Below, in pieces: positions 1-64,000 of a stretch of DNA of 64,000 nt (position 1 is its first letter; every line of letters begins with the position of its first letter). The stretch lies in the IMG/VR virus record IMGVR_UViG_3300036985_007154, one strand, 5' to 3'. Under the pieces are notes generated by a model. It was not told the origin of the DNA. It made no database searches and worked only from the letters and a program-made list of their open reading frames with translations. Both the position numbers and the translations under genes were made by a program. This DNA is from an uncultured virus (IMG/VR IMGVR_UViG_3300036985_007154). Its lineage: Duplodnaviria; Heunggongvirae; Uroviricota; Caudoviricetes.

Positions 1-1
1 A

Positions 2-3000
2 TATCAAAATATTAATCAGTATAATTTTAGACGTTGGGGGATTAAACCCGTCAACGAAATTACCGATATCTGTTTGGCTTCAGACGAGAAGGACTATGAC
101 CAGGAGGTAATTTTTTCACCATTATTAATTGGTGAAGTTGATGGAAATAGAATGCCATTCAGATTTGATTTCAATAGTACTGCAACAACGATATGCCAAT
201 CTGGAGTATGTACTTTTGATGATAATGTTATCGTTTCTGAAAATTATTGGAATCCTGATGACATTGACCCTAACTTTTGTCCCATAATTACAAATATTTG
301 TGACGTTGGTTTGACTGGTATTGATAATGGTTTGGTTAAAAACATGTCGGGTGAGACAATCCAAATAACCACAGGACTTTACACAAACAATTCAGACAAA
401 TATAGTAGATACAAGTACGATAGGAGAATGAAACTTCACCCTATCACAGGATTTACTACCACACAAAATCGACTTTGGAATGATGATTCTTACAGTTACG
501 ATTTGAACTATGCAACTGATGGCGGCACAGTTGGATATTTCGCAAGATTAGATGGTGGATTTTTCCAAGGGTTCTACAAAATACCTGGATATGATTATCA
601 AATTTTTCCACAGAGAGTATCATTAGGGTGGACATCTGAATTCATGTTAAGATACAGATGGACAGGAGATACTTCTGTCGGACTTAACGCAAGATATCCT
701 GATAATAAAGGTACGTTCTTTTATATGGGTTCAAGAGCGGAGAACAAATTCTATCACTACGCTGACGGAGAACCAAAACAAGATACTGGTTATACAAGAG
801 TAACTTCAGGTTTAACTTGTATGCATACTTGTGGTTGTGCTAGTTCGGCAAATACATCATCACAATGTTTACAAGTGTATCAACCATCGGGAGGTACGAT
901 AACTCACTGTACTTGTGGATGTCCTTGTGATTGTCAAACAAACGCCAAATACCCTGAAAAAGACCCGTTATATGATGGAGTATCTAACGGATTATCATTA
1001 AGACTTAGTGGTGACACAGGAAGTCCAAGATTATGTGTTAAGACATATAGAATCACTGGAGGTTGTGAATTTAGCGGAGCTTGTCTTACAGGTTTGACTT
1101 ATCACACTGGAACATCTGTAACTGAATGGTGTTCAACAAGAGGAATCTTTGACGACTGTAGTGGAACTACATATCAAAATGTAGAACATTGGGTTCAGAT
1201 TGATGCGGTGTTCCAAAGATACGAATGGTTAGATAAGTGTGACTTATATGATAAAGGTGGGTTAGGGTTACTTGTTAAAGACACTTATTTTGCAACAATA
1301 GAAGATAGAAGTGTCACTTTAATTGAACCTCCATTAACTCATGAACAGCCTTATGACCCACCAAGTACCGAAGTTGTTACGTTTAACGACATGTGGACTG
1401 AAGAACAAAAGTACAGATTAGGTACCCTTAAGTTTTATGTTAATGGAAAATTATTCTTGGTTACAGAAAACTTTGAGGAGATTATTCCAAGACTTCTTAA
1501 TGTTGAAAAAGAAAAACAAATTGGGGTTGGTTATAACATTTCTGTCGGGGGAGGTACTCAAGGTTTACATGACAACTTAACTTTTTCAGGTGGATGTCCT
1601 GCGGAATTAAGTGGAATAACTTACCAACAAGATCCAGAATGTTTAACTGATTATGACTTAGAACACACAGAGTATTCTGGCCTTACAACTCAAATAAGAT
1701 TAGAAGAAATTTTTGGTGGTAGTATGATTGGTGATGTTAGTGCATTTAGAATGTATACTGAACCATTAAACGCTTCTCAAATCAAACATAATTTTAGAAT
1801 ATTAAAAAACAGATATAATCTATTAGACCCTGACTGTTTAAATTGTAGAATTACAATACCAAATAATGATTTAGTTTATCTACCATTACCTTGTAATGAT
1901 TTAGGATATTTGATGGTACCATGTAATGATTTGTTTTCTTCTTTCTATCCATGTCCAACAACAACTCCTACGGTAACTCCAACACCTACAGTAACTCCAA
2001 CAAATACTGAGACAAATACTCCAACTCCAACTAATACACCAACTAATACCGAAACACCTACGGAAACGCCGACCAGTACTCCTACGGAAACTCCAACTAA
2101 TACTCCAACACCAACGGTAACACAAACACAGACACCAACTAATACCGAAACACCTACAGTTACTCCAACAGAAACTCCGACTCAAACTGCGACTCCAAGT
2201 ACAACTGCGACTGCTGGATTAACTCCGACTGCGACAGAAACTCAAACACCAACACCAACTAACACTCCAACTAATACGACTACTAACACGCCTACCAATA
2301 CAGAAACACCAACTAACACTCCAACAGAAACTGAAACTTCCACACCTACGGTCACTCCAACAAATACAGAAACACCAACATCTACGCCAACAGAAACTCC
2401 TACTAATACTCCAAGTGAAACACCAACAAACACTCCAACTAATACTGAAACAAGTACACCAACTCCTACAAACACTGAAACGCCTACACCAACAAGTAGT
2501 GAGACTCCTACTGAAACTCCGACTCAAACGGCAACACCAAGTACGACCCCAACAGCTGGCATGACTCCGACCGCAACAGAAACTCAAACTCCAACACCTA
2601 CTGAAACTCAAACATCTACGCCAACAGAAACGCCGACCAGTACTCCTACGGAAACTCCAACAAACACACCAAGTGAAACACCTACAAATACACCAACTAT
2701 AACAACAACTAACACTGCTAGCGTAACACCAACTAATACTGAGACTCCTACTCTTACGCCAACCAATACTCTAACTCCGACTAATACAAACACAAATACT
2801 CCGTCTCCTACACCAACTGAAGCTCCAATTGTTACCACAGGGTTGATAATGGATTGGGATATACAAAATTCAAGTTCCTATAGCGGTACAGGTACAACTA
2901 TAACCGACTTGAAAGGAAATATTAATGGAACTATGACGGGAACAATTGCTTATACGAGTGCATCTCCAAATTATTTAACCATAGATGGTGGTGTTTCTGA

Positions 3001-3526
3001 ATATATCTACACCGCAAACATCAACCCATATTTATCACCAGTCAACACTGGCACCGCACAAACAATTTTACTTTGGATTTACCCTACCTCAAATGGAATA
3101 ATATATTCTGAGCAAGGTACTTTGACTCCTGGCACAGGTTGGCATGATACACAGATTCAAAGAGATTCAAGTGATAGATTTTTATTCGGTGTGTGGCAGT
3201 ATATCATAGATTCCGCGCCAATAACTTCAGGTGTATTTGCACTAAATAATTGGTATCATGTCGGTTGGACATACAATGGAACTCTTACTGCATATGTAAA
3301 TGGAAATAGTGTAGGAACGTCGACTTACGTCAGAAGTACTCCTTTCAATAACGGATTTTCTTCACCAATGTATTTCAATTTTGGATATCCAACTACCACA
3401 GATATGACTACAACAACATCGACATGTTCTTACAGATTAGGCGCTTGTCAAATTTACAATCTTGGACTTACGGGAGCCCAAGTATTACAAAACTTCAACG
3501 CAGATAAATCAAAATACGGATTATAA
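2..3526 (+). CDS. Large putative virion appendage protein (5'-truncated): Cys-rich LamG/ConA-like region, ~290-aa Thr/Pro stalk, C-terminal LamG/ConA-like domain
   Basis: The frame is open from nt 2 ([13 protein letters not shown]...), so the TTG at 74 is unlikely to be the true start. LamG-like motifs: 'LKFYVNGK...[17 protein letters not shown]' and '[20 protein letters not shown]...[17 protein letters not shown]'. T/P repeat at about 1952-2827. Confidence 0.75.
1952..2827 (+). repeat. Coding low-complexity Thr/Pro(Glu/Asn) repeat ([12 protein letters not shown] units)
   Basis: Seen directly in the translation; includes an exact 35-nt duplication at 2063-2097 and 2627-2661. Confidence 0.95.
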
Positions 3527-3528
3527 AG

Positions 3529-4098
3529 ATGTATACAACAGACTGTAACTATTTTATTATAACCAACTACAATAATGTCGAAGAAGGATATTATAAATGG
3601 ACTGGTTGTACGGATATAATTAGTGTTTCATCAATTAACCCATTACAAGTACAATATGTTTGTGCTAAGGATTTAATTGTTGAAAGTTATGGCGCTCCTC
3701 TTACAATATCTTTAGTAGGTTTGTGTCCTTCAACAACACCAACTCCAACCATTACGTCAACACCAACTCAAAGTTCTGTAACGCCAACCCCAACCTCAAC
3801 TTCCCCAACTCCAACACCCACAACAACACCAACGGTTACACCAACAACAGTTTATATGTATAATCTAAGAACAGGTGGATGGTATCAAAATGTTTGTCAA
3901 TCTGTTAATATGATTGCAAATCCAACAAACGTAACAATCTACACTTCAAAACCTTTTGAAATTTTAGAAGTGGGCGATTACGTATACGGTAACCAATCTT
4001 TAACAATTCCACCAGTTAATGCCAATTTTACAATCTCAAACGGAGGTAGGTTTATTCAACTTAGCGGTAATCAAATTATTAATGTTGGGGTATGTTAA
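3529..4098 (+). CDS. Thr/Pro-repeat protein with two small Cys-containing modules
   Basis: 189-aa ORF starting 2 nt after the previous stop; central PTPTPT linker; Cys-bounded modules on both sides. Confidence 0.8.
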   Translation: MYTTDCNYFIITNYNNVEEGYYKWTGCTDIISVSSINPLQVQYVCAKDLIVESYGAPLTISLVGLCPSTTPTPTITSTPTQSSVTPTPTSTSPTPTPTTTPTVTPTTVYMYNLRTGGWYQNVCQSVNMIANPTNVTIYTSKPFEILEVGDYVYGNQSLTIPPVNANFTISNGGRFIQLSGNQIINVGVC

Positions 4099-4131
4099 TA
4101 GATAAAATAAAATTTTTGAGTATTTATTAAC

Positions 4132-4920
4132 ATGGCAGATTGTGGTGTATCAATTTCAAGTGTAAATTTAAGCGGATTAACAACCGAAGTTACGTTTCTT
4201 CCTCAAACAGGAGGGACTGCTGTTGACTTAGGTAATCAAATTTTTCCGTTTAGTTATGTTGCGAATTATTATTACGGAACATATAATTGTTACGTTCCAT
4301 TATATGCTTACACATATAGTATATCAATATTAGGTCCAACACCAACACCTACACCAACGGTGACATCAACTCCAACCAACACTCCGACTAATACTTCGAC
4401 ACCAACAGTAACACCTACTAATACTTCAACACAAACAAACACCCCGACTGTAACTCCAACCAACACTCTGACTAATACTTTAACACCAACCAATACTCCA
4501 ACCAATACACAAACTCCGACAACCACGGCAACTCAAACACCAACAACAACTCCAACTCGGACTCCAACACCAACAAATAATAGATTTGGGTTTGCGGTTT
4601 ATACTGGTTTGACTTCAGACGATGCATGTTCACAGGTTAATATACCGACAACAATCTATGGTGACGAATCATTGTTTGACGAAAACACTCAATTCTATAA
4701 TAATTCATTTGGTACTGTTACTATTAATATGGTAGGATTTTATAATTACGACCAAGTTGTAATCGAATTATTTGCCAATGGTACAATAAATGGTGTATTC
4801 TCATTATGTGTTACACCGACACCAACTCCAACAATTACGGCAACAAATACTCCAACACCTACAAATACTGAAACACCGACTATTACTCCAACTACTACTC
4901 CAACAGTGACACCCTCATAA
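4132..4920 (+). CDS. Thr/Pro-repeat protein with two-Cys module
   Basis: 262-aa ORF preceded by TATTTAT (4121-4127); two T/P tracts flank a 'DAC...TIY...FY...GFY...C' module. Confidence 0.8.
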
Positions 4921-4983
4921 ATTTTTAAAATAAAAAATAAATTCATATAATTTACACTATTTATAAATTAAATAAGAAAAACA

Positions 4984-6036
4984 ATGGCATGTAGTAAATA
5001 TATCCTCACGAACACTGGTTCGACAATAGTAAACTTCAGTTATAGAAGATGTGATGATTCTCTTTGGGATTATCAAGTTGAATTATCTCCTAATCAAACT
5101 AAAAATATTTGGGTAATTGATGGTACCTATACAGTGGCTTCGGCATTTAAGTCGTTGATAGTTTTAGTTAATGAAGGAGCATTTCCACCAATTTCGGCAA
5201 CGAGTACACCTACTCCATCTCCAACTGTAACACCAACTAATACTGCAACGCCAACAAATACTGCAACTAATACACCAACACCAAGTGTCACCACAACTCA
5301 AACTGGTACTCCAACATCAACCCCTACACAAACTAACACCGGTACTCCAACTCCTACACCAACTAACACTGGTACTCCAACACAAACACTGACTCCTACT
5401 AATACTCAAACTCCAACTAATACTACAACACAAACTCCAACTCCAACACAAACTCCAACATCACCACTTCAATCGTTTAGTGTTTACTCAGCGATAACTT
5501 CTAACCAAGCTTGTGTTAGTGGAATTGCGGTAACAATATACGCATTCAACGCATTATTTGACCAAAACACACAATTCTATACAACATCTACAGGTGGTGT
5601 GGCATCTAACATGGCAGGTTTCTATAGTGACGGTACTTCTGTTACTGAATTAAATAGTGGTGGTTTACAAGTTGGTTCGTTTACATTATGTTCGGGATTA
5701 GTAACCCCAACACCAACGGCAAGTAGTACAAGTACACCAACACCGACACCAACATTAACTCAAACACCAACATCAACTTTCGCTTGGTATACATATAGTT
5801 TAGGTACAGGTGCAACATCAAACGATGCATGTACAGCGTTTAGTGCTTCCCCTCAAACAATTTATGGTTCTATCGCAGGTGGAGTAGGACCAAACGTAGG
5901 TGAGTTCTTATACGAAGCAACAGGAAGACCTCTTACAGATGTAGTACCTAATGGATTCTATTCTAACGGAACCGCTTGGTACCAAGTTACGGGTGGTGCT
6001 GGACAAATTACCTCATCAGACCCTAACGGATGTTAA
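4984..6036 (+). CDS. Thr/Pro-repeat protein with three small modules
   Basis: 350-aa ORF preceded by TATTTATA (4958-4965); two T/P tracts; two copies of the two-Cys module. Confidence 0.8.
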
Positions 6037-6062
6037 TTAAATAATTAAAAATAATATATTTC

Positions 6063-6094
6063 AAAAAACCCTTCACCTTCGTGGAGGGTTTTTT
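6063..6094 (+). terminator. Intrinsic terminator-like hairpin
   Basis: AAAAAACCCTTCAC-CTTC-GTGGAGGGTTTTTT; stem with one G-U pair, then a T-run, just after the T/P genes. Confidence 0.75.
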
Positions 6095-6119
6095 ATTTTA
6101 TAGTAAAAATATAAATCAA

Positions 6120-7382
6120 ATGAAAATTTTTATTCAGATAGCCTCTTACAGAGACCCACAGTTGGTTCCAACCCTTAAAGATATGATTGCAAATGCAAAA
6201 AAACCAAAGAATTTGGTTTTCGGTATTGCAAGACAATTTAGTGAATCTGACGGATTCGATAATTTAGACGAATACAAAAAAGACAAACGATTTAAAATAT
6301 TAGACATCCCATATCAAGAATCCAAAGGTGTTTGTTGGGCAAGAAATCTAACACAACAACTCTATGATGGTGAAGAATACACCCTACAAATTGACTCTCA
6401 CATGAGATTCATTAAGGATTGGGATGATGTGTTAATTAAGATGATTAAAGGGTTACAAAAGGATGGACATAAGAAACCTTTGTTAACAGGTTATGTCCCT
6501 TCATTTGACCCTGAAAATGAACCTGCAGGTAGATCTCAAGACGCTTGGAGAATGGCATTCGACAGATTCATTCCTGAAGGGGCAGTATTCTTTTTACCCG
6601 AAACAATTCCAGGCTGGAAAGAAATGACAAAACCAGTTACCTCAAGATTCTATTCCGCCCACTTCTGCTTTACAATCGGACAATTCTCAACTGAAGTACA
6701 ACACAATCCTGAATATTATTTCCACGGAGAAGAAATTTCTATCGCTGCTCGTGCTTACACTTGGGGTTATGATTTATTTCATCCACACATCCCTGTTGTT
6801 TATCACGAATATACTCGTAAAGGTAGAACCAAACAATGGGATGACGACAAAACTTGGGGAGATAAAAATAAACACTCTCACTTAACAAATAGAAAATTAT
6901 TTGGTATGGATGGTGAAACTCAAGAGGGACATGATGGCCAATATGGATTTGGTACGGTAAGAACACTTAGAGAATATGAAAGATACTCTGGTTTGTTGTT
7001 TGAAAAGAGAGCAGTTGACCAACATTGTTTAGATAAAAACTATGCTCCTAGTCCTGTAATTGAAGATGAGGAGGAATGGAAAAATAGTTTCTCAACAATT
7101 TACAAACATTGTATTGATATTGGATATTCACAAGTTACTGAAACCGATTATGATTTTTGGGTTGTCGCATTTCACGGGCCAAATGATGAAACTATTTACC
7201 GAAAAGATGCCGATAAGAATGAAATTGCAGGATTTATGAGAGACCCTGATAAGTATTGTAAAGTTTGGAGAGAATTCCCTACAACAATATTACCAACACA
7301 TTGGGTTGTTTGGCCTCACTCAGAATCAAAAGGATGGTGTGATAGGATAACAGGGCAATTAAACCACAATGTTATTAGTTAA
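6120..7382 (+). CDS. GT60-like (Gnt1/Gnt2-type) polypeptide GlcNAc transferase with an extra C-terminal domain
   Basis: Motifs 'IFIQIASYRD', 'GVCWARN', 'LQIDSHMRF..DWD', 'FHGEE', 'GYDLFHP...VYHEY' are typical of GT60. ATG 6120 is preferred because GTG 6081 lies inside the terminator hairpin. Confidence 0.8.
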   Translation: MKIFIQIASYRDPQLVPTLKDMIANAKKPKNLVFGIARQFSESDGFDNLDEYKKDKRFKILDIPYQESKGVCWARNLTQQLYDGEEYTLQIDSHMRFIKDWDDVLIKMIKGLQKDGHKKPLLTGYVPSFDPENEPAGRSQDAWRMAFDRFIPEGAVFFLPETIPGWKEMTKPVTSRFYSAHFCFTIGQFSTEVQHNPEYYFHGEEISIAARAYTWGYDLFHPHIPVVYHEYTRKGRTKQWDDDKTWGDKNKHSHLTNRKLFGMDGETQEGHDGQYGFGTVRTLREYERYSGLLFEKRAVDQHCLDKNYAPSPVIEDEEEWKNSFSTIYKHCIDIGYSQVTETDYDFWVVAFHGPNDETIYRKDADKNEIAGFMRDPDKYCKVWREFPTTILPTHWVVWPHSESKGWCDRITGQLNHNVIS

Positions 7383-8125
7383 TGAAATTTAATGAAATCC
7401 CTAAGTTTGTTGTTAATTTAGAAACAAGACCAGATAATCTTGAACTTATAAAAAAAGAAATGGATTATATCGGTTGGGAGTTTGAAAAGTTCAACGCGGT
7501 AAATAGAAACAGTTATATGGGTTGTACCCTATCTCATTTGGAAATTATTAAAATTGCCAAAGAAAGGGGATACGACCGAGTTATGGTTATTGAAGATGAT
7601 TGCGTCTTTATGCCATATGCTAAATCATTATTGGAAGATATTGAAAAACAGATTGACGGTATTGAATTTGGTGTTTTTAATATAACTCCAACATTGAATA
7701 GAAAAGTTAATGTTAGTGATAAATATGATTTATTATTGGATATTACAAATCTTCCTCCAAAAGAAGAACATCTTGCAGAAACATTTGCAACAAATATTTT
7801 AATATACGATAAATCTGTATATGATGAGATGTTTAATATTTCTTTAACAGCATTTACTGAATCAGGAAATTATTATTTTCCGATTGATGGGTATTTGGTT
7901 AATTTTATTTATCCTAACTTTCAAAGTTATTGTCCCGTATTACCAATTGCTCCACAAAGAAATTCGTATTCTGATGTTTCTCATGGTATGTATAATAACT
8001 TCTATACTCAAACATACAATTGGAATTTATATTCTCCTAAGAAACTACCCAATGAGTTTAAGAGTGAAGAGGGAAATGAGAAAATAAAACAAGAAAAAAA
8101 ACACGTTCAATATTATGTCAGTTAA
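7382..8125 (+). CDS. GT25-like glycosyltransferase
   Basis: 'VVNLETRPD', 'GCTLSHL', 'VMVIEDDC', 'PIDGYL' match the GT25 (Lic2A/LgtB-type) pattern; TAATG coupling to the upstream gene. Confidence 0.75.
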   Translation: MKFNEIPKFVVNLETRPDNLELIKKEMDYIGWEFEKFNAVNRNSYMGCTLSHLEIIKIAKERGYDRVMVIEDDCVFMPYAKSLLEDIEKQIDGIEFGVFNITPTLNRKVNVSDKYDLLLDITNLPPKEEHLAETFATNILIYDKSVYDEMFNISLTAFTESGNYYFPIDGYLVNFIYPNFQSYCPVLPIAPQRNSYSDVSHGMYNNFYTQTYNWNLYSPKKLPNEFKSEEGNEKIKQEKKHVQYYVS

Positions 8126-8996
8126 ATTTATAACGTCAATTTATAGTGATTTACACGGAACAGAATTAGGTGGTAGAACAGGTAGAAATGGTCATTACAG
8201 ATATAGTTTATTGTCATTATTAAAAATGACAGACTCTGATTTCATATGTTATACCTCAGATAGAGAAATAGAATCACTTAAAGAATTTTTCTACACCGAT
8301 AATAAAATTTCCGAAGAAAAGTTGAAGTTTCAAATTTTTAATATTAGTGATACTAAATTTAAAGATTTAATTAGTAAGAGAAAAAATGTAGAAAATACAA
8401 AAAATGGAGACAGATGTGTTGAAATTCAATACTCTAAGTTTCATTGGTGGTGGAATGAGGATAAGTCTTATGATTATTATTATTGGATTGATGCCGGATT
8501 TTCTCATTGCGGGTTAATTCCACCAAAATATTTAATTGGAGAACATCCTCAAATTAGATATTACGAAAGTAGTTTATTCAATAATGATTTTTTAAAAAAT
8601 GTGATTGAAGACACTGGTGATAAATTTTTGATTTTAGGTAAAGAGAATGATAGGAATTATTGGTCAGGAACTGTAAATCCTAAATGGTATACTGAATATG
8701 ATAGAAGTATTCACATCATTGGTGGTATGTTCGGCGGTCACAGAGACAAGTGGGATACTATAGTCAATATGTTTGAAAATTATATTGAGAATATATTAAC
8801 TGAAGATGATGGATTGCCTCACGAAGAACAGGTAATGAGTTTGATGTACGTAAATCATAAAGATTTATTTGTAAGAAAACATTTTGACATATGGTGGTAT
8901 AAAGGTAATTCACCCTCAGGTGTATCAGATGAAATGTTTGAACAAAATAAAAGTTTTTATAAAATATTAGAAGAATTTAATAGAATTTATGAGTAA
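8115..8996 (+). CDS. HtrL/YibB (WlaTC)-like putative glycosyltransferase
   Basis: 'YYWIDAG', 'GGMFGG', 'EEQVMS' motifs; paralogous to the N-terminal half of the next gene. Confidence 0.6.
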   Translation: MSVKFITSIYSDLHGTELGGRTGRNGHYRYSLLSLLKMTDSDFICYTSDREIESLKEFFYTDNKISEEKLKFQIFNISDTKFKDLISKRKNVENTKNGDRCVEIQYSKFHWWWNEDKSYDYYYWIDAGFSHCGLIPPKYLIGEHPQIRYYESSLFNNDFLKNVIEDTGDKFLILGKENDRNYWSGTVNPKWYTEYDRSIHIIGGMFGGHRDKWDTIVNMFENYIENILTEDDGLPHEEQVMSLMYVNHKDLFVRKHFDIWWYKGNSPSGVSDEMFEQNKSFYKILEEFNRIYE

Positions 8997-10662
8997 TATA
9001 ACATTAGTAACAGGTATTTGGGACATTGGTAGAGGAGAATTAACAGAAGGTTGGAGCAGGTCTTATCAACATTATTTAGATAAGTTTGAACAACTATTGA
9101 AGGTTGAAGAAAATCTAATAGTGTTCGGAGATGAAGAATTAAAATCTTTTGTTTTTGAAAGAAGAAATTCTGAAAATACTCAGTTTATAGTAAGGCCATT
9201 AAGTTGGTTTACCAACTCTGATTATTTCGACAAAATTCAAAAAATTAGAAATGATGACACTTGGAGAAGTAGAGCTGGATGGTTATCTGAATCAACTCAG
9301 GCTAGACTAGAAAACTATAATCCGTTAGTTATGTCAAAAGTGTTTTTATTACACGACGCCAAAATTATGGACCAATTCAATTCCGAATATATGTTTTGGA
9401 TTGATGGTGGATTGACAAATACCGTACATCCTGGTTATTTTACACATGATAAAGTTTTAGATAAATTATCAAAATATATTTCTAAATTCTCATTCATCTG
9501 TTTCCCATATGACGCGGAAAATGAAATACACGGATTTGAATATAATAAATTAAACACAATTGCTGGAGACAAAGTTACTAAAGTTGCTCGTGGAGGTTTC
9601 TTCGGAGGTCCTAAACATACTATTAGTGATATTAATGGAATTTATTATAATTTATTAATGTCAACATTAAATGAAGGTTATATGGGTACTGAAGAATCAT
9701 TATTCAGTATTATGTGTTATAAACACGCTGACCTTATTAATTATTTTGAAATTGAAGGTAATGGTTTAATTGGTAAGTTTTTTGAAGATTTAAAAAATGA
9801 CGAACTTAAACCAAAATCTGAAGGAAAAGTCTCTGTTGAAAATACTTTGGATATCAACAAAGTAGGTCTATACGTAATCACATTTAATAGTCCGAGTCAA
9901 TTTGAAACATTAATCCAATCAATGTTAGAATATGATAAAGATTTTATTCTCAAACCTAAGAAATTTTTATTAGATAATTCAACCGATTTATCAACAACTC
10001 CAAGATATAAAGAACTTTGTGATGAATACGGATTTGAACATATTAAGAAAGATAATATTGGAATTGTTGGTGGTAGAGTATTTGTTGCCGAACATTTTGA
10101 CGAAACAGGATTGGACTTCCAATTCTGGTTTGAAGATGACATGAGTTTTTACCTTAAAAAAGGTGAAGTATGTAGAAATGGTTTTAATAGATTTGTTCCA
10201 AACTTATATTCAAAATCATTACAAATTATGAAAAATGAAAATTTTGATTTTTTAAAATTAAGTTTTACTGAATTTTATGGCTCAAATGACATACAATTTT
10301 CATGGTATAATGTACCTCAACATGTTAGAACAGAATTATTTCCTGAAAAATCATCGTTACCTGTCCAAGGATTAGACCCAAATGCACCAAGAACTAAATT
10401 TAATAACATTAAAATACATCAAGGATTACCATATATTGACGGTGAAATCTATCTGTCTAACTGGCCAATTGTGTTAAGTAAATCAGGTAATTATAAATGT
10501 TATATTGAGACGCAATGGGCACATCCATTCGAACAAACTCTTATGTCGCATTGTTATCAAGAAACGGTTAAAGGCAATATTAAACCAGGTATTTTGTTAT
10601 TAACACCAACGGAACACGATAGATTCGAACATTACGATAGGGGGCTTCGTAAAGAGTCATAA
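8989..10662 (+). CDS. Two-domain glycosyltransferase: N-terminal HtrL/WlaTC-like, C-terminal GT-A (GT2-like)
   Basis: 'ITLVTGIWDIGR', 'FWIDGG', 'GGFFGG', 'GTEESL' in the first half; 'LYVITFN...LLDNS...FWFEDDM' in the second. Confidence 0.65.
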   Translation: MSNITLVTGIWDIGRGELTEGWSRSYQHYLDKFEQLLKVEENLIVFGDEELKSFVFERRNSENTQFIVRPLSWFTNSDYFDKIQKIRNDDTWRSRAGWLSESTQARLENYNPLVMSKVFLLHDAKIMDQFNSEYMFWIDGGLTNTVHPGYFTHDKVLDKLSKYISKFSFICFPYDAENEIHGFEYNKLNTIAGDKVTKVARGGFFGGPKHTISDINGIYYNLLMSTLNEGYMGTEESLFSIMCYKHADLINYFEIEGNGLIGKFFEDLKNDELKPKSEGKVSVENTLDINKVGLYVITFNSPSQFETLIQSMLEYDKDFILKPKKFLLDNSTDLSTTPRYKELCDEYGFEHIKKDNIGIVGGRVFVAEHFDETGLDFQFWFEDDMSFYLKKGEVCRNGFNRFVPNLYSKSLQIMKNENFDFLKLSFTEFYGSNDIQFSWYNVPQHVRTELFPEKSSLPVQGLDPNAPRTKFNNIKIHQGLPYIDGEIYLSNWPIVLSKSGNYKCYIETQWAHPFEQTLMSHCYQETVKGNIKPGILLLTPTEHDRFEHYDRGLRKES

Positions 10663-10678
10663 CAGTATATTTATTGTT

Positions 10679-11056
10679 ATGGAATTTTATATTAAAAAGA
10701 ACGCAACTCTCCCTGTGTTAAAAATGCAGGTGGTAAAAGACGGTAGAGCAGGTTACCAACAACTCATGGAAGATCTTGAGGTCTCGACTATATTTTTTAC
10801 CATGATTGATGTGGAAACAGGTATTCCAAAGATTGTTTCTGCTCCTTGTAGTATAGTTTCTTTAATATTACCTGAAGGTGCACCAACTGAGTACTACATT
10901 TATTTCAAGTTCAGTTCAAGAGACACAAATACTCCTGGTCGATATCAAGGACAATTTTTAATTAGAAATGACGAGGGTAATTTAATACTACCGATTCGAG
11001 AAGAACTTTATATCAATATCCAAGATAGTTTCATTTCCGAAACTGCTTGTTGTTAA
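10679..11056 (+). CDS. Small beta-rich putative structural protein (BppU N-terminal-like)
   Basis: 'FYIKKNATLP.L', 'Y.F...DT..PGRYQGQF.I', 'ILP' pattern; TATTTAT at 10668-10674. Confidence 0.5.
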   Translation: MEFYIKKNATLPVLKMQVVKDGRAGYQQLMEDLEVSTIFFTMIDVETGIPKIVSAPCSIVSLILPEGAPTEYYIYFKFSSRDTNTPGRYQGQFLIRNDEGNLILPIREELYINIQDSFISETACC

Positions 11057-11088
11057 TTTGACAAGACACAAATTTCTTTTATATTTAT
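11057..11088 (+). promoter_or_regulatory. Bacteroidota-like promoter upstream of the DNA polymerase
   Basis: TTTG(11057-11060)-N19-TATATTTA(11080-11087), one mismatch from TTTG-N19-21-TAnnTTTG. Confidence 0.5.
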
Positions 11089-11151
11089 ACATGATGAGTA
11101 AGGTAAACTTCACGTTAGTGTGAAAGCCAATAAACCACTCGTATATATACA

Positions 11152-13941
11152 ATGCTTACAGAACAAGAAATTGAATCGTTCCTGCACGGAAACGATCCCG
11201 AAGAATTTATAGTCGCCATCGAGTTCGACTACGCTTCCAACTCCATCTACAAAATCAAAGAAATACCTGGCAAAGGTAAAGAAATTCGTAAGGATACCTT
11301 TACCCCATTTGCATGGGTTGGTGATTTACGCGATATTAACTTTTATGGTGGTTCAAAGGCTGCTCAGAAGGAAGCTATGACCAAACATGGTATCACAATT
11401 GAAAAACTTGACACTCACGGTAATAAAAGATTAGAGAAGGGTATGACTTTTATGGTCAAATCTCTGAAAGGTTATCGTGAACTTGTTCAATTTTTTAGAG
11501 AAGGTGGATGTGACCCTTGGGGCGAAAGAACAAAAGATAAAATAATCATTTTGTCTCCTGTTGAACAATATCTTGTGTCAAAAGAAAAAAGATTGTTCAA
11601 AGGATTTGAGGATTATAACCAAGTAACCCGATTGGTATTTGACTTAGAAACGACCGCATTGGAACCCAAAGACGGTCGTATATTCATGATTGGAATTAAA
11701 ACAAACAAAGGATACCATAAAGTTATCGAATGTATTGATGAATCTCAAGAACGAGGTGCCATCATAGAGTTTTTCAGTATTATTAATGAGTTGAAACCAA
11801 GTATTATTGGTGGATACAATTCTGCAAACTTCGACTGGCATTGGATATTCGAACGATGTAAAATCTTGGGTATTGACCCTAAAAAGATTTGTCGTTCCCT
11901 ACACCCCGACCATTCATTCACAAGAAAAGAAGGTATGTTGAAACTTGCCAACGAAGTTGAGTTATATACTCAAACTTCCATTTGGGGATATAATGTTATT
12001 GATATTATTCATGCGGTTCGTAGAGCACAAGCAATCAATTCAAGTATCAAATCTGCGGGATTGAAATACATTACCCAATATATTAATGCGGAAGCTGAAG
12101 ACCGAGTGTATATTGACCACTTGGACATCGCACCATTCTATACTAAGAAAGAAGAGTTCTGGTTGAATACACAGAATGGAAACTACCGTAAGGTCGGACA
12201 AGACCCCAAAATAGATAACATCTGTGAAAGTAGGGAGGATGTCTATCTTAAAGTAACAGGAGACAACTTGGTAGAACGATATCTTGATGATGACTTGGAC
12301 GAAACCTTGAAAGTTGACCAAGAATTCAATCAAGGTTCATTCTTACTTGCGGCGATGATTCCAACTACCTATGAGAGAGTATCCACTATGGGTACGGCAA
12401 CTTTGTGGAAGATGTTGATGATGGCATGGTCATATAAACACAACATTGCAATTCCTGCCAAGGAATCCAAGACTGACTTCGTTGGAGGTCTCTCAAGACT
12501 ACTTAAGGTGGGATATAGTAAGGACGTACTCAAGCTTGACTTCTCGTCTCTATACCCCTCCATTCAGTTGGTACACGACGTATTTCCTGACTGTGACGTA
12601 ACGGGTGCGATGAAGGGTATGTTAAAGTGGTTCCGAGATACTCGTATCAGATATAAAAACTTGGCGGAACAATTCTATGAAACAGATAGAAAAAAATCTG
12701 AGTCTTACGGTAACAAACAATTACCTATAAAAATTTTCATAAATAGTATGTTTGGGGCGTTATCCGCCCCTCAGGTTTATGCTTGGGGTGACATGTATAT
12801 GGGTGAACAAATTACTTGTACTGGAAGACAATATCTTCGTCAGATGATTAAGTTTTTTATGACGAAAGGATATGTTCCGTTGGTAATGGATACTGACGGT
12901 GTGAACTTTTCTACACCTGAAGATGCTAAGAATAGAGTTTATGTTGGACGTGGTTTGAACTGGAAAGTTAAATTGGGTAAAGAATATTTCGGGCCTGAGG
13001 CGGATGTTGCGGAGTATAACGATATATTCATGAGAGGTGAAATGGCTTTGGATACCGATGGTGTTTGGCCATCATGTATCAACTTGGCTCGTAAGAACTA
13101 TGCGGTTATGGATGCGAAGGGTAAAATCAAACTTACAGGTAACAGTATCAAGTCAAAAAAACTTCCAATATATATTGAAGAGTTTTTGGATAAAGGTATT
13201 AAGTTGTTATTACAAGGGAATGGTAAAGGGTTTGTTGAATACTACTATGAGTATATTCAAATTATCTATGACAAGAAAATTCCTCTCTCTAAAATTGCTC
13301 AACGTGCTAGAGTGAAGTTGAGTATTGATGAATACAACAAAAGATTAACAACCAAAACTAAGTCAGGTAATAGTATGTCTCGAATGGCTCATATGGAACT
13401 TGCAATACAAAATGGTTTGAATGTAAACTTGGGAGATGTTATTATGTATGTTAACAATGGAACTAAAGCTTCACAAGGAGATGTACAGAAAATGACGGTG
13501 AAACAAATCAAAGATACAAATGCTTTGAATGTATTAAATGACCCTAAATCAAAACTTATTACTGATGGGGTAATTGTTAATTGTTATATGTTGGATAAAG
13601 ATATTTTGAGTAATGACCCCACCCTAACTGGTGATTATAACGTACCGAGAGCGATGGTAACATTTAATAAAAGAATCGAACCTTTAATGGTTGTGTTCCA
13701 AGATGAAGTAAGAAACGGATTGATTGTTAGTGACCCTGAAAAACGAGGTATTTTTACAACGTCTCAATGTGAATTGATTAATGGACACCCATTGTCTGAC
13801 GGTGACCAAGACAGGTTACAAGAAGACGTGTTGGATATTACTGAGTTGGAACTCAAGTATTGGGAAAAGAGAGGATTAAGTCCTAATTATATGTATGACT
13901 TAGCCGAAGAAGGGTGGGAGGAAAAACTTATGACTGCTTAA
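11152..13941 (+). CDS. Family B DNA polymerase with 3'-5' exonuclease
   Basis: Exo motifs 'FDLETT' and 'GYNSANFDW'; polymerase motifs 'LDFSSLYPSI', 'KIFINSMFG', 'MDTDG'. Confidence 0.97.
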   Translation: MLTEQEIESFLHGNDPEEFIVAIEFDYASNSIYKIKEIPGKGKEIRKDTFTPFAWVGDLRDINFYGGSKAAQKEAMTKHGITIEKLDTHGNKRLEKGMTFMVKSLKGYRELVQFFREGGCDPWGERTKDKIIILSPVEQYLVSKEKRLFKGFEDYNQVTRLVFDLETTALEPKDGRIFMIGIKTNKGYHKVIECIDESQERGAIIEFFSIINELKPSIIGGYNSANFDWHWIFERCKILGIDPKKICRSLHPDHSFTRKEGMLKLANEVELYTQTSIWGYNVIDIIHAVRRAQAINSSIKSAGLKYITQYINAEAEDRVYIDHLDIAPFYTKKEEFWLNTQNGNYRKVGQDPKIDNICESREDVYLKVTGDNLVERYLDDDLDETLKVDQEFNQGSFLLAAMIPTTYERVSTMGTATLWKMLMMAWSYKHNIAIPAKESKTDFVGGLSRLLKVGYSKDVLKLDFSSLYPSIQLVHDVFPDCDVTGAMKGMLKWFRDTRIRYKNLAEQFYETDRKKSESYGNKQLPIKIFINSMFGALSAPQVYAWGDMYMGEQITCTGRQYLRQMIKFFMTKGYVPLVMDTDGVNFSTPEDAKNRVYVGRGLNWKVKLGKEYFGPEADVAEYNDIFMRGEMALDTDGVWPSCINLARKNYAVMDAKGKIKLTGNSIKSKKLPIYIEEFLDKGIKLLLQGNGKGFVEYYYEYIQIIYDKKIPLSKIAQRARVKLSIDEYNKRLTTKTKSGNSMSRMAHMELAIQNGLNVNLGDVIMYVNNGTKASQGDVQKMTVKQIKDTNALNVLNDPKSKLITDGVIVNCYMLDKDILSNDPTLTGDYNVPRAMVTFNKRIEPLMVVFQDEVRNGLIVSDPEKRGIFTTSQCELINGHPLSDGDQDRLQEDVLDITELELKYWEKRGLSPNYMYDLAEEGWEEKLMTA

Positions 13942-14263
13942 GTCCGTCGCTCGATAGGATATACCAGTTACCACCAACAAATCTAAATTCAATACAGGCA
14001 AATTTATCAACAACAACCTCATCGTATTCCTCATCGATTAGTCCCACATCAGGAAGTATGATGAGGTTGGTCATTGATTTAATGACAACGTGGTCTGTAT
14101 TAGATGAATCTAAAATGATTACCGATTGTGCAACACCTCTAACAATAATACAATTTTCACCATTGGTTTTGTAGGTAGATTCTGACACTACAGAAATTTC
14201 TGAAGCATTAATAACTTCTCCTTTAATTATTCTTCTGGATGATATAGATTTAATAATTGCCAT
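13928..14263 (-). CDS. Hypothetical beta-rich protein
   Basis: 111-aa ORF starting 1 nt after the neck gene stop; converges on and overlaps the polymerase end. Confidence 0.7.
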   Translation of the reverse strand: MAIIKSISSRRIIKGEVINASEISVVSESTYKTNGENCIIVRGVAQSVIILDSSNTDHVVIKSMTNLIILPDVGLIDEEYDEVVVDKFACIEFRFVGGNWYILSSDGLKQS

Positions 14264-14264
14264 A

Positions 14265-15386
14265 TTATATTACGTAAATTTGTCGAGGCATTGCTCTAAA
14301 TTTCATTTGTTTATTTAGATTTTCAGCGATAAGGGCTTCTCTCTCCATGACTTTATCAGGTCTCATTCTTGTTAACCAACCGTCTGCCCCAACTAACTCT
14401 TCAATCAATTTAGTTTTTTCGTCCTTAGCTTCTGTTAACAAACTTTGATAGTCCATAGTTATCTCACTATCTGGAGTCTTAAGGTTTCCACTATATTTCC
14501 CTCTTACCCTTGCTAATGTTTCTTTACAATATGAGGTGAACCATCTTCTAACCCACTGTTGTCCCGGTACGTTTATGTCCGTCCAAGTTAATTCTTCGAT
14601 AGGTACATCGGTAGGAAGTTTAATAATATCTGGATTATTTTTCAAACAATCTGCTCTACTATCTGGTTCAACATCATAGTACCAATACCAAACTGCTTTA
14701 CCAACATATTGTCCGTAAGTTGCCCAGTTGAATCTACCACCAGGTACATTATACAAATGAATCATTTTTTTACCATCAGGTAAACCTGTAATTCTATAAG
14801 TTAAAGAACCTCCTAAAATCCTATTAAGGATATTAGCTTCTTGGGCTCTAATCAGGTAATCGAATCCTGACATCATAAAATAAGATCCTTGGTTTCCCAT
14901 TTGAGCAAATCCTGCTTCACTTGCCCCAAGACCAACACCACCAAACGGTCCTGCAAAACCACCCAATCCTAAATTGTATGGTCGGTCACTAAACCACAAC
15001 AGTTCATTTACTTCTCGTCCTGCAGGGATTTCATAAGTTTGAGTATTTGCACTTAGAATAAAATAATCTTTTTTCAGAACCCAAGGACCTTCAGTCTGAA
15101 GACCAACAATTTTGGAATATGAGTAACTAAATTGTTGTTCAAAATCCATAGTTCGAGTTACCAAAGCTCTGGCAACCGACCTTTCGTTCATATTTAAATT
15201 AACAAGATTGACCCACTGTGAATCAATTAACCATTGTAAGATATATTCTTCATAATCCCCAATAGATAATTCCATTAGTGAATCCAACATCTCATCTTCA
15301 AGTTCTACACTTCTTAGAGGTGCACCCAATAAGTGTTTAATCCTAGTGTATATTTTACTTCGTTCTGGTTCTGGTATTGCTGACAT
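14265..15386 (-). CDS. Neck / head-tail adaptor protein (T4 gp13-like)
   Basis: 'LLGAPLRSVEL', 'WVRRW...KETLARVRGKY', 'ITMDYQSLL.EA..E...L.EEL' resemble gp13-type neck proteins; TATTTAT upstream on the minus strand. Confidence 0.7.
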   Translation of the reverse strand: MSAIPEPERSKIYTRIKHLLGAPLRSVELEDEMLDSLMELSIGDYEEYILQWLIDSQWVNLVNLNMNERSVARALVTRTMDFEQQFSYSYSKIVGLQTEGPWVLKKDYFILSANTQTYEIPAGREVNELLWFSDRPYNLGLGGFAGPFGGVGLGASEAGFAQMGNQGSYFMMSGFDYLIRAQEANILNRILGGSLTYRITGLPDGKKMIHLYNVPGGRFNWATYGQYVGKAVWYWYYDVEPDSRADCLKNNPDIIKLPTDVPIEELTWTDINVPGQQWVRRWFTSYCKETLARVRGKYSGNLKTPDSEITMDYQSLLTEAKDEKTKLIEELVGADGWLTRMRPDKVMEREALIAENLNKQMKFRAMPRQIYVI

Positions 15387-15410
15387 ATAATATAAATATT
15401 CACAAAATGT

Positions 15411-16949
15411 TTATTCGATGTCTAACTTCAAAGCATCGATTGGGAACACATAGTTTCCATCTACAATTTTTGGTTTTTTATTGAAAATCAAAACATTTTT
15501 ACCTTTTTGAAAAATCAATAAGTCAGTTGAATAGTTTTTAACATGTGCTGTTCCGAGAAGTGTTATCGTTCCATTTTCTTCATCAACTATTTTTTCTCTG
15601 AAGGGCTTTACTTGAGCGGTCTCAGTTTGGTCATCACTTGTAAGTCTAAGGTCAATACCACGTAAAGCATCATCTTTACTACCTAATTCCCCAACCACTT
15701 CTACTTTCACTTTTTTTCCAAAAAACCTCCTCAATATTGCAGCGACAATTTCCTCTCTTTTATTACCCGAAGAATTTCTGTCTTGTAAAGTTTTTATAAT
15801 GTTTATAAAACTTGAACTTTCTAAGTTGAATATTCTAAATTTATAATAATCTAATGCTGCAATAAATCTTTCAACTTCACTTAATTGTTCTTCGGGAGTT
15901 TTTCCTACGAACGATATTGGTTTTTTACCTTTGATTGTTTTGATTACTTGATTTACATCATTAAGTAAAATACAAAATGTGGTGTAATTTGTATTCAGTT
16001 TATTGATTACTGATCTTCCTTCAGACTCTAACCCAAAAATTCCTGATAATTCACCTTCGGGTGGATTGGTAACATACAAATCACTAAATACTGTCATCAA
16101 TATTCTATTGATGGCAGCACTATATTTGTATTTAATGGACTGGTTAGTGTTGAACAAGGTTCTGTAAAACTCGTTATCCGTTGTACCACACGACTCTGAC
16201 TTTGCTTCCGATAAAAGTTTTTTGAATTGTATGGATTCCAAAAGTTTTGTCTCGGTTTTCATTTCATAAAGTTTAGAAACAAAGTCCCAATTCACAACTT
16301 TCCAAAAGTTTGAGATGTATTCATCTCTTTTGTTTCGATATTTTAGGTAGTAAGCGTGTTCCCATATATCTAATCCCAATATTGGAAATCCTCCACCATC
16401 GATAATATTCATAAGAGGATTGTCTTGGTTTGCGGTGGACATAATTTTTAGGGTGTTTCTTCCTGTTAGAACTAACCACACCCAACCGGAACCAAATCTT
16501 TCTTTTGCGACTTCTTCAAATTTTTTCTTGAATGAAACAAAACTTCCGAATTCTTTTACAATTTTTTTGTATAAATCACCTTTGAGTTTTTTTGGTTCGG
16601 GTGACAACATATTCCAAAACAATGCGTGGTTAAACGCTCCACCCGCATTGTTTCTGATTGTTTTGTCGAATCGACTTATGGTTTTGATTATTTGTTCTAA
16701 CTCTAAATCTCCATACTTTTTCTTGGAGAGAGCATCGTTTAACTTATCGACATATCCTTTATAATGTTTATTATAATGGAAGTCCATTGTTTCGGGGTCG
16801 ATAAATTGTTTGAGGGCCGAGTACGAATAGGGTAATTTCTCTATCCCAATTTTTTTCATTTCTGTAATTAACAACTCTTTTTCTCTAGTTACTTTTTGTT
16901 CTACAATTTGTAATTCAAGTTGTTGAATCTTCTCTTGTATTTTACTCAT
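15411..16949 (-). CDS. Fe/Mn superoxide dismutase (Mn-type signature) fused to a C-terminal PD-(D/E)xK-like domain
   Basis: 'LPYSYSAL', 'FHYNKH', 'NAGGAFNH', 'FGSGWVWL', 'NQDNP', 'DIWEHAYY' (aa 31-230, all four metal ligands present); C-terminal 'GNKREE...GIDL...AQVK'. Confidence 0.9.
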   Translation of the reverse strand: MSKIQEKIQQLELQIVEQKVTREKELLITEMKKIGIEKLPYSYSALKQFIDPETMDFHYNKHYKGYVDKLNDALSKKKYGDLELEQIIKTISRFDKTIRNNAGGAFNHALFWNMLSPEPKKLKGDLYKKIVKEFGSFVSFKKKFEEVAKERFGSGWVWLVLTGRNTLKIMSTANQDNPLMNIIDGGGFPILGLDIWEHAYYLKYRNKRDEYISNFWKVVNWDFVSKLYEMKTETKLLESIQFKKLLSEAKSESCGTTDNEFYRTLFNTNQSIKYKYSAAINRILMTVFSDLYVTNPPEGELSGIFGLESEGRSVINKLNTNYTTFCILLNDVNQVIKTIKGKKPISFVGKTPEEQLSEVERFIAALDYYKFRIFNLESSSFINIIKTLQDRNSSGNKREEIVAAILRRFFGKKVKVEVVGELGSKDDALRGIDLRLTSDDQTETAQVKPFREKIVDEENGTITLLGTAHVKNYSTDLLIFQKGKNVLIFNKKPKIVDGNYVFPIDALKLDIE

Positions 16950-17011
16950 ATTTGGCTTTTGTATTTTGGTGTGTTTAATACCAAAGATTTTTTTAATTTT
17001 TATTTAAGTTC

Positions 17012-18610
17012 CTACTTACGTACCAGATTTACTTGGTTAGTTGATAAAGATTTTCCAGCAGGTGCTTGATTTTGAGAGATTTGTGCTGAAGTTGGATTAT
17101 CTCCCACAATTGCACCTATACCCTGTTTAAATTGCTGTGCTTTTTGATTTGAATAGTCGGGTTCGCCTCTCAAAGTGTTTGCAGTATTTTCAACGGCACT
17201 AACCAATTTACCATTTTGATATTTAAACATTTTCTTACCTCCTAAGTAAGCTAAATAAGCGTCACTATATGCGGTTCCAAAATTTTGGTCAACCCATTGT
17301 AAACCCATTTGTGTGGGTTGTTCTTTGAACCTTGAATTCATCTCTTTTTCAATCGCCTTCATAGTACCTTGTTCTAAAGTCTGTCCAGCAATTAGACCTA
17401 CTTCCTGAGAGGATAAGTTAGCAAGTTTACCCCAAACCGCAGGACTCATTCTAGCCGCTAAAGCCCCTGTAGTTCTTAATGTGGCGGATGGAATTAAGGA
17501 AGCAACAGCTTTACCTGCAATAAACCCTGCTTGACCTAACGGTGTTTTAACCCCTTCTACAGGTTTCAATTTTAATTTTTTAATTAAGTTTTCAACTATT
17601 TCACTTATGTATTTTGTGGCAGGTGCGACTTGTTTAAACAACCAAGGCATACCCAAATTATTCTTAACAAATAGACCAGCCCAAGTGAACCAACGAGCAA
17701 CTGTGGATCCGGATTTTTGTAAAACGTATATTACAGGAATTATATAAGGCCCCATACCCTTTAACATTAAATTTTCAAGGGCAACTATAAGAGTCTTACC
17801 CGCAGTCCCAACAAATTTAGATAACACACCTCCTAAACTTCCAGCGGTAAGTGCGCAAATTATATCGATAATAAAATTAGCCCAAGCTCCTTCAGTACCC
17901 TGAGTAATTAGATACAAATCATATAATCCCAAAATACACCATATACCTGTAACAATCGCCGGACCAATTCCTGCAGTTGCAGGACCTGTAAGTGATACAA
18001 GAATTTGTATTGCAGTTCCCGTAGCGGTAAATAAAGCAGTTCGGAGTTGTTCCATAAAATATCCAACACTTTTTTCTTTGATATAACTGACTGCGTTGTT
18101 TAACCATTTCGCTTGTTCTTTCTGTTGGTCATCAAGGAACTTATTTGTTTGTTTGGCTTGATTAGAAGTTTGAAGTGCTCGTCTGGCCATCACATTATCG
18201 GACTGCTCATTCAATCTATATAATTCAAGTGAGATTGATTGATTTAGAAATTTGTGAAATCTATCTAGTTCAGAAATTAAATCTGAGGATACTTCTGTTA
18301 TTAGATTGTTGTAAACAGAATAATAATTTTCAAGTACAATTTTGTTCTGCCCAAACAAATTATTCACACTATCCTCTTTAATATTGTTTAGTATAACAAT
18401 ACTTTCATTGACTGGTAAATTTGTAAAAAGGGCTGAAAGATATCTTTTTTGTGATTCTAAAGATTTACCGAAATCAGAAATTAATTCTTGAATATCCGTT
18501 TTATATTTAACATCAAAAATATTTCCCAAGTCCATTTTTTTATGTAGACCTAAGATATACCTCTTTTCAGATTCATTTATATTTTGAAAACTCTTGTTAC
18601 CGTATCCCAT
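17012..18610 (-). CDS. Hypothetical protein with a Gly/Ala-rich hydrophobic helical region
   Basis: 532-aa ORF with several hydrophobic segments in its middle part. Confidence 0.75.
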   Translation of the reverse strand: MGYGNKSFQNINESEKRYILGLHKKMDLGNIFDVKYKTDIQELISDFGKSLESQKRYLSALFTNLPVNESIVILNNIKEDSVNNLFGQNKIVLENYYSVYNNLITEVSSDLISELDRFHKFLNQSISLELYRLNEQSDNVMARRALQTSNQAKQTNKFLDDQQKEQAKWLNNAVSYIKEKSVGYFMEQLRTALFTATGTAIQILVSLTGPATAGIGPAIVTGIWCILGLYDLYLITQGTEGAWANFIIDIICALTAGSLGGVLSKFVGTAGKTLIVALENLMLKGMGPYIIPVIYVLQKSGSTVARWFTWAGLFVKNNLGMPWLFKQVAPATKYISEIVENLIKKLKLKPVEGVKTPLGQAGFIAGKAVASLIPSATLRTTGALAARMSPAVWGKLANLSSQEVGLIAGQTLEQGTMKAIEKEMNSRFKEQPTQMGLQWVDQNFGTAYSDAYLAYLGGKKMFKYQNGKLVSAVENTANTLRGEPDYSNQKAQQFKQGIGAIVGDNPTSAQISQNQAPAGKSLSTNQVNLVRK

Positions 18611-18615
18611 TTTGA

Positions 18616-19146
18616 TTAATCTTTGTAAACACGTTTTACTTTATCATATACAGTGTTTCCAATTAGCATTATCACAATACCAATTGCAAAGGATATGGCG
18701 GTTTCTACTGGAGATGAAGTATCGATATTAGCATAATCGGCAATTTTTTCAATGAGAGAGGTTCCAAGACTACCGAAAAGCGCGGTATTAGCAAGTCCTA
18801 AAGTACTCAATCCCATTTTAACTCGGTCAACAAAATTAAGTTTTTCTTCACCTTCTTCTTCATCTTCCGAAAGTTCACTTTGTTCTTTTGATTGTTGAAC
18901 TGCGATGTTTCCCGTATTTAAGGCGTCTGATAAACTTGTATTTTTATCAATACCAAAATTCCCAAGATTTTTCTGTAAGGATATTAACTCTCGAGTTGAT
19001 AAGTTTGAAAGTACTTGGTCAGTCAAATCTTTTAATTTTGGTGAGTTTACAATATTGAAGGCCAACTCCTGTTGTTCTTGTTCTGAAATTATTTTTCTAA
19101 CAATTCTTGTTAAATCTGATTCATTAAGTCTTACAATCTTAGCCAT
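18616..19146 (-). CDS. Hypothetical protein with an N-terminal 'IVRLNESDL' motif and two hydrophobic helices
   Basis: 176-aa ORF; TATTTAT upstream (19161-19167, minus strand). Confidence 0.75.
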   Translation of the reverse strand: MAKIVRLNESDLTRIVRKIISEQEQQELAFNIVNSPKLKDLTDQVLSNLSTRELISLQKNLGNFGIDKNTSLSDALNTGNIAVQQSKEQSELSEDEEEGEEKLNFVDRVKMGLSTLGLANTALFGSLGTSLIEKIADYANIDTSSPVETAISFAIGIVIMLIGNTVYDKVKRVYKD

Positions 19147-19216
19147 GACAATTCTTTTTAATAAATATAATGTGGATGAATTAATTTTAATTTACTATAA
19201 ATAATACGATATCAGT

Positions 19217-20968
19217 TTATTTTCTGATTTCGTTTATTCTCTTCAAAATTTCTTCAGCCATATCAGAAGAATCAATGTTATCCCCCATTACGGTTGCAAT
19301 GACTTGTTTTTTGTTATTTAATATGTCATAGATGATTCCTTCGATTGTGTTTTCAAAAATTGGGTAATAAACTAATACGTTGTTTTTTTGACCGTATCTA
19401 TATGCTCTATCTTCCGCTTGAGCGTGGTCTGATGGTAAAAATGATAGGTCATTCATTATTACCGCTTCGGCTGCCGTTAAAGTTATTCCTACTCCCGCAG
19501 CCTTTATATTACCAACAAATACTTTTATCTTGTCACTTTCTTGAAAACTATCTACACTGTGTTGTCTCTGAGGTTTTGACATTGCCCCGTCAACTTTCAC
19601 CGCGGCTTTACCGAAGTGTTCACAAATCTTATTAAGGGAGTCCGTAAAGTTACAGAAAATAATTACTTTTTTTCCTTGTTCAATAATATTTTCAGCAAGT
19701 TCTATTGTTTGTGAAATTTTCTCATCCGCAATCACTTGACGTATCTTTGTTAACTTGGTAAATTGAACCGTGAGTGATTTTGATTCCTCAGGATTCTTAT
19801 CGTACCAATCATAATACTCACCCATAATTTCTTCATACATTTTAGATTTCAATCTAAGATATACTGGAGTGATTATTTTGTCAGGAAGGTCGAGAACATT
19901 TTCTTTAAGTCGTCTTAATGTGAGACCCGCGGTTCTGTCTCTTAATTCTTCAAGATTGGATGCTCCCGTAACATTCCATATTTTTCTACCACCCGCATTG
20001 AATTGATATCCTGAACAGTATCTGATGGCGTATGCCATCCAATTCTTACTAACTGGACTATCGACTAAATTTAACAAATTGAAATAATCAATAGGTCTTG
20101 ATGTCATCGGGGTACCCGTTAACAACCATAATCTATCAACATTTTTGGCAATATCATTTATTAGTTTTGTTCTTTGGGCCGTAGGATTTTTGATATAGTG
20201 AGCTTCGTCAACGACCACCAAATCAAAATTGGCAGCAATAACTTGCGATTCATTTTTTTTCTTAGTGTCATGAAAGTTTTTAATAATGTCGTAGTTTATA
20301 ATCACAAAATCGTGTTCAGTACTAAAAGTTTTTCCTTCTGATATGAATATCGACCTGTCTGAATAATTTTCAATTTCTCGTTTCCAGTTAATCTTCAACG
20401 TTGCAGGACAAATAATAAGAATCTTCTTTGCCCCTGTTTCTAAAGCTGCGATGATTGTTGAGGTGGTTTTTCCCAAACCCATATCATCTGCTAATATAAA
20501 TTTTTTATTTTCAACAAGTTTTTGAATTGATTCTTTTTGATGATTGAGTGGGGGTCTATGAGAATATTTTTCATAATCTATTACAACATCTTTAACTGAA
20601 TTGTCTTTTATAATCGCGGCTTTTGGTAACCATATATCGTGTAGTTCTTCATGTTCAAACACTTTTCCCCAAATATGAAATGCTTTTTCTGTATCACACA
20701 ATAATTTTTCCACCCATACCTTATCGGGTATTAGGGTATATAATTTATCATCGGCTAACTTTTTGGCAAAGTATGCGTCCAATATGACCCACTTCTTCGC
20801 AACCTTTGGTTGGTTGTTATGGTTATTAATTATATACTCAGATTGGCTCCTTGTTGGGTAGAATCTTTTATTTATTTGAGACTTTCGTTTGAGTTCAAGC
20901 AAATAGTTATTTCCACCTTCATAAGATTCCAATAGTGATAATGCTTTCGATTCTAGACTTACATCCAT
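19217..20968 (-). CDS. SNF2-family helicase/translocase
   Basis: 'ILADDMGLGKT', 'DEAH', 'LTGTP', 'QAEDRAYRYGQ'. Confidence 0.95.
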   Translation of the reverse strand: MDVSLESKALSLLESYEGGNNYLLELKRKSQINKRFYPTRSQSEYIINNHNNQPKVAKKWVILDAYFAKKLADDKLYTLIPDKVWVEKLLCDTEKAFHIWGKVFEHEELHDIWLPKAAIIKDNSVKDVVIDYEKYSHRPPLNHQKESIQKLVENKKFILADDMGLGKTTSTIIAALETGAKKILIICPATLKINWKREIENYSDRSIFISEGKTFSTEHDFVIINYDIIKNFHDTKKKNESQVIAANFDLVVVDEAHYIKNPTAQRTKLINDIAKNVDRLWLLTGTPMTSRPIDYFNLLNLVDSPVSKNWMAYAIRYCSGYQFNAGGRKIWNVTGASNLEELRDRTAGLTLRRLKENVLDLPDKIITPVYLRLKSKMYEEIMGEYYDWYDKNPEESKSLTVQFTKLTKIRQVIADEKISQTIELAENIIEQGKKVIIFCNFTDSLNKICEHFGKAAVKVDGAMSKPQRQHSVDSFQESDKIKVFVGNIKAAGVGITLTAAEAVIMNDLSFLPSDHAQAEDRAYRYGQKNNVLVYYPIFENTIEGIIYDILNNKKQVIATVMGDNIDSSDMAEEILKRINEIRK

Positions 20969-21043
20969 CTATAAGAAAAATATTTGATTAAAATATAGTT
21001 ATAAACTGAGTATTTATCAACATATAGGTAATCATATAATATA

Positions 21044-21559
21044 ATGGCAGAAAAGTTAGTTCCAATAACAAGATTAGGTAAGTTCTTCGGTGCTGAAGAT
21101 TATAGTTTAGATATCGGGATGGGTGAGGAGTGGTTAATTGGTGACATGAATTTCACTGTAGTACTTTACCGTATTGATAGAAGAAAAACAAAAACTGATG
21201 ATGTTTATGGTGAAGTGTTGGAAGATGGAATACAATTTCAGGCTCCTGTTGAATTGAAAGGATTGGTTCAAGTTATAACACCGACTAGTAAATTTCTTGG
21301 AAACTCGAAGGTGGAACAAAAAGAACCTGGCAACATGAAGTTTAGTATTTACCAAAAAACCCTTGATGATATGGGTGTTGAGATTTTCCAAGGGGATTAT
21401 TTTGGATATTATGAGTCTGAAGATAGAGTACGATATTATGTTGTAAGTGATGACGGATATGTAAAGTCGGATAATAAACATACGTATGGTGGATACAAAC
21501 CTTTCTATAGAACTGTTATTGCCACTTATGTAAGTGAAAATGAATTTAGGGGAATATAA
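21044..21559 (+). CDS. Putative head-closure/neck protein (T4 gp14-like)
   Basis: 'V.LYRID...DDVYGE...F' pattern and position at the start of the tail module. Confidence 0.5.
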   Translation: MAEKLVPITRLGKFFGAEDYSLDIGMGEEWLIGDMNFTVVLYRIDRRKTKTDDVYGEVLEDGIQFQAPVELKGLVQVITPTSKFLGNSKVEQKEPGNMKFSIYQKTLDDMGVEIFQGDYFGYYESEDRVRYYVVSDDGYVKSDNKHTYGGYKPFYRTVIATYVSENEFRGI

Positions 21560-21720
21560 TGAAAATTATTGTTAGGGAAACTCAGCTGGCTCGAATAGTT
21601 GAAAAGGTCACCAAAGAGAAAGTTATTTGTGATGAATGTGGTTGGTCTTGGAAATTATCTGAAGGAGGTAAAGACCCTTACATATGCCATAAATGTGGAC
21701 ATGATAATTCTGAAAAATAA
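21559..21720 (+). CDS. 53-aa zinc-ribbon protein (absent from the ORF track)
   Basis: MKIIVRETQLARIVEKVTKEKVICDECGWSWKLSEGGKDPYICHKCGHDNSEK; two CxxC motifs; TAATG-coupled and fills the gap. Confidence 0.8.
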   Translation: MKIIVRETQLARIVEKVTKEKVICDECGWSWKLSEGGKDPYICHKCGHDNSEK

Positions 21721-21726
21721 AAAAAG

Positions 21727-22767
21727 ATGCCATTACCAAAACAAGTTAAACCTACATTACCTTTAGTTCCGAAAAAAACTTTGTATGCAAGAAGAGAACA
21801 ACTTCTTGAGTTTATAAACAAAGATGGAACTTATTTGCCAAAGTCAGTATTACATGCTGATTTGGATAGGGGTATGCTAGACTTTGTCAAAGAAGATCTT
21901 CAAGTTGTGACCGCTGGAAAAATTATTCCGATGGTTGATATTATAATTACAACCCAAAATTGGTCTCAATATGTTGAAACGGCATTATTTACCAACTTGG
22001 ATTTCAATCCTGAACCTCCATTCATAACAGTTGTTAGACAGCCTGAAGTTAAATTCGGAACAAATCCGTCTTTACAATATACTATACCTAACAGAAAACA
22101 ATTCTACTACGCCTCTGTGCCAACTTGGAATGGTAATGAACAAGGTATGGATATATATACAATCCCACAACCAGTTCCAGTTGATATTAATTACAGTGTT
22201 AAAATCATTTGTAATAGAATGAGAGAACTAAACCAACTTAATAAGATTATTATGCAAAAGTTTTCTTCAAGACAAGCATATACTTTTATTAAAGGTCAAT
22301 ATGTTCCAATTATTCTTAATAATATATCTGATGAGTCACAAATGCAGATGGACGCTAGAAAATACTTCGTTCAAAATTATGACTTCACTATGTTAGGTTA
22401 TTTGATTGATGAAGAAGAATTTGAAGTTAAGCCGGCAATTGCCAGAGTTGCACAAATCATGGAGTTGGATACTACCGTATTAAAAAGAAGAAGACCAAAG
22501 TTTCCTGAAAATCCCGATGAATTTTTATCCAACTTTTTATACATAGTTGGAAATGATACCTTAAGTGAGATAATTGATTTTACTGCCAATTTATCTTTAG
22601 TTGGGTCGACCAATGTTGATAGTTTCGATGTCTATATAAATGGTGATTATTATGGTAGCGATGTTCCAGAAATTCAAATTACTACTAATGATATTCTGAG
22701 GATAGATGTTGTCAAAACTAATAACTCTTTGGAATCAACAATCAAGTTTGAATCTCAGTTGGTTTAA
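21727..22767 (+). CDS. Putative tail terminator / sheath stabiliser (T4 gp15-like)
   Basis: 'PPFITVVR' and 'PVPVDINYSVKI...LNQLN..IMQKF'; lies upstream of the sheath gene. Confidence 0.55.
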   Translation: MPLPKQVKPTLPLVPKKTLYARREQLLEFINKDGTYLPKSVLHADLDRGMLDFVKEDLQVVTAGKIIPMVDIIITTQNWSQYVETALFTNLDFNPEPPFITVVRQPEVKFGTNPSLQYTIPNRKQFYYASVPTWNGNEQGMDIYTIPQPVPVDINYSVKIICNRMRELNQLNKIIMQKFSSRQAYTFIKGQYVPIILNNISDESQMQMDARKYFVQNYDFTMLGYLIDEEEFEVKPAIARVAQIMELDTTVLKRRRPKFPENPDEFLSNFLYIVGNDTLSEIIDFTANLSLVGSTNVDSFDVYINGDYYGSDVPEIQITTNDILRIDVVKTNNSLESTIKFESQLV

Positions 22768-22925
22768 TCCTCACCATAAATATCTTTCTTTTCTTTACAC
22801 CTCTCCACTATAAGATTTTCCAAAAACTTATAAATTTTTATCCCACGCTTTTCACAGTACTTTTTTAATATCTCGTGTGATTCAGGGGATATTTTGATAT
22901 TCTTAATTTCTTTGATTGTTTTCAT
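22764..22925 (-). CDS. 53-aa putative ribbon-helix-helix DNA-binding protein (absent from the ORF track)
   Basis: MKTIKEIKNIKISPESHEILKKYCEKRGIKIYKFLENLIVERCKEKKDIYGED; beta-strand 'KNIKI', helix, Gly turn, helix. Confidence 0.65.
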   Translation of the reverse strand: MKTIKEIKNIKISPESHEILKKYCEKRGIKIYKFLENLIVERCKEKKDIYGED

Positions 22926-23045
22926 AGGCAGAAAAAAGGTAGAATAAATTCATACTCCTTACAAATAGATATTCAAAAGTCAAGTTTTTTCACATAGATA
23001 TGAATATTTATCATTAAAATAAATCTGCAATAGAATAATTAAAGC

Positions 23046-26000
23046 ATGGCAACACAAGTAAATCAAAAGGTATACGTATCGCCTGGAGTATATACGTCTG
23101 AAACTGACTTATCATTTGTGGCTCAAAGTGTAGGTGTAACTACATTAGGTTTGGTAGGAGAAACAATTAAAGGTCCCGCATTCGAACCGATTTTTATCAC
23201 AAACTACGATGAGTTTCAAGCATATTTTGGGGGGACTGAACCTACAAAATTTATAAACACACAAATCCCTAAGTATGAAGCTGCATATATTGCAAAGTCA
23301 TACTTACAACAATCTAATCAACTTTTTGTTACAAGAATTTTAGGTCTATCAGGTTATGACGCTGGACCATCTTGGAGTATTAAGGTGATTGCGAACGTTG
23401 ACCCATTAACTATTGGTCTTAATCCTGCAACTGGAACTACATGGTTTGCAACCTTTTCAGGATCTTCATCAGGCAACACTGTAACATTTACAGGTGGGGC
23501 ATTACCTCCTCAAGTTCTTGCAAACTTCAACACTCAATATAGATTGTCTGATGGTAGTACATCAACTTTATCATTGGATTTTACAAGTAACCTTGATAAT
23601 ATCATGGATACTCCATCTTTATCTGCTAACACTGCAGTTGTTTATGGGGCGATGCCTGAATCTGACTTCTATGACTTAACAGCAACTTATTCAAACGTAA
23701 TAAATGAATATGGATGTGATACAGTTAATCTTGCAACTAACGACTTATCCTCTGATGCGAATGACCCATGGTATTATGCTAACTTTGATATTACATCAGG
23801 AAACGCATATTCAGGATATTCATTCTTCTATTACGTTTCTTCGTTAACTTCAGGAGCGTCTTCAACATTCACAGGTACCATTTCAGGTACAGTTTACAAT
23901 TATTCAGGTACTGCATATTATGATTACAACAACATGGTTGTTGCAACTTTACGTTCAAGAGGTATATCATTATTTACTAATAGTTCAACGAGTGACAATC
24001 ACGGTCCAATATATGAAGTAAGTGGATTAACTGATTTACAGTTAGTTTGTACTGAACAATATTCAGGAGTAACACAATCACCTTTCGAGTCATTCTTAAT
24101 TTCAGGTGTAACTAAAGACGGTGACAATTTCTCTTTTGAAACTTCAATGTCTGCATCATCTTCGAAATATATTACTAAGGTATTAGGTGTTGATAACTTC
24201 GGTAAATCAAGAAATGAAGTTCCTGTTTATGTTGAAGAAATTTATCCAAGTACTTTAACATACGCTTACAATCAAGGATATATTCGTGGATTAAACTGTA
24301 ATTTGATAGATTTACCAGGAGCAAGAAGTCAAGACCCAACATCAATCGCTTACAATGTAACACAGTATAAAGCACCAAGTACACCATTCTTAGTTTCTGA
24401 ATTGAGAGGAAATAAAGTTTATAACTTATTCAAATTTGTTTCAATTTCTGATGGTAACGCGGCAAACACTGAGGTAAAAGTTTCAATTGCTAATTTATCT
24501 TTCAATAACATGACATTTGATGTGTTGGTTAGAAATTTCTTTGACACCGATGCAAATCCTGTTGTTATTGAGAAATTTACTAACTGTAATATGGACCCAT
24601 TATCTAACAACTTTGTTGCTAAGAAAATAGGTTCTACCGATGGTGAATACGCTTTAATTTCACGATACATAATGATTGAATTGGCGGACGAAGCTCCAGT
24701 TGACGCAATCCCTTGTGGTTTCTACGGATATACCCAAAGAGAATACGCATCTGTAACAAACCCTTCACCAGTTCCAATTTTCAAAACAAAATATTATTTC
24801 CCTGGTGAAGTAATTTACAATCCTCCATTCGGGGCACCAACTGATGTAACTGAATCTTCAGGTGATATTGTAAGAAGAAGTTATTTAGGATTCTCAAGTC
24901 AATTTGGGGTTGATGATTCATTCTTACAATATAAAGGAACACAAAATCCATTGAACTGGATTGCGTCTCCAATACCTGTTGAGGGTCAAACTTGGAATTA
25001 CTTAAGTAAAGGTTTCCACATGGACTCTGGTGCAACTGTCGTTACAATTTCTAACTCTGAACTAACAAGTGGACAAACTGCTTTTGAGTGTGGAGTTGCT
25101 GATTTCACAAGAGACCCTGAAACTCAAGAAAACCCTTACTACTTTATTTACTCAAGAAAATATACAGTATGTTTTGCGGGTGGATTTGATGGATGGGATA
25201 TCTACAGAGAGTTTAGAACTAACCAAGACCAATTCCAATTAGGTGCAACAGGTTACTTGGCAGGAGCATCCGCTTCAACAAGATATCCAAACGCAACTGG
25301 TGATGGTCTATTCAAAAGAATTGTAGTTCAAAATAATACTCAAGATTTTGCGAATACCGATTACTACGCTTACTTACTTGGTATCTTAACATTCGCAAAT
25401 CCTGAATCAACTAACATCAACGTATTTGCGACATCAAGTATTGATTATGTAAACAACTCTAACCTTGTAGAAGAAGCTATCGACATGGTACAATTCTCAA
25501 GAGCGGATTCAGTTTACATCGCAACTACTCCTGATTACAACATGTATACTCCTGATGCAACTAATCCTCAAGATATAATCTACTCTCAAGATGCGGTTGA
25601 TAACTTGGATAACACAGGTATTGATTCTAACTATACTGCAACTTACTATCCTTGGATTCTTACAAGAGATACTGTTAATAATACACAAATTTACTTACCT
25701 GCTACAGGTGAAGTTTGTAGAAACTTAGCGTTGACAGATAATATCGCATTCCCTTGGTTCGCATCAGCGGGTTACACAAGAGGTCTTGTGAACTCAATCA
25801 AAGCGAGAGTTAAACTGACTCAGGAAGACAGAGATACATTGTATCAAGGTAGAATCAACCCTATCGCAACTTTCTCTGATATAGGAACTGTAATTTGGGG
25901 TAACAAAACTTTACAAGTTGCAGATACCGCACTTAACAGATTGAACGTAAGAAGATTGTTACTTCAAGCAAGAAAGTTAATTTCAGCAGTAGCAGTAAGA

Positions 26001-26246
26001 TTGTTGTTCGAACAAAACGACCAAATTGTTAGACAACAATTCTTGGATAGTGTTAACCCTATCTTAGATTCAATTAGAAGAGATAGAGGTCTTTACGACT
26101 TCAGAGTAACAGTTTCTTCTACACCTGAAGACTTAGATAGAAATACATTAACAGGTAAGATATACTTAAAACCAACGAAGGCATTAGAATTCATCGATAT
26201 CGAATTCTTTATCACTCCAACAGGAGCTTCGTTCGAAAATATCTAA
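23046..26246 (+). CDS. Contractile tail sheath protein
   Basis: 'SPGVYTSETDLS', 'WFASAGYTRG', 'LYQGRINPI', 'WGNKT', 'LNVRRL', 'FEQND', 'KPTKALEFI'. Confidence 0.95.
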   Translation: MATQVNQKVYVSPGVYTSETDLSFVAQSVGVTTLGLVGETIKGPAFEPIFITNYDEFQAYFGGTEPTKFINTQIPKYEAAYIAKSYLQQSNQLFVTRILGLSGYDAGPSWSIKVIANVDPLTIGLNPATGTTWFATFSGSSSGNTVTFTGGALPPQVLANFNTQYRLSDGSTSTLSLDFTSNLDNIMDTPSLSANTAVVYGAMPESDFYDLTATYSNVINEYGCDTVNLATNDLSSDANDPWYYANFDITSGNAYSGYSFFYYVSSLTSGASSTFTGTISGTVYNYSGTAYYDYNNMVVATLRSRGISLFTNSSTSDNHGPIYEVSGLTDLQLVCTEQYSGVTQSPFESFLISGVTKDGDNFSFETSMSASSSKYITKVLGVDNFGKSRNEVPVYVEEIYPSTLTYAYNQGYIRGLNCNLIDLPGARSQDPTSIAYNVTQYKAPSTPFLVSELRGNKVYNLFKFVSISDGNAANTEVKVSIANLSFNNMTFDVLVRNFFDTDANPVVIEKFTNCNMDPLSNNFVAKKIGSTDGEYALISRYIMIELADEAPVDAIPCGFYGYTQREYASVTNPSPVPIFKTKYYFPGEVIYNPPFGAPTDVTESSGDIVRRSYLGFSSQFGVDDSFLQYKGTQNPLNWIASPIPVEGQTWNYLSKGFHMDSGATVVTISNSELTSGQTAFECGVADFTRDPETQENPYYFIYSRKYTVCFAGGFDGWDIYREFRTNQDQFQLGATGYLAGASASTRYPNATGDGLFKRIVVQNNTQDFANTDYYAYLLGILTFANPESTNINVFATSSIDYVNNSNLVEEAIDMVQFSRADSVYIATTPDYNMYTPDATNPQDIIYSQDAVDNLDNTGIDSNYTATYYPWILTRDTVNNTQIYLPATGEVCRNLALTDNIAFPWFASAGYTRGLVNSIKARVKLTQEDRDTLYQGRINPIATFSDIGTVIWGNKTLQVADTALNRLNVRRLLLQARKLISAVAVRLLFEQNDQIVRQQFLDSVNPILDSIRRDRGLYDFRVTVSSTPEDLDRNTLTGKIYLKPTKALEFIDIEFFITPTGASFENI

Positions 26247-26257
26247 CAATAATTTAT

Positions 26258-26279
26258 GGGGGGATAATATCCCCCCTTT
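26258..26279 (+). terminator. Hairpin / terminator after the sheath gene
   Basis: GGGGGGAT-AAT-ATCCCCCC followed by TTT. Confidence 0.6.
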
Positions 26280-26285
26280 AGCCAA

Positions 26286-27116
26286 ATGAGAAAAGAGTTA
26301 ACAGAAGGATTCAAAACTGAGGGGGCACCAGATCTTAAGTATTATGCGTTCGATTGGGACGATAATATTGTTCATATGCCAACAAAAATTTTGGTCAAAG
26401 ATGAGGAAGGTAATGAGGTTGGCATGTCTACTGATGATTTCGCAGAGTTTAGACATCTAATAGGTAAAGAACCATTCACATATAAAGGTAATAAAATTGT
26501 GGGATACTCTGATTCTCCGTTTAGAAACTTTAGAACTGATGGAGACAAAGATTTTTTGGTGGACTCTTTAAGGGCAAAAAAAGGACCAGCATTCGATGAT
26601 TTTAGAGAAGCAATAAATAATGGTTCAATATTTGCGATAATAACTGCGAGAGGTCATAATCCAAACACTATAAAAGAAGCAATTTATAACTATATTATAG
26701 AAGGGTTCAACGGAATCGATAAAGATGAGTTAATTAAAAATCTAAAAAAATATAGGTCTTTTGTGGAAGAAGATGAAATGACGGACGAGGAACTTATCAA
26801 ATCTTATTTAGAACTTAATAAGTATAATCCGGTATCTTTTGGAGACGACAAAGGGGCTGTTAATCCTGAAGAAGCTAAAGTCGAAGCAATGGAAGATTTT
26901 GTTAGTTATATTAAAGGAATGGCAGCAGTACTTAATAAAAAAGCATTCTTAAAAAAGGATATTGCTAATAAATTTAATCCAGAAAAATTATCAATAGGAT
27001 TTAGTGACGATGATCCAAAAAATATAGAAGTAATGCAAAAGCATTTCAAAAATAAACCAGATAATATAGTTAAGACTTATTCTACTGCTGGAGGCTATAA
27101 GAAAGAAGTAAATTAA
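26286..27116 (+). CDS. HAD-superfamily phosphatase-like protein
   Basis: 'AFDWDDNI' (motif I), 'ITARG' (motif II), 'K' (motif III), 'FSDDD' (motif IV). Confidence 0.75.
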   Translation: MRKELTEGFKTEGAPDLKYYAFDWDDNIVHMPTKILVKDEEGNEVGMSTDDFAEFRHLIGKEPFTYKGNKIVGYSDSPFRNFRTDGDKDFLVDSLRAKKGPAFDDFREAINNGSIFAIITARGHNPNTIKEAIYNYIIEGFNGIDKDELIKNLKKYRSFVEEDEMTDEELIKSYLELNKYNPVSFGDDKGAVNPEEAKVEAMEDFVSYIKGMAAVLNKKAFLKKDIANKFNPEKLSIGFSDDDPKNIEVMQKHFKNKPDNIVKTYSTAGGYKKEVN

Positions 27117-27209
27117 GAATATGAATATCAAAAAAAAAGTAAATAGAAAAATTTTTGATAACGGATATATTTATCTATAAAATAACAGAAAAAAAAAATT
27201 TAAAAACAC

Positions 27210-27698
27210 ATGGCTGATTTGTTAATGAAAATGCCGATTCCTTACGAACCAAAACGACAGAATCGTTTTATCTTAAGGTTTCCATCATCTCTAGGTATAA
27301 ATGAATGGTTTGTTGAATCTGCAGCAAGACCACATATAGTTATAAACCCTGTCCCAATTCCTTTCTTGAACACTGAGACATATGTCGCTGGTAAGTTTAC
27401 GTGGCAAACAATTCCGGCTGTTTTCAGAGACCCAATTGGACCTTCTGCAGCTCAAGCTCTTATGGAATGGGTTCGTTTACATGCAGAATCCGTTACAGGT
27501 CGTATGGGTTATGCTGCGGGTTATAAAAAAGATGTTGATCTTGAAATGTTGGACCCAACCGGTGTTGTTGTTGAAAAGTGGATTTTATATGGTACTTTCC
27601 TAACCGATGTAAACTTTAACTCTTTAAGTTACGCACAAGATGGATTAGCGACAATCAATGCGACACTTAGAATGGACCGTTGCGTACTCGTTTATTAA
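27210..27698 (+). CDS. Tail tube protein (T4 gp19-like)
   Basis: 'YEPKRQNRF', 'KFTWQTI', 'EW...TGRMGYAAGYKKD..LEMLDPTG..VEKWIL.G'; size and position fit. Confidence 0.85.
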   Translation: MADLLMKMPIPYEPKRQNRFILRFPSSLGINEWFVESAARPHIVINPVPIPFLNTETYVAGKFTWQTIPAVFRDPIGPSAAQALMEWVRLHAESVTGRMGYAAGYKKDVDLEMLDPTGVVVEKWILYGTFLTDVNFNSLSYAQDGLATINATLRMDRCVLVY

Positions 27699-27738
27699 TT
27701 TATCAAGATACTATTTATTAAAAATAAAACACTTTTAT

Positions 27739-27778
27739 ATTTAACCGTAAAGTACATAAACTTTACGGTTAAATTTTT
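27739..27778 (+). terminator. 15-bp hairpin / terminator between the tube and chaperone genes
   Basis: ATTTAACCGTAAAGT-ACATAA-ACTTTACGGTTAAAT followed by TTTT. Confidence 0.7.
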
Positions 27779-27780
27779 AT

Positions 27781-28524
27781 ATGGATAATCAAGCAAAAGA
27801 ATACGGACAAACAAATTTTTCGTTACCACACGATGTTGTTCCTTTACCTACACAAGGAGCCTTCTACAAGAATAAGAAAAAATCAATTAAAGTTGGATAT
27901 CTAACTGCTAATGATGAGAATATTTTAATGGCGGGTGGGAACGACATGACTCAAACTTTGTTAAGGTCTAAGATATACGAACCTGATCTTCGTGTTGAAG
28001 ATTTAATGGAAGGAGATGTTGAAGCAATTTTAATTTTTTTAAGGAATACCGCTTTTGGCCCTGAAATGGAATTGAACTTAACCGACCCTGGTACAAAAAA
28101 ACCATTCAAAAGTACTGTTAGGTTAGACGAGTTGGATATAATAAAGGGACAACAACCTTCAGATGATGGAACATTTATCACCACATTACCAAAGTCTCAA
28201 ACTACTGTGAAGTTAAAACCTATGAGTTATGGTGAAATACTGGATGTTCAAAAAATGTCGGATTCTTATCCACAAGGTAGAACCGCACCAAAAGTTACTT
28301 GGAGATTAAACAAACAAATTTTAGAAATTAATGGTGTAACAGATAGGTCAGAAATTTCAAAATTTATTGACCAAATGCCAATTGCGGACTCCAAGTACAT
28401 AAGAAAGTTCATGGATGAAAATGAACCTAAATTAGATTTAACGAGAACAGTAATAGCCCCATCAGGAGAGAAGCTAACAGTCAATGTTGGATTTGGGGTG
28501 GACTTTTTTCGCCCTTTCTTCTAA
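27781..28524 (+). CDS. Tail assembly chaperone / baseplate hub assembly protein (T4 gp26-like)
   Basis: 'VPLPTQG.FY', 'YLTANDENIL', 'GDVEAILIFLR', C-terminal 'FFRP'; located between tube and tape measure genes. Confidence 0.7.
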   Translation: MDNQAKEYGQTNFSLPHDVVPLPTQGAFYKNKKKSIKVGYLTANDENILMAGGNDMTQTLLRSKIYEPDLRVEDLMEGDVEAILIFLRNTAFGPEMELNLTDPGTKKPFKSTVRLDELDIIKGQQPSDDGTFITTLPKSQTTVKLKPMSYGEILDVQKMSDSYPQGRTAPKVTWRLNKQILEINGVTDRSEISKFIDQMPIADSKYIRKFMDENEPKLDLTRTVIAPSGEKLTVNVGFGVDFFRPFF

Positions 28525-28663
28525 TTACAGAAAATCGCAAATAGATGAGTTTTATTACTTAACTAAGTTGTTAAATATTTCATATCAAGATTTTTTAATT
28601 ATGCCCTTATTTATAAGAAAATATCTTTTGGACAAATGGGTAGAAGAAAACAAAAAGGACTGA
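28484..28663 (+). CDS. Small overlapping +1-frame ORF (gp51/GT-like chaperone extension; absent from the ORF track)
   Basis: (MLDLGW)TFFALSSNYRKSQIDEFYYLTKLLNISYQDFLIMPLFIRKYLLDKWVEENKKD; overlaps the upstream gene across TTTTTTC. Confidence 0.7.
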   Translation: MLDLGWTFFALSSNYRKSQIDEFYYLTKLLNISYQDFLIMPLFIRKYLLDKWVEENKKD

Positions 28664-28678
28664 AAAATCAGTCCTTTT
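28653..28678 (+). terminator. Intrinsic terminator-like hairpin
   Basis: AAAAGGACTGA-AAAA-TCAGTCCTTTT, covering the stop codon of the small ORF. Confidence 0.7.
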
Positions 28679-28707
28679 GTATTTATAATATATAGATTTA
28701 AATATGT

Positions 28708-30531
28708 ATGGCTGACGACAAAAAAAATTCAATTGAACAACTCAAAGAAGATGTTTTAAATCAACTTAAAGTTGATGCTAATACATTTATAGAATCCTCT
28801 GATGCCTTATCACAATATGCGAATGACATAAATAAACTTTTTACTCAGGGCAGACAGAGGATGCTCGAACTTCAAACCGCTCTGGCGGATACTACACCAA
28901 GTATCGCAAGAATGGGTGGGAGTATTGGAGATGTTGCAAATATAATTGGTAAAGTTGCAACTGAATCACGACGAAATGTCGTGGCTTCTACAGAAGAAGT
29001 TGAAAAATTATTTGCTGCTCAAAAAGTTTTAGGACTTGGAGCAGATACTCTAACTAAAGCATTTTTAGATGTTGGAGCAGGTATAGAAACTATTGGTGAT
29101 ACATTAGAAGAATCTGTTAACTACATTCAAAGTATTGGAGGTAACGCTGCGACAGTAATGAAAGATGTTACCAACAACATGGACCAAATGAACCGATATC
29201 AATTTGAGGGTGGGGTTATGGGACTGACAAAAATGGCGGCCCAAGCTTCTATGTTGAGATTTGATATGAACCAAACGTTCCAACTTGCAGATAAAGTATT
29301 ATCTCCTGAAGGAGCAATTGAAACTGCTGCAGCATTTCAACGGTTAGGAGTTGCTGCGGGAACTTTAGTTGACCCGTTTGCTTTGATGAATGCATCAATT
29401 AATGATCCAGGGTCCCTACAAGATAGTTTAGTAGATGTTGCAAAACAATTTACCTATTTCGATGAAAAAACAAAAACATTCAAAATTAATCCACAAGGGG
29501 TTCTCACATTAAAAGAACTACAGACTCAAACAGGTGTAAGTGCTGCGGAAATGAGTAAGTTAGGATTGGCGGCTGCTGAGGCGGATAAAAGAATTTCTGC
29601 GGTAGGATCAGCAGGTCTTAACATTAAAGAAGACGACAAACAGTATCTTGCAAACATAGCAAGGATGGGTGAGGGTGGAGAGTATGAAGTTAAAATACGA
29701 AATGAAGAGGGAATAGAATCTACAAGAAAGTTAACGGAAATTACTCAAACTGAATTTGAAAATTTAATTAAAGAACAGAGAGATCGTCCCAAAGACATGG
29801 AAGAAATCGCCAGATCTCAAATGAGTACTTCTCAAGTAATTATGGCGGATGTTTCTGCAATACGTGCTAAAATTGTTGGAGGAGTTGTTAGTGCTGGACA
29901 AGTATTACAAACTAAAGAAGATATACGAGGTACCGTAACAAACGTGAGTGGAGAGTTTTCAAAAATGGGAACTACTAAAAGTGTTAGGGATGTTACAGAA
30001 ACTGGAATTACTGATCTTAAAACTTTGTATTATGATTTGACTGAGGGAAATAAAGACAATGTAACCGCAATATCAGATTACTTAAATAAATCAGGTGATT
30101 TACTCGGTCAAGTTGAAAAAGATTTTAAAAAATCTTTGGAAGATACCGCAAGACAAATGAAAGATAAAGCTAAGGAAGGTTCCCTTGAAGAAACATTACT
30201 TAATAAAATCGAGGGAAGAATTGATGAAAAAGAAACTGCACTTAAACAAATCTCGGGTAATCAGACCACATCAAGTTTATTGGAAGGAAGACAAACACAA
30301 GTTCAAGAGATTACAAGAAATACTACAAGTACCAATGGTACAATGAAATCTACAATAGATATAGGTGGCACACTTAAAGTGGAAGTTACTTCTCCAACAG
30401 GAACTGATTCTCAAACGATTGACAAAGCTTTTTACAATTTATTTAATTCAGATGAATTCAGAAATCTAGTAAGAAACATACAAAATGAAGGTAAAGGTCT
30501 TAATCCAGTATCAACCACTTTCGGTAATTAA
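28708..30531 (+). CDS. Putative tape measure protein
   Basis: 607-aa Ala/Gln/Lys-rich helical sequence in the canonical position after the tube and chaperone genes. Confidence 0.65.
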   Translation: MADDKKNSIEQLKEDVLNQLKVDANTFIESSDALSQYANDINKLFTQGRQRMLELQTALADTTPSIARMGGSIGDVANIIGKVATESRRNVVASTEEVEKLFAAQKVLGLGADTLTKAFLDVGAGIETIGDTLEESVNYIQSIGGNAATVMKDVTNNMDQMNRYQFEGGVMGLTKMAAQASMLRFDMNQTFQLADKVLSPEGAIETAAAFQRLGVAAGTLVDPFALMNASINDPGSLQDSLVDVAKQFTYFDEKTKTFKINPQGVLTLKELQTQTGVSAAEMSKLGLAAAEADKRISAVGSAGLNIKEDDKQYLANIARMGEGGEYEVKIRNEEGIESTRKLTEITQTEFENLIKEQRDRPKDMEEIARSQMSTSQVIMADVSAIRAKIVGGVVSAGQVLQTKEDIRGTVTNVSGEFSKMGTTKSVRDVTETGITDLKTLYYDLTEGNKDNVTAISDYLNKSGDLLGQVEKDFKKSLEDTARQMKDKAKEGSLEETLLNKIEGRIDEKETALKQISGNQTTSSLLEGRQTQVQEITRNTTSTNGTMKSTIDIGGTLKVEVTSPTGTDSQTIDKAFYNLFNSDEFRNLVRNIQNEGKGLNPVSTTFGN

Positions 30532-30571
30532 AAACCCTTAAACAATCTATTTATAAATAAAAAAAATATAG

Positions 30572-33500
30572 ATGGCAAGTCCGTTATTAGATTTAACAAA
30601 TTCAGAGGGGTTTAGAAAGAAACTTATTGTTAGGAACTTAACTCCATATGCTAAGGCTCCGAACAGACCAACTCAGCCTATCAATACTGAATATGTTCAG
30701 TCGGATACATCTGTACAAGACAGTCCTGATAAGTTAATTGATGAGCCGTCTTTTGCAAATAAATTATTTCCATTAAACCAATATGGTAATGAAGGGGGAT
30801 ATGAACAAGTCCCGGATCCAGGAGCATTATTAAATACAAAATCTAATGAGGGAGAATATGGGTATCAAGACGCAAATATAGTCGGTCAATCATTACCTGA
30901 ATCTCAAAAGTGGAAACCCCTTAATGTTTTTTCAAATGGAGACCAAGTTCAATTGGATAGTGCGGAGTTTTTTGGTTCATTAAATAGACCACTCACTACC
31001 AATAGTAATAATAATCAACCGTATCCAACAACATTTGTATCCTCCAATTATACTCCTGTATCAATATTATTGTCCCCTGATCCGAGTGGAAGTAATGGTT
31101 TATTGAGTCAAGATTCATTTATTGCTCGTTTAGGGGCTCAAACTTTGAGAAGAGAGTTTGAACAAAGAATTGCAGCACAAATACGACAAGATACACTTAG
31201 TAGAGCAAACGTTCTCAATGTTAGTAGTGGTACTGACTTAGTTAATATACTGACCGGTGTTGTCCCTATTATAGAACCAGTTTATACTATTACGGTAACG
31301 GCAAACCCAGTATTAGCAGCCGCTAATTTTGCATTAAGATTAGGTGGTAGTATTTTACCTGTGTCTCCCATCCCTGGTTCATATTTTGACCCTAACATTA
31401 TTTTAGGGCAACCAACAACCATACAACAATTAGGTAACGCATTTAGAGAAAGTGGAGTTGGAAGGTTTGTTAATAGATTAATGGGTGGAGGAGAGACTGG
31501 ATCTCAAATCATGTTTAACAACATGGGAGCGGGTCAAAGGTCTCGGTTATTCAAAAATATAGATTTCAACAGGTATAAGCCAAATTTTCCAAGAAACTTT
31601 TTCCAAAGAGTAGGTGGAGTACTTACAGGTACAGTTTCAGATAATAGTAATTTTTATGTTGGAAGTATCACTTCTAATCCGTCTCAAATTTTTTCTCCTT
31701 CGGGTCAAGTTCCTGTAAATCAATTTGGTACTGAACAACAATCACCAGTTTATGGTCCATCAGAATTAGCTCAATTATATGAAGGACCAAGTCAATCAAT
31801 AAGACTTGGTGCTAATGGACCAACATATAGTAATGGTGGGGGTATTGAAGGTGGATTTACTTGGGTTTCACCAAAGTATAGAGGCAATGCCGGAAAGAAA
31901 GTAGGTATTGGAGGAGAGATTACAAATGAAGATGAGGACTTTAGACCTTCATCATATGTTAATACAGAATCTGTTGGAATACCACTTAAAGAAGGTTCTA
32001 TACTTGACCAAACACAAAGAATAATAGATAGCCAGCCTCAAGGAGGTAAGCGTCTTCAACACGTTGGAAATGCTATTGACCAAGTGAGTAAAGTATTTAA
32101 TGACGGATATAAAGAATTAACTAAAGGTTCAAGAGTTTATCGTTATGAAGGTGCTATTGGTCAAGAAGTTGGTACAGAATATTGCCGTGTTTTTGCTAAG
32201 GATTTACCTTATTTACAATATAATGACTTACAAAAACAAGATGGTATTACTACTGAGAACCGAAGATTTTCTTATTCCGTTTTGGACAAGACTTATAACT
32301 TGAATATTGTTCCAAACAAACAGGAAGGTGGACAAAGTTCATCAAATATTGTTGGAACAATTAATAGTGCGGTCGCCAAGAAATATATGTTTTCATTGGA
32401 AAATTTGGCGTGGAGAACTTCCAGTACACCTGGATTCTCAACTTCAGATTTACCTGTTTGTGAGAGAGGCCCAAACGGAGGTAGAGTTATGTGGTTTCCT
32501 CCATATGGATTAACATTTAGTGAAAACGTGAGTGCGAATTGGAATTCATCTGAGTTTTTGGGACGACCAGAACCAATCTACACATATAAAAGTACAAGTA
32601 GAGGAGGTTCTTTATCTTGGAAAATTGTTGTTGACCATCCATCAGTCCTTAATGTTATTGTAAATAAAGTATTAGGTAATGAAACAAACAAAGTTCGTAT
32701 TGATAGTATTTTAGAATCATTTTTTGCTGGTTGTAGAAAATATGACATCTATGAGTTGGCCAAAAAATATGTTACAGTGAATCCCAATGATTTGTTTGAA
32801 TTACAACAAGCAATTTCTTCAAAAGAAATGACTAGAGAACAAATTGAGTTTACTAGACAGACTATAGAAACTGGATATAATTCTCCTAATGGGGCAGGTG
32901 CGGCACTTTCTCAGGGAACTCTTAATAACGAAGTTAAAACATTAATAGAGAAATATGTTAATTTAGGATTGTATTTTGAAAATGACTACCCAAAACCAAA
33001 AGGAACTGTTAACTATGTTCCATTATATAATGAATATATATCAAACAAAACTAAGTACGAATCCCAACCTAACTCAGGTGCGACAAGTTCATTTTTCGAT
33101 ACTGTAGTTACTCCGAATTTTAAAGTTGCGGAACAGTTTTGTGTTGAGTTAGCTAAAATTTTGGAAACAGATATAAAAAATCCAGGTTCAATAACACTAA
33201 ATATCGACTCAAGCTGTTCGGCGCCTGCAACAATTTCTTATAACAAAGAGTTATCTGGAAGAAGGATTCAATCAATGGTTGAGTTTTTTAAAAACAACTC
33301 CTTTCTTACAAAATACGTTAATTCCTCTCCTGCAAAATTATTAGTTTTAGGTGGTACTAGACTTGGTGAAGAAGCAACTATAACATCAGGTATTACAGTT
33401 GGTGATGGTACTACAAATTCATCACAAGTTCAAGAGGGGCCAATTAAGGAAGGCACATATAATGTTAGTGAGTTAAAACCAATGCCAAGAACATTCAATT

Positions 33501-35698
33501 GTACCGACAAAGACCAAAATGCGGTAGGAGGAGATACCCAAGCAGGTTCAAAAGACATCTTTACCGTACCAGCAATGGCATGTAGAAGGGCATTTATTAA
33601 AAGTGTGTCAACAACAATAGAAGCCCCAAAATCCGATCCAGTGCCGAACAGAGTAGATGTTTTGGTTGGCAATGTCATTACTGAAACTATTAGAACTGAA
33701 GAAGTAACTCAAGAATGGAAACCAAGAGATAATATAACCAAAAGAGTTGTAAGAGCATTATTGTCTGAGTGTGATTACTTTGAAACAATTAAAGCGGAAA
33801 CACCGATGGTTTATGATAATTTAAAAGACAAATTGAAGTTTTTTCAACCATCATTTCACTCCATGACACCTGAAGGATTGAATTCAAGGCTAACATTCTT
33901 ACAACAATGTATGAGACCTGGAGATACGATACCTACAGTAAAACAACAGACACCAAATAGTAAAGCTGAATTGGTATATAACAATGCTAGTAATACATCA
34001 TTTGGGGCACCACCCGTATTAGTTTTGAGAGTTGGTGATTTCTACAATACCAAAATTATTCCAGATGGTCTTCAAATTCAATACGAAGGATTAGACATCA
34101 ATCCTGAAGGAATTGGTGTTCAACCGATGATTGCGAACGTTACGTTATCATTTAAATTTGTTGGAGGTAGTGGATTAAAAGAATCGGTTGATAAATTGCA
34201 AAACGCATTAACATTCAACTATTATGCTAATACTGAAATTTATGATGATAGAGCAGATACTACGGATACAGAAGCAGCAGATAAAAACTTAAAAGTATTA
34301 GACCAATTTTTCTTAGCGGGTCAAATCCCACCTCCTATACCAGGAGCTAATAGCGCTGCTCCAAACAATGGACAAGATAATAATAATACAATAGGTAACA
34401 TAATAAGTTCAGAAACAAACACGAGTGGTTTTACTACAGGTATAATTAGTTATAGTTCGTTTATGGGTAAAGTAGTTTCTGAGACACAAACGTATTTTAC
34501 TAATGTAGTTAATAAATCCAAAGAAACTGCCAACCAATACAATAATGCGGTAAGACAACAATGGATGCTCGAAAGAAATTATACTAAAGGAAATTTAAGT
34601 GATGATGTTAATAGTGATGTAGTTTTATTTGGAAAACCGAATAATGTTGAAAATAGATTCAATGAAATATTCGCGCAACTTGAAAAAAATATACAAGATG
34701 GGGCAGAAGGATTTATTCAATATGTTTCAGAACCGTCTAAAAATTTACCACCTGCATTAATAAGAACTCTAAAAGAAAATTATTTTAACTTTGTAAGTAA
34801 AAAACGTGGTTCATTCCAAAATGGAATTTCAACTATAATACAGAGTTTGGTAAACCAAGAACAAACTTACCTTCAAACTTTCGGTAGGTTAAACACTATT
34901 CTTTTCGATCCAGGAACTTCTGATAACGGTACCGATGGACTTCAATCTAATAATGGGCCTGTTACAATTTATATTACATCTGGAACTAACGAGGTTCATC
35001 AAACATCCAATAGTCCTAACACATATTTAGAATTGTTTGAGGATACCACAATAATACGAGCTGACATTGCGGCATTCAATCAAATTATACAAAATAATAG
35101 AAAATTTATATATCCTGGTGATAATAAACAATATGAGGGTATTTTAGTTTTTGAGGCAGTAAATGGTAAATCCGATAAAGTTACAGTTCAACAGGTTTTT
35201 ATTCCATTCAGTACAAGTGTTTTGTTTGATGATAAAGTAGAAAATTATCCATTCAGAAGAGTTTATATGATAATTTCTGATGATGTGGTTGATGATAAAA
35301 AATATGAAACTTTTAAACAACAGTTAATAGGAAATATACTTGGAAACCAAGCGTTACTTGGTAATGGTTCTGTTGACATTGAAGCCATATTTGATACATA
35401 TTGGTTAAGAATTGCAAGACCTGTTTTCTTGGAAGAGAATAATATTACAAAGTCATTTATTGAAAATTTAGAAAAAAATGATTTGAAAGATTATTTAATT
35501 TATACACCATTCGATATTAAACAAAGGAATTTGACGTTTACTACTGAAAATCTTTTAGATGATACAAAGAAAAAATCACAAGAAAATATGATTAAAGGAT
35601 TGGGAAATACAACAAATCAGAATACAAATGTATTAACTTGGAATGACTTAAATAATAACGTTGATGGTGCATACATATCTAAAGCAAAACTTAACTAA
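30572..35698 (+). CDS. Large tail/baseplate protein: split tube-initiator-like domain with an OmpA-like insert
   Basis: 'FSENVSANW...LGRPEPIYTY..TSR..SLSW' and 'PPVLVLRVGD...PMIANVTLSF' flank 'YFENDYP...YNKELSGRR...CRR'. Confidence 0.6.
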   Translation: MASPLLDLTNSEGFRKKLIVRNLTPYAKAPNRPTQPINTEYVQSDTSVQDSPDKLIDEPSFANKLFPLNQYGNEGGYEQVPDPGALLNTKSNEGEYGYQDANIVGQSLPESQKWKPLNVFSNGDQVQLDSAEFFGSLNRPLTTNSNNNQPYPTTFVSSNYTPVSILLSPDPSGSNGLLSQDSFIARLGAQTLRREFEQRIAAQIRQDTLSRANVLNVSSGTDLVNILTGVVPIIEPVYTITVTANPVLAAANFALRLGGSILPVSPIPGSYFDPNIILGQPTTIQQLGNAFRESGVGRFVNRLMGGGETGSQIMFNNMGAGQRSRLFKNIDFNRYKPNFPRNFFQRVGGVLTGTVSDNSNFYVGSITSNPSQIFSPSGQVPVNQFGTEQQSPVYGPSELAQLYEGPSQSIRLGANGPTYSNGGGIEGGFTWVSPKYRGNAGKKVGIGGEITNEDEDFRPSSYVNTESVGIPLKEGSILDQTQRIIDSQPQGGKRLQHVGNAIDQVSKVFNDGYKELTKGSRVYRYEGAIGQEVGTEYCRVFAKDLPYLQYNDLQKQDGITTENRRFSYSVLDKTYNLNIVPNKQEGGQSSSNIVGTINSAVAKKYMFSLENLAWRTSSTPGFSTSDLPVCERGPNGGRVMWFPPYGLTFSENVSANWNSSEFLGRPEPIYTYKSTSRGGSLSWKIVVDHPSVLNVIVNKVLGNETNKVRIDSILESFFAGCRKYDIYELAKKYVTVNPNDLFELQQAISSKEMTREQIEFTRQTIETGYNSPNGAGAALSQGTLNNEVKTLIEKYVNLGLYFENDYPKPKGTVNYVPLYNEYISNKTKYESQPNSGATSSFFDTVVTPNFKVAEQFCVELAKILETDIKNPGSITLNIDSSCSAPATISYNKELSGRRIQSMVEFFKNNSFLTKYVNSSPAKLLVLGGTRLGEEATITSGITVGDGTTNSSQVQEGPIKEGTYNVSELKPMPRTFNCTDKDQNAVGGDTQAGSKDIFTVPAMACRRAFIKSVSTTIEAPKSDPVPNRVDVLVGNVITETIRTEEVTQEWKPRDNITKRVVRALLSECDYFETIKAETPMVYDNLKDKLKFFQPSFHSMTPEGLNSRLTFLQQCMRPGDTIPTVKQQTPNSKAELVYNNASNTSFGAPPVLVLRVGDFYNTKIIPDGLQIQYEGLDINPEGIGVQPMIANVTLSFKFVGGSGLKESVDKLQNALTFNYYANTEIYDDRADTTDTEAADKNLKVLDQFFLAGQIPPPIPGANSAAPNNGQDNNNTIGNIISSETNTSGFTTGIISYSSFMGKVVSETQTYFTNVVNKSKETANQYNNAVRQQWMLERNYTKGNLSDDVNSDVVLFGKPNNVENRFNEIFAQLEKNIQDGAEGFIQYVSEPSKNLPPALIRTLKENYFNFVSKKRGSFQNGISTIIQSLVNQEQTYLQTFGRLNTILFDPGTSDNGTDGLQSNNGPVTIYITSGTNEVHQTSNSPNTYLELFEDTTIIRADIAAFNQIIQNNRKFIYPGDNKQYEGILVFEAVNGKSDKVTVQQVFIPFSTSVLFDDKVENYPFRRVYMIISDDVVDDKKYETFKQQLIGNILGNQALLGNGSVDIEAIFDTYWLRIARPVFLEENNITKSFIENLEKNDLKDYLIYTPFDIKQRNLTFTTENLLDDTKKKSQENMIKGLGNTTNQNTNVLTWNDLNNNVDGAYISKAKLN

Positions 35699-36021
35699 TG
35701 GCATATCAATATTATAACCGATATAGTGATTTTCTAATTAATGGTGACCAAACTGTGGTACCATTTGTTTACCTGCCTTCAAAACCTACTGATAAAGCAT
35801 ATATATATAAAGTTGCTAAAAGTAGATTAGATAAAGTATCACAAGAATTTTATAATTCGCCCGTATTCGGATGGTTGATACTTCAGGCTAATCCGCAATT
35901 TGGAGGTCTTGAAAATAATATTTATGATGGTGCGGTATTGATTATACCATTTCCATTACTACCATCATTACAGGACTATAAGGCGGCATTAGAAAATCAT
36001 TTTTATTATTATGGCAGGTAA
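35698..36021 (+). CDS. Baseplate wedge protein (gp53/LysM-like)
   Basis: 'RLDKVSQEFY.SP..GWLILQANP...LIIP'. Confidence 0.7.
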   Translation: MAYQYYNRYSDFLINGDQTVVPFVYLPSKPTDKAYIYKVAKSRLDKVSQEFYNSPVFGWLILQANPQFGGLENNIYDGAVLIIPFPLLPSLQDYKAALENHFYYYGR

Positions 36022-39000
36022 CATACAAGCGGACACAAGTGGGAATATTTTAGTAGAATTTGACTACAACAATATTATTGTGGTTGACCCGAACAAAACC
36101 ATAGATGATTTTGGTAATATTAAAGAAAGACTTGTTGACCACGAGAGTCTTGTAATGTATGCTAATTTGGAAGCAGATGTTTTACCAAGAACCAAATTAG
36201 CCGCAGGAGGAAGCCCTGAAGATAGAATCAGGACAATTTCAGTTGCAAAAATTAATTTTTTAAAACCAACAAAAAATTCATATTTAGGGACGGGATATTA
36301 TGACCAGTTGACTGGAGACAATTCAACTCAATTTAATGCAGAAAATCAACCGAAAGAAGTTGGAATTAAAGGAACTGATGGACAGGATGCTTATATCCGA
36401 AATACAGTTGTGGACGAAACAAACATTATTGATAATGGGTTGTTGGGAATTACATCGATTAATATTACAACAAATACTAGTTTCATACCTTCGGTAGAAA
36501 TCCTATTGGAAGATGTCCAAGGTAAAGGATTATTTGAATTAGGAAATAACTCTCCATATTCGGCTTTCTTTAATTTACCATACCCGCAGTTTTATCTTAC
36601 ACTGAAAGGGTACTATGGACAGGCGGTAAGGTATCAGTTGAATTTGGAAAAATTTCATGCATCGTTCAATGGGTTCAGTGGAAACTATTTGGTTCGATTA
36701 CAATTCAAAGGATATAAATTTAATATTCTAAATGAAGTTGCTATGGGACATTTATTGGCAGCTCCACACATGTATAGCCAAAGATTTGATATTAGCCAAA
36801 CAGTCGCTGGTCCACAACAATCAAACAACTCTGCGGAATCACAGGCTAGTACTCAAGCAGAAAAGGGAGCCAACAATTTGGGTTCAAACCAAGCTGTTGT
36901 AACACAAATTGTTGCGGAAAAAGGGTATCAAAAAATTGTTGAAGTTTATAGTGAATATAAGGCAAAAGGGTTAATTGACTTTAATTTTCCTGAGTTAACA
37001 TTAGTTCAATTAATGAATAAGTTGGAGACTTTTGAACAAAACATAGTTGATTCATTTGACAAGACAGAAGTAGAATCACTAACAAACATTAGAAATTATA
37101 AGGGAATATTAACACAGTATTTCAACAGAATTAGGGCCTCAAATAACTCGTGGTTTAATACGTATTTAAATACAAAACCTATAGTTTTGATTGGAAATAA
37201 AAATGTGTATGTCTTCAAAGATTTATCACAATCAGTAAAAGACACCGCAATTTCAGAGTTACAAAGTAACATTGTTGAGTTTAATAGTTCATTAGCAGAA
37301 AATCCGACATTGGGGTCAAAAGGTACTGATTCGATACCAAACCCAATAAAAATAAATATGATTGTGATTGTGCCTCCACCAATAACAGAAATTGATTGGA
37401 GAGAGACGACTAGAGTTCAAACAGGGATTACCAACCCAACAGAAGAAGATGTACTTAAAACTCAAAATTTATATGCGTACTTGTGGAAACCAGTGATTGA
37501 GCAGTCTACTTTTGATGGTAAGAAAATATATAATCAGGTATCACAAGGATGGTTTGTATTTGAAGGAGATGGAAAATTTGATAAAGAAATTAGTTTACTT
37601 GAAACACAGGCAAATAAAAAACTTTCAGATTATGAAAGTAAAATTTCTGCGGCACTATTAAGAAAAATTGAAGATACTGCAACAGGTATTGGATTCACTC
37701 CTACTGTTAGAAATATTATTGCGGTGATAATGGCGTCTACTGAAGGATTTATAAGATTATTAGATGATGTACATACAAATGCTTGGAATGTTAAATATGA
37801 CCCAGTTAGGAAAAAAGCAATATTAGATAATCCCACATCAGCTCCAAGTTCTGAAACTGTAGACCAAGTAGTGAGAGCATCTACTAATTTGGTAAATCAG
37901 AATGAACTTGATGATATTGTAAACAATTCTGAAATACCTGTTTACCCATGGCCACAATATTTTGTAGAGTCTCCTGATGATAAAAAAGGTAGATTCCAAT
38001 TAAAATACTTGGCGGACCCATCAGTAGTGGATACTACACAAGGCTATCTTTTTGACAAGTGGCCTGAAGTTGAATTTGTTGAGGAATATATGAAGGGATT
38101 GACTCAAAAGTTTCAAAACCCATCCGCCCCTCCACCTTTGGATAGTGAACGTGATACAAATATAATTAACATCAATGCGATTGAATATCCATCTACGGGT
38201 ATACCATATACAAACAAAGAAGAGGTAAAATTTTTCTATGAGATATGGGAAAGACAGTTTCTGACATCACACTATTCAGGGTTAGTAAGAGCTAACTTGA
38301 ATCAAGTTGATGAATTAATCAAGTTAAATATTGAAACTGAAGTTAATAATATTGTAACTAAACTTGGTTTAAGTTCTCCTTACTTAACATTGAAACTTAA
38401 AAATTTCAATCTTGATGCTACCAATTATCCGGATTTTCTTAAAACAATATCTAATTCGGGTACAGGTAGGGCGTATCAAGATTATATTAGAGACTTTTTT
38501 GTGACTCCTTATATCAAGGGAATTACTGAAAATTCTTTTGCAATCTTGAATGCTTTGGACCTTGGTAAAATACCACAAGTTTCTACCAAGTCTGATGCTT
38601 TAAGATTATTATTGAATAATGCATCCAACACACCTTTGATTGTTGACACTTTACCTTATACCGACTCAACTTGGTGTTTGAATAATTTGAATCAAGGAAA
38701 CAGTGCAGTTTCTAATCAAGTCTATAGTACAAACAAATCTTTAACTATTTTTGAACCAAGAAAGATAATCGCCAATTTTACTGATGTTTATGATTATACC
38801 ACTAATAGACCAGTAACAAATTTTTCATATCTATTAAATCGTAATCCTTCTATTGAGGTATCAACCGATGGTGCCCTCAATTCAGGAAACGAGAATTTGG
38901 CAGCATTCTTTTTCCAAAGAAGCCCTGACAATTTTATTGCGACAGAAGGATATGTAGATGGAATTACGCCGAATTCGGCCAATTCTATTGATAGATTTTT

Positions 39001-42000
39001 AAGACTCAGGAGTACTACTTCAATGTTGAATACTCCTTACTTTGTGAACGCAATTCAAAACGGAGTATATAACTCTAGAATTTCAGGAAATAACTATCCA
39101 TATGTACAAGCGGCTTACTTATTCCTGAATTCATTACCCTTGGCAACTTTAAGGGAAAAATATAAATCAGTTTCTAATAATGTTGTTTCAGATTTAGATT
39201 ACATATCTTCCTCACTGAAAAAATTTGGAGCAATACACAAGTTACCATATGCTTGGATATTAAAGTATGGTTCAATATGGTACAGATATAAGAAGTATAA
39301 AGAATCTAATGTAGATATATTGGAAACTGCTTGGAATAACTTTGATTATGCGGGAAATTATTATCCGCCTACAAGTTCAACTACACAAACATATTCTTTT
39401 AAATATTCAGGATTGGAAACCAATATCCAATTACAAAGTGAAGGAGTAACACAAATACAAATGCAAGTAGGATTTTATCCTAAACTAATCAATGATTTTA
39501 GTGTTTTTTATAATGGATATGATTTGTATCAAAATTATACAGACACTGAAATTCAAAATAGTGTTAATGCAGGAATGAAAATATATAATTTCAGTTCCTC
39601 AAACATTGTTAACGCTAAACAGGGAGATAAAAACTTGAGATTAAATACATGGTCGGTATTATTACCTAATCTTAGTCCCGAAGTTCCTATTGATTGTAAC
39701 CCTAAAGATAATACTAAGGGTGGTGATTATTTTGTAATACCTTCTTTTGGTACACCATTCAATCAGACTGTTAATTCTTGTATTCAAAATGTAACAACAA
39801 TACCTAGTACAACAGTAGATTTGACTAACAATCCTAATGTTTATAATGGGTCTGTACGATGTTTATGGCCGGCGTCAAATTTTGGTTATTTTGATAGTAA
39901 TCAATTGGCGTTCCCCGAACCAGATTCTTATTTAAATTTTATTACAACAGGTTCGACCTCTCAGGCACCACTACACTTTTTAACTCAAAACACATACACA
40001 AAAATTGAAGAAGTATTTTCAGTTTTTGAGAAGAAAATTTTGGACACGTTTGAATTAGAATTCTTAAATTTTTGTAAACCGATTAGTAATGCTACTGTTA
40101 GTGGGGATGTGTCAACTTTTGGTCAGTCTACAGTCAATTTGAATGCTAACTTCAAAAACTTTCAATCTCTTTTCAAAAGTTTGATGACAGTTCCATCAAA
40201 GGTTCAAGGAGAAACAGACGAACAATATTTTACAAATACAATTAATAATCAATATTCTTTATTCCAAAGTGGAATAAGGTCATTCATGGATTATGATATT
40301 ATATTTAAGTATGGTAATCCGTCTAATTATCAGAGACGAATATTTGATTCTTATTTGTCTCACAACAATACTGACGTAGTGGTTGACCCAATTACATTCA
40401 ATCCTTATGTGCCAAACTCTTTACCTCAAGCAGGAAGTGATTTGACATTGAGTCAATCCCAAAGTAGTAATAGTCAAGCTTGGCTTGCTCTTGAAACTGA
40501 AGTAGGATTTTCAACAATACTTAATGTAAGATATAGTTCTTTAGGTTCTTATATAACCGACTTTTTTATAGATAATAATATTGAGTTTACAAGTCAAAAC
40601 GTGACATTGTTGGCTCCGATTATTAAAATGTATGCCACACAAAAATTAAAAAATCCGAGTATAAGCGCAGCACAGTTTCAAACTCAATTAAATCAATACT
40701 TACAACAAGAAGTTGGTCTACAAAATAATTTTTTGAATGGAGTGTTAACTGGAGTGAGAAAGACTCTTCCAAATCAACAACAATTACCTGAACGTGTTAT
40801 TAATAGTGTTATAACGGGAGAACAAAGTAAGGTTGAAAATTACGAAGTTTTTAAAGCCCTAAATGATAAGTGGGTTGCTGGAGGAGACTATACAACCAAA
40901 ACTTTATTTGAAGACATGTTGTTTTTAGATAGAGCATCTAGAAACATTGGAGATACAATTTTATTAGATATATTTGATTTGAAAGCCATGTTTGGTGTTG
41001 GTGGTGAACCAGGGCAATATTCACTTAACCAAGCGATGAGTGTATTCACATTTATAAGTGGAATTTTAATTAAGAATAATTTTACGGTGATGCCATTACC
41101 GGCATATGTTAATTTTTATAACGTACAAGATGTAGGTGGTGTTGCGACACCAAAACCTGAGGGGTCATTAGAATTTGCAAATAAATTGTGGGGAACATTT
41201 TTAGATGTGGATTATAGAGATTCGGGCCCAAAGATGGTTTGTTTTTATGTTGGAAAACCTTCACAATATTTGAATTTACCTAAAGGGAATTTTAGATTTA
41301 GGGATGATGCCTTTGATATGAGAAGGGCTTCTGAAAACCCTCTTTTAGAAGACCAAAATGGAAAAACAGATTATGATAAGTCTAACAAGTGTGTAGGATT
41401 TAATGTGGATGTAGGTACTAGAAATCAAAATATATTTTATTCATTTACGGTTTCTCAAGATAATGGTGTTGCGACTTCTGAATCAATAAATACTCAACTA
41501 AACATGGTGGACCAAGCGTCTGGAAGATCTATTGCAACTCAGAATAATAGTTTGTATAATTTATACAAAAATAGGTCTTATAAATCTTCCGTTACAAGTT
41601 TAGGAAATGCTTTAATACAACCAACAATGTATTTTAATGTTAGGCATGTTCCGATGTTTAATGGTCCTTACATGATTACTAGTGTTAGTCATTCAATTCA
41701 ACCTGGTTCGTTTCAAACTACATTCGATGGTATCCGACAGGGTATCTTTGATTTACCTGCGATTGACAGTTTCTTACAAAGTATCAATCAAAATTTAATT
41801 ACGAAACTTGAGGAATTGTTAAAAATTAATAAAGACCAAGTTACGGTTAGTGCGACTACAAACAATGTAAAGGCAACACAAGTAGTACAGAAGGCGGATA
41901 ATACTTTAGATACCACAAATTCTTGTACATCTAAAATAACGGACCCTGTTTATCTAAATGGTGGATATGTTGCGGAAAATGGAGTGTCAACAAAAATTAC

Positions 42001-43750
42001 TCCTAAAGAATTGGCAGATGCTCTAAAAAGAATAATACCAAACGACCCTGTTCGACAAACTATTATATATTGTATTTCATATATCAGAACATTTCAACCA
42101 GACGCAACCACAAAAATCGGAAGTTTTAATGCTTGGAATTATAACCTTTGTACAATTTCTTTAGAAACAAATTTGTATGGACAAGTTTCTCAAATTCAAA
42201 AAACTTATAGTTGTGTAAATATTAAAACAAGCCCTGCTTCTAATTCTTCTCAACCAGTTGCCCATTTTGCTTCTTTGGATTCATACATAAATTTTATGTC
42301 TGGTAGATTGGCACAACGAGAACCCCAAATATTGAATATTGGATTAGTAAAGTACTATGTATGTCATTGGCCAACAGATAATATAGAAGAAAGTTATTAT
42401 GATTCAAATATTGGTACGTTCAAACAAACCAAAGACACAATGTATGAAGCCCTTAAATCTTCAGTAGAGGCTGGTTTGACAGATACTAATTTGTCTATTG
42501 AATTCAAAATTAAAATAGAAGATACCGAAAGTAAGGGTAAAACCCCAGGAGTTACTCCAACACCATCACCAGTACCATTAAATGAAGGACAGACCTGTCC
42601 ACCTCCTGTAGTAACAACATTCTCACCATCGGCAGGATATACAGGTACTATAGTTCAAGTTAATGGTAGAAACTTTGAATCGGTTAAATCAATTAAAGTT
42701 ATTGATAAAGTTGTTGAGTTAAAAGACATTACAGTCTTGAATAGAGAAACATTGAGATTCAATTTACCTGAAATTCAAATACCTTTGGGGCAACAAGTTG
42801 CAACAGGAAGAATAACAGTTACTACCGAATATGGAACATTCGAGAGTTTGGTAGATTTCACATTTAATCGAGCATTACAGAATTTTACAGCGTCATCACC
42901 AGGTGCATATGCGAATACTAAAACTCAAGAACAATCGAGTGTATCACAACAAGATAAAGCTGGATCGAATCTTAATCCTCAAAATGATGGTGTAGTACCA
43001 TTAGTTGTTTCAACCGAGACAAAGAGTGTATTGGGAGGAAGCGAAATGTTAACAATAACCGTCAATCCTGAAGCTGGATCTTGGGTAATAAATGATATTC
43101 CTACTTTTAGTTATGACTACAAAATAAATCAAACTCAAAACAATTCAAATAGTACAATATTGACAACTACAACTTACGAAGGAAATAATAAAGCTTTGGA
43201 AGGGTATGTTTCATCAGACGGACAAACGTTCTCTATAGATAGGGAAGATTTTATTAATTCACAGTTTGATATTGACCGTGAAGAATTCAAAGATGTGTTA
43301 TTGAGAATTAACACTATGATATATTTGGAAGCAACTCCGTTAGATAAAGAGAATAATCCAAAAAATTTCGAACGTCAGTATCCATTTGAAATAGTCATTC
43401 CGCCTTCGACACCACCTAATCCTGCTCGAATATTGGAAGTATCTAACGTTAGTGATATTGCTCTCCCATCATTACAGGGTGAAAATTTCTACAACATAGA
43501 AAAACCAAATGGAGGATATATAACGTTTGAATTCGTGTGTGAAAATGTTATTATGAAACAATCACCTAAAGTATTCAGTATCCCTGAAAATACTGAACAG
43601 GTAATTACTGTTCAAAATAATGGAAATACTAAATATACTAACTTAATAACCTTAAAATCTTTAGGTCAGTTCCAATTGGGTATTCAGTTTGAGGTATCTC
43701 AATATCCTGGAATAACTTTTACTGCAAGGTCTTCAAGATTTACTTTATAA
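36011..43750 (+). CDS. 2579-aa putative baseplate hub protein (gp27/GpD-like motifs) with an IPT/TIG domain
   Basis: 'LGNALIQPTMYF...FNGPYMITSVSHSI..GSFQTTF.G.R'; IPT-like 'PVVTTFSPSAGYTGTIVQVNGRNF'. Confidence 0.6.
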   Translation: MAGNIQADTSGNILVEFDYNNIIVVDPNKTIDDFGNIKERLVDHESLVMYANLEADVLPRTKLAAGGSPEDRIRTISVAKINFLKPTKNSYLGTGYYDQLTGDNSTQFNAENQPKEVGIKGTDGQDAYIRNTVVDETNIIDNGLLGITSINITTNTSFIPSVEILLEDVQGKGLFELGNNSPYSAFFNLPYPQFYLTLKGYYGQAVRYQLNLEKFHASFNGFSGNYLVRLQFKGYKFNILNEVAMGHLLAAPHMYSQRFDISQTVAGPQQSNNSAESQASTQAEKGANNLGSNQAVVTQIVAEKGYQKIVEVYSEYKAKGLIDFNFPELTLVQLMNKLETFEQNIVDSFDKTEVESLTNIRNYKGILTQYFNRIRASNNSWFNTYLNTKPIVLIGNKNVYVFKDLSQSVKDTAISELQSNIVEFNSSLAENPTLGSKGTDSIPNPIKINMIVIVPPPITEIDWRETTRVQTGITNPTEEDVLKTQNLYAYLWKPVIEQSTFDGKKIYNQVSQGWFVFEGDGKFDKEISLLETQANKKLSDYESKISAALLRKIEDTATGIGFTPTVRNIIAVIMASTEGFIRLLDDVHTNAWNVKYDPVRKKAILDNPTSAPSSETVDQVVRASTNLVNQNELDDIVNNSEIPVYPWPQYFVESPDDKKGRFQLKYLADPSVVDTTQGYLFDKWPEVEFVEEYMKGLTQKFQNPSAPPPLDSERDTNIININAIEYPSTGIPYTNKEEVKFFYEIWERQFLTSHYSGLVRANLNQVDELIKLNIETEVNNIVTKLGLSSPYLTLKLKNFNLDATNYPDFLKTISNSGTGRAYQDYIRDFFVTPYIKGITENSFAILNALDLGKIPQVSTKSDALRLLLNNASNTPLIVDTLPYTDSTWCLNNLNQGNSAVSNQVYSTNKSLTIFEPRKIIANFTDVYDYTTNRPVTNFSYLLNRNPSIEVSTDGALNSGNENLAAFFFQRSPDNFIATEGYVDGITPNSANSIDRFLRLRSTTSMLNTPYFVNAIQNGVYNSRISGNNYPYVQAAYLFLNSLPLATLREKYKSVSNNVVSDLDYISSSLKKFGAIHKLPYAWILKYGSIWYRYKKYKESNVDILETAWNNFDYAGNYYPPTSSTTQTYSFKYSGLETNIQLQSEGVTQIQMQVGFYPKLINDFSVFYNGYDLYQNYTDTEIQNSVNAGMKIYNFSSSNIVNAKQGDKNLRLNTWSVLLPNLSPEVPIDCNPKDNTKGGDYFVIPSFGTPFNQTVNSCIQNVTTIPSTTVDLTNNPNVYNGSVRCLWPASNFGYFDSNQLAFPEPDSYLNFITTGSTSQAPLHFLTQNTYTKIEEVFSVFEKKILDTFELEFLNFCKPISNATVSGDVSTFGQSTVNLNANFKNFQSLFKSLMTVPSKVQGETDEQYFTNTINNQYSLFQSGIRSFMDYDIIFKYGNPSNYQRRIFDSYLSHNNTDVVVDPITFNPYVPNSLPQAGSDLTLSQSQSSNSQAWLALETEVGFSTILNVRYSSLGSYITDFFIDNNIEFTSQNVTLLAPIIKMYATQKLKNPSISAAQFQTQLNQYLQQEVGLQNNFLNGVLTGVRKTLPNQQQLPERVINSVITGEQSKVENYEVFKALNDKWVAGGDYTTKTLFEDMLFLDRASRNIGDTILLDIFDLKAMFGVGGEPGQYSLNQAMSVFTFISGILIKNNFTVMPLPAYVNFYNVQDVGGVATPKPEGSLEFANKLWGTFLDVDYRDSGPKMVCFYVGKPSQYLNLPKGNFRFRDDAFDMRRASENPLLEDQNGKTDYDKSNKCVGFNVDVGTRNQNIFYSFTVSQDNGVATSESINTQLNMVDQASGRSIATQNNSLYNLYKNRSYKSSVTSLGNALIQPTMYFNVRHVPMFNGPYMITSVSHSIQPGSFQTTFDGIRQGIFDLPAIDSFLQSINQNLITKLEELLKINKDQVTVSATTNNVKATQVVQKADNTLDTTNSCTSKITDPVYLNGGYVAENGVSTKITPKELADALKRIIPNDPVRQTIIYCISYIRTFQPDATTKIGSFNAWNYNLCTISLETNLYGQVSQIQKTYSCVNIKTSPASNSSQPVAHFASLDSYINFMSGRLAQREPQILNIGLVKYYVCHWPTDNIEESYYDSNIGTFKQTKDTMYEALKSSVEAGLTDTNLSIEFKIKIEDTESKGKTPGVTPTPSPVPLNEGQTCPPPVVTTFSPSAGYTGTIVQVNGRNFESVKSIKVIDKVVELKDITVLNRETLRFNLPEIQIPLGQQVATGRITVTTEYGTFESLVDFTFNRALQNFTASSPGAYANTKTQEQSSVSQQDKAGSNLNPQNDGVVPLVVSTETKSVLGGSEMLTITVNPEAGSWVINDIPTFSYDYKINQTQNNSNSTILTTTTYEGNNKALEGYVSSDGQTFSIDREDFINSQFDIDREEFKDVLLRINTMIYLEATPLDKENNPKNFERQYPFEIVIPPSTPPNPARILEVSNVSDIALPSLQGENFYNIEKPNGGYITFEFVCENVIMKQSPKVFSIPENTEQVITVQNNGNTKYTNLITLKSLGQFQLGIQFEVSQYPGITFTARSSRFTL

Positions 43751-43781
43751 CATAACAATATATTTATATAAAAAGATTCAT

Positions 43782-44006
43782 ATGAACATTAAATCAGCAT
43801 TAGACAATTATCTTGGTAAATCTGTAAGATTTTCACAGGAAGACAATGGAGACGGAACAAAACAAGTTTGTGACTTGGATACAGGTGATTGTTACACAGT
43901 AAGAGAAAGGGATGGACTTATCGAAAGAGCGGGTCATCAAACTACTGCAAACCGAAAGGTTAGAGTAGAAACCGCCAACGGAATAAAAACATTATTAAAC
44001 GGTTAA
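43782..44006 (+). CDS. Hypothetical protein
   Basis: 74-aa ORF with TATTTATA at 43761-43768. Confidence 0.7.
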   Translation: MNIKSALDNYLGKSVRFSQEDNGDGTKQVCDLDTGDCYTVRERDGLIERAGHQTTANRKVRVETANGIKTLLNG

Positions 44007-44009
44007 ACC

Positions 44010-44696
44010 ATGAGTTTAGATAAGAAAATTATTAAGGAGATTGAAAGACATAGAAAAATCAATCAGTATATATTAGAGCAAGTTGGTGCGACTCCTGAAC
44101 AAGATGCGTTAGGAGCATTGGCACCTGTACCTGGTGCAGTACCTGCTCCAGCTCCATCTGAGGCAGTACCACCATTGCCACCTGATGGAGGAGGATCTGG
44201 ATCACAAGCAATTGATGTTGAATCAGATCCCGATGTTGAAAAAATTGATGATAAAGGAGAATCAGAAGAAACTGGAAAAGAATCAGGTTCTGAAGAATTA
44301 GATATTACTGAATTGGTAGATTCACAAAAAAATATCGAAACCAAACAAGAAGAATACTTCAACAATTTATTCAACCAACTTAATGATTTACAATCTAAGT
44401 TAGGTGAGATGGATAACATCATGAATAAACTTAATTCTCTTGAAAGTAAAATAGAGAAGTATAGAGAAAAAACTCCACAAGAAAAGTTAGAGTTAAGAAC
44501 CTATGACTCTTATCCATTCAGTCAAAAACTTTCACAATTTTTTGATGATAAGTCAGAAGAAATGGAAAAGACCGGAAAAAATGATTATGTTTTAACCTCA
44601 GACGAGGTTACAGATATAAATGTAAATGATATAAAAAATTCGTTCCAACCTGGTGGAGGTTTAGATAAGGAAGTCTATAAAACATCGTTCAGGTAA
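44010..44696 (+). CDS. Acidic coiled-coil hypothetical protein (possible prohead core/scaffold-like)
   Basis: Pro/Ala/Gly-rich segment, acidic stretch and a heptad region; function is inference only. Confidence 0.6.
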   Translation: MSLDKKIIKEIERHRKINQYILEQVGATPEQDALGALAPVPGAVPAPAPSEAVPPLPPDGGGSGSQAIDVESDPDVEKIDDKGESEETGKESGSEELDITELVDSQKNIETKQEEYFNNLFNQLNDLQSKLGEMDNIMNKLNSLESKIEKYREKTPQEKLELRTYDSYPFSQKLSQFFDDKSEEMEKTGKNDYVLTSDEVTDINVNDIKNSFQPGGGLDKEVYKTSFR

Positions 44697-44713
44697 TATC
44701 GAACAAACTATAT

Positions 44714-44740
44714 AAAAGGTACCTCATGGTACCTTTTTTT
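44714..44740 (+). terminator. Intrinsic terminator
   Basis: AAAAGGTACC-TCAT-GGTACC followed by T7. Confidence 0.8.
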
Positions 44741-44741
44741 A

Positions 44742-44772
44742 TTTGACATAGTCACAGTTTTACTTATATTTG
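44742..44772 (+). promoter_or_regulatory. Bacteroidota primary-sigma-type promoter upstream of the replication block
   Basis: TTTG(44742-44745)-N19-TATATTTG(44765-44772), an exact match to TTTG-N19-21-TAnnTTTG. Confidence 0.65.
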
Positions 44773-44806
44773 TATAAATAATTTATTAATTTAATCTATA
44801 AAAAAC

Positions 44807-45655
44807 ATGAGTTCATTAGACGCCGTATTGGCACAGTACGAAAAATCACAACAAGGGGGCGGGGCCCAATCGAAAATGTCGCAAGACGAAAGAATGAAAA
44901 AGTATTTCGCTTTAATCTTAGGAGACAAAGAGAAATCAGGACAGAGAAGAGTGAGAATTCTTCCAACTTCAGATGGTTCATCACCATTCAAAGAAGCATG
45001 GTACCACGAAATTCAAGTGGGCGGACAGTGGCAGAAATTCTACGATCCAGGAAAAAATGACAACGAACGTTCACCTTTGAATGAGGTTTACGAAGAATTG
45101 ATGTCTACAGGTAAAGAGTCTGACAAATTATTGGCGGCTCAGTATCGTTCACGAAAATTCTATATTGTGAAAGTAATTGACAGAGACCACGAGGAAGACG
45201 GTCCAAAGTTTTGGAGATTCAAACACAACTTCAAGAATGATGGTATCCTTGATAAAATCATTCCTATTTGGAGAAACAAAGGAGATATTACCGACCCTGA
45301 GAAAGGACGGGACTTGATTATTGAACTATCCAAAGCAAAGACTCCTAAAGGTAAAGAGTACACAACGGTTTCGACTATTATGTATGATGATCCAGCACCA
45401 GTACATGAAGATAAACAGCAATCAAAGGCTTGGATGGAAGATGCGTTGACTTGGTTGGACGTTTACTCCAAAAAACCTGTTGATTATCTTGAGGCAATCG
45501 CAAGAGGTGAAACTCCAAAGTGGGATTCAGATAAAGGTGGATATGTTTACGGAGACAGTTCAGTTGAAACCGAATCATTCGGTGGAGGTTCCAAAAAATC
45601 CTCATATGTAGATCCACAGATGGACGACGAACCATCATCAGATTTACCATTCTAA
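44807..45655 (+). CDS. Single-stranded DNA-binding protein (T4 gp32-like)
   Basis: 'VRILP', 'VKVIDRD', 'DITDPEKGRDLII', acidic tail ending 'DLPF'. Confidence 0.8.
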   Translation: MSSLDAVLAQYEKSQQGGGAQSKMSQDERMKKYFALILGDKEKSGQRRVRILPTSDGSSPFKEAWYHEIQVGGQWQKFYDPGKNDNERSPLNEVYEELMSTGKESDKLLAAQYRSRKFYIVKVIDRDHEEDGPKFWRFKHNFKNDGILDKIIPIWRNKGDITDPEKGRDLIIELSKAKTPKGKEYTTVSTIMYDDPAPVHEDKQQSKAWMEDALTWLDVYSKKPVDYLEAIARGETPKWDSDKGGYVYGDSSVETESFGGGSKKSSYVDPQMDDEPSSDLPF

Positions 45656-45666
45656 TTAAATAACTC

Positions 45667-45697
45667 AACTCGGATACTATTTTAGTGTCCGAGTTTT
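45667..45697 (+). terminator. Hairpin / terminator between the SSB and recombinase genes
   Basis: AACTCGGATACTA-TTT-TAGTGTCCGAGTT followed by TT. Confidence 0.65.
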
Positions 45698-45710
45698 ACT
45701 CACATTCCTT

Positions 45711-46712
45711 ATGGCAATTAAAAAGAACGACTTCGAAAGTTTGAAGAAAAAATTCTCAACTTCGGCAAAATATAAACCCCAAAGATTTTTTGATTTGGGT
45801 GAAGATTTCTTAGATGCCGTTGGACTTCCTGGTCCTGCCATTGGACATCTTAACATGTTCTTGGGTCACTCTGATACTGGTAAGACTACTGCTTTGGTAA
45901 AGGCTGCGGTTGATGCCCAGAAGAAAGGTATTCTTCCTGTGTTCATTATTACGGAACAGAAATGGAGCTTTGACCATGCTAAATTGATGGGATTCCAATG
46001 TGAAGAAATTGTTGATGAAGAAACAGGAGAATTAGATTGGGATGGATTTTACATCTTCAATAATAACTTTAGTTACATTGAACAAATTACTGACTACATT
46101 AATAGTTTATTGGATGCTCAAGAAAAAGGTGAGTTGGATTATAGTTTGTTGTTCCTATGGGATTCAGTTGGTTCAGTTCCTTGTAAGATGACTTATGAAG
46201 GAAAAGGTGGAAAGCAACACAACGCTTCTACTTTGGCGGATAAAATTGGAATGGGTATTAACCAACGTATTTCAGGGTCTCGTAAATCTGATTCAAAATA
46301 TGAAAACACTTTGGTTATTGTTAATCAACCTTGGGTTGAACTTCCAGATAATCCATTTGGTCAACCTAAAATTAAGGCTAAGGGTGGTGAAGCCATTTGG
46401 TTAAACTCTTCTTTGGTATTCTTATTTGGTAATCAAAAGGGAGCGGGAACAACTAAGATTACTGCGACCAAAGACAAAAGGACAATTAAGTTTGCGTCAA
46501 GGACAAAAGTTTCTGTAATGAAAAACCACATCAACGGATTGGGTTATGATGACGGAAAAATTATTGTTACTCCACACGGATTCATTGGAGGTAAAGAGGC
46601 TGCTGAAGAGAAAGTCTCATTGGAGAAATACAAAAAAGAGTATGCTGACTATTGGAAAGATATTATCGGAACTGATGGTGATTTTACTCTGAAAGAAGAA
46701 AAAGAAGACTAG
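45711..46712 (+). CDS. RecA/UvsX-like recombinase
   Basis: Walker A 'GHSDTGKT', 'WDSVGS', 'IVNQ', 'KGGEA'. Confidence 0.9.
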   Translation: MAIKKNDFESLKKKFSTSAKYKPQRFFDLGEDFLDAVGLPGPAIGHLNMFLGHSDTGKTTALVKAAVDAQKKGILPVFIITEQKWSFDHAKLMGFQCEEIVDEETGELDWDGFYIFNNNFSYIEQITDYINSLLDAQEKGELDYSLLFLWDSVGSVPCKMTYEGKGGKQHNASTLADKIGMGINQRISGSRKSDSKYENTLVIVNQPWVELPDNPFGQPKIKAKGGEAIWLNSSLVFLFGNQKGAGTTKITATKDKRTIKFASRTKVSVMKNHINGLGYDDGKIIVTPHGFIGGKEAAEEKVSLEKYKKEYADYWKDIIGTDGDFTLKEEKED

Positions 46713-46741
46713 TTTATTATTTCACACTTAAATCACGAATT

Positions 46742-47743
46742 GTGATTAAAACGTTATTAGTGGACGGAGACAATCTGTTCAAGATAGGATTTCATGGAGT
46801 AAAGGAGTTGTATAATGGTGGAGACCACTTAGGTGGAATCTACCATTTTATAAACATTTTGAGAAAATTTTTAGAAGAACACAATCACGATAAGGTTGTG
46901 GTATTTTGGGATGGTGACTCTAACTCTTCCGTAAGGAAATCTATATATCCCCAATACAAAGCAAATCGTCGTCAAGATATGAACGAGTTTAAGTACGAGT
47001 CATATCTTCAACAGAAGTCGCGTGTTAAACAATACCTTGAGGAAATTTTTGTTCGTCAGGTTGAAATGACTAACAACGAGGCGGATGACCTTATTGCGTA
47101 TTATACCAAACTATCTGTCAATGAAGAAATCATTATATTTTCGGCAGACAAAGACTTAACCCAACTTATCTCAGAACGGGTAACCATCTATTCTCCGACC
47201 TCCAAACAATATTATAGGTATGGAGACATGATTACCATTAACAAGGTCAACATACCCCACCAAAATGTCTTATTAACCAAAATTTTGACGGGGGATAAGT
47301 CCGACAACATAGATGGTATTGAAATGTTGGGAGAAAAGACTTTGGTTAAACTATTCCCTCAGATGTTGGAAAAATCATGCACTATCGAGGAAATATTAGA
47401 TAACGCACGAAATATAGAGCAAAAGAAAAAACCAAAGGCGTTAGAGAACATTTTGATTGGTAAAACTAAAAGCGGTACATTTGGAGAACAATTCTTTGAA
47501 ACAAACAAAAAAATCGTGGATCTTCACAATCCTTTAATCACTGATGATGGGAAAGAACTTGTGGAACAAATACACACAGATACAATAGACCCCACAGACC
47601 GTGGATACAAAAACTTGATGAGAATGATGATGGAGGACGGACTCTTCAAGTACCTACCCAAGAACGATGAGGCTTGGGTAAATTTCCTCAAACCATTTAT
47701 GAAACTTACACGAAAAGAAAAAAGAAACACAAACAAAAATTAA
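46742..47743 (+). CDS. 5'-3' exonuclease / flap endonuclease (T4 RNase H or PolA N-terminal type)
   Basis: 'LVDG', 'YKANR', 'EADD', 'SADKDL.QL', 'GDKSDNI.G...GEKT'. Confidence 0.92.
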   Translation: MIKTLLVDGDNLFKIGFHGVKELYNGGDHLGGIYHFINILRKFLEEHNHDKVVVFWDGDSNSSVRKSIYPQYKANRRQDMNEFKYESYLQQKSRVKQYLEEIFVRQVEMTNNEADDLIAYYTKLSVNEEIIIFSADKDLTQLISERVTIYSPTSKQYYRYGDMITINKVNIPHQNVLLTKILTGDKSDNIDGIEMLGEKTLVKLFPQMLEKSCTIEEILDNARNIEQKKKPKALENILIGKTKSGTFGEQFFETNKKIVDLHNPLITDDGKELVEQIHTDTIDPTDRGYKNLMRMMMEDGLFKYLPKNDEAWVNFLKPFMKLTRKEKRNTNKN

Positions 47744-47750
47744 AAACTTT

Positions 47751-48203
47751 ATGAAAGAGCAAGACAGTACCAAAATGGAATTTCTTCTAACCCTTAACGA
47801 CAATATTGTTGTCCAAAGGTATTTCAATGTTAGAGGGTATAATCCGACAGCAAAAAACTCAATTGAATTCTACGACTTAATTAATAACATTAAAGAAGAT
47901 TTACAATATCACTTGAAAATGAAAACTGTTATTTACATGACGGATAATAGTGAATCCATTATGCATGACCCTTCAGTTATGGATACCTCTTATACTGATG
48001 GACCAGAAATCTTCAACATTCTTGTTAAGAATGGGGATACGACAATTTGTCATAGAATTTTTGATGGAAAATATTTTCCACCCAAAGTTCGTTATACCGT
48101 TGACGTACGACCATTTTTGAAAGACATTCTCAGAGAATTAACTGACATTTTTTCAGAACAAAGATTATCTTATCAATATTTGGATTTTGATTTGAGTAAG
48201 TGA
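47751..48203 (+). CDS. Hypothetical protein
   Basis: 150-aa ORF within the replication block. Confidence 0.75.
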   Translation: MKEQDSTKMEFLLTLNDNIVVQRYFNVRGYNPTAKNSIEFYDLINNIKEDLQYHLKMKTVIYMTDNSESIMHDPSVMDTSYTDGPEIFNILVKNGDTTICHRIFDGKYFPPKVRYTVDVRPFLKDILRELTDIFSEQRLSYQYLDFDLSK

Positions 48204-48238
48204 GTATTTAATAATACACAGGGGAGCAATACAAATAT

Positions 48239-49615
48239 ATGAACAAAAATTTCGATTACTTAGGGAACACTTTTCAGATTCAGTTATTGAATCAGATAGT
48301 GGTAGATAAAGATTTTTCATCGTCTATTCTTGATGTCATCGAGTCCACATACTTTGATAACAAGTATTTCAAAATCCTTTTACAGATGGTTAAGGAATAC
48401 TACGTAAAGTATGAGTCAACCCCTAACTTCGAAACTCTCGAACAAATTATCAAGTCTGAAGTTTCTCAAGAATTGGTGGCAAAAATTGTTTTAGACACAC
48501 TTAAACAAGTTAAAGACGCACCAGTCGAAGGAACACAGTTTGTCCAAGAAAAGGCTTTGAAATTCTGTAAACAACAAGAACTTCAGAAGGCGATGGACAA
48601 GGCTCAAAAAATTATTACTCAAGGAGATTTTGAGTCTTATGATAAAGTGGAGGGGTTAGTTAGAGAGGCACTACAAGTCGGTGAAATTGAGAAGGGTCAA
48701 ACAGATATTTTCTCAGGTTTGGAGACGGTGTTAGATGAGGACTACAGACATCCAATACCTATGGGTATACCAGGGATTGACAGATTACTTAAAGGTGGAC
48801 TGGCGAAGGGTGAGATAGGTGTAATCCTTGCACCAACAGGTGTTGGTAAGACTACTATCTTAACCAAGATTGCGAACACAGCGTTTAACTTGGGATACAA
48901 TGTCCTTCAGGTGTTTTTTGAGGACAACCCTAAAATTGTTCAGAGAAAACACTTTACGATTTGGACAGGTATTCCACCTGACGAGTTATCGAAACACAGA
49001 GAAGATGTAATTAGTAAGGTTACTGAGATACAAGAAACTATGAAGAACAAACTTGTGTTGAAGAAATTGGCATCGGATAGTATGACGATGAATCAAATCA
49101 AAAACCAAGTCAGAAAAATTATTGCTGATGGAAATAAAATTGATATGATTCTGATGGATTATATCGATTGTGTGTTACCTGAGTCAACAGCGAGAGATGA
49201 ATGGAAAGCGGAAGGTTCGGTAATGAGAGGATTCGAGGCGATGTGTCATGAACTTGATTTGGTTGGTTGGACAGCAACACAGGGTAATAGAAGTTCTATT
49301 TCAGCTGAGGTTGTAACAACAGACCAAATGGGAGGGTCAATTAAGAAAGCTCAAGTTGGGCACGTAATCATTACGGTGGCAAAAACTCTTCAACAAAAAG
49401 AATTACATTTGGCTACGATAGCGATAACAAAATCTCGTTTAGGTAAAGACGGAGTTGTGTTTGAGAACTGTAAATTCAACAACGAACTATTGGAAATCGA
49501 TACGGAAAGTTCGGTTACATTCTTAGGTTTCGAAGAACAACAAGAAGAGAAGAAACGAGACAGAGTTAAGGAGTTGATGGAGAAGAGAAAACAAAAAGAA
49601 CAACAACAATTATAA
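48239..49615 (+). CDS. DnaB-like replicative helicase
   Basis: 'GGLAKGE', 'APTGVGKT', 'MDYID', 'TATQGNR', 'KSR.G'. Confidence 0.92.
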
Positions 49616-49631
49616 AAATACACAATTAATT

Positions 49632-50579
49632 ATGGAAAAAATTTTAATAGAGAATCCTAATAGATTCGTTATATTCCCAATTGAGCACAATGATATTTGG
49701 GAATTTTATAAACAACATCAAGCGGCATTTTGGACTGCGGAAGAAGTTGATTTAACAAATGACATTAGAGATTGGAATAACCTTACCGATAATGAGCAAT
49801 ATTTTATAAAGAATATTTTATCATTCTTCGCATCTTCTGATGGTATCGTTAATGAAAACCTTGCAGAAAATTTCTTGAAGGAAGTACAATATCCTGAAGC
49901 AAAGTTCTTCTACGGGTTTCAACTGATGATGGAGAATATCCACAGTTTGATGTATTCACTGTTGATTGATACTTACATCTCAAACGAGGAGGAAAAACAA
50001 TTGTGTTTTACCGCATTGGATAATCTACCTGCAGTACAGAAGAAAGCGAAATGGGCGTTCGATTGGATTGAGAATTCAACTTTTGCTGAGAGACTTATTG
50101 CGTTTGCAGCAGTTGAAGGTATCTTTTTCTCAGGGTCATTCTGTTCAATCTTTTGGTTGAAGTCAAGAGGTATTATGCAAGGACTAAGTAATGCGAACAG
50201 TCTAATTTTCAAAGATGAAAACCTACACTGTGACTTCGCAATTCACTTGGTGAACAACCACTTGGAAAACAAACCAAGTGAAAAAAGAATTAAAGGAATT
50301 CTATTGTCAGCACTTGAGATTGAGAAAGAATTTATCACTGAATCTCTACCAGTGTCACTAATTGGTATGAACTCTAACTTGATGAAACAATATCTTGAGT
50401 TCGTAACTGATGGTTTGTTGGTTAAGTTTGGATGTAAAAAAGAATTCAACGTTGAACAACCATTCAAATTTATGGAACAAATTGCCGTTGAGACTAAAGG
50501 TAACTTTTTCGAGTCAAGAACAATGGAATACCAAAAAGCGAAATTGAATGAAACAATATCATTTGATTCTGACTTTTAA
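49632..50579 (+). CDS. nrdB: Ribonucleotide reductase class Ia beta subunit
   Basis: 'FWTAEEVDL', 'ENIHSLMY', '[10 protein letters not shown]', 'DENLH', 'NFFE.R..EY'. Confidence 0.97.
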
Positions 50580-50597
50580 TTTAATATCTTAATACAT

Positions 50598-53024
50598 ATG
50601 ATGTCATTAAAAATCAAAAAAAGAGGGGGGGAAGGAGAGTCTTTCAACCCTCAAAAAATTTATAATAGGATTAAACGTGCTGCAAAAGGATTGAATGTTA
50701 ACTCTGATGAAATTTTTATCAAAGTTATTACGTCAGTACCTACTGAAGGAAATATAACGACTAAGGAGTTAGACAAACTTGTTTACGAGATTGCGGCTGC
50801 TTATACGGGGAGTCACTACGATTATTCAAGATTAGCATCTTCCGTTGCAATTTCTTCATACCACAAAGAAACTGACCCAAGTTTTTCAAATACAATGCAT
50901 ACGTTACATGTTGACGGTGTTGTACATGATGACCTTATGTCTATTATTGAAAAATATGGGCCAAGTAAAATTGATGAAGTAATCAATCACGAAAATGATT
51001 ACAATTTCGATTACTTCGCTTGGAGATCTTTACAGGAAATGTATTTGTTAAAAACACCTGAAGGTAAAGTAATTGAAAGACCTCAACACATGTATATGAG
51101 AGTTGCTCTATGGGTAACAAATACTTTTGAAGAGGCGATGGATTATTATGAATCTTTGTCAAGTCAACGGATTTCCAAGGCAACTCCAATCATGATTAAC
51201 TCTGGTACTAAAGTTCCTCAGTTAGCGTCTTGTGTGTTACATTATAATAACTCAGACTCAAGAGATGGATTACTAAAATCATTGAATGATATTTCAACTT
51301 ATTCTTCAGATGCTGCGGGTATTGGATTGTCGATGTCTAATATTAGAAGTAAAGAAAGTCGTATTAAATCTTCAGGGGGATTTGCAGGTGGTCTATTAAA
51401 GTACTTGAAGATTGTTAATGAATCACTAAGGTTCTTTAACCAACAGGGAAGACGACCTGGTAGTGCTGCTATCTACTTAGAACCATGGCATAAAGATATT
51501 ATGGACTTGTTGGATATCAAGAAAAATACAGGAGCAGAAGAATTAAGAGCAAGAGACTTGTTCACTGCCTTGTGGATTCCTGATAACTTTATGAGAGCGG
51601 TTAAGAACAATGAAGAATGGTACTTGTTCTGTCCTAATGATATTCTTAAAGCGGGTATTAAACCGTTACAAGAGTGTTATGGAGAGGAGTATGAGAAAAA
51701 TTATCAACTTGCAATTGATGCTGGTATTGGTAAAAAGGTAAAGGCTCAGGACATTTGGAGTAAAGTAATTGAATCTCAAGTTGAAACAGGTGTTCCATAC
51801 TTATGTGCTAAGGATAGCGCAAACAGAAAAACAAACCATCAAAATATTGGTGTCATTAAACAGTCTAACCTATGTAATGAAATTTATCAATTTACTGATG
51901 AGGAGACAACTGCAATTTGCACATTATCTTCTATTGTGTTGAAGAATTTTATTGTTGAAGGTAAATTTGATTATACACTACTAATTCATGAAGTAAGAAA
52001 GGCGGTTAGAGCGTTGAACAATGTTATCGATAAAAATAGTTATTCAACTAAAAAAGGATTAAAAGGTGGTCTTGAACAAAGAGCAATTGCAATTGGAGTC
52101 CAAGGACTGGCGGATGTTTTTTGTTTAATGGACTATTCTTTCACTTCGGATGAGGCTAAGGACTTGAACAAAAAAATATTTGAAGCGATTTATTTTGCGT
52201 CAATTACTGAAAGTAATGACTTGTGTAAGAAAGGTATTAGACACCCTTACGAATTCTTCAAAGGTTCTCCGATGTCAAAAGGTATTTTCCAATTTGATAT
52301 GTGGGGAGTTGAGTCTTCTGATTTGAGTTTGGATTGGGATACATTGAAAAAAGATGTACAAGAATTTGGAGTTTGTAATTCATTGTTTACCGCTCAGATG
52401 CCAGTTGCGTCATCTGCCAAGATTACAGGGTCTTTCGAGATGACTGAACCTGCTCACTCAGCACTCTTCAACCGAAGAGTTGTTGGTGGTGAAATTATGA
52501 TTGTGAACAAATATTTGATTAATGATTTTGAGAAGATTGGTATTTGGTCTGAAGATTTGAAGAATGAAATTATTTTGAATGAAGGTTCAATACAAAATAT
52601 TAACTTTAACCAATACCTCGATACTGAAGACAAAAACTACAACAAAAAGGTTAAAAGAATTGAACATCTAATTCCAAAATATAAAACAATTTGGGAGATA
52701 TCACAGAGAGAGTTAATTGATATGGCAGCGGACAGAGCACCATTCATTGACCAATCTCAGTCTATGAACATATATATGTCGAACCCTACGTTGTCTAAAA
52801 TTACATCATCTCACTTTCACTCGTGGGAAAAAGGTTTGAAAACATTGTGTTATTATGTAAGGACTAAAGCAATTTCAACTGGAGCTAAACACTTAGCGTT
52901 GGACTTATCAAAAACTAAGACACCAAAACCAAATGTGGAAGTTCCTAAAATTGATTATAGTAGTATGAATTTACCACCAAAACCTGAAGGAATTGAAATT
53001 GATTGTTTTGGTTGTTCTTCTTAA
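50598..53024 (+). CDS. nrdA: Ribonucleotide reductase class Ia alpha subunit with ATP cone
   Basis: 'ERPQH', 'QLASC', 'SNLCNEI', 'IDQSQS', 'YY.R', C-terminal CxxC. Confidence 0.97.
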   Translation: MMSLKIKKRGGEGESFNPQKIYNRIKRAAKGLNVNSDEIFIKVITSVPTEGNITTKELDKLVYEIAAAYTGSHYDYSRLASSVAISSYHKETDPSFSNTMHTLHVDGVVHDDLMSIIEKYGPSKIDEVINHENDYNFDYFAWRSLQEMYLLKTPEGKVIERPQHMYMRVALWVTNTFEEAMDYYESLSSQRISKATPIMINSGTKVPQLASCVLHYNNSDSRDGLLKSLNDISTYSSDAAGIGLSMSNIRSKESRIKSSGGFAGGLLKYLKIVNESLRFFNQQGRRPGSAAIYLEPWHKDIMDLLDIKKNTGAEELRARDLFTALWIPDNFMRAVKNNEEWYLFCPNDILKAGIKPLQECYGEEYEKNYQLAIDAGIGKKVKAQDIWSKVIESQVETGVPYLCAKDSANRKTNHQNIGVIKQSNLCNEIYQFTDEETTAICTLSSIVLKNFIVEGKFDYTLLIHEVRKAVRALNNVIDKNSYSTKKGLKGGLEQRAIAIGVQGLADVFCLMDYSFTSDEAKDLNKKIFEAIYFASITESNDLCKKGIRHPYEFFKGSPMSKGIFQFDMWGVESSDLSLDWDTLKKDVQEFGVCNSLFTAQMPVASSAKITGSFEMTEPAHSALFNRRVVGGEIMIVNKYLINDFEKIGIWSEDLKNEIILNEGSIQNINFNQYLDTEDKNYNKKVKRIEHLIPKYKTIWEISQRELIDMAADRAPFIDQSQSMNIYMSNPTLSKITSSHFHSWEKGLKTLCYYVRTKAISTGAKHLALDLSKTKTPKPNVEVPKIDYSSMNLPPKPEGIEIDCFGCSS

Positions 53025-53035
53025 CTAAATTAATT

Positions 53036-53061
53036 AATCCCGATATATATCGGGATTTTTT
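53036..53061 (+). terminator. Intrinsic terminator after nrdA
   Basis: Palindrome AATCCCGATATATATCGGGATT followed by a T-run. Confidence 0.75.
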
Positions 53062-53108
53062 ATTTATGGCTATTTATAAGGAAAAACAAGGGTCTTATAT
53101 TTATCTTT

Positions 53109-53579
53109 ATGGCGAATGGATTTACATATGGTATAAACTTTCCTTTCAGAGATTCAAGAAGAGGTGATTATTTAGAACTCACTCAGTTAGAATCGCAGCA
53201 AATCAAATCGGATTTGATTCACTTACTTCTAACAAGAAAAGGAAGTCGGTATTATTTACCGGATTTTGGAACTAGATTATACGAATTCTTATTTGAACCA
53301 TTCGATGGATTAACTTTTGACGCAATTCAATCAGATATCAGGGATGCGGTTCAAAATTTTATGCCGAACCTGTTATTAAATCAAATAACAATTACACCTG
53401 CGGACCCTATGGAAGAAGTTGATATCATGATTGGTGAAAATACAGTGGGGACAAGTGAGTCTCCAATTTATAGATTACCCGGTAAAGGGACTTCGGAATA
53501 TACCGCAAAAATTAGAATAGATTACTCAAACAACAGATCATCTTTTGCTCAAAGTGATTTTGTTATTATTAATATTTAA
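53109..53579 (+). CDS. Baseplate wedge protein (gp25/GpW-like)
   Basis: 'GINFPF', 'LLLTRKGSR...PDFGTRL..FLFEP'. Confidence 0.88.
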   Translation: MANGFTYGINFPFRDSRRGDYLELTQLESQQIKSDLIHLLLTRKGSRYYLPDFGTRLYEFLFEPFDGLTFDAIQSDIRDAVQNFMPNLLLNQITITPADPMEEVDIMIGENTVGTSESPIYRLPGKGTSEYTAKIRIDYSNNRSSFAQSDFVIINI

Positions 53580-53584
53580 TATAG

Positions 53585-55423
53585 ATGGCAAATCGTAAAA
53601 TTTCATATACAACCAGAGATTATCAAGGAATAAGAACTGAGTTATTAAATTATGTGAGAACATATTATCCTGAGCTAATTCAGGATTTTAATGACGCGTC
53701 TGTATTCTCAGTATTTTTGGACTTGAATGCAGCGGTTGCGGATAATTTACATTATCATATTGATAGAAGTATTCAAGAGACAGTTCTTCAATACGCACAA
53801 CAGAGATCTTCAATATATAATATTGCCAGAACTTATGGATTAAAACTGCCTGGACAAAGACCATCAGTTTCGCTAGTCGATTTTTCAATTACAGTACCTG
53901 CCTTTGGAGACCAAGAAGACGCAAGATATCTCGGAACTTTGGCGAGAGGATCTCAAGTATCAGGTGCTGGTATCATATTTGAAAACATATATGACGTTGA
54001 TTTCACATCACCATACAATGCTCAAGGATTTCCTAACAGATTAAAAATACCTAACTTCAACGCAAATAATGTTTTGGTTAATTATACTATTACCAAAAGA
54101 GAATTAGTTGTTAATGGTATTACTAAAGTTTTTAAAAGAGTTATTACGCCAAACGATGTAAAACCATTTTTTGAATTGTTTTTACCTGAAAAAAATGTAT
54201 TGGGTATCACAAGTGTACTACTTAAGAGTGGTACTGCTTACACCAATATACCTACAACTTCAGAATTTTTAGGAGTTTCTAACAAATGGTATGAGGTGGA
54301 TGCTCTTGCAGAAGATAGAGTTTTTATTGAAGACCCTACAAAAGTATCTGACCAACCTGGCATTAAAGTCGGTAGATATATTCAAACTCAGAACAGATTT
54401 ATAAGTGAATATACTCCCGAAGGATTTAAGAAATTAACTTTTGGTGGAGGCACCAATACTGCTCAAGATGCTTTGAATCAATTTACAACATTAGGAGCAA
54501 CAATAGACTTACAAAGATATTCAAACAATTTATCTTTAGGTTCGGCCCTAACACCCAACTCAACTCTTTTTGTTCAATATCGAGTTGGTGGTGGATTAGG
54601 TACTAACTTAGGAACAAATGTTATTACTCAAATCGGTACGGTGTCTTTCTTTGTTAATGGGCCATCTGAACTTACAAATTCATCGGTAGTTAATTCTTTA
54701 AGATGTAATAACGTTACTGCAGCAATTGGTGGGGCGGGTTTACCTTCTTTGGAAGAAATTAGAAATTACGTTTCGTTTAACTTCTCAGCACAGAAAAGAG
54801 CCGTTACAGTTCAAGATTATGAATCTATTATCAGGAATATGCCATCAGAGTTTGGTGCACCTGCAAAAGTTTCCGTTACAGAAAATAACAATAAAATTTT
54901 AATTCAATTGTTATCTTATGATACTTCAGGGAAATTGACAAACATTGTTTCTAATACTTTGAAACAGAATGTTGCGACTTATCTGTCGAACTATAGGATG
55001 ATGAATGATTACATATCCATTTTTACTGCAGAGGTTATTGACTTAAGTGTCGAAGTGTCAATTGTGTTAACTTCAGCGCAAAACTCAGGACAAGTTATCG
55101 CAGATGTTGTAGATAGAATTTCAACTTACTTCAATCCACAGGTAAGAGAATTGGGACAAAATGTTTATTTGTCTGAAATACAGAGTATTGTACAAAACCA
55201 AAATGGTGTTCTTACTGTTGCAGGAATAAAAGTTTTCAATAATGTAGGGGGTCAGTATTCTTCGGCAGAAACATCTATGCAATATTCCGATCCTGAAACA
55301 AGACAAATTGCGCCAGTTGCTGATACAATTTTCGCGCAACCTTCCCAAGTATATCAAATAAGATATCCAAGTAAGGATATTAAAGTTTCAGTAGTAAACT
55401 TCCAATCCACTACATTCTCTTAA
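53585..55423 (+). CDS. Baseplate wedge protein (gp6/baseplate J-like)
   Basis: 'RDYQGIR.EL', 'AQQRSSIYNIA...G', 'YRVGGG', 'AQKRAVTVQDY'. Confidence 0.88.
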   Translation: MANRKISYTTRDYQGIRTELLNYVRTYYPELIQDFNDASVFSVFLDLNAAVADNLHYHIDRSIQETVLQYAQQRSSIYNIARTYGLKLPGQRPSVSLVDFSITVPAFGDQEDARYLGTLARGSQVSGAGIIFENIYDVDFTSPYNAQGFPNRLKIPNFNANNVLVNYTITKRELVVNGITKVFKRVITPNDVKPFFELFLPEKNVLGITSVLLKSGTAYTNIPTTSEFLGVSNKWYEVDALAEDRVFIEDPTKVSDQPGIKVGRYIQTQNRFISEYTPEGFKKLTFGGGTNTAQDALNQFTTLGATIDLQRYSNNLSLGSALTPNSTLFVQYRVGGGLGTNLGTNVITQIGTVSFFVNGPSELTNSSVVNSLRCNNVTAAIGGAGLPSLEEIRNYVSFNFSAQKRAVTVQDYESIIRNMPSEFGAPAKVSVTENNNKILIQLLSYDTSGKLTNIVSNTLKQNVATYLSNYRMMNDYISIFTAEVIDLSVEVSIVLTSAQNSGQVIADVVDRISTYFNPQVRELGQNVYLSEIQSIVQNQNGVLTVAGIKVFNNVGGQYSSAETSMQYSDPETRQIAPVADTIFAQPSQVYQIRYPSKDIKVSVVNFQSTTFS

Positions 55424-55521
55424 TAGGTTTATTATCCTAATCTTTGGTTTATAATTTACAATGTGTGTCTATTTGATTTTTAAAAATTACACATAAACTA
55501 TTTATAAACTAAAGATATTAC

Positions 55522-58500
55522 ATGGGTGATTCATATAGAATTAGAACCGAACTTGGTATTAACAAATCAATTAACGTACAGTTAGACCAAGAGTTTGAGT
55601 TCTTAGAAATTTTATCTCTTAAAATACAACAAACAGATATCTACACAAGAAGTTGTGCGGATTATGGTGTTTTAGTTGGTAGAGTCACCGCAAACAATGG
55701 ATTTGGAGTACCAAACGCTAGAGTTTCTATATTCATACCTATTGAACAGGTTGATGAATCTAATCCAATAATTACAAGTATCTATCCATACAAATCACCA
55801 AGTGACAAAAATAATGATGGGTACCGATACAATCTATTACCATATACTCCTTCTTATTCAAAACATGCTGCGACTGGAACATTGCCCACAAAATCTGATG
55901 TTCTAACAGGAAGCACTGCCGTAGAAATCTACGACAAGTATTATAAGTTTACAACAAAAACTAATGATAGTGGGGACTATATGATTATGGGGGTTCCATT
56001 GGGAGAACAAACCATAGTCATGGATGTAGACCTTTCAGATATAGGTGAGTTCTCCTTAACACCACAAGATTTAATAAGAATAGGTTTAGCCACAGAAGCA
56101 CAAGTTGCGGGTAATCAGTTCAGAACTTCTAATGATTTGAATTCTTTGCCACAAATCATCAACCTTACAAAAAGTGCAGAAATTTCACCACTTTGGGGAG
56201 ACCCTGAAATATGTGATATATCAATCAATAGATTAGATTTTGATTTACGAGATGAGGCAAACGTAGACATTCAACCAACTTCGGTTTTTATGGGGTCAAT
56301 GTTTTCTTCACCTGATAAATTCAGAATAAGGAGAGGATGTAAGCCCAAAGATAATATGGGCAATTTGTGTGGACTTACTTCCGCACCTGGTCAAATATTA
56401 GCGATAAGACAAACAATACAACAAGATGAAGATGGTAATCCTGTATTAGAAGTTCATGAGTTAGAACAAGCGGGCAATGTAATTGATGGAGATGGAACTT
56501 GGTTAACAGAATTACCAATGAATTTGGACTATGTTGTAACAAATGAATTTGGGGAAAGAGTTTTATCAAACGATTCGACTGTTGGAATTCCAAGTAAAGC
56601 CAAGTATAGATTCAAAGTTAAATGGTCACAGGCTAACGATTTAACAATGCAAACTAGAAGACCAAGTTATTTGGTACCCAATGTTAAAGAATATGGTTGG
56701 GAGAATTCCACAACAGATCCGACCAATTCAACAATCCAAACAAGAAAAAATCTTCAAGAAAGTTCATATTATTTTGGTTTGGCTTGGAGTGGATATACAA
56801 ATGGGTTTACAGGATCAGAACAGATAGATAGGTTAGATGAAATAATTGACTGTGAAGACACTTTTTATGAATTTCAATTCAATAGAGTTTATACTGTATC
56901 ATCATTAATTGACCAATATAAAAAAGGAGGGAGAGGTAGATTTATTGGGATTAAAGAAATTGATGATGACAGTTGTGATAGTACTATTAATAAGTTTCCT
57001 GTTAATGATGGGTTCAAAAACTTTGATTTATTATACTTCTTATTTTCTATACTATTCACGGTAATTCAGTTTGTTGGGTTAGTATTATTGATAGTCGCTC
57101 ACTTACTTTTGTTTCTCTACACAATTACAATTCAAGCACTTTGTGATTTGTGTAGAGTAAAACTTCTTGGGGGTAGACCCTTCCAATTTATTTGTAATGG
57201 ATTGAGACTAAAATGTGAGACGAAAGATTTCACAATAAGACTTCCGATGATAACTTATCCTGATTGTCAATCTTGTTCATGTAATGAGGCTCAGGTGGAT
57301 TCCAAAGCATTACTCGGTGGGACTAATGGAGTTTTATCTTATGTTTCATTTCCACCAAATTATATTGAAGGATTAGAGTCTATTTTTGGAGCTGATGGTA
57401 CTCCATCTGATGATGTACAAATAAAGTCAACAATTTTCGCACAGGCTATTGCGGGAAATAATGATGATGTTGCAGATTTGAATGTTTTCAAAACACCAAA
57501 ATCGTCGGTAGTTAGATTTTTGTCAGACGAATCTGATGAAAGAAAACATTTCGCTTTTTCTGAAAGTTTAACTATTGGAGAACGTATAAACATATTCAAT
57601 ACAAGACCTTCGTATTTTGACAACTTGAATAAAATAAAAGTAACTTTTGCAAAAGATTCAAACTTTGGCAAATTTCACTTTGACAATACAATAACAGTAT
57701 TATCCAATCAGTTTTACGAATCAGGGCAATTATTAACTTCAGTAAATCCTGCGACCACAACAGATAGAAATTTTTTATATACTGCTCAAACTGAAAATAC
57801 TATTGTTAATGGAATTACTGGAACTACAATCCAACAAGCAACCTCAATCAATGTAAGTTATGCGGTTACTCAAACGACTGACCAAACTGTTTTATATACA
57901 TTACCTACAGGTAGTACTATAACAAGACAAGTTTATCCGCAAGACAGAGAATATTATCAAGTGGTTACTGCGATTACAGTTGCAGATGCTGCCAAGATAT
58001 GGAATATAGAAACTTTGGAAACTTTTCCAAATGCAATTGCATCCCCGACACGAGTAATTTTAGCTAAACAAAGGAAGGTTCTCGGAGTTGGTGCAGGATA
58101 TTCGAGGAATGAAGATGATTTTCTAATAAGTCCATTGGATGTTTTTTCCGACATTGAAGACCAATTCATTCTGATTTTACAAAGGGGAGTTGACCCATAT
58201 TCTCCGAAATATAATAATCAATATTCATTGGGGGCAATATTTGGTAAAAATATTGATGATATTGATTTGGTAATTACTGCTCAAACAAGAGTTAATATTC
58301 CAATTCAAAAATTAAAACAAACTAATATATCTGTTCAACCATTTAATCAGAATGGTATGTTTTATTCTTCTTATTTTTTTACACCTGGTAGTAATTTTTC
58401 AGGATTTACAACTTCTACTGTGGGTTATTATGGAAGTATCGATGCGAACTCTGACATAAATAGACTAAACGATCAGAATATGGGAGGAGTAACTGCTATG

Positions 58501-60405
58501 GTTACTAAAACTAACAATGATTTTTATTCTATAAATCAAAATGCGGCAAAATACGATGAATCCGAGGATGTTTCTGGAGCTTCTTATATTTTTTCTAACA
58601 TAACTGCATTTTCTTTGTCTCCATTATCGGCATTAATATTATCACCATTAGTTTGGTTTCCTACTGGGTTTGTGATAGTCTCATCTATTGGACTCTTGAA
58701 TCCTTTCACACTTGGTTTAGCGGCAATAGGGGTTCTTGCTCAGGCAATTGCATCGTTTACTTTTAACTACAAAGATTTGAAATATGAATACTTCACACCG
58801 AATGCGTATCCTTCTTTGTCGGCAAACCCTATGTCAATTTCATCTAAATTCATTAATGTGATGAGAACCGATCGATTACCATCATCGGACGCTCTTAATG
58901 GAAGTTCATGGCAAACAAATCCAGCTCTGTTACAACAAAACAATAATTTTGTTTTTTATGAAATTCCAGAATTAGATGCGTCAGTAGGTTTACCACCATA
59001 TAGTTTAGGTGCTGAAATCCCTTTTGCTGATGTCGAAGGTTTACCAAATGGTATAACTGTATTATCATCTTTCAATTGTGAAAATATGGTCGGGCTGGAT
59101 TGCTATCAAGGATTTGGAAATAACTTTCAAGTTAATCAAGAGTGTACTACAAAAGATGCTGTTGAAAAAGGATGTTATATGTTTTTACGAAGACCATTAG
59201 CAGATTTAGGTAAAGATATTAATAACTTCAACGAGTGGGGATATAGATTTAGATTTTTTTATGGTCTGTGTAGAGGAGTACTTGCCCAATCATTTATGAA
59301 CAATTGGATTAATGGTTCATTATATTTCTTTCCCATACAAGTTGATACTTTTTATAATAAGCAAAATAAAATCAGCCAAGTACGATTCTGTGAAGATGTA
59401 GTGTATTATAATCGGGATAGTAACAACTTCTATTATAGAAGTAGTCCATACAATTTTACAACAAACAAATTTGTTGGAAAAATAGTAGATAAACAAGAGG
59501 GAGGTATTAATGATTTGAACTTATTATACCCTACCACTATTATAAATTTAGGAATGAAAGATTATTTTTATTCTGAAATAACTTTTGACCCTACAACTCG
59601 AGGATTTATATTACCTAACATAAATCCAACAAGTTATGGGGACACTTCTGATTTGATTAATTTGTTTGTAATATCAAGAATTACAGATGAAAATTTCTTA
59701 GAACAATTGATTCCTTTAGGGGATAATTCCATCAATCAGTTGTTTTCGAGAGGAAACGAATATTATGATATTAAAAATAGAAGAATAGATGGCGACCTTG
59801 CTCAACTGTTGTCAATTAATAGTGAAATTGGTAATATCAATTTTTCACCAGAATATTATGATATTCTGTCTGGTGATACTAATTCCCCAACACAAATTTT
59901 AGGGACAGCAAGTGATCCAACAATTGCGGTTTGGTTTTCATCTACTACGGAAGATTTACAAACTAAAGATTACTTGACACCTGGTAGAATAAATTTCAGA
60001 GGAACTGATGATATAGGTTATTATCCGTACCCTTATAGTATAACATCACAGGTGGTTCCTTTCTACCAGTGGAACTTAAAAAACACTAATCTTATTTTCG
60101 GTAATCAATATAATGACTGGGCGACAGCATCTTCCGATATTGTGCAAAATGTAAGATATCAGTCTTTAGATAGATATGCATCTGATACTCCGTATTTTTG
60201 GAGTAACAATTCAGAATCTAATGATTTGAACGCACGCGGATATATTTTCAATGTCAATGGAACAGTAGGCGATGGTCAATACATTGCAACGGGAGCATTG
60301 AAACAAAAATTTGTGGTTGGTGCACCATTCCAATTTTATTTTGGAACTATTGTTGGGCAAACCGCTTTGGATAAATTCAAAACAAAGTATTCTGTAGATG
60401 AATAA
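55522..60405 (+). CDS. 1627-aa putative structural protein with an N-terminal beta-sandwich and two hydrophobic segments
   Basis: 'GVLVGRV...GVPNARVSI' and 'TNDSGDYMI.GVP.G' resemble a carboxypeptidase-regulatory-like fold; TATTTATA at 55499-55506. Confidence 0.6.
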   Translation: MGDSYRIRTELGINKSINVQLDQEFEFLEILSLKIQQTDIYTRSCADYGVLVGRVTANNGFGVPNARVSIFIPIEQVDESNPIITSIYPYKSPSDKNNDGYRYNLLPYTPSYSKHAATGTLPTKSDVLTGSTAVEIYDKYYKFTTKTNDSGDYMIMGVPLGEQTIVMDVDLSDIGEFSLTPQDLIRIGLATEAQVAGNQFRTSNDLNSLPQIINLTKSAEISPLWGDPEICDISINRLDFDLRDEANVDIQPTSVFMGSMFSSPDKFRIRRGCKPKDNMGNLCGLTSAPGQILAIRQTIQQDEDGNPVLEVHELEQAGNVIDGDGTWLTELPMNLDYVVTNEFGERVLSNDSTVGIPSKAKYRFKVKWSQANDLTMQTRRPSYLVPNVKEYGWENSTTDPTNSTIQTRKNLQESSYYFGLAWSGYTNGFTGSEQIDRLDEIIDCEDTFYEFQFNRVYTVSSLIDQYKKGGRGRFIGIKEIDDDSCDSTINKFPVNDGFKNFDLLYFLFSILFTVIQFVGLVLLIVAHLLLFLYTITIQALCDLCRVKLLGGRPFQFICNGLRLKCETKDFTIRLPMITYPDCQSCSCNEAQVDSKALLGGTNGVLSYVSFPPNYIEGLESIFGADGTPSDDVQIKSTIFAQAIAGNNDDVADLNVFKTPKSSVVRFLSDESDERKHFAFSESLTIGERINIFNTRPSYFDNLNKIKVTFAKDSNFGKFHFDNTITVLSNQFYESGQLLTSVNPATTTDRNFLYTAQTENTIVNGITGTTIQQATSINVSYAVTQTTDQTVLYTLPTGSTITRQVYPQDREYYQVVTAITVADAAKIWNIETLETFPNAIASPTRVILAKQRKVLGVGAGYSRNEDDFLISPLDVFSDIEDQFILILQRGVDPYSPKYNNQYSLGAIFGKNIDDIDLVITAQTRVNIPIQKLKQTNISVQPFNQNGMFYSSYFFTPGSNFSGFTTSTVGYYGSIDANSDINRLNDQNMGGVTAMVTKTNNDFYSINQNAAKYDESEDVSGASYIFSNITAFSLSPLSALILSPLVWFPTGFVIVSSIGLLNPFTLGLAAIGVLAQAIASFTFNYKDLKYEYFTPNAYPSLSANPMSISSKFINVMRTDRLPSSDALNGSSWQTNPALLQQNNNFVFYEIPELDASVGLPPYSLGAEIPFADVEGLPNGITVLSSFNCENMVGLDCYQGFGNNFQVNQECTTKDAVEKGCYMFLRRPLADLGKDINNFNEWGYRFRFFYGLCRGVLAQSFMNNWINGSLYFFPIQVDTFYNKQNKISQVRFCEDVVYYNRDSNNFYYRSSPYNFTTNKFVGKIVDKQEGGINDLNLLYPTTIINLGMKDYFYSEITFDPTTRGFILPNINPTSYGDTSDLINLFVISRITDENFLEQLIPLGDNSINQLFSRGNEYYDIKNRRIDGDLAQLLSINSEIGNINFSPEYYDILSGDTNSPTQILGTASDPTIAVWFSSTTEDLQTKDYLTPGRINFRGTDDIGYYPYPYSITSQVVPFYQWNLKNTNLIFGNQYNDWATASSDIVQNVRYQSLDRYASDTPYFWSNNSESNDLNARGYIFNVNGTVGDGQYIATGALKQKFVVGAPFQFYFGTIVGQTALDKFKTKYSVDE

Positions 60406-62095
60406 GTATACAATAATACCGAGTGGGCTTAGATATAAAGGAGCTCCGTCAATAGATGAGGAACTTTCTGTAACGCTTCAGGAGCAGAGTCAAGAACTCA
60501 CTGAGTATGATAGAACATCTACGTTAAATCTTGCTCAGATTTATGATGATGAACGACAGACGAGTACGATATTCAGACCAACATTTAAGGTCACGTATTT
60601 GTATGACAATACCTATACTGGTACTACAACGTATTTGCCGTTTCAATATAATCTTTATTATACTGACCCGATATCTTCAAAACAAAGCGGTATATGGAGA
60701 GGGTTTCCTCAGTATTATGAGTTTGATTTTTATAGACCTAATGTAGGTGACAATCACTTTCAGTACAAAGCAAAAAGTGCCTACACTTATAATTGGATGT
60801 ATTACTTGACATATCCATACGAGAATGATAGTAATAGACAATTAACATACTATTCTACAACAAATAATGATGTCAACTGGATTGCGTCTAGTGGAATACC
60901 ATTTTCAATAGTTAATAGTACACAAAATGGCAATGGTTTGGTTTCATTTGTATGTATTGCTCCTCATGGATTAACAACAGGGGAATATGTCGAGTTATCT
61001 TTAACCTACCGTAATTCTAATATATTTCAGGTATATTCTATTGGTAATGGATTATTTGGAAGTGACGTTCATGTTTTCAATTTATTTAATATTGGATTTA
61101 CTGGTTCAACATTTAATAATGGAACGATTGGAACGTTTAGGAGAGTAATAAACCCAGATAATCTAACCGAAACAAGATCGAAATACTATGTTAAGAAATA
61201 TAAGGTCTTAACCAACCTTACTGACCTTGCAATCACTAAGGCGGGATTTGAAAAAAATGTATTTGGAGAAGAAAGAAAACTTGAATACAGTTCTATAACA
61301 CCAAACAATGTTACAAGAATATCTCAAAAGACAAGTAGTAATGCTTATGATGTAACGTCTAACTATGATTTGAACTTTGCGGGTTTGTTGGATAATCAAA
61401 AAAGGCCATTGAATGAAATTAGTCTAACAATAGTTAACAAAGGATATTCGGGATATTTCAACCAAGCGTTCAATAGTGTTGGATTGAAACAGGGATGGGG
61501 ATTTAATTTGGCAAAAACTGTAACCCCTTGGTGGGATTTGAATAATCAAAGGTCAAACACAAACATACCTGTTTCGGCATATACTCTCACCAATGGCGCG
61601 ACAAAAACATTTTATTACAATGATGATTTGAAAGTTGGTGATATTATGGATGGTGATTTTTGTGAGTGGAATGACTATGAACAAGTTGAACGTGTAGTCT
61701 CACCATATTACCATAAGATAAAGTTCAATCAAACTGTATTTCAAACTACCAATAATTTTTCTACAAACTCACCGGGATATTATTATAAACCACATAACTC
61801 AATGGTGTTGAAAGTGTTTTCGGATTATATTGAAACTGGTGAATTGGGACAGATTGACAATATTCCGAGTTGGGCATTTTATTCAACTGAGGACCAACAG
61901 TTTCGATGGAGGGATATTTATACCTATGGGTTTATAGACAATTTGGGACGTGGTGTTGATTATCCATACTTAAACTCTGCTCATTATCCTTACACTCAGG
62001 CGATTTTTAGATTGATTCCTGAAGGAATAAATTATAACGATAATCTTGACGGATTTGACTTTGCAATAAAACCACTAATAGATGAGTGTGAATAA
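60398..62095 (+). CDS. Hypothetical (putative structural) protein
   Basis: 565-aa ORF overlapping both neighbours; rich in Tyr/Asn/Thr. Confidence 0.7.
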   Translation: MNKYTIIPSGLRYKGAPSIDEELSVTLQEQSQELTEYDRTSTLNLAQIYDDERQTSTIFRPTFKVTYLYDNTYTGTTTYLPFQYNLYYTDPISSKQSGIWRGFPQYYEFDFYRPNVGDNHFQYKAKSAYTYNWMYYLTYPYENDSNRQLTYYSTTNNDVNWIASSGIPFSIVNSTQNGNGLVSFVCIAPHGLTTGEYVELSLTYRNSNIFQVYSIGNGLFGSDVHVFNLFNIGFTGSTFNNGTIGTFRRVINPDNLTETRSKYYVKKYKVLTNLTDLAITKAGFEKNVFGEERKLEYSSITPNNVTRISQKTSSNAYDVTSNYDLNFAGLLDNQKRPLNEISLTIVNKGYSGYFNQAFNSVGLKQGWGFNLAKTVTPWWDLNNQRSNTNIPVSAYTLTNGATKTFYYNDDLKVGDIMDGDFCEWNDYEQVERVVSPYYHKIKFNQTVFQTTNNFSTNSPGYYYKPHNSMVLKVFSDYIETGELGQIDNIPSWAFYSTEDQQFRWRDIYTYGFIDNLGRGVDYPYLNSAHYPYTQAIFRLIPEGINYNDNLDGFDFAIKPLIDECE

Positions 62096-62912
62096 ATTTG
62101 TAATTAGACAAGAGGTTGGTGTTGACAAACAAATCAATATACCTGTGGAACTCAAGTGGGATTATTTGGGATTGGACATGGCTATTGATGAATATGAGAC
62201 CAAAGTAATCAAAGAAGTCATTGGCGATGGTAGAGATTTTGAGGTTTCAAGATTTGCCCATGCACCTGCCACAGGAACTACGAATGATACATTAATCAAT
62301 TATGAATTTTATTTTTATTCTGGTGGGTCTCTGAACGACCTAAGTAATTGGAGAATCAATTATTTAAGTGAAGGGTTTACACCACAAGAAGTATATTATT
62401 ATAATGATGTATTTGCCAATTCGTTTTTCAAGTTGGATTTTTATGATACTCCAGATGAAAAACAACAAACAAATTATTTAACTATCATATTACCTACACA
62501 ACAGGGTTTAATGATGGAAACCCAAATGCAACGGACTTCGGTTAATATTAGAAAACCACAGTTTATTTTAGATTATGTTGGTGATAAAGAAGGATTTTTT
62601 ATCTATTGGTTAAAGAAAAGAAATTTTCTCAATATCAATACATTCTATATGTCCGCGAAGTTTTTTAACGCTAAAACTGGACAATTCACAAGAATGATGA
62701 CGGGTAGAGGTACAAATCCATTGGACTTAACAAACGGGCCTCAAGTGTATTTAACGGGAAACAAATATGCTTTTGACAGCACACAGTTTTTTTACTATAC
62801 GGTTAAACTTGATTATGAAACACAAACTTACCAAGTGTCAAATACAAGTGGGCAAAGGGTGGGAACCAACATTCCTATAAAATGGTATGAATATGTAAAC
62901 CCTCCACAGTAA
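62082..62912 (+). CDS. Hypothetical (putative structural) protein
   Basis: 276-aa ORF coupled to both neighbours. Confidence 0.7.
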   Translation: MSVNKFVIRQEVGVDKQINIPVELKWDYLGLDMAIDEYETKVIKEVIGDGRDFEVSRFAHAPATGTTNDTLINYEFYFYSGGSLNDLSNWRINYLSEGFTPQEVYYYNDVFANSFFKLDFYDTPDEKQQTNYLTIILPTQQGLMMETQMQRTSVNIRKPQFILDYVGDKEGFFIYWLKKRNFLNINTFYMSAKFFNAKTGQFTRMMTGRGTNPLDLTNGPQVYLTGNKYAFDSTQFFYYTVKLDYETQTYQVSNTSGQRVGTNIPIKWYEYVNPPQ

Positions 62913-64000
62913 TGTCACAGGATACTTATAGATTTATTGTCTCACCTGAAAATATTATAAGGGATTTATCCGTTGTTTATTACAGTGGTACTCCTGTTGG
63001 TGTTTACTCCGCTATGACGCAAGTTGTTAGTTCGGGTCCTAATGGTACTTCGTTGTTAACCAATTTGTCAGTACCTATATTATTAAGACAAACCGCAGTT
63101 GACGTTGGATATTACAGTCCATTTGATGGAGCTGTATTACAAAAAGATGTTGTTACAAATTTTATATTTTCGTCAACAACAACTAATCCATATGTATGGA
63201 ATGTATATAACACTTCAGATGAATTTCAAAAGTTTTTGGAATTGTCAGTATACAGAGTGGATTGGGGAGATGGTAGCCCCAAACAAACAATTACAACTTA
63301 CACACCAAATTCGATAAGTCATACTTACCCAACTGCAACTAAACAATATACTATAACATTGGAACAAACAAATCCGTGGGGTATAACAAAGGTATCAAAA
63401 ACAATCAATGTACCATTCACAGATGTCATAGTTTATAACCCACAAGGTCAAGCATTTTTTGCACCTTCCACAGGGAATTGGATTGGGACACCCGTGTCTT
63501 ACGATTATATATTTTCAGGAGATGCGGTCAATGAAGTTTCAGCACAAACTTCAAACAATTATGTTACAGTTCCATTCATGGTTTCAGGTAATACGAAATC
63601 AAGGATAAATGAATTGGCATTATATGGTAGTCCAAAGTTTCAAGTTGGAGTACCTGTGATTAGTTATGGACAAATATGGGGAGCAATATCAGATATAAAT
63701 CCTGTGTACACTGCCTATACAATTACTGGTGTTCATTACTATGATTACAATGATGGGACTACAATATTTTTTCAACAATCATCGGGGTTAACTTCAAATA
63801 ATTTAACGGCACAACCTATTACCAAAGATGAAGTTCTTCTCAAAGTAATCGACCAAGCTCAAGTACAAACCAACGTATTTGTTGAACGGGGGAAGAATAG
63901 TGCCTATGAAAGAGTTATGAGATTGGGTGAAGTTGATAACTTGGGAGATATGATTAACTACGGATATGGATTCTTTAACGTAGTTAATAAAAAAAGCGTT
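62912..64000 (+). CDS. PKD-domain-containing putative structural protein (3'-truncated; absent from the ORF track)
   Basis: ATG 62912 (TAATG coupling), MSQDTYRFIVSPE..., apparently open to the window end; PKD motif 'VDWGDGS...SHTY...YTITL'. Confidence 0.75.
   Translation, partial: MSQDTYRFIVSPENIIRDLSVVYYSGTPVGVYSAMTQVVSSGPNGTSLLTNLSVPILLRQTAVDVGYYSPFDGAVLQKDVVTNFIFSSTTTNPYVWNVYNTSDEFQKFLELSVYRVDWGDGSPKQTITTYTPNSISHTYPTATKQYTITLEQTNPWGITKVSKTINVPFTDVIVYNPQGQAFFAPSTGNWIGTPVSYDYIFSGDAVNEVSAQTSNNYVTVPFMVSGNTKSRINELALYGSPKFQVGVPVISYGQIWGAISDINPVYTAYTITGVHYYDYNDGTTIFFQQSSGLTSNNLTAQPITKDEVLLKVIDQAQVQTNVFVERGKNSAYERVMRLGEVDNLGDMINYGYGFFNVVNKKSV

Follow-up and report, generated by a model that had tools for sequence, protein, structure and literature searches.

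A GT60 glycosyltransferase operon next to Thr/Pro-tract genes points to a probable mucin-type protein O-glycosylation system in an uncultured jumbo phage

The window, i.e. the whole 64-kb stretch of DNA that was analysed, comes from an uncultured freshwater jumbo phage. Its open reading frame list shows four Thr/Pro (T/P) genes in succession, P1 to P4, all on the + strand, and a cassette of four transferase genes lies downstream. The features are:

2-3526, + strand: P1, 1174 aa in the window, 5' end open at the window edge
1931-2839, + strand: P1 T/P tract (aa 644-946)
P1 aa 943-1174: C-terminal Laminin_G_3 / ConA-like lectin domain (Laminin_G_3 E 7.3e-9)
3529-4098, + strand: P2, 189 aa; small Cys-containing module, T/P tract, C-terminal module
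3724-3873, + strand: P2 T/P tract (aa 66-115, 50 aa)
4132-4920, + strand: P3, 262 aa; small modules separated by two T/P tracts
4318-4596 and 4798-4917, + strand: P3 T/P tracts (aa 63-155 and 223-262)
4984-6036, + strand: P4, 350 aa; small modules separated by two T/P tracts
5179-5481 and 5692-5796, + strand: P4 T/P tracts (aa 66-166 and 237-271)
6063-6094, + strand: terminator-like hairpin between P4 and GT60; 14-pair stem, 4-nt loop, T-run
6120-7382, + strand: GT60-family soluble glycosyltransferase, 420 aa; PF11397
7382-8125, + strand: GT25-like glycosyltransferase, 247 aa; PF01755; variable slot of the cassette
8115-8996, + strand: HtrL-like protein a (probable assignment), 293 aa; variable slot of the cassette
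8989-10662, + strand: HtrL-like protein b (HtrLb), 557 aa; N-terminal HtrL_YibB and a second GT-A-like domain with FEDDM

The four consecutive genes with long T/P tracts described by the first-pass annotation are confirmed, their tracts summing to 622 residues with 45% Thr and 20% Pro and containing TPT 106 times, TPTN 32 times and PTVT 11 times; no other ORF of at least 100 aa in the 64-kb window carries such a tract. P1 lacks only 2 residues relative to its homologue in a related locus (L010, start MAYQNINQ), and consists of an N-terminal region of 640 aa that is conserved, a T/P tract of 303 aa and the C-terminal lectin domain. The C-terminal part also matches phrog_8510, 'virion structural protein' (E 1.7e-9), and this match, made via the LamG domain, is the sole pointer to the virion among P1-P4. 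Lectin-like tips, proposed earlier for the stalks in general, are seen for P1 alone, and the Pfam profile search matched no family in P2, P3 or P4. As a lead only, the protein-atlas features of the P1 N-terminal part resemble those of phage LamG/pentaxin clusters (score 0.93). Inspection of the translations revealed no hydrophobic N-terminal segment in either the enzymes or the T/P proteins, in line with the earlier statement that no signal peptides are evident.

Concerning the enzymes, the GT60 family starts mucin-type sugar chains in protists. The 6120-7382 product belongs to it with PF11397 at E 3.2e-67 (227.9 bits, cut-off 21) and matches phrog_24687 at E 8.7e-165, a family that PHROGs places in the category 'moron, auxiliary metabolic gene and host takeover'. 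It comprises a GT-A catalytic domain with D92-S-H94 and, C-terminal to it, a conserved beta domain (aa ~323-415); all 26 diverse homologues compared keep the DxH motif D92-x-H94 unchanged, along with R96, W101, D102 and H229. The AF2 model (pLDDT 94.5, pTM 0.90) places the predicted fold nearest to animal GT27 polypeptide GalNAc-transferases: the first 25 Foldseek matches listed (ranks 1-37) are all of this family, the best at E 2.4e-10, and a second, Foldseek-independent search of 48,161 chains puts mGalNAc-T1 on top (Z 20.9, rmsd 3.6, 277 aligned), followed by TgGalNAc-T3 at Z 19.9, with the next GT-A enzyme at Z 17.3. Both the family assignment and the kinship to GT27 given by the first-pass annotation are therefore borne out. 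The characterised GT60 members covered in the consulted part of PMC8724618 are all polypeptide-directed, and we propose the 6120-7382 product as the initiating polypeptide HexNAc-transferase.

The remaining cassette members differ in how well they can be assigned. The GT25-like protein matches PF01755 at E 9.3e-11 (42.4 bits, cut-off 24) through an alignment of 57 residues only; its gene shows 52-93% identity among relatives, and other genes take its place in some loci. The 8115-8996 product has no Pfam match, even at E<=5, and is 30% identical to ORF332 of phage XacN1; it appears to be HtrL-like, because it has a GG(M/F)FGG block in common with HtrLb (BLASTP E 0.001) and 23 of its 30 protein-atlas feature matches are clusters with PF09612. 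HtrLb itself carries HtrL_YibB (PF09612, E 3.9e-24) in its N-terminal half and a further domain, the fifth in the cassette, at aa ~290-420, in which E382-D383-D384 is invariant in the alignment. The best Foldseek matches of its model are two-domain GT-A enzymes, the final 130 residues of the model having pLDDT below 50, and its C-terminal half gives a non-significant match to TAGT (TET-associated glycosyltransferase, E 0.16). The five putative GT domains counted earlier can be recognised, the one at 8115-8996 on weaker evidence, and profile assignment of the four genes succeeds for PF11397, PF01755 and PF09612 (8989-10662) while leaving 8115-8996 without a family. The names of the GT25 and HtrL families derive from LPS loci.

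The four transferase genes overlap each other and are coupled, as had been annotated. The coupling does not extend to the T/P genes: the terminator-like hairpin parts P4 from GT60, and a matching motif precedes GT60 in 52 of 76 relatives, so that judging from the DNA the two sets of genes form separate transcription units, not one coupled run. An alternative GTG at 6081 falls within the hairpin; GT60 in fact begins with the ATG at 6120, as previously annotated, where relatives begin too.

Close relatives of the locus were represented by 80 IMG/VR loci with GT60 81-96% identical, 61 of which have at least 1.5 kb of upstream DNA. A T/P ORF lies upstream of GT60 on the same strand in all 61, and ends at most 400 nt from it in 60. 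The loci carry 2 to 5 T/P genes each, with 198 to 893 tract residues. HtrLb is the conserved partner of GT60, at a distance of 1.5 kb in 61 of 78 loci and 2.5-8.5 kb in the other 17, and the variable slot is occupied in relatives by GT7 galactosyltransferase-like, GT10 fucosyltransferase-like, methyltransferase, nucleotidyltransferase and NodU-type carbamoyltransferase genes. The adjacency is not exclusive, since one complete relative (G001) has T/P proteins at two further genome sites.

The pairing recurs at much larger evolutionary distances. Among 50,697 phage records only four, XacN1, Xoo-sp13, CM1 and RAS14, contain a GT60 homologue, and full-length HtrLb is likewise confined to these four. 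Backbone genes of this group are 24-32% identical to those of the window, GT60 46% and HtrLb 42.5% (XacN1 ORF330, over full length), and in XacN1 at least 15 ORFs contain long (V/I)TPT tracts. In five GT60-bearing genomes, related or sharing the cassette, the TPTxTPT-coding DNA pattern occurs 36, 74, 51, 51 and 22 times and the reversed pattern 0 times in each, hence far beyond chance. Four jumbo phages that lack GT60 were counted too, among them RsoM2USA, the closest relative of the XacN1 group, and the pattern occurs 0 times in every one.

Of 623 candidate stretches in bacterial species genomes, 584 proved to hold a GT60 relative. The 78 loci kept for the linkage count span Bacteroidota, Gemmatimonadota, Planctomycetota, Verrucomicrobiota, Acidobacteriota, Actinomycetota and alpha-, beta- and gamma-proteobacteria; 34 contain an ORF with a strict (T/S)+P tract, and HtrLb adjoins GT60 in 29. 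The nearest tract lies at 0-1 kb in 18 loci, at 1-5 kb in 16 and at 5-10 kb in none, with 105-118 kb of flank searchable per 1-kb bin in the last range. The linkage in related genomes on which the first-pass annotation staked its proposal is hence present in all 61 close loci, in distant phages and in bacteria.

The reverse question was addressed with 47 viral records holding a (TPTx)3TPT-coding stretch and 50 records chosen by an arbitrary pattern. PF11397 is present in 16 of the former and none of the latter (Fisher p 1.9e-6), the control records being shorter (median 31 kb vs 60 kb); among records of at least 40 kb the counts are 13 of 36 and 0 of 20 (p 0.002). The positives include five GT60 sequences merely 27-36% identical to that of the window, and 11 of the 16 have a GT60 59-86% identical to it, so record counts do not equal independent events. 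PF11397 is absent from 31 of the 47 T/P-bearing records, and from 8 of the 12 with a completeness of 90% or more; T/P tracts therefore do not require GT60, and the link is, as far as these records go, not obligatory. Conversely, 7 of 12 divergent GT60-bearing records, mostly fragments, lack the TPTxTPT pattern, among GT60-bearing genomes G012 (66% complete) has none, and the complete G006 has 2 occurrences vs 1 for the reversed control.

These exceptions lend some weight to a reading in which the transferases aid infection by synthesising or modifying a glycan that is not on protein, be it host LPS, capsule, a different glycoconjugate or a small molecule. The T/P tracts would then be ordinary flexible linkers, free of sugar, in modular fibre proteins, and their position beside the operon would be due to chance within a hypervariable accessory region. 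T/P tracts are common as unmodified linkers in bacterial proteins, the hairpin sets the T/P genes apart from the operon, PF01755 is entitled 'LPS biosynthesis protein' and HtrL_YibB is named from LPS core loci; the name htrL also occurs in work on the outer-core (OC) loci for lipooligosaccharide in Acinetobacter. We nevertheless regard this reading as unlikely. The predicted GT60 fold is nearest to peptide-directed enzymes and the characterised members act on polypeptides, the tracts cluster within 5 kb of GT60 across bacterial phyla, and the linkage recurs in phages with strongly diverged backbones. In addition, priming transferases for undecaprenyl-phosphate or lipid carriers (PF02397, PF00953) were matched in 0 of 5 genomes, their controls in 9 and 12 of 14, and the translations of the four transferases show no evident membrane segment.

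A second alternative concerns the acceptor. Here a prolyl hydroxylase of the 2-oxoglutarate/Fe(II) type, encoded by the phage, would first turn tract Pro into hydroxyproline, to which GT60 would add GlcNAc, much as cytosolic Gnt1 modifies Skp1 in Dictyostelium and Toxoplasma. The Skp1 hydroxyproline GlcNAc-transferase is the only characterised soluble cytosolic GT60 member in the consulted part of PMC8724618, a fifth of the tract residues are Pro, and two complete relatives (G001, G002) encode three PF13640 (2OG-FeII_Oxy_3) proteins each. In G001, however, these genes lie at 312-322 kb, far from GT60 (~95 kb); XacN1, Xoo-sp13 and RAS14 have 0 PF13640 matches despite GT60, HtrLb and abundant T/P tracts; no hydroxylase was found among the window ORFs scanned with Pfam; Thr dominates the tracts; and the nearest solved folds are Ser/Thr-directed. 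Hydroxyproline is accordingly a rather improbable acceptor.

It is very improbable that GT60 modifies host proteins, for takeover or anti-defence, instead of the phage T/P proteins: the PHROGs category, the solubility of the enzyme and the separate operon would suit such a role, but nothing points to any host substrate, bacterial homologues adjoin their own T/S-P genes, and the phages bearing the enzyme are those rich in T/P tracts. Glycosylation of phage DNA bases against restriction is scarcely credible: the operon does adjoin PolB here (11152-13941), lies near PolB in XacN1 and shows the non-significant TAGT match, yet the ThyA-family gene of G001 scores as a genuine thymidylate synthase (311 bits, cut-off 108), Tet_JBP was matched in none of 5 genomes (its control likewise matching nowhere), the GT60 fold and family are polypeptide-directed, and bacterial homologues are linked to T/S-P genes and not to DNA-modification genes.

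On balance, the locus probably encodes a cytoplasmic protein O-glycosylation system of mucin type with the phage's own T/P proteins as substrates. A literature search found no paper describing a phage GT60 and T/P system. During infection, the soluble GT60 would put HexNAc, most likely GlcNAc from UDP-GlcNAc, on Thr (and Ser) of the tracts of P1-P4 and of other T/P proteins that the genome encodes elsewhere; the two-domain HtrL-type transferase (8989-10662) would then lengthen the primer sugar, and the variable-slot genes, here GT25-like and HtrL-like, would build or decorate the remaining glycan. The cassette chemistry, as read from gene content, is consistent with a glycan built on GlcNAc: in one relative (L135) GT60 is immediately followed by a GT7 gene, another cassette (L015) has GT7C, GT10 and methyltransferase genes, a NodU-type carbamoyltransferase is encoded in XacN1, and HtrLb occurs fused to TylF- or FkbM-type methyltransferases. 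XacN1 virions show at least 2 Schiff-stained glycoprotein bands, given without protein names in the consulted parts of PMC5852040 (including the Supplementary Fig. S4 legend).

The resulting proteins would form extended stalks, covered in glycan and resistant to proteases, that carry lectin-like or small Cys-containing modules, and the particle would probably display them as fibres or decoration. Since the pairing of T/P tracts with GT60 recurs in distant phages and in many bacteria, this phage probably sugar-coats its own fibre-like proteins.

Judging from its gene content (tail sheath, tube, baseplate, family-B DNA polymerase, helicases and ribonucleotide reductase), the window is a portion of a jumbo myophage-like genome; near-identical IMG/VR contigs measure up to 317-326 kb, and megablast of window positions 1-12000 against the phage collection gave no match. 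The left end hosts four consecutive genes with Thr/Pro (T/P) tracts, P1 to P4, then a terminator-like hairpin and, downstream of it, four overlapping transferase genes:

2-3526, + strand: P1, lacking only two residues as judged against L010, the locus of a complete relative
3529-4098, + strand: P2
4132-4920, + strand: P3
4984-6036, + strand: P4
6063-6094, + strand: terminator-like hairpin between P4 and GT60, 14-pair stem and T-run
6120-7382: GT60 (PF11397, 227.9 bits; phrog_24687, E 8.7e-165)
7382-8125: GT25-like gene (PF01755, 42.4 bits against a cut-off of 24; 57 residues aligned)
8115-8996: HtrLa, HtrL-like on weaker evidence
8989-10662: HtrLb, N-terminal HtrL_YibB domain (PF09612, E 3.9e-24) plus a second domain

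The first-pass annotation had described T/P genes adjoined by such a transferase run, and both are confirmed here. The best-supported reading of the arrangement is a GT60-led, mucin-type glycosylation of the phage's own T/P proteins, which we regard as probable on a basis made up wholly of family assignment, fold and comparative genomics.

The tracts of P1-P4 total 622 residues (45% Thr, 20% Pro), in which TPT occurs 106, TPTN 32 and PTVT 11 times, and a comparable tract is absent from all other ORFs of at least 100 aa in the 64-kb window. Their DNA consists of degenerate tandem repeats of 12-84 nt. P1 matches a PHROG structural protein and carries a Laminin_G_3/ConA-like domain at its C-terminal end (E 7.3e-9), and P2, P3 and P4 contain small Cys-containing modules with no family assigned. 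In L010, the homologues of P1 and P2 are separated by the gene (5915-8299, + strand) for a 794-aa protein whose long GTS/GSS triplet repeats are collagen-like, marking the locus as a hypervariable fibre-gene region; its Thr/Ser-rich triplets could be further glycosylation substrates. The presumed substrates are also dispersed, since the complete relative G001 encodes at two other genome positions (150094-151338 and 295391-303250) four more T/P-tract proteins, built of repeated small Cys-containing modules joined by T/P linkers. Elsewhere in the window, the tail/baseplate region contains three giant + strand ORFs of 1708, 2579 and 1627 aa (30572-35698, 36011-43750 and 55522-60405) with no PHROG, no Pfam family and no T/P tract, and the - strand at 15411-16949 encodes a 512-aa fusion of a complete Fe/Mn superoxide dismutase at residues 37-226 (Sod_Fe_N, E 1.3e-22; Sod_Fe_C, E 1.3e-39) and about 285 unassigned residues.

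Concerning the putative initiating enzyme, the PF11397 score stands against a cut-off of 21 (E 3.2e-67), and the protein is without a ricin-type lectin domain, PF11397 being the sole family found in it. Its C-terminal ca. 100 residues form a conserved beta domain outside the Pfam model, with no family assigned. Residues D92-S-H94 (i.e. D92-x-H94), R96, W101, D102 and H229 are invariant in 26/26 aligned homologues, which are 36-50% identical to the window protein; DxH is the metal-binding motif of the GT-A fold in the GT60-related GT27 enzymes. Since phmmer against PDB sequences gave no match at E<=1, the comparison was carried out at the level of the fold. With the AlphaFold model (pLDDT 94.5, pTM 0.90) as Foldseek query, the first 25 matches listed (ranks 1-37) were all GT27 polypeptide GalNAc-transferases, and an independent all-against-representatives structure search gave mouse GalNAc-T1 (Z 20.9, rmsd 3.6, 277 aligned residues) and Toxoplasma GalNAc-T3 (Z 19.9), the next GT-A enzyme scoring 17.3; sequence identity to these GT27 matches is only 9-18%. 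On the predicted activity, backed by the gene context, the enzyme would use UDP-GlcNAc as donor and attach alpha-GlcNAc to polypeptides at Thr/Ser or hydroxyproline.

Fusion gives no support for the pairing of enzyme and tract, because a T/P tract inside the GT60 protein itself was found in only 2 of 150 representatives. A quick GT60 tree is star-like, with 6 well-supported branches out of 54, and hence no donor or direction of transfer was derived from it. Among environmental sequences the family is very large, with 4558 clusters at 50% and 7341 at 90% identity. The metagenome proteins P0122-P0124, P0130, P0140 and others are giants reaching 2461 aa, in which as many as four distinct GT60-like stretches occur.

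The remaining enzymes of the operon are assigned with varying firmness. PF01755 aligns only to residues 46-102 of the GT25-like protein, on profile positions 68-122 of 199. HtrLa has no Pfam match even at E<=5, including to PF09612, and its HtrL-like character is suggested by one local block in common with HtrLb (E 0.001) and by atlas feature similarity to HtrL in 23 of 30 matches. In HtrLb, residues 3-255 align to positions 2-254 of the 267 of PF09612, and the score against the NCBIfam YibB equivalog is 83 bits with a cut-off of 265, so the protein is an HtrL_YibB family member but not a YibB orthologue; NCBIfam has no family for the GT60, GT25-like or HtrLa proteins. The first-pass count of five putative transferase domains is reasonable, since the HtrLb model resembles two-domain GT-A enzymes: its best matches are the tandem enzymes LH3, mimivirus R699, K4 chondroitin polymerase, LARGE1 and COLGALT1 (E between 1e-11 and 1e-7; TM-scores over the whole chain only 0.19-0.32), and E382-D383-D384 is invariant in the alignment of the second domain. 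Mean pLDDT of this model is 71.8, falling below 50 over the final 130 residues.

The T/P genes had been expected to stay linked to GT60 in related genomes, and this holds in close relatives. An IMG/VR scan yielded 239 relatives among 265 candidate stretches, from which 80 loci with GT60 81-96% identical to that of the window were kept; 61 of them had at least 1.5 kb of upstream DNA, the other 19 having too little. A same-strand T/P ORF lies upstream of GT60 in 61/61 testable loci, ending within 400 nt of it in 60. As these loci are closely related, the count shows conservation, not independent recurrence. More telling is the variation on both sides: the loci carry 2-5 T/P genes each, with 198-893 tract residues, while the GT60-to-HtrLb distance comes in classes spanning 1.5-8.5 kb, the larger cassettes adding methyltransferases, a nucleotidyltransferase and genes resembling GT2, GT7 and GT10. 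GlcNAc-based acceptors are used by the characterised members of GT7 and GT10, which fits a GlcNAc primer. Examples of this variable slot between GT60 and HtrLb, and of HtrLb itself, are:

L015, 10885-16756: slot with methyltransferase, RXYLT1_C-like, GT2-like, GT10 fucosyltransferase-like and GT7C galactosyltransferase-like genes
L135, 11221-12675: slot with a GT7 gene directly 3' of GT60
L139, 11711-17872: slot with a sugar nucleotidyltransferase
L140, 8670-9510: FkbM methyltransferase fused to HtrLb

A GT60 homologue occurs in only 4 of 50,697 phage records, namely XacN1, Xoo-sp13, CM1 and RAS14 (44-47% identity), and these are also the only phage records with full-length HtrLb. Their cassette runs GT60, NodU-type carbamoyltransferase, HtrLa-like, HtrLb, with an extra 246-aa ORF between the last two in XacN1 and Xoo-sp13. 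The carbamoyltransferase is represented by the following gene:

L001 (XacN1), 13439-15736: ORF333, present also in Xoo-sp13 and RAS14; NodU-type O-carbamoyltransferase (NF041651, E 4.4e-52; Carbam_trans_N and Carbam_trans_C)

Its position between the GT60 and HtrL genes in these three phages suggests a carbamoylated glycan. Between XacN1 and the window, backbone genes are 24-32% identical, GT60 46% and HtrLb 42.5%, and the XacN1 polymerase does not match that of the window at E 1e-20. Long (V/I)TPT tracts occur in at least 15 ORFs spread over the XacN1 genome. The TPTxTPT-coding pattern occurs 36 and 74 times in G001 and G002, the complete relatives of the window phage, 51 times each in XacN1 and Xoo-sp13 and 22 times in RAS14, with 0 in the reversed control; RsoM2USA, to judge by polymerase the closest relation of the XacN1 group, has 0, as do XbC2, Vibrio phage 2.275.O and 121Q. 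According to the text and Supplementary Fig. S4 legend of the XacN1 paper, virions give at least two glycoprotein bands on Schiff staining, and the authors suggest that the phage's own transferases make them (PMC5852040). Together with the structural PHROG match of P1, these bands hint that the putatively modified proteins may be virion components.

More divergent records give a mixed picture. Twelve viral records with GT60 27-72% identical to that of the window were searched for TPTxTPT, which was found in five and missing from seven, mostly fragments of no more than 13% completeness; G012, 66% complete, lacks it, and the complete G006 has 2 occurrences versus 1 in the reversed control. In the reverse direction, a scan for (TPTx)3TPT-coding stretches gave at least 137, from which 50 loci were sampled (longer contigs preferred, one per contig, contigs below ca. 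23 kb dropped) and 47 records tested. PF11397 was present in 16 of the 47, 4 of them among the 12 records of 90% or greater completeness, with GT60 identities to that of the window of 86, 82, 73, 72, 71, 70, 70, 69, 69, 68, 59, 36, 33, 32, 28 and 27%. The control was an arbitrary 14-base pattern, which matched 116 stretches, and the 50 longest of 80 listed records contained PF11397 in 0 cases (Fisher p 1.9e-6, with positives that are not independent and control records that are shorter); restricted to records of at least 40 kb, the comparison is 13/36 vs 0/20 (p 0.002). Since eight of the 12 complete T/P-bearing records are without GT60, the enzyme is not a requirement for T/P tracts. Such genomes favour the view that the tracts are plain linkers, as do the terminator-like hairpin between T/P genes and transferase operon (a GTG start listed at 6081 falls within it, and a motif matching it was found in 52 of 76 relatives) and the LPS-derived names of the GT25 and HtrL families, and this view keeps some weight beside glycosylation of the T/P proteins.

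Bacterial genomes bear on the same choice. When one genome per prokaryotic species was scanned by alignment, relatives were confirmed in at least 584 of 623 candidate stretches, and 78 loci, spanning at least seven phyla, were kept. A strict tract (30-residue window, at least 70% T/S+P, few R/C/W) is carried by an ORF in 34 of the 78, the nearest being 0-1 kb from GT60 in 18 loci and 1-2, 2-3, 3-4 and 4-5 kb away in 2, 4, 9 and 1, respectively; at 5-10 kb there were none, with 105-118 kb of flank available per 1-kb bin. An HtrLb homologue adjoins GT60 in 29 of the 78 loci, which identifies the two as a conserved core pair. Four contigs binned as Saprospiraceae (L433, L434, L438 and L447) carry GT60 67-69% and HtrLb ca. 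63% identical to those of the window; L433 and L434 have an adjacent T/S-P gene, none was found in L438 and L447, and no PolB was found in the four. Either genes have been exchanged with a lineage that may serve as host, or the contigs are phage DNA caught up in the binning.

Hydroxyproline as the GT60 acceptor is a less likely variant: genomes of the window's clade hold three PF13640 2OG-Fe(II) oxygenase genes each (G001 312344-321891; G002 28772-29065, 152970-153233 and 162023-162214), but these lie far from GT60, and PF13640 is absent from the XacN1 group. Modification of phage DNA is unlikely, its sole hint being a non-significant TAGT hit (E 0.16), as against a ThyA-family gene in G001 that is a true thymidylate synthase and the absence of Tet_JBP from 5 genomes, the latter weak evidence since the family control matched in no genome either. 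A lipid-linked polysaccharide pathway is opposed by the finding of its priming transferase in 0 of 5 genomes, where controls matched in 9 and 12 of 14.

Mucin-type glycosylation of the T/P proteins can be set beside several known systems. In general terms the predicted system would work like that of the Gram-positive serine-rich-repeat adhesins, where GtfA/GtfB prime O-GlcNAc on long Ser/Thr-rich repeats in the cytoplasm and strain-variable extending transferases are encoded alongside the substrate gene; primer fold and export route differ, since GtfA/GtfB are paired GT4 enzymes of GT-B fold rather than a GT-A GT60, and the adhesins leave through the accessory Sec system. GT27 enzymes modify Ser/Thr/Pro-rich mucin domains in dense arrays. 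The animal and Toxoplasma members, the nearest solved structures to the window GT60, have the GT-A fold with DxH in common with it, but use UDP-GalNAc and possess the C-terminal ricin lectin domain that it lacks. In the mycobacteriophage work of Freeman et al. 2023 (Cell Host Microbe), structural proteins of the phage are reportedly glycosylated within the host cytoplasm by transferases that the phage itself encodes; these enzymes are said to be of other families, with sites on C-terminal extensions of capsid and tail-tube subunits, not on T/P stalks. That study is cited for 'extensive glycosylation' of virion proteins (PMC12582341).

The protist GT60 polypeptide alpha-GlcNAc-transferases are described as acting on Thr/Pro-rich mucin-like repeats and as being without the ricin domain of GT27 (PMC8724618). 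Those of Dictyostelium and Trypanosoma cruzi have PF11397, the DxH metal motif and the lack of a ricin-type lectin domain in common with the window GT60; those of them that prime mucins are Golgi membrane proteins acting on secretory proteins, whereas the window enzyme is soluble, phage-encoded and predicted to be bacterial-cytoplasmic, with the additional C-terminal beta domain. Closer in location is Gnt1, a soluble cytosolic GT60 that adds GlcNAc to a hydroxyproline of Skp1, the product being extended by further soluble transferases (PMC8724618), as is predicted for the window enzyme. However, Gnt1 modifies one hydroxyproline of one protein after prolyl hydroxylation, while the likely substrates here would be hundreds of repeat Thr residues, and, unlike the Gnt1 setting, the cassette-sharing XacN1 group has no PF13640 hydroxylase. 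The nearest description in the literature searched, which yielded no account of GT60-led glycosylation in phages or bacteria, is that of the XacN1 authors, whose paper in its available text names neither the GT60 family, the T/P tracts nor the modified proteins (PMC5852040). XacN1 resembles the window phage in its homologous GT60, HtrLa and HtrLb and its many T/P-tract ORFs, and differs in its only distantly related backbone and in the NodU-type gene that takes the place of the GT25-like one.

Mucin-type O-glycosylation begun by a polypeptide HexNAc-transferase is regarded as eukaryotic and Golgi-based, and to our knowledge only a few cases of phage self-glycosylation exist. Here the GT60 family proves to be linked to Thr/Pro repeat genes, both in phages and across many bacterial phyla. 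We tentatively propose, at somewhat less than even confidence, that GT60 and a two-domain HtrL-type transferase form the core of a widespread, undescribed cytoplasmic mucin-type O-glycosylation pathway acting on Thr/Pro repeat proteins of prokaryotes and phages; that abundant freshwater jumbo phages use it to clothe hypervariable fibres in diverse, possibly LacNAc/Lewis-like, glycans through swappable galactosyl-, fucosyl-, methyl- and carbamoyl-transferase cassettes; and that the initiating enzymes of eukaryotes, GT60 and GT27, could have their prokaryotic root in this pathway. If the chemistry holds, these would be soluble, easily expressed enzymes for the synthesis of mucin-like glycopeptides, and the system would explain how such phages build and diversify their surface fibres, with a bearing on protease resistance and recognition of the particles and on the origin of the eukaryotic initiating enzymes.
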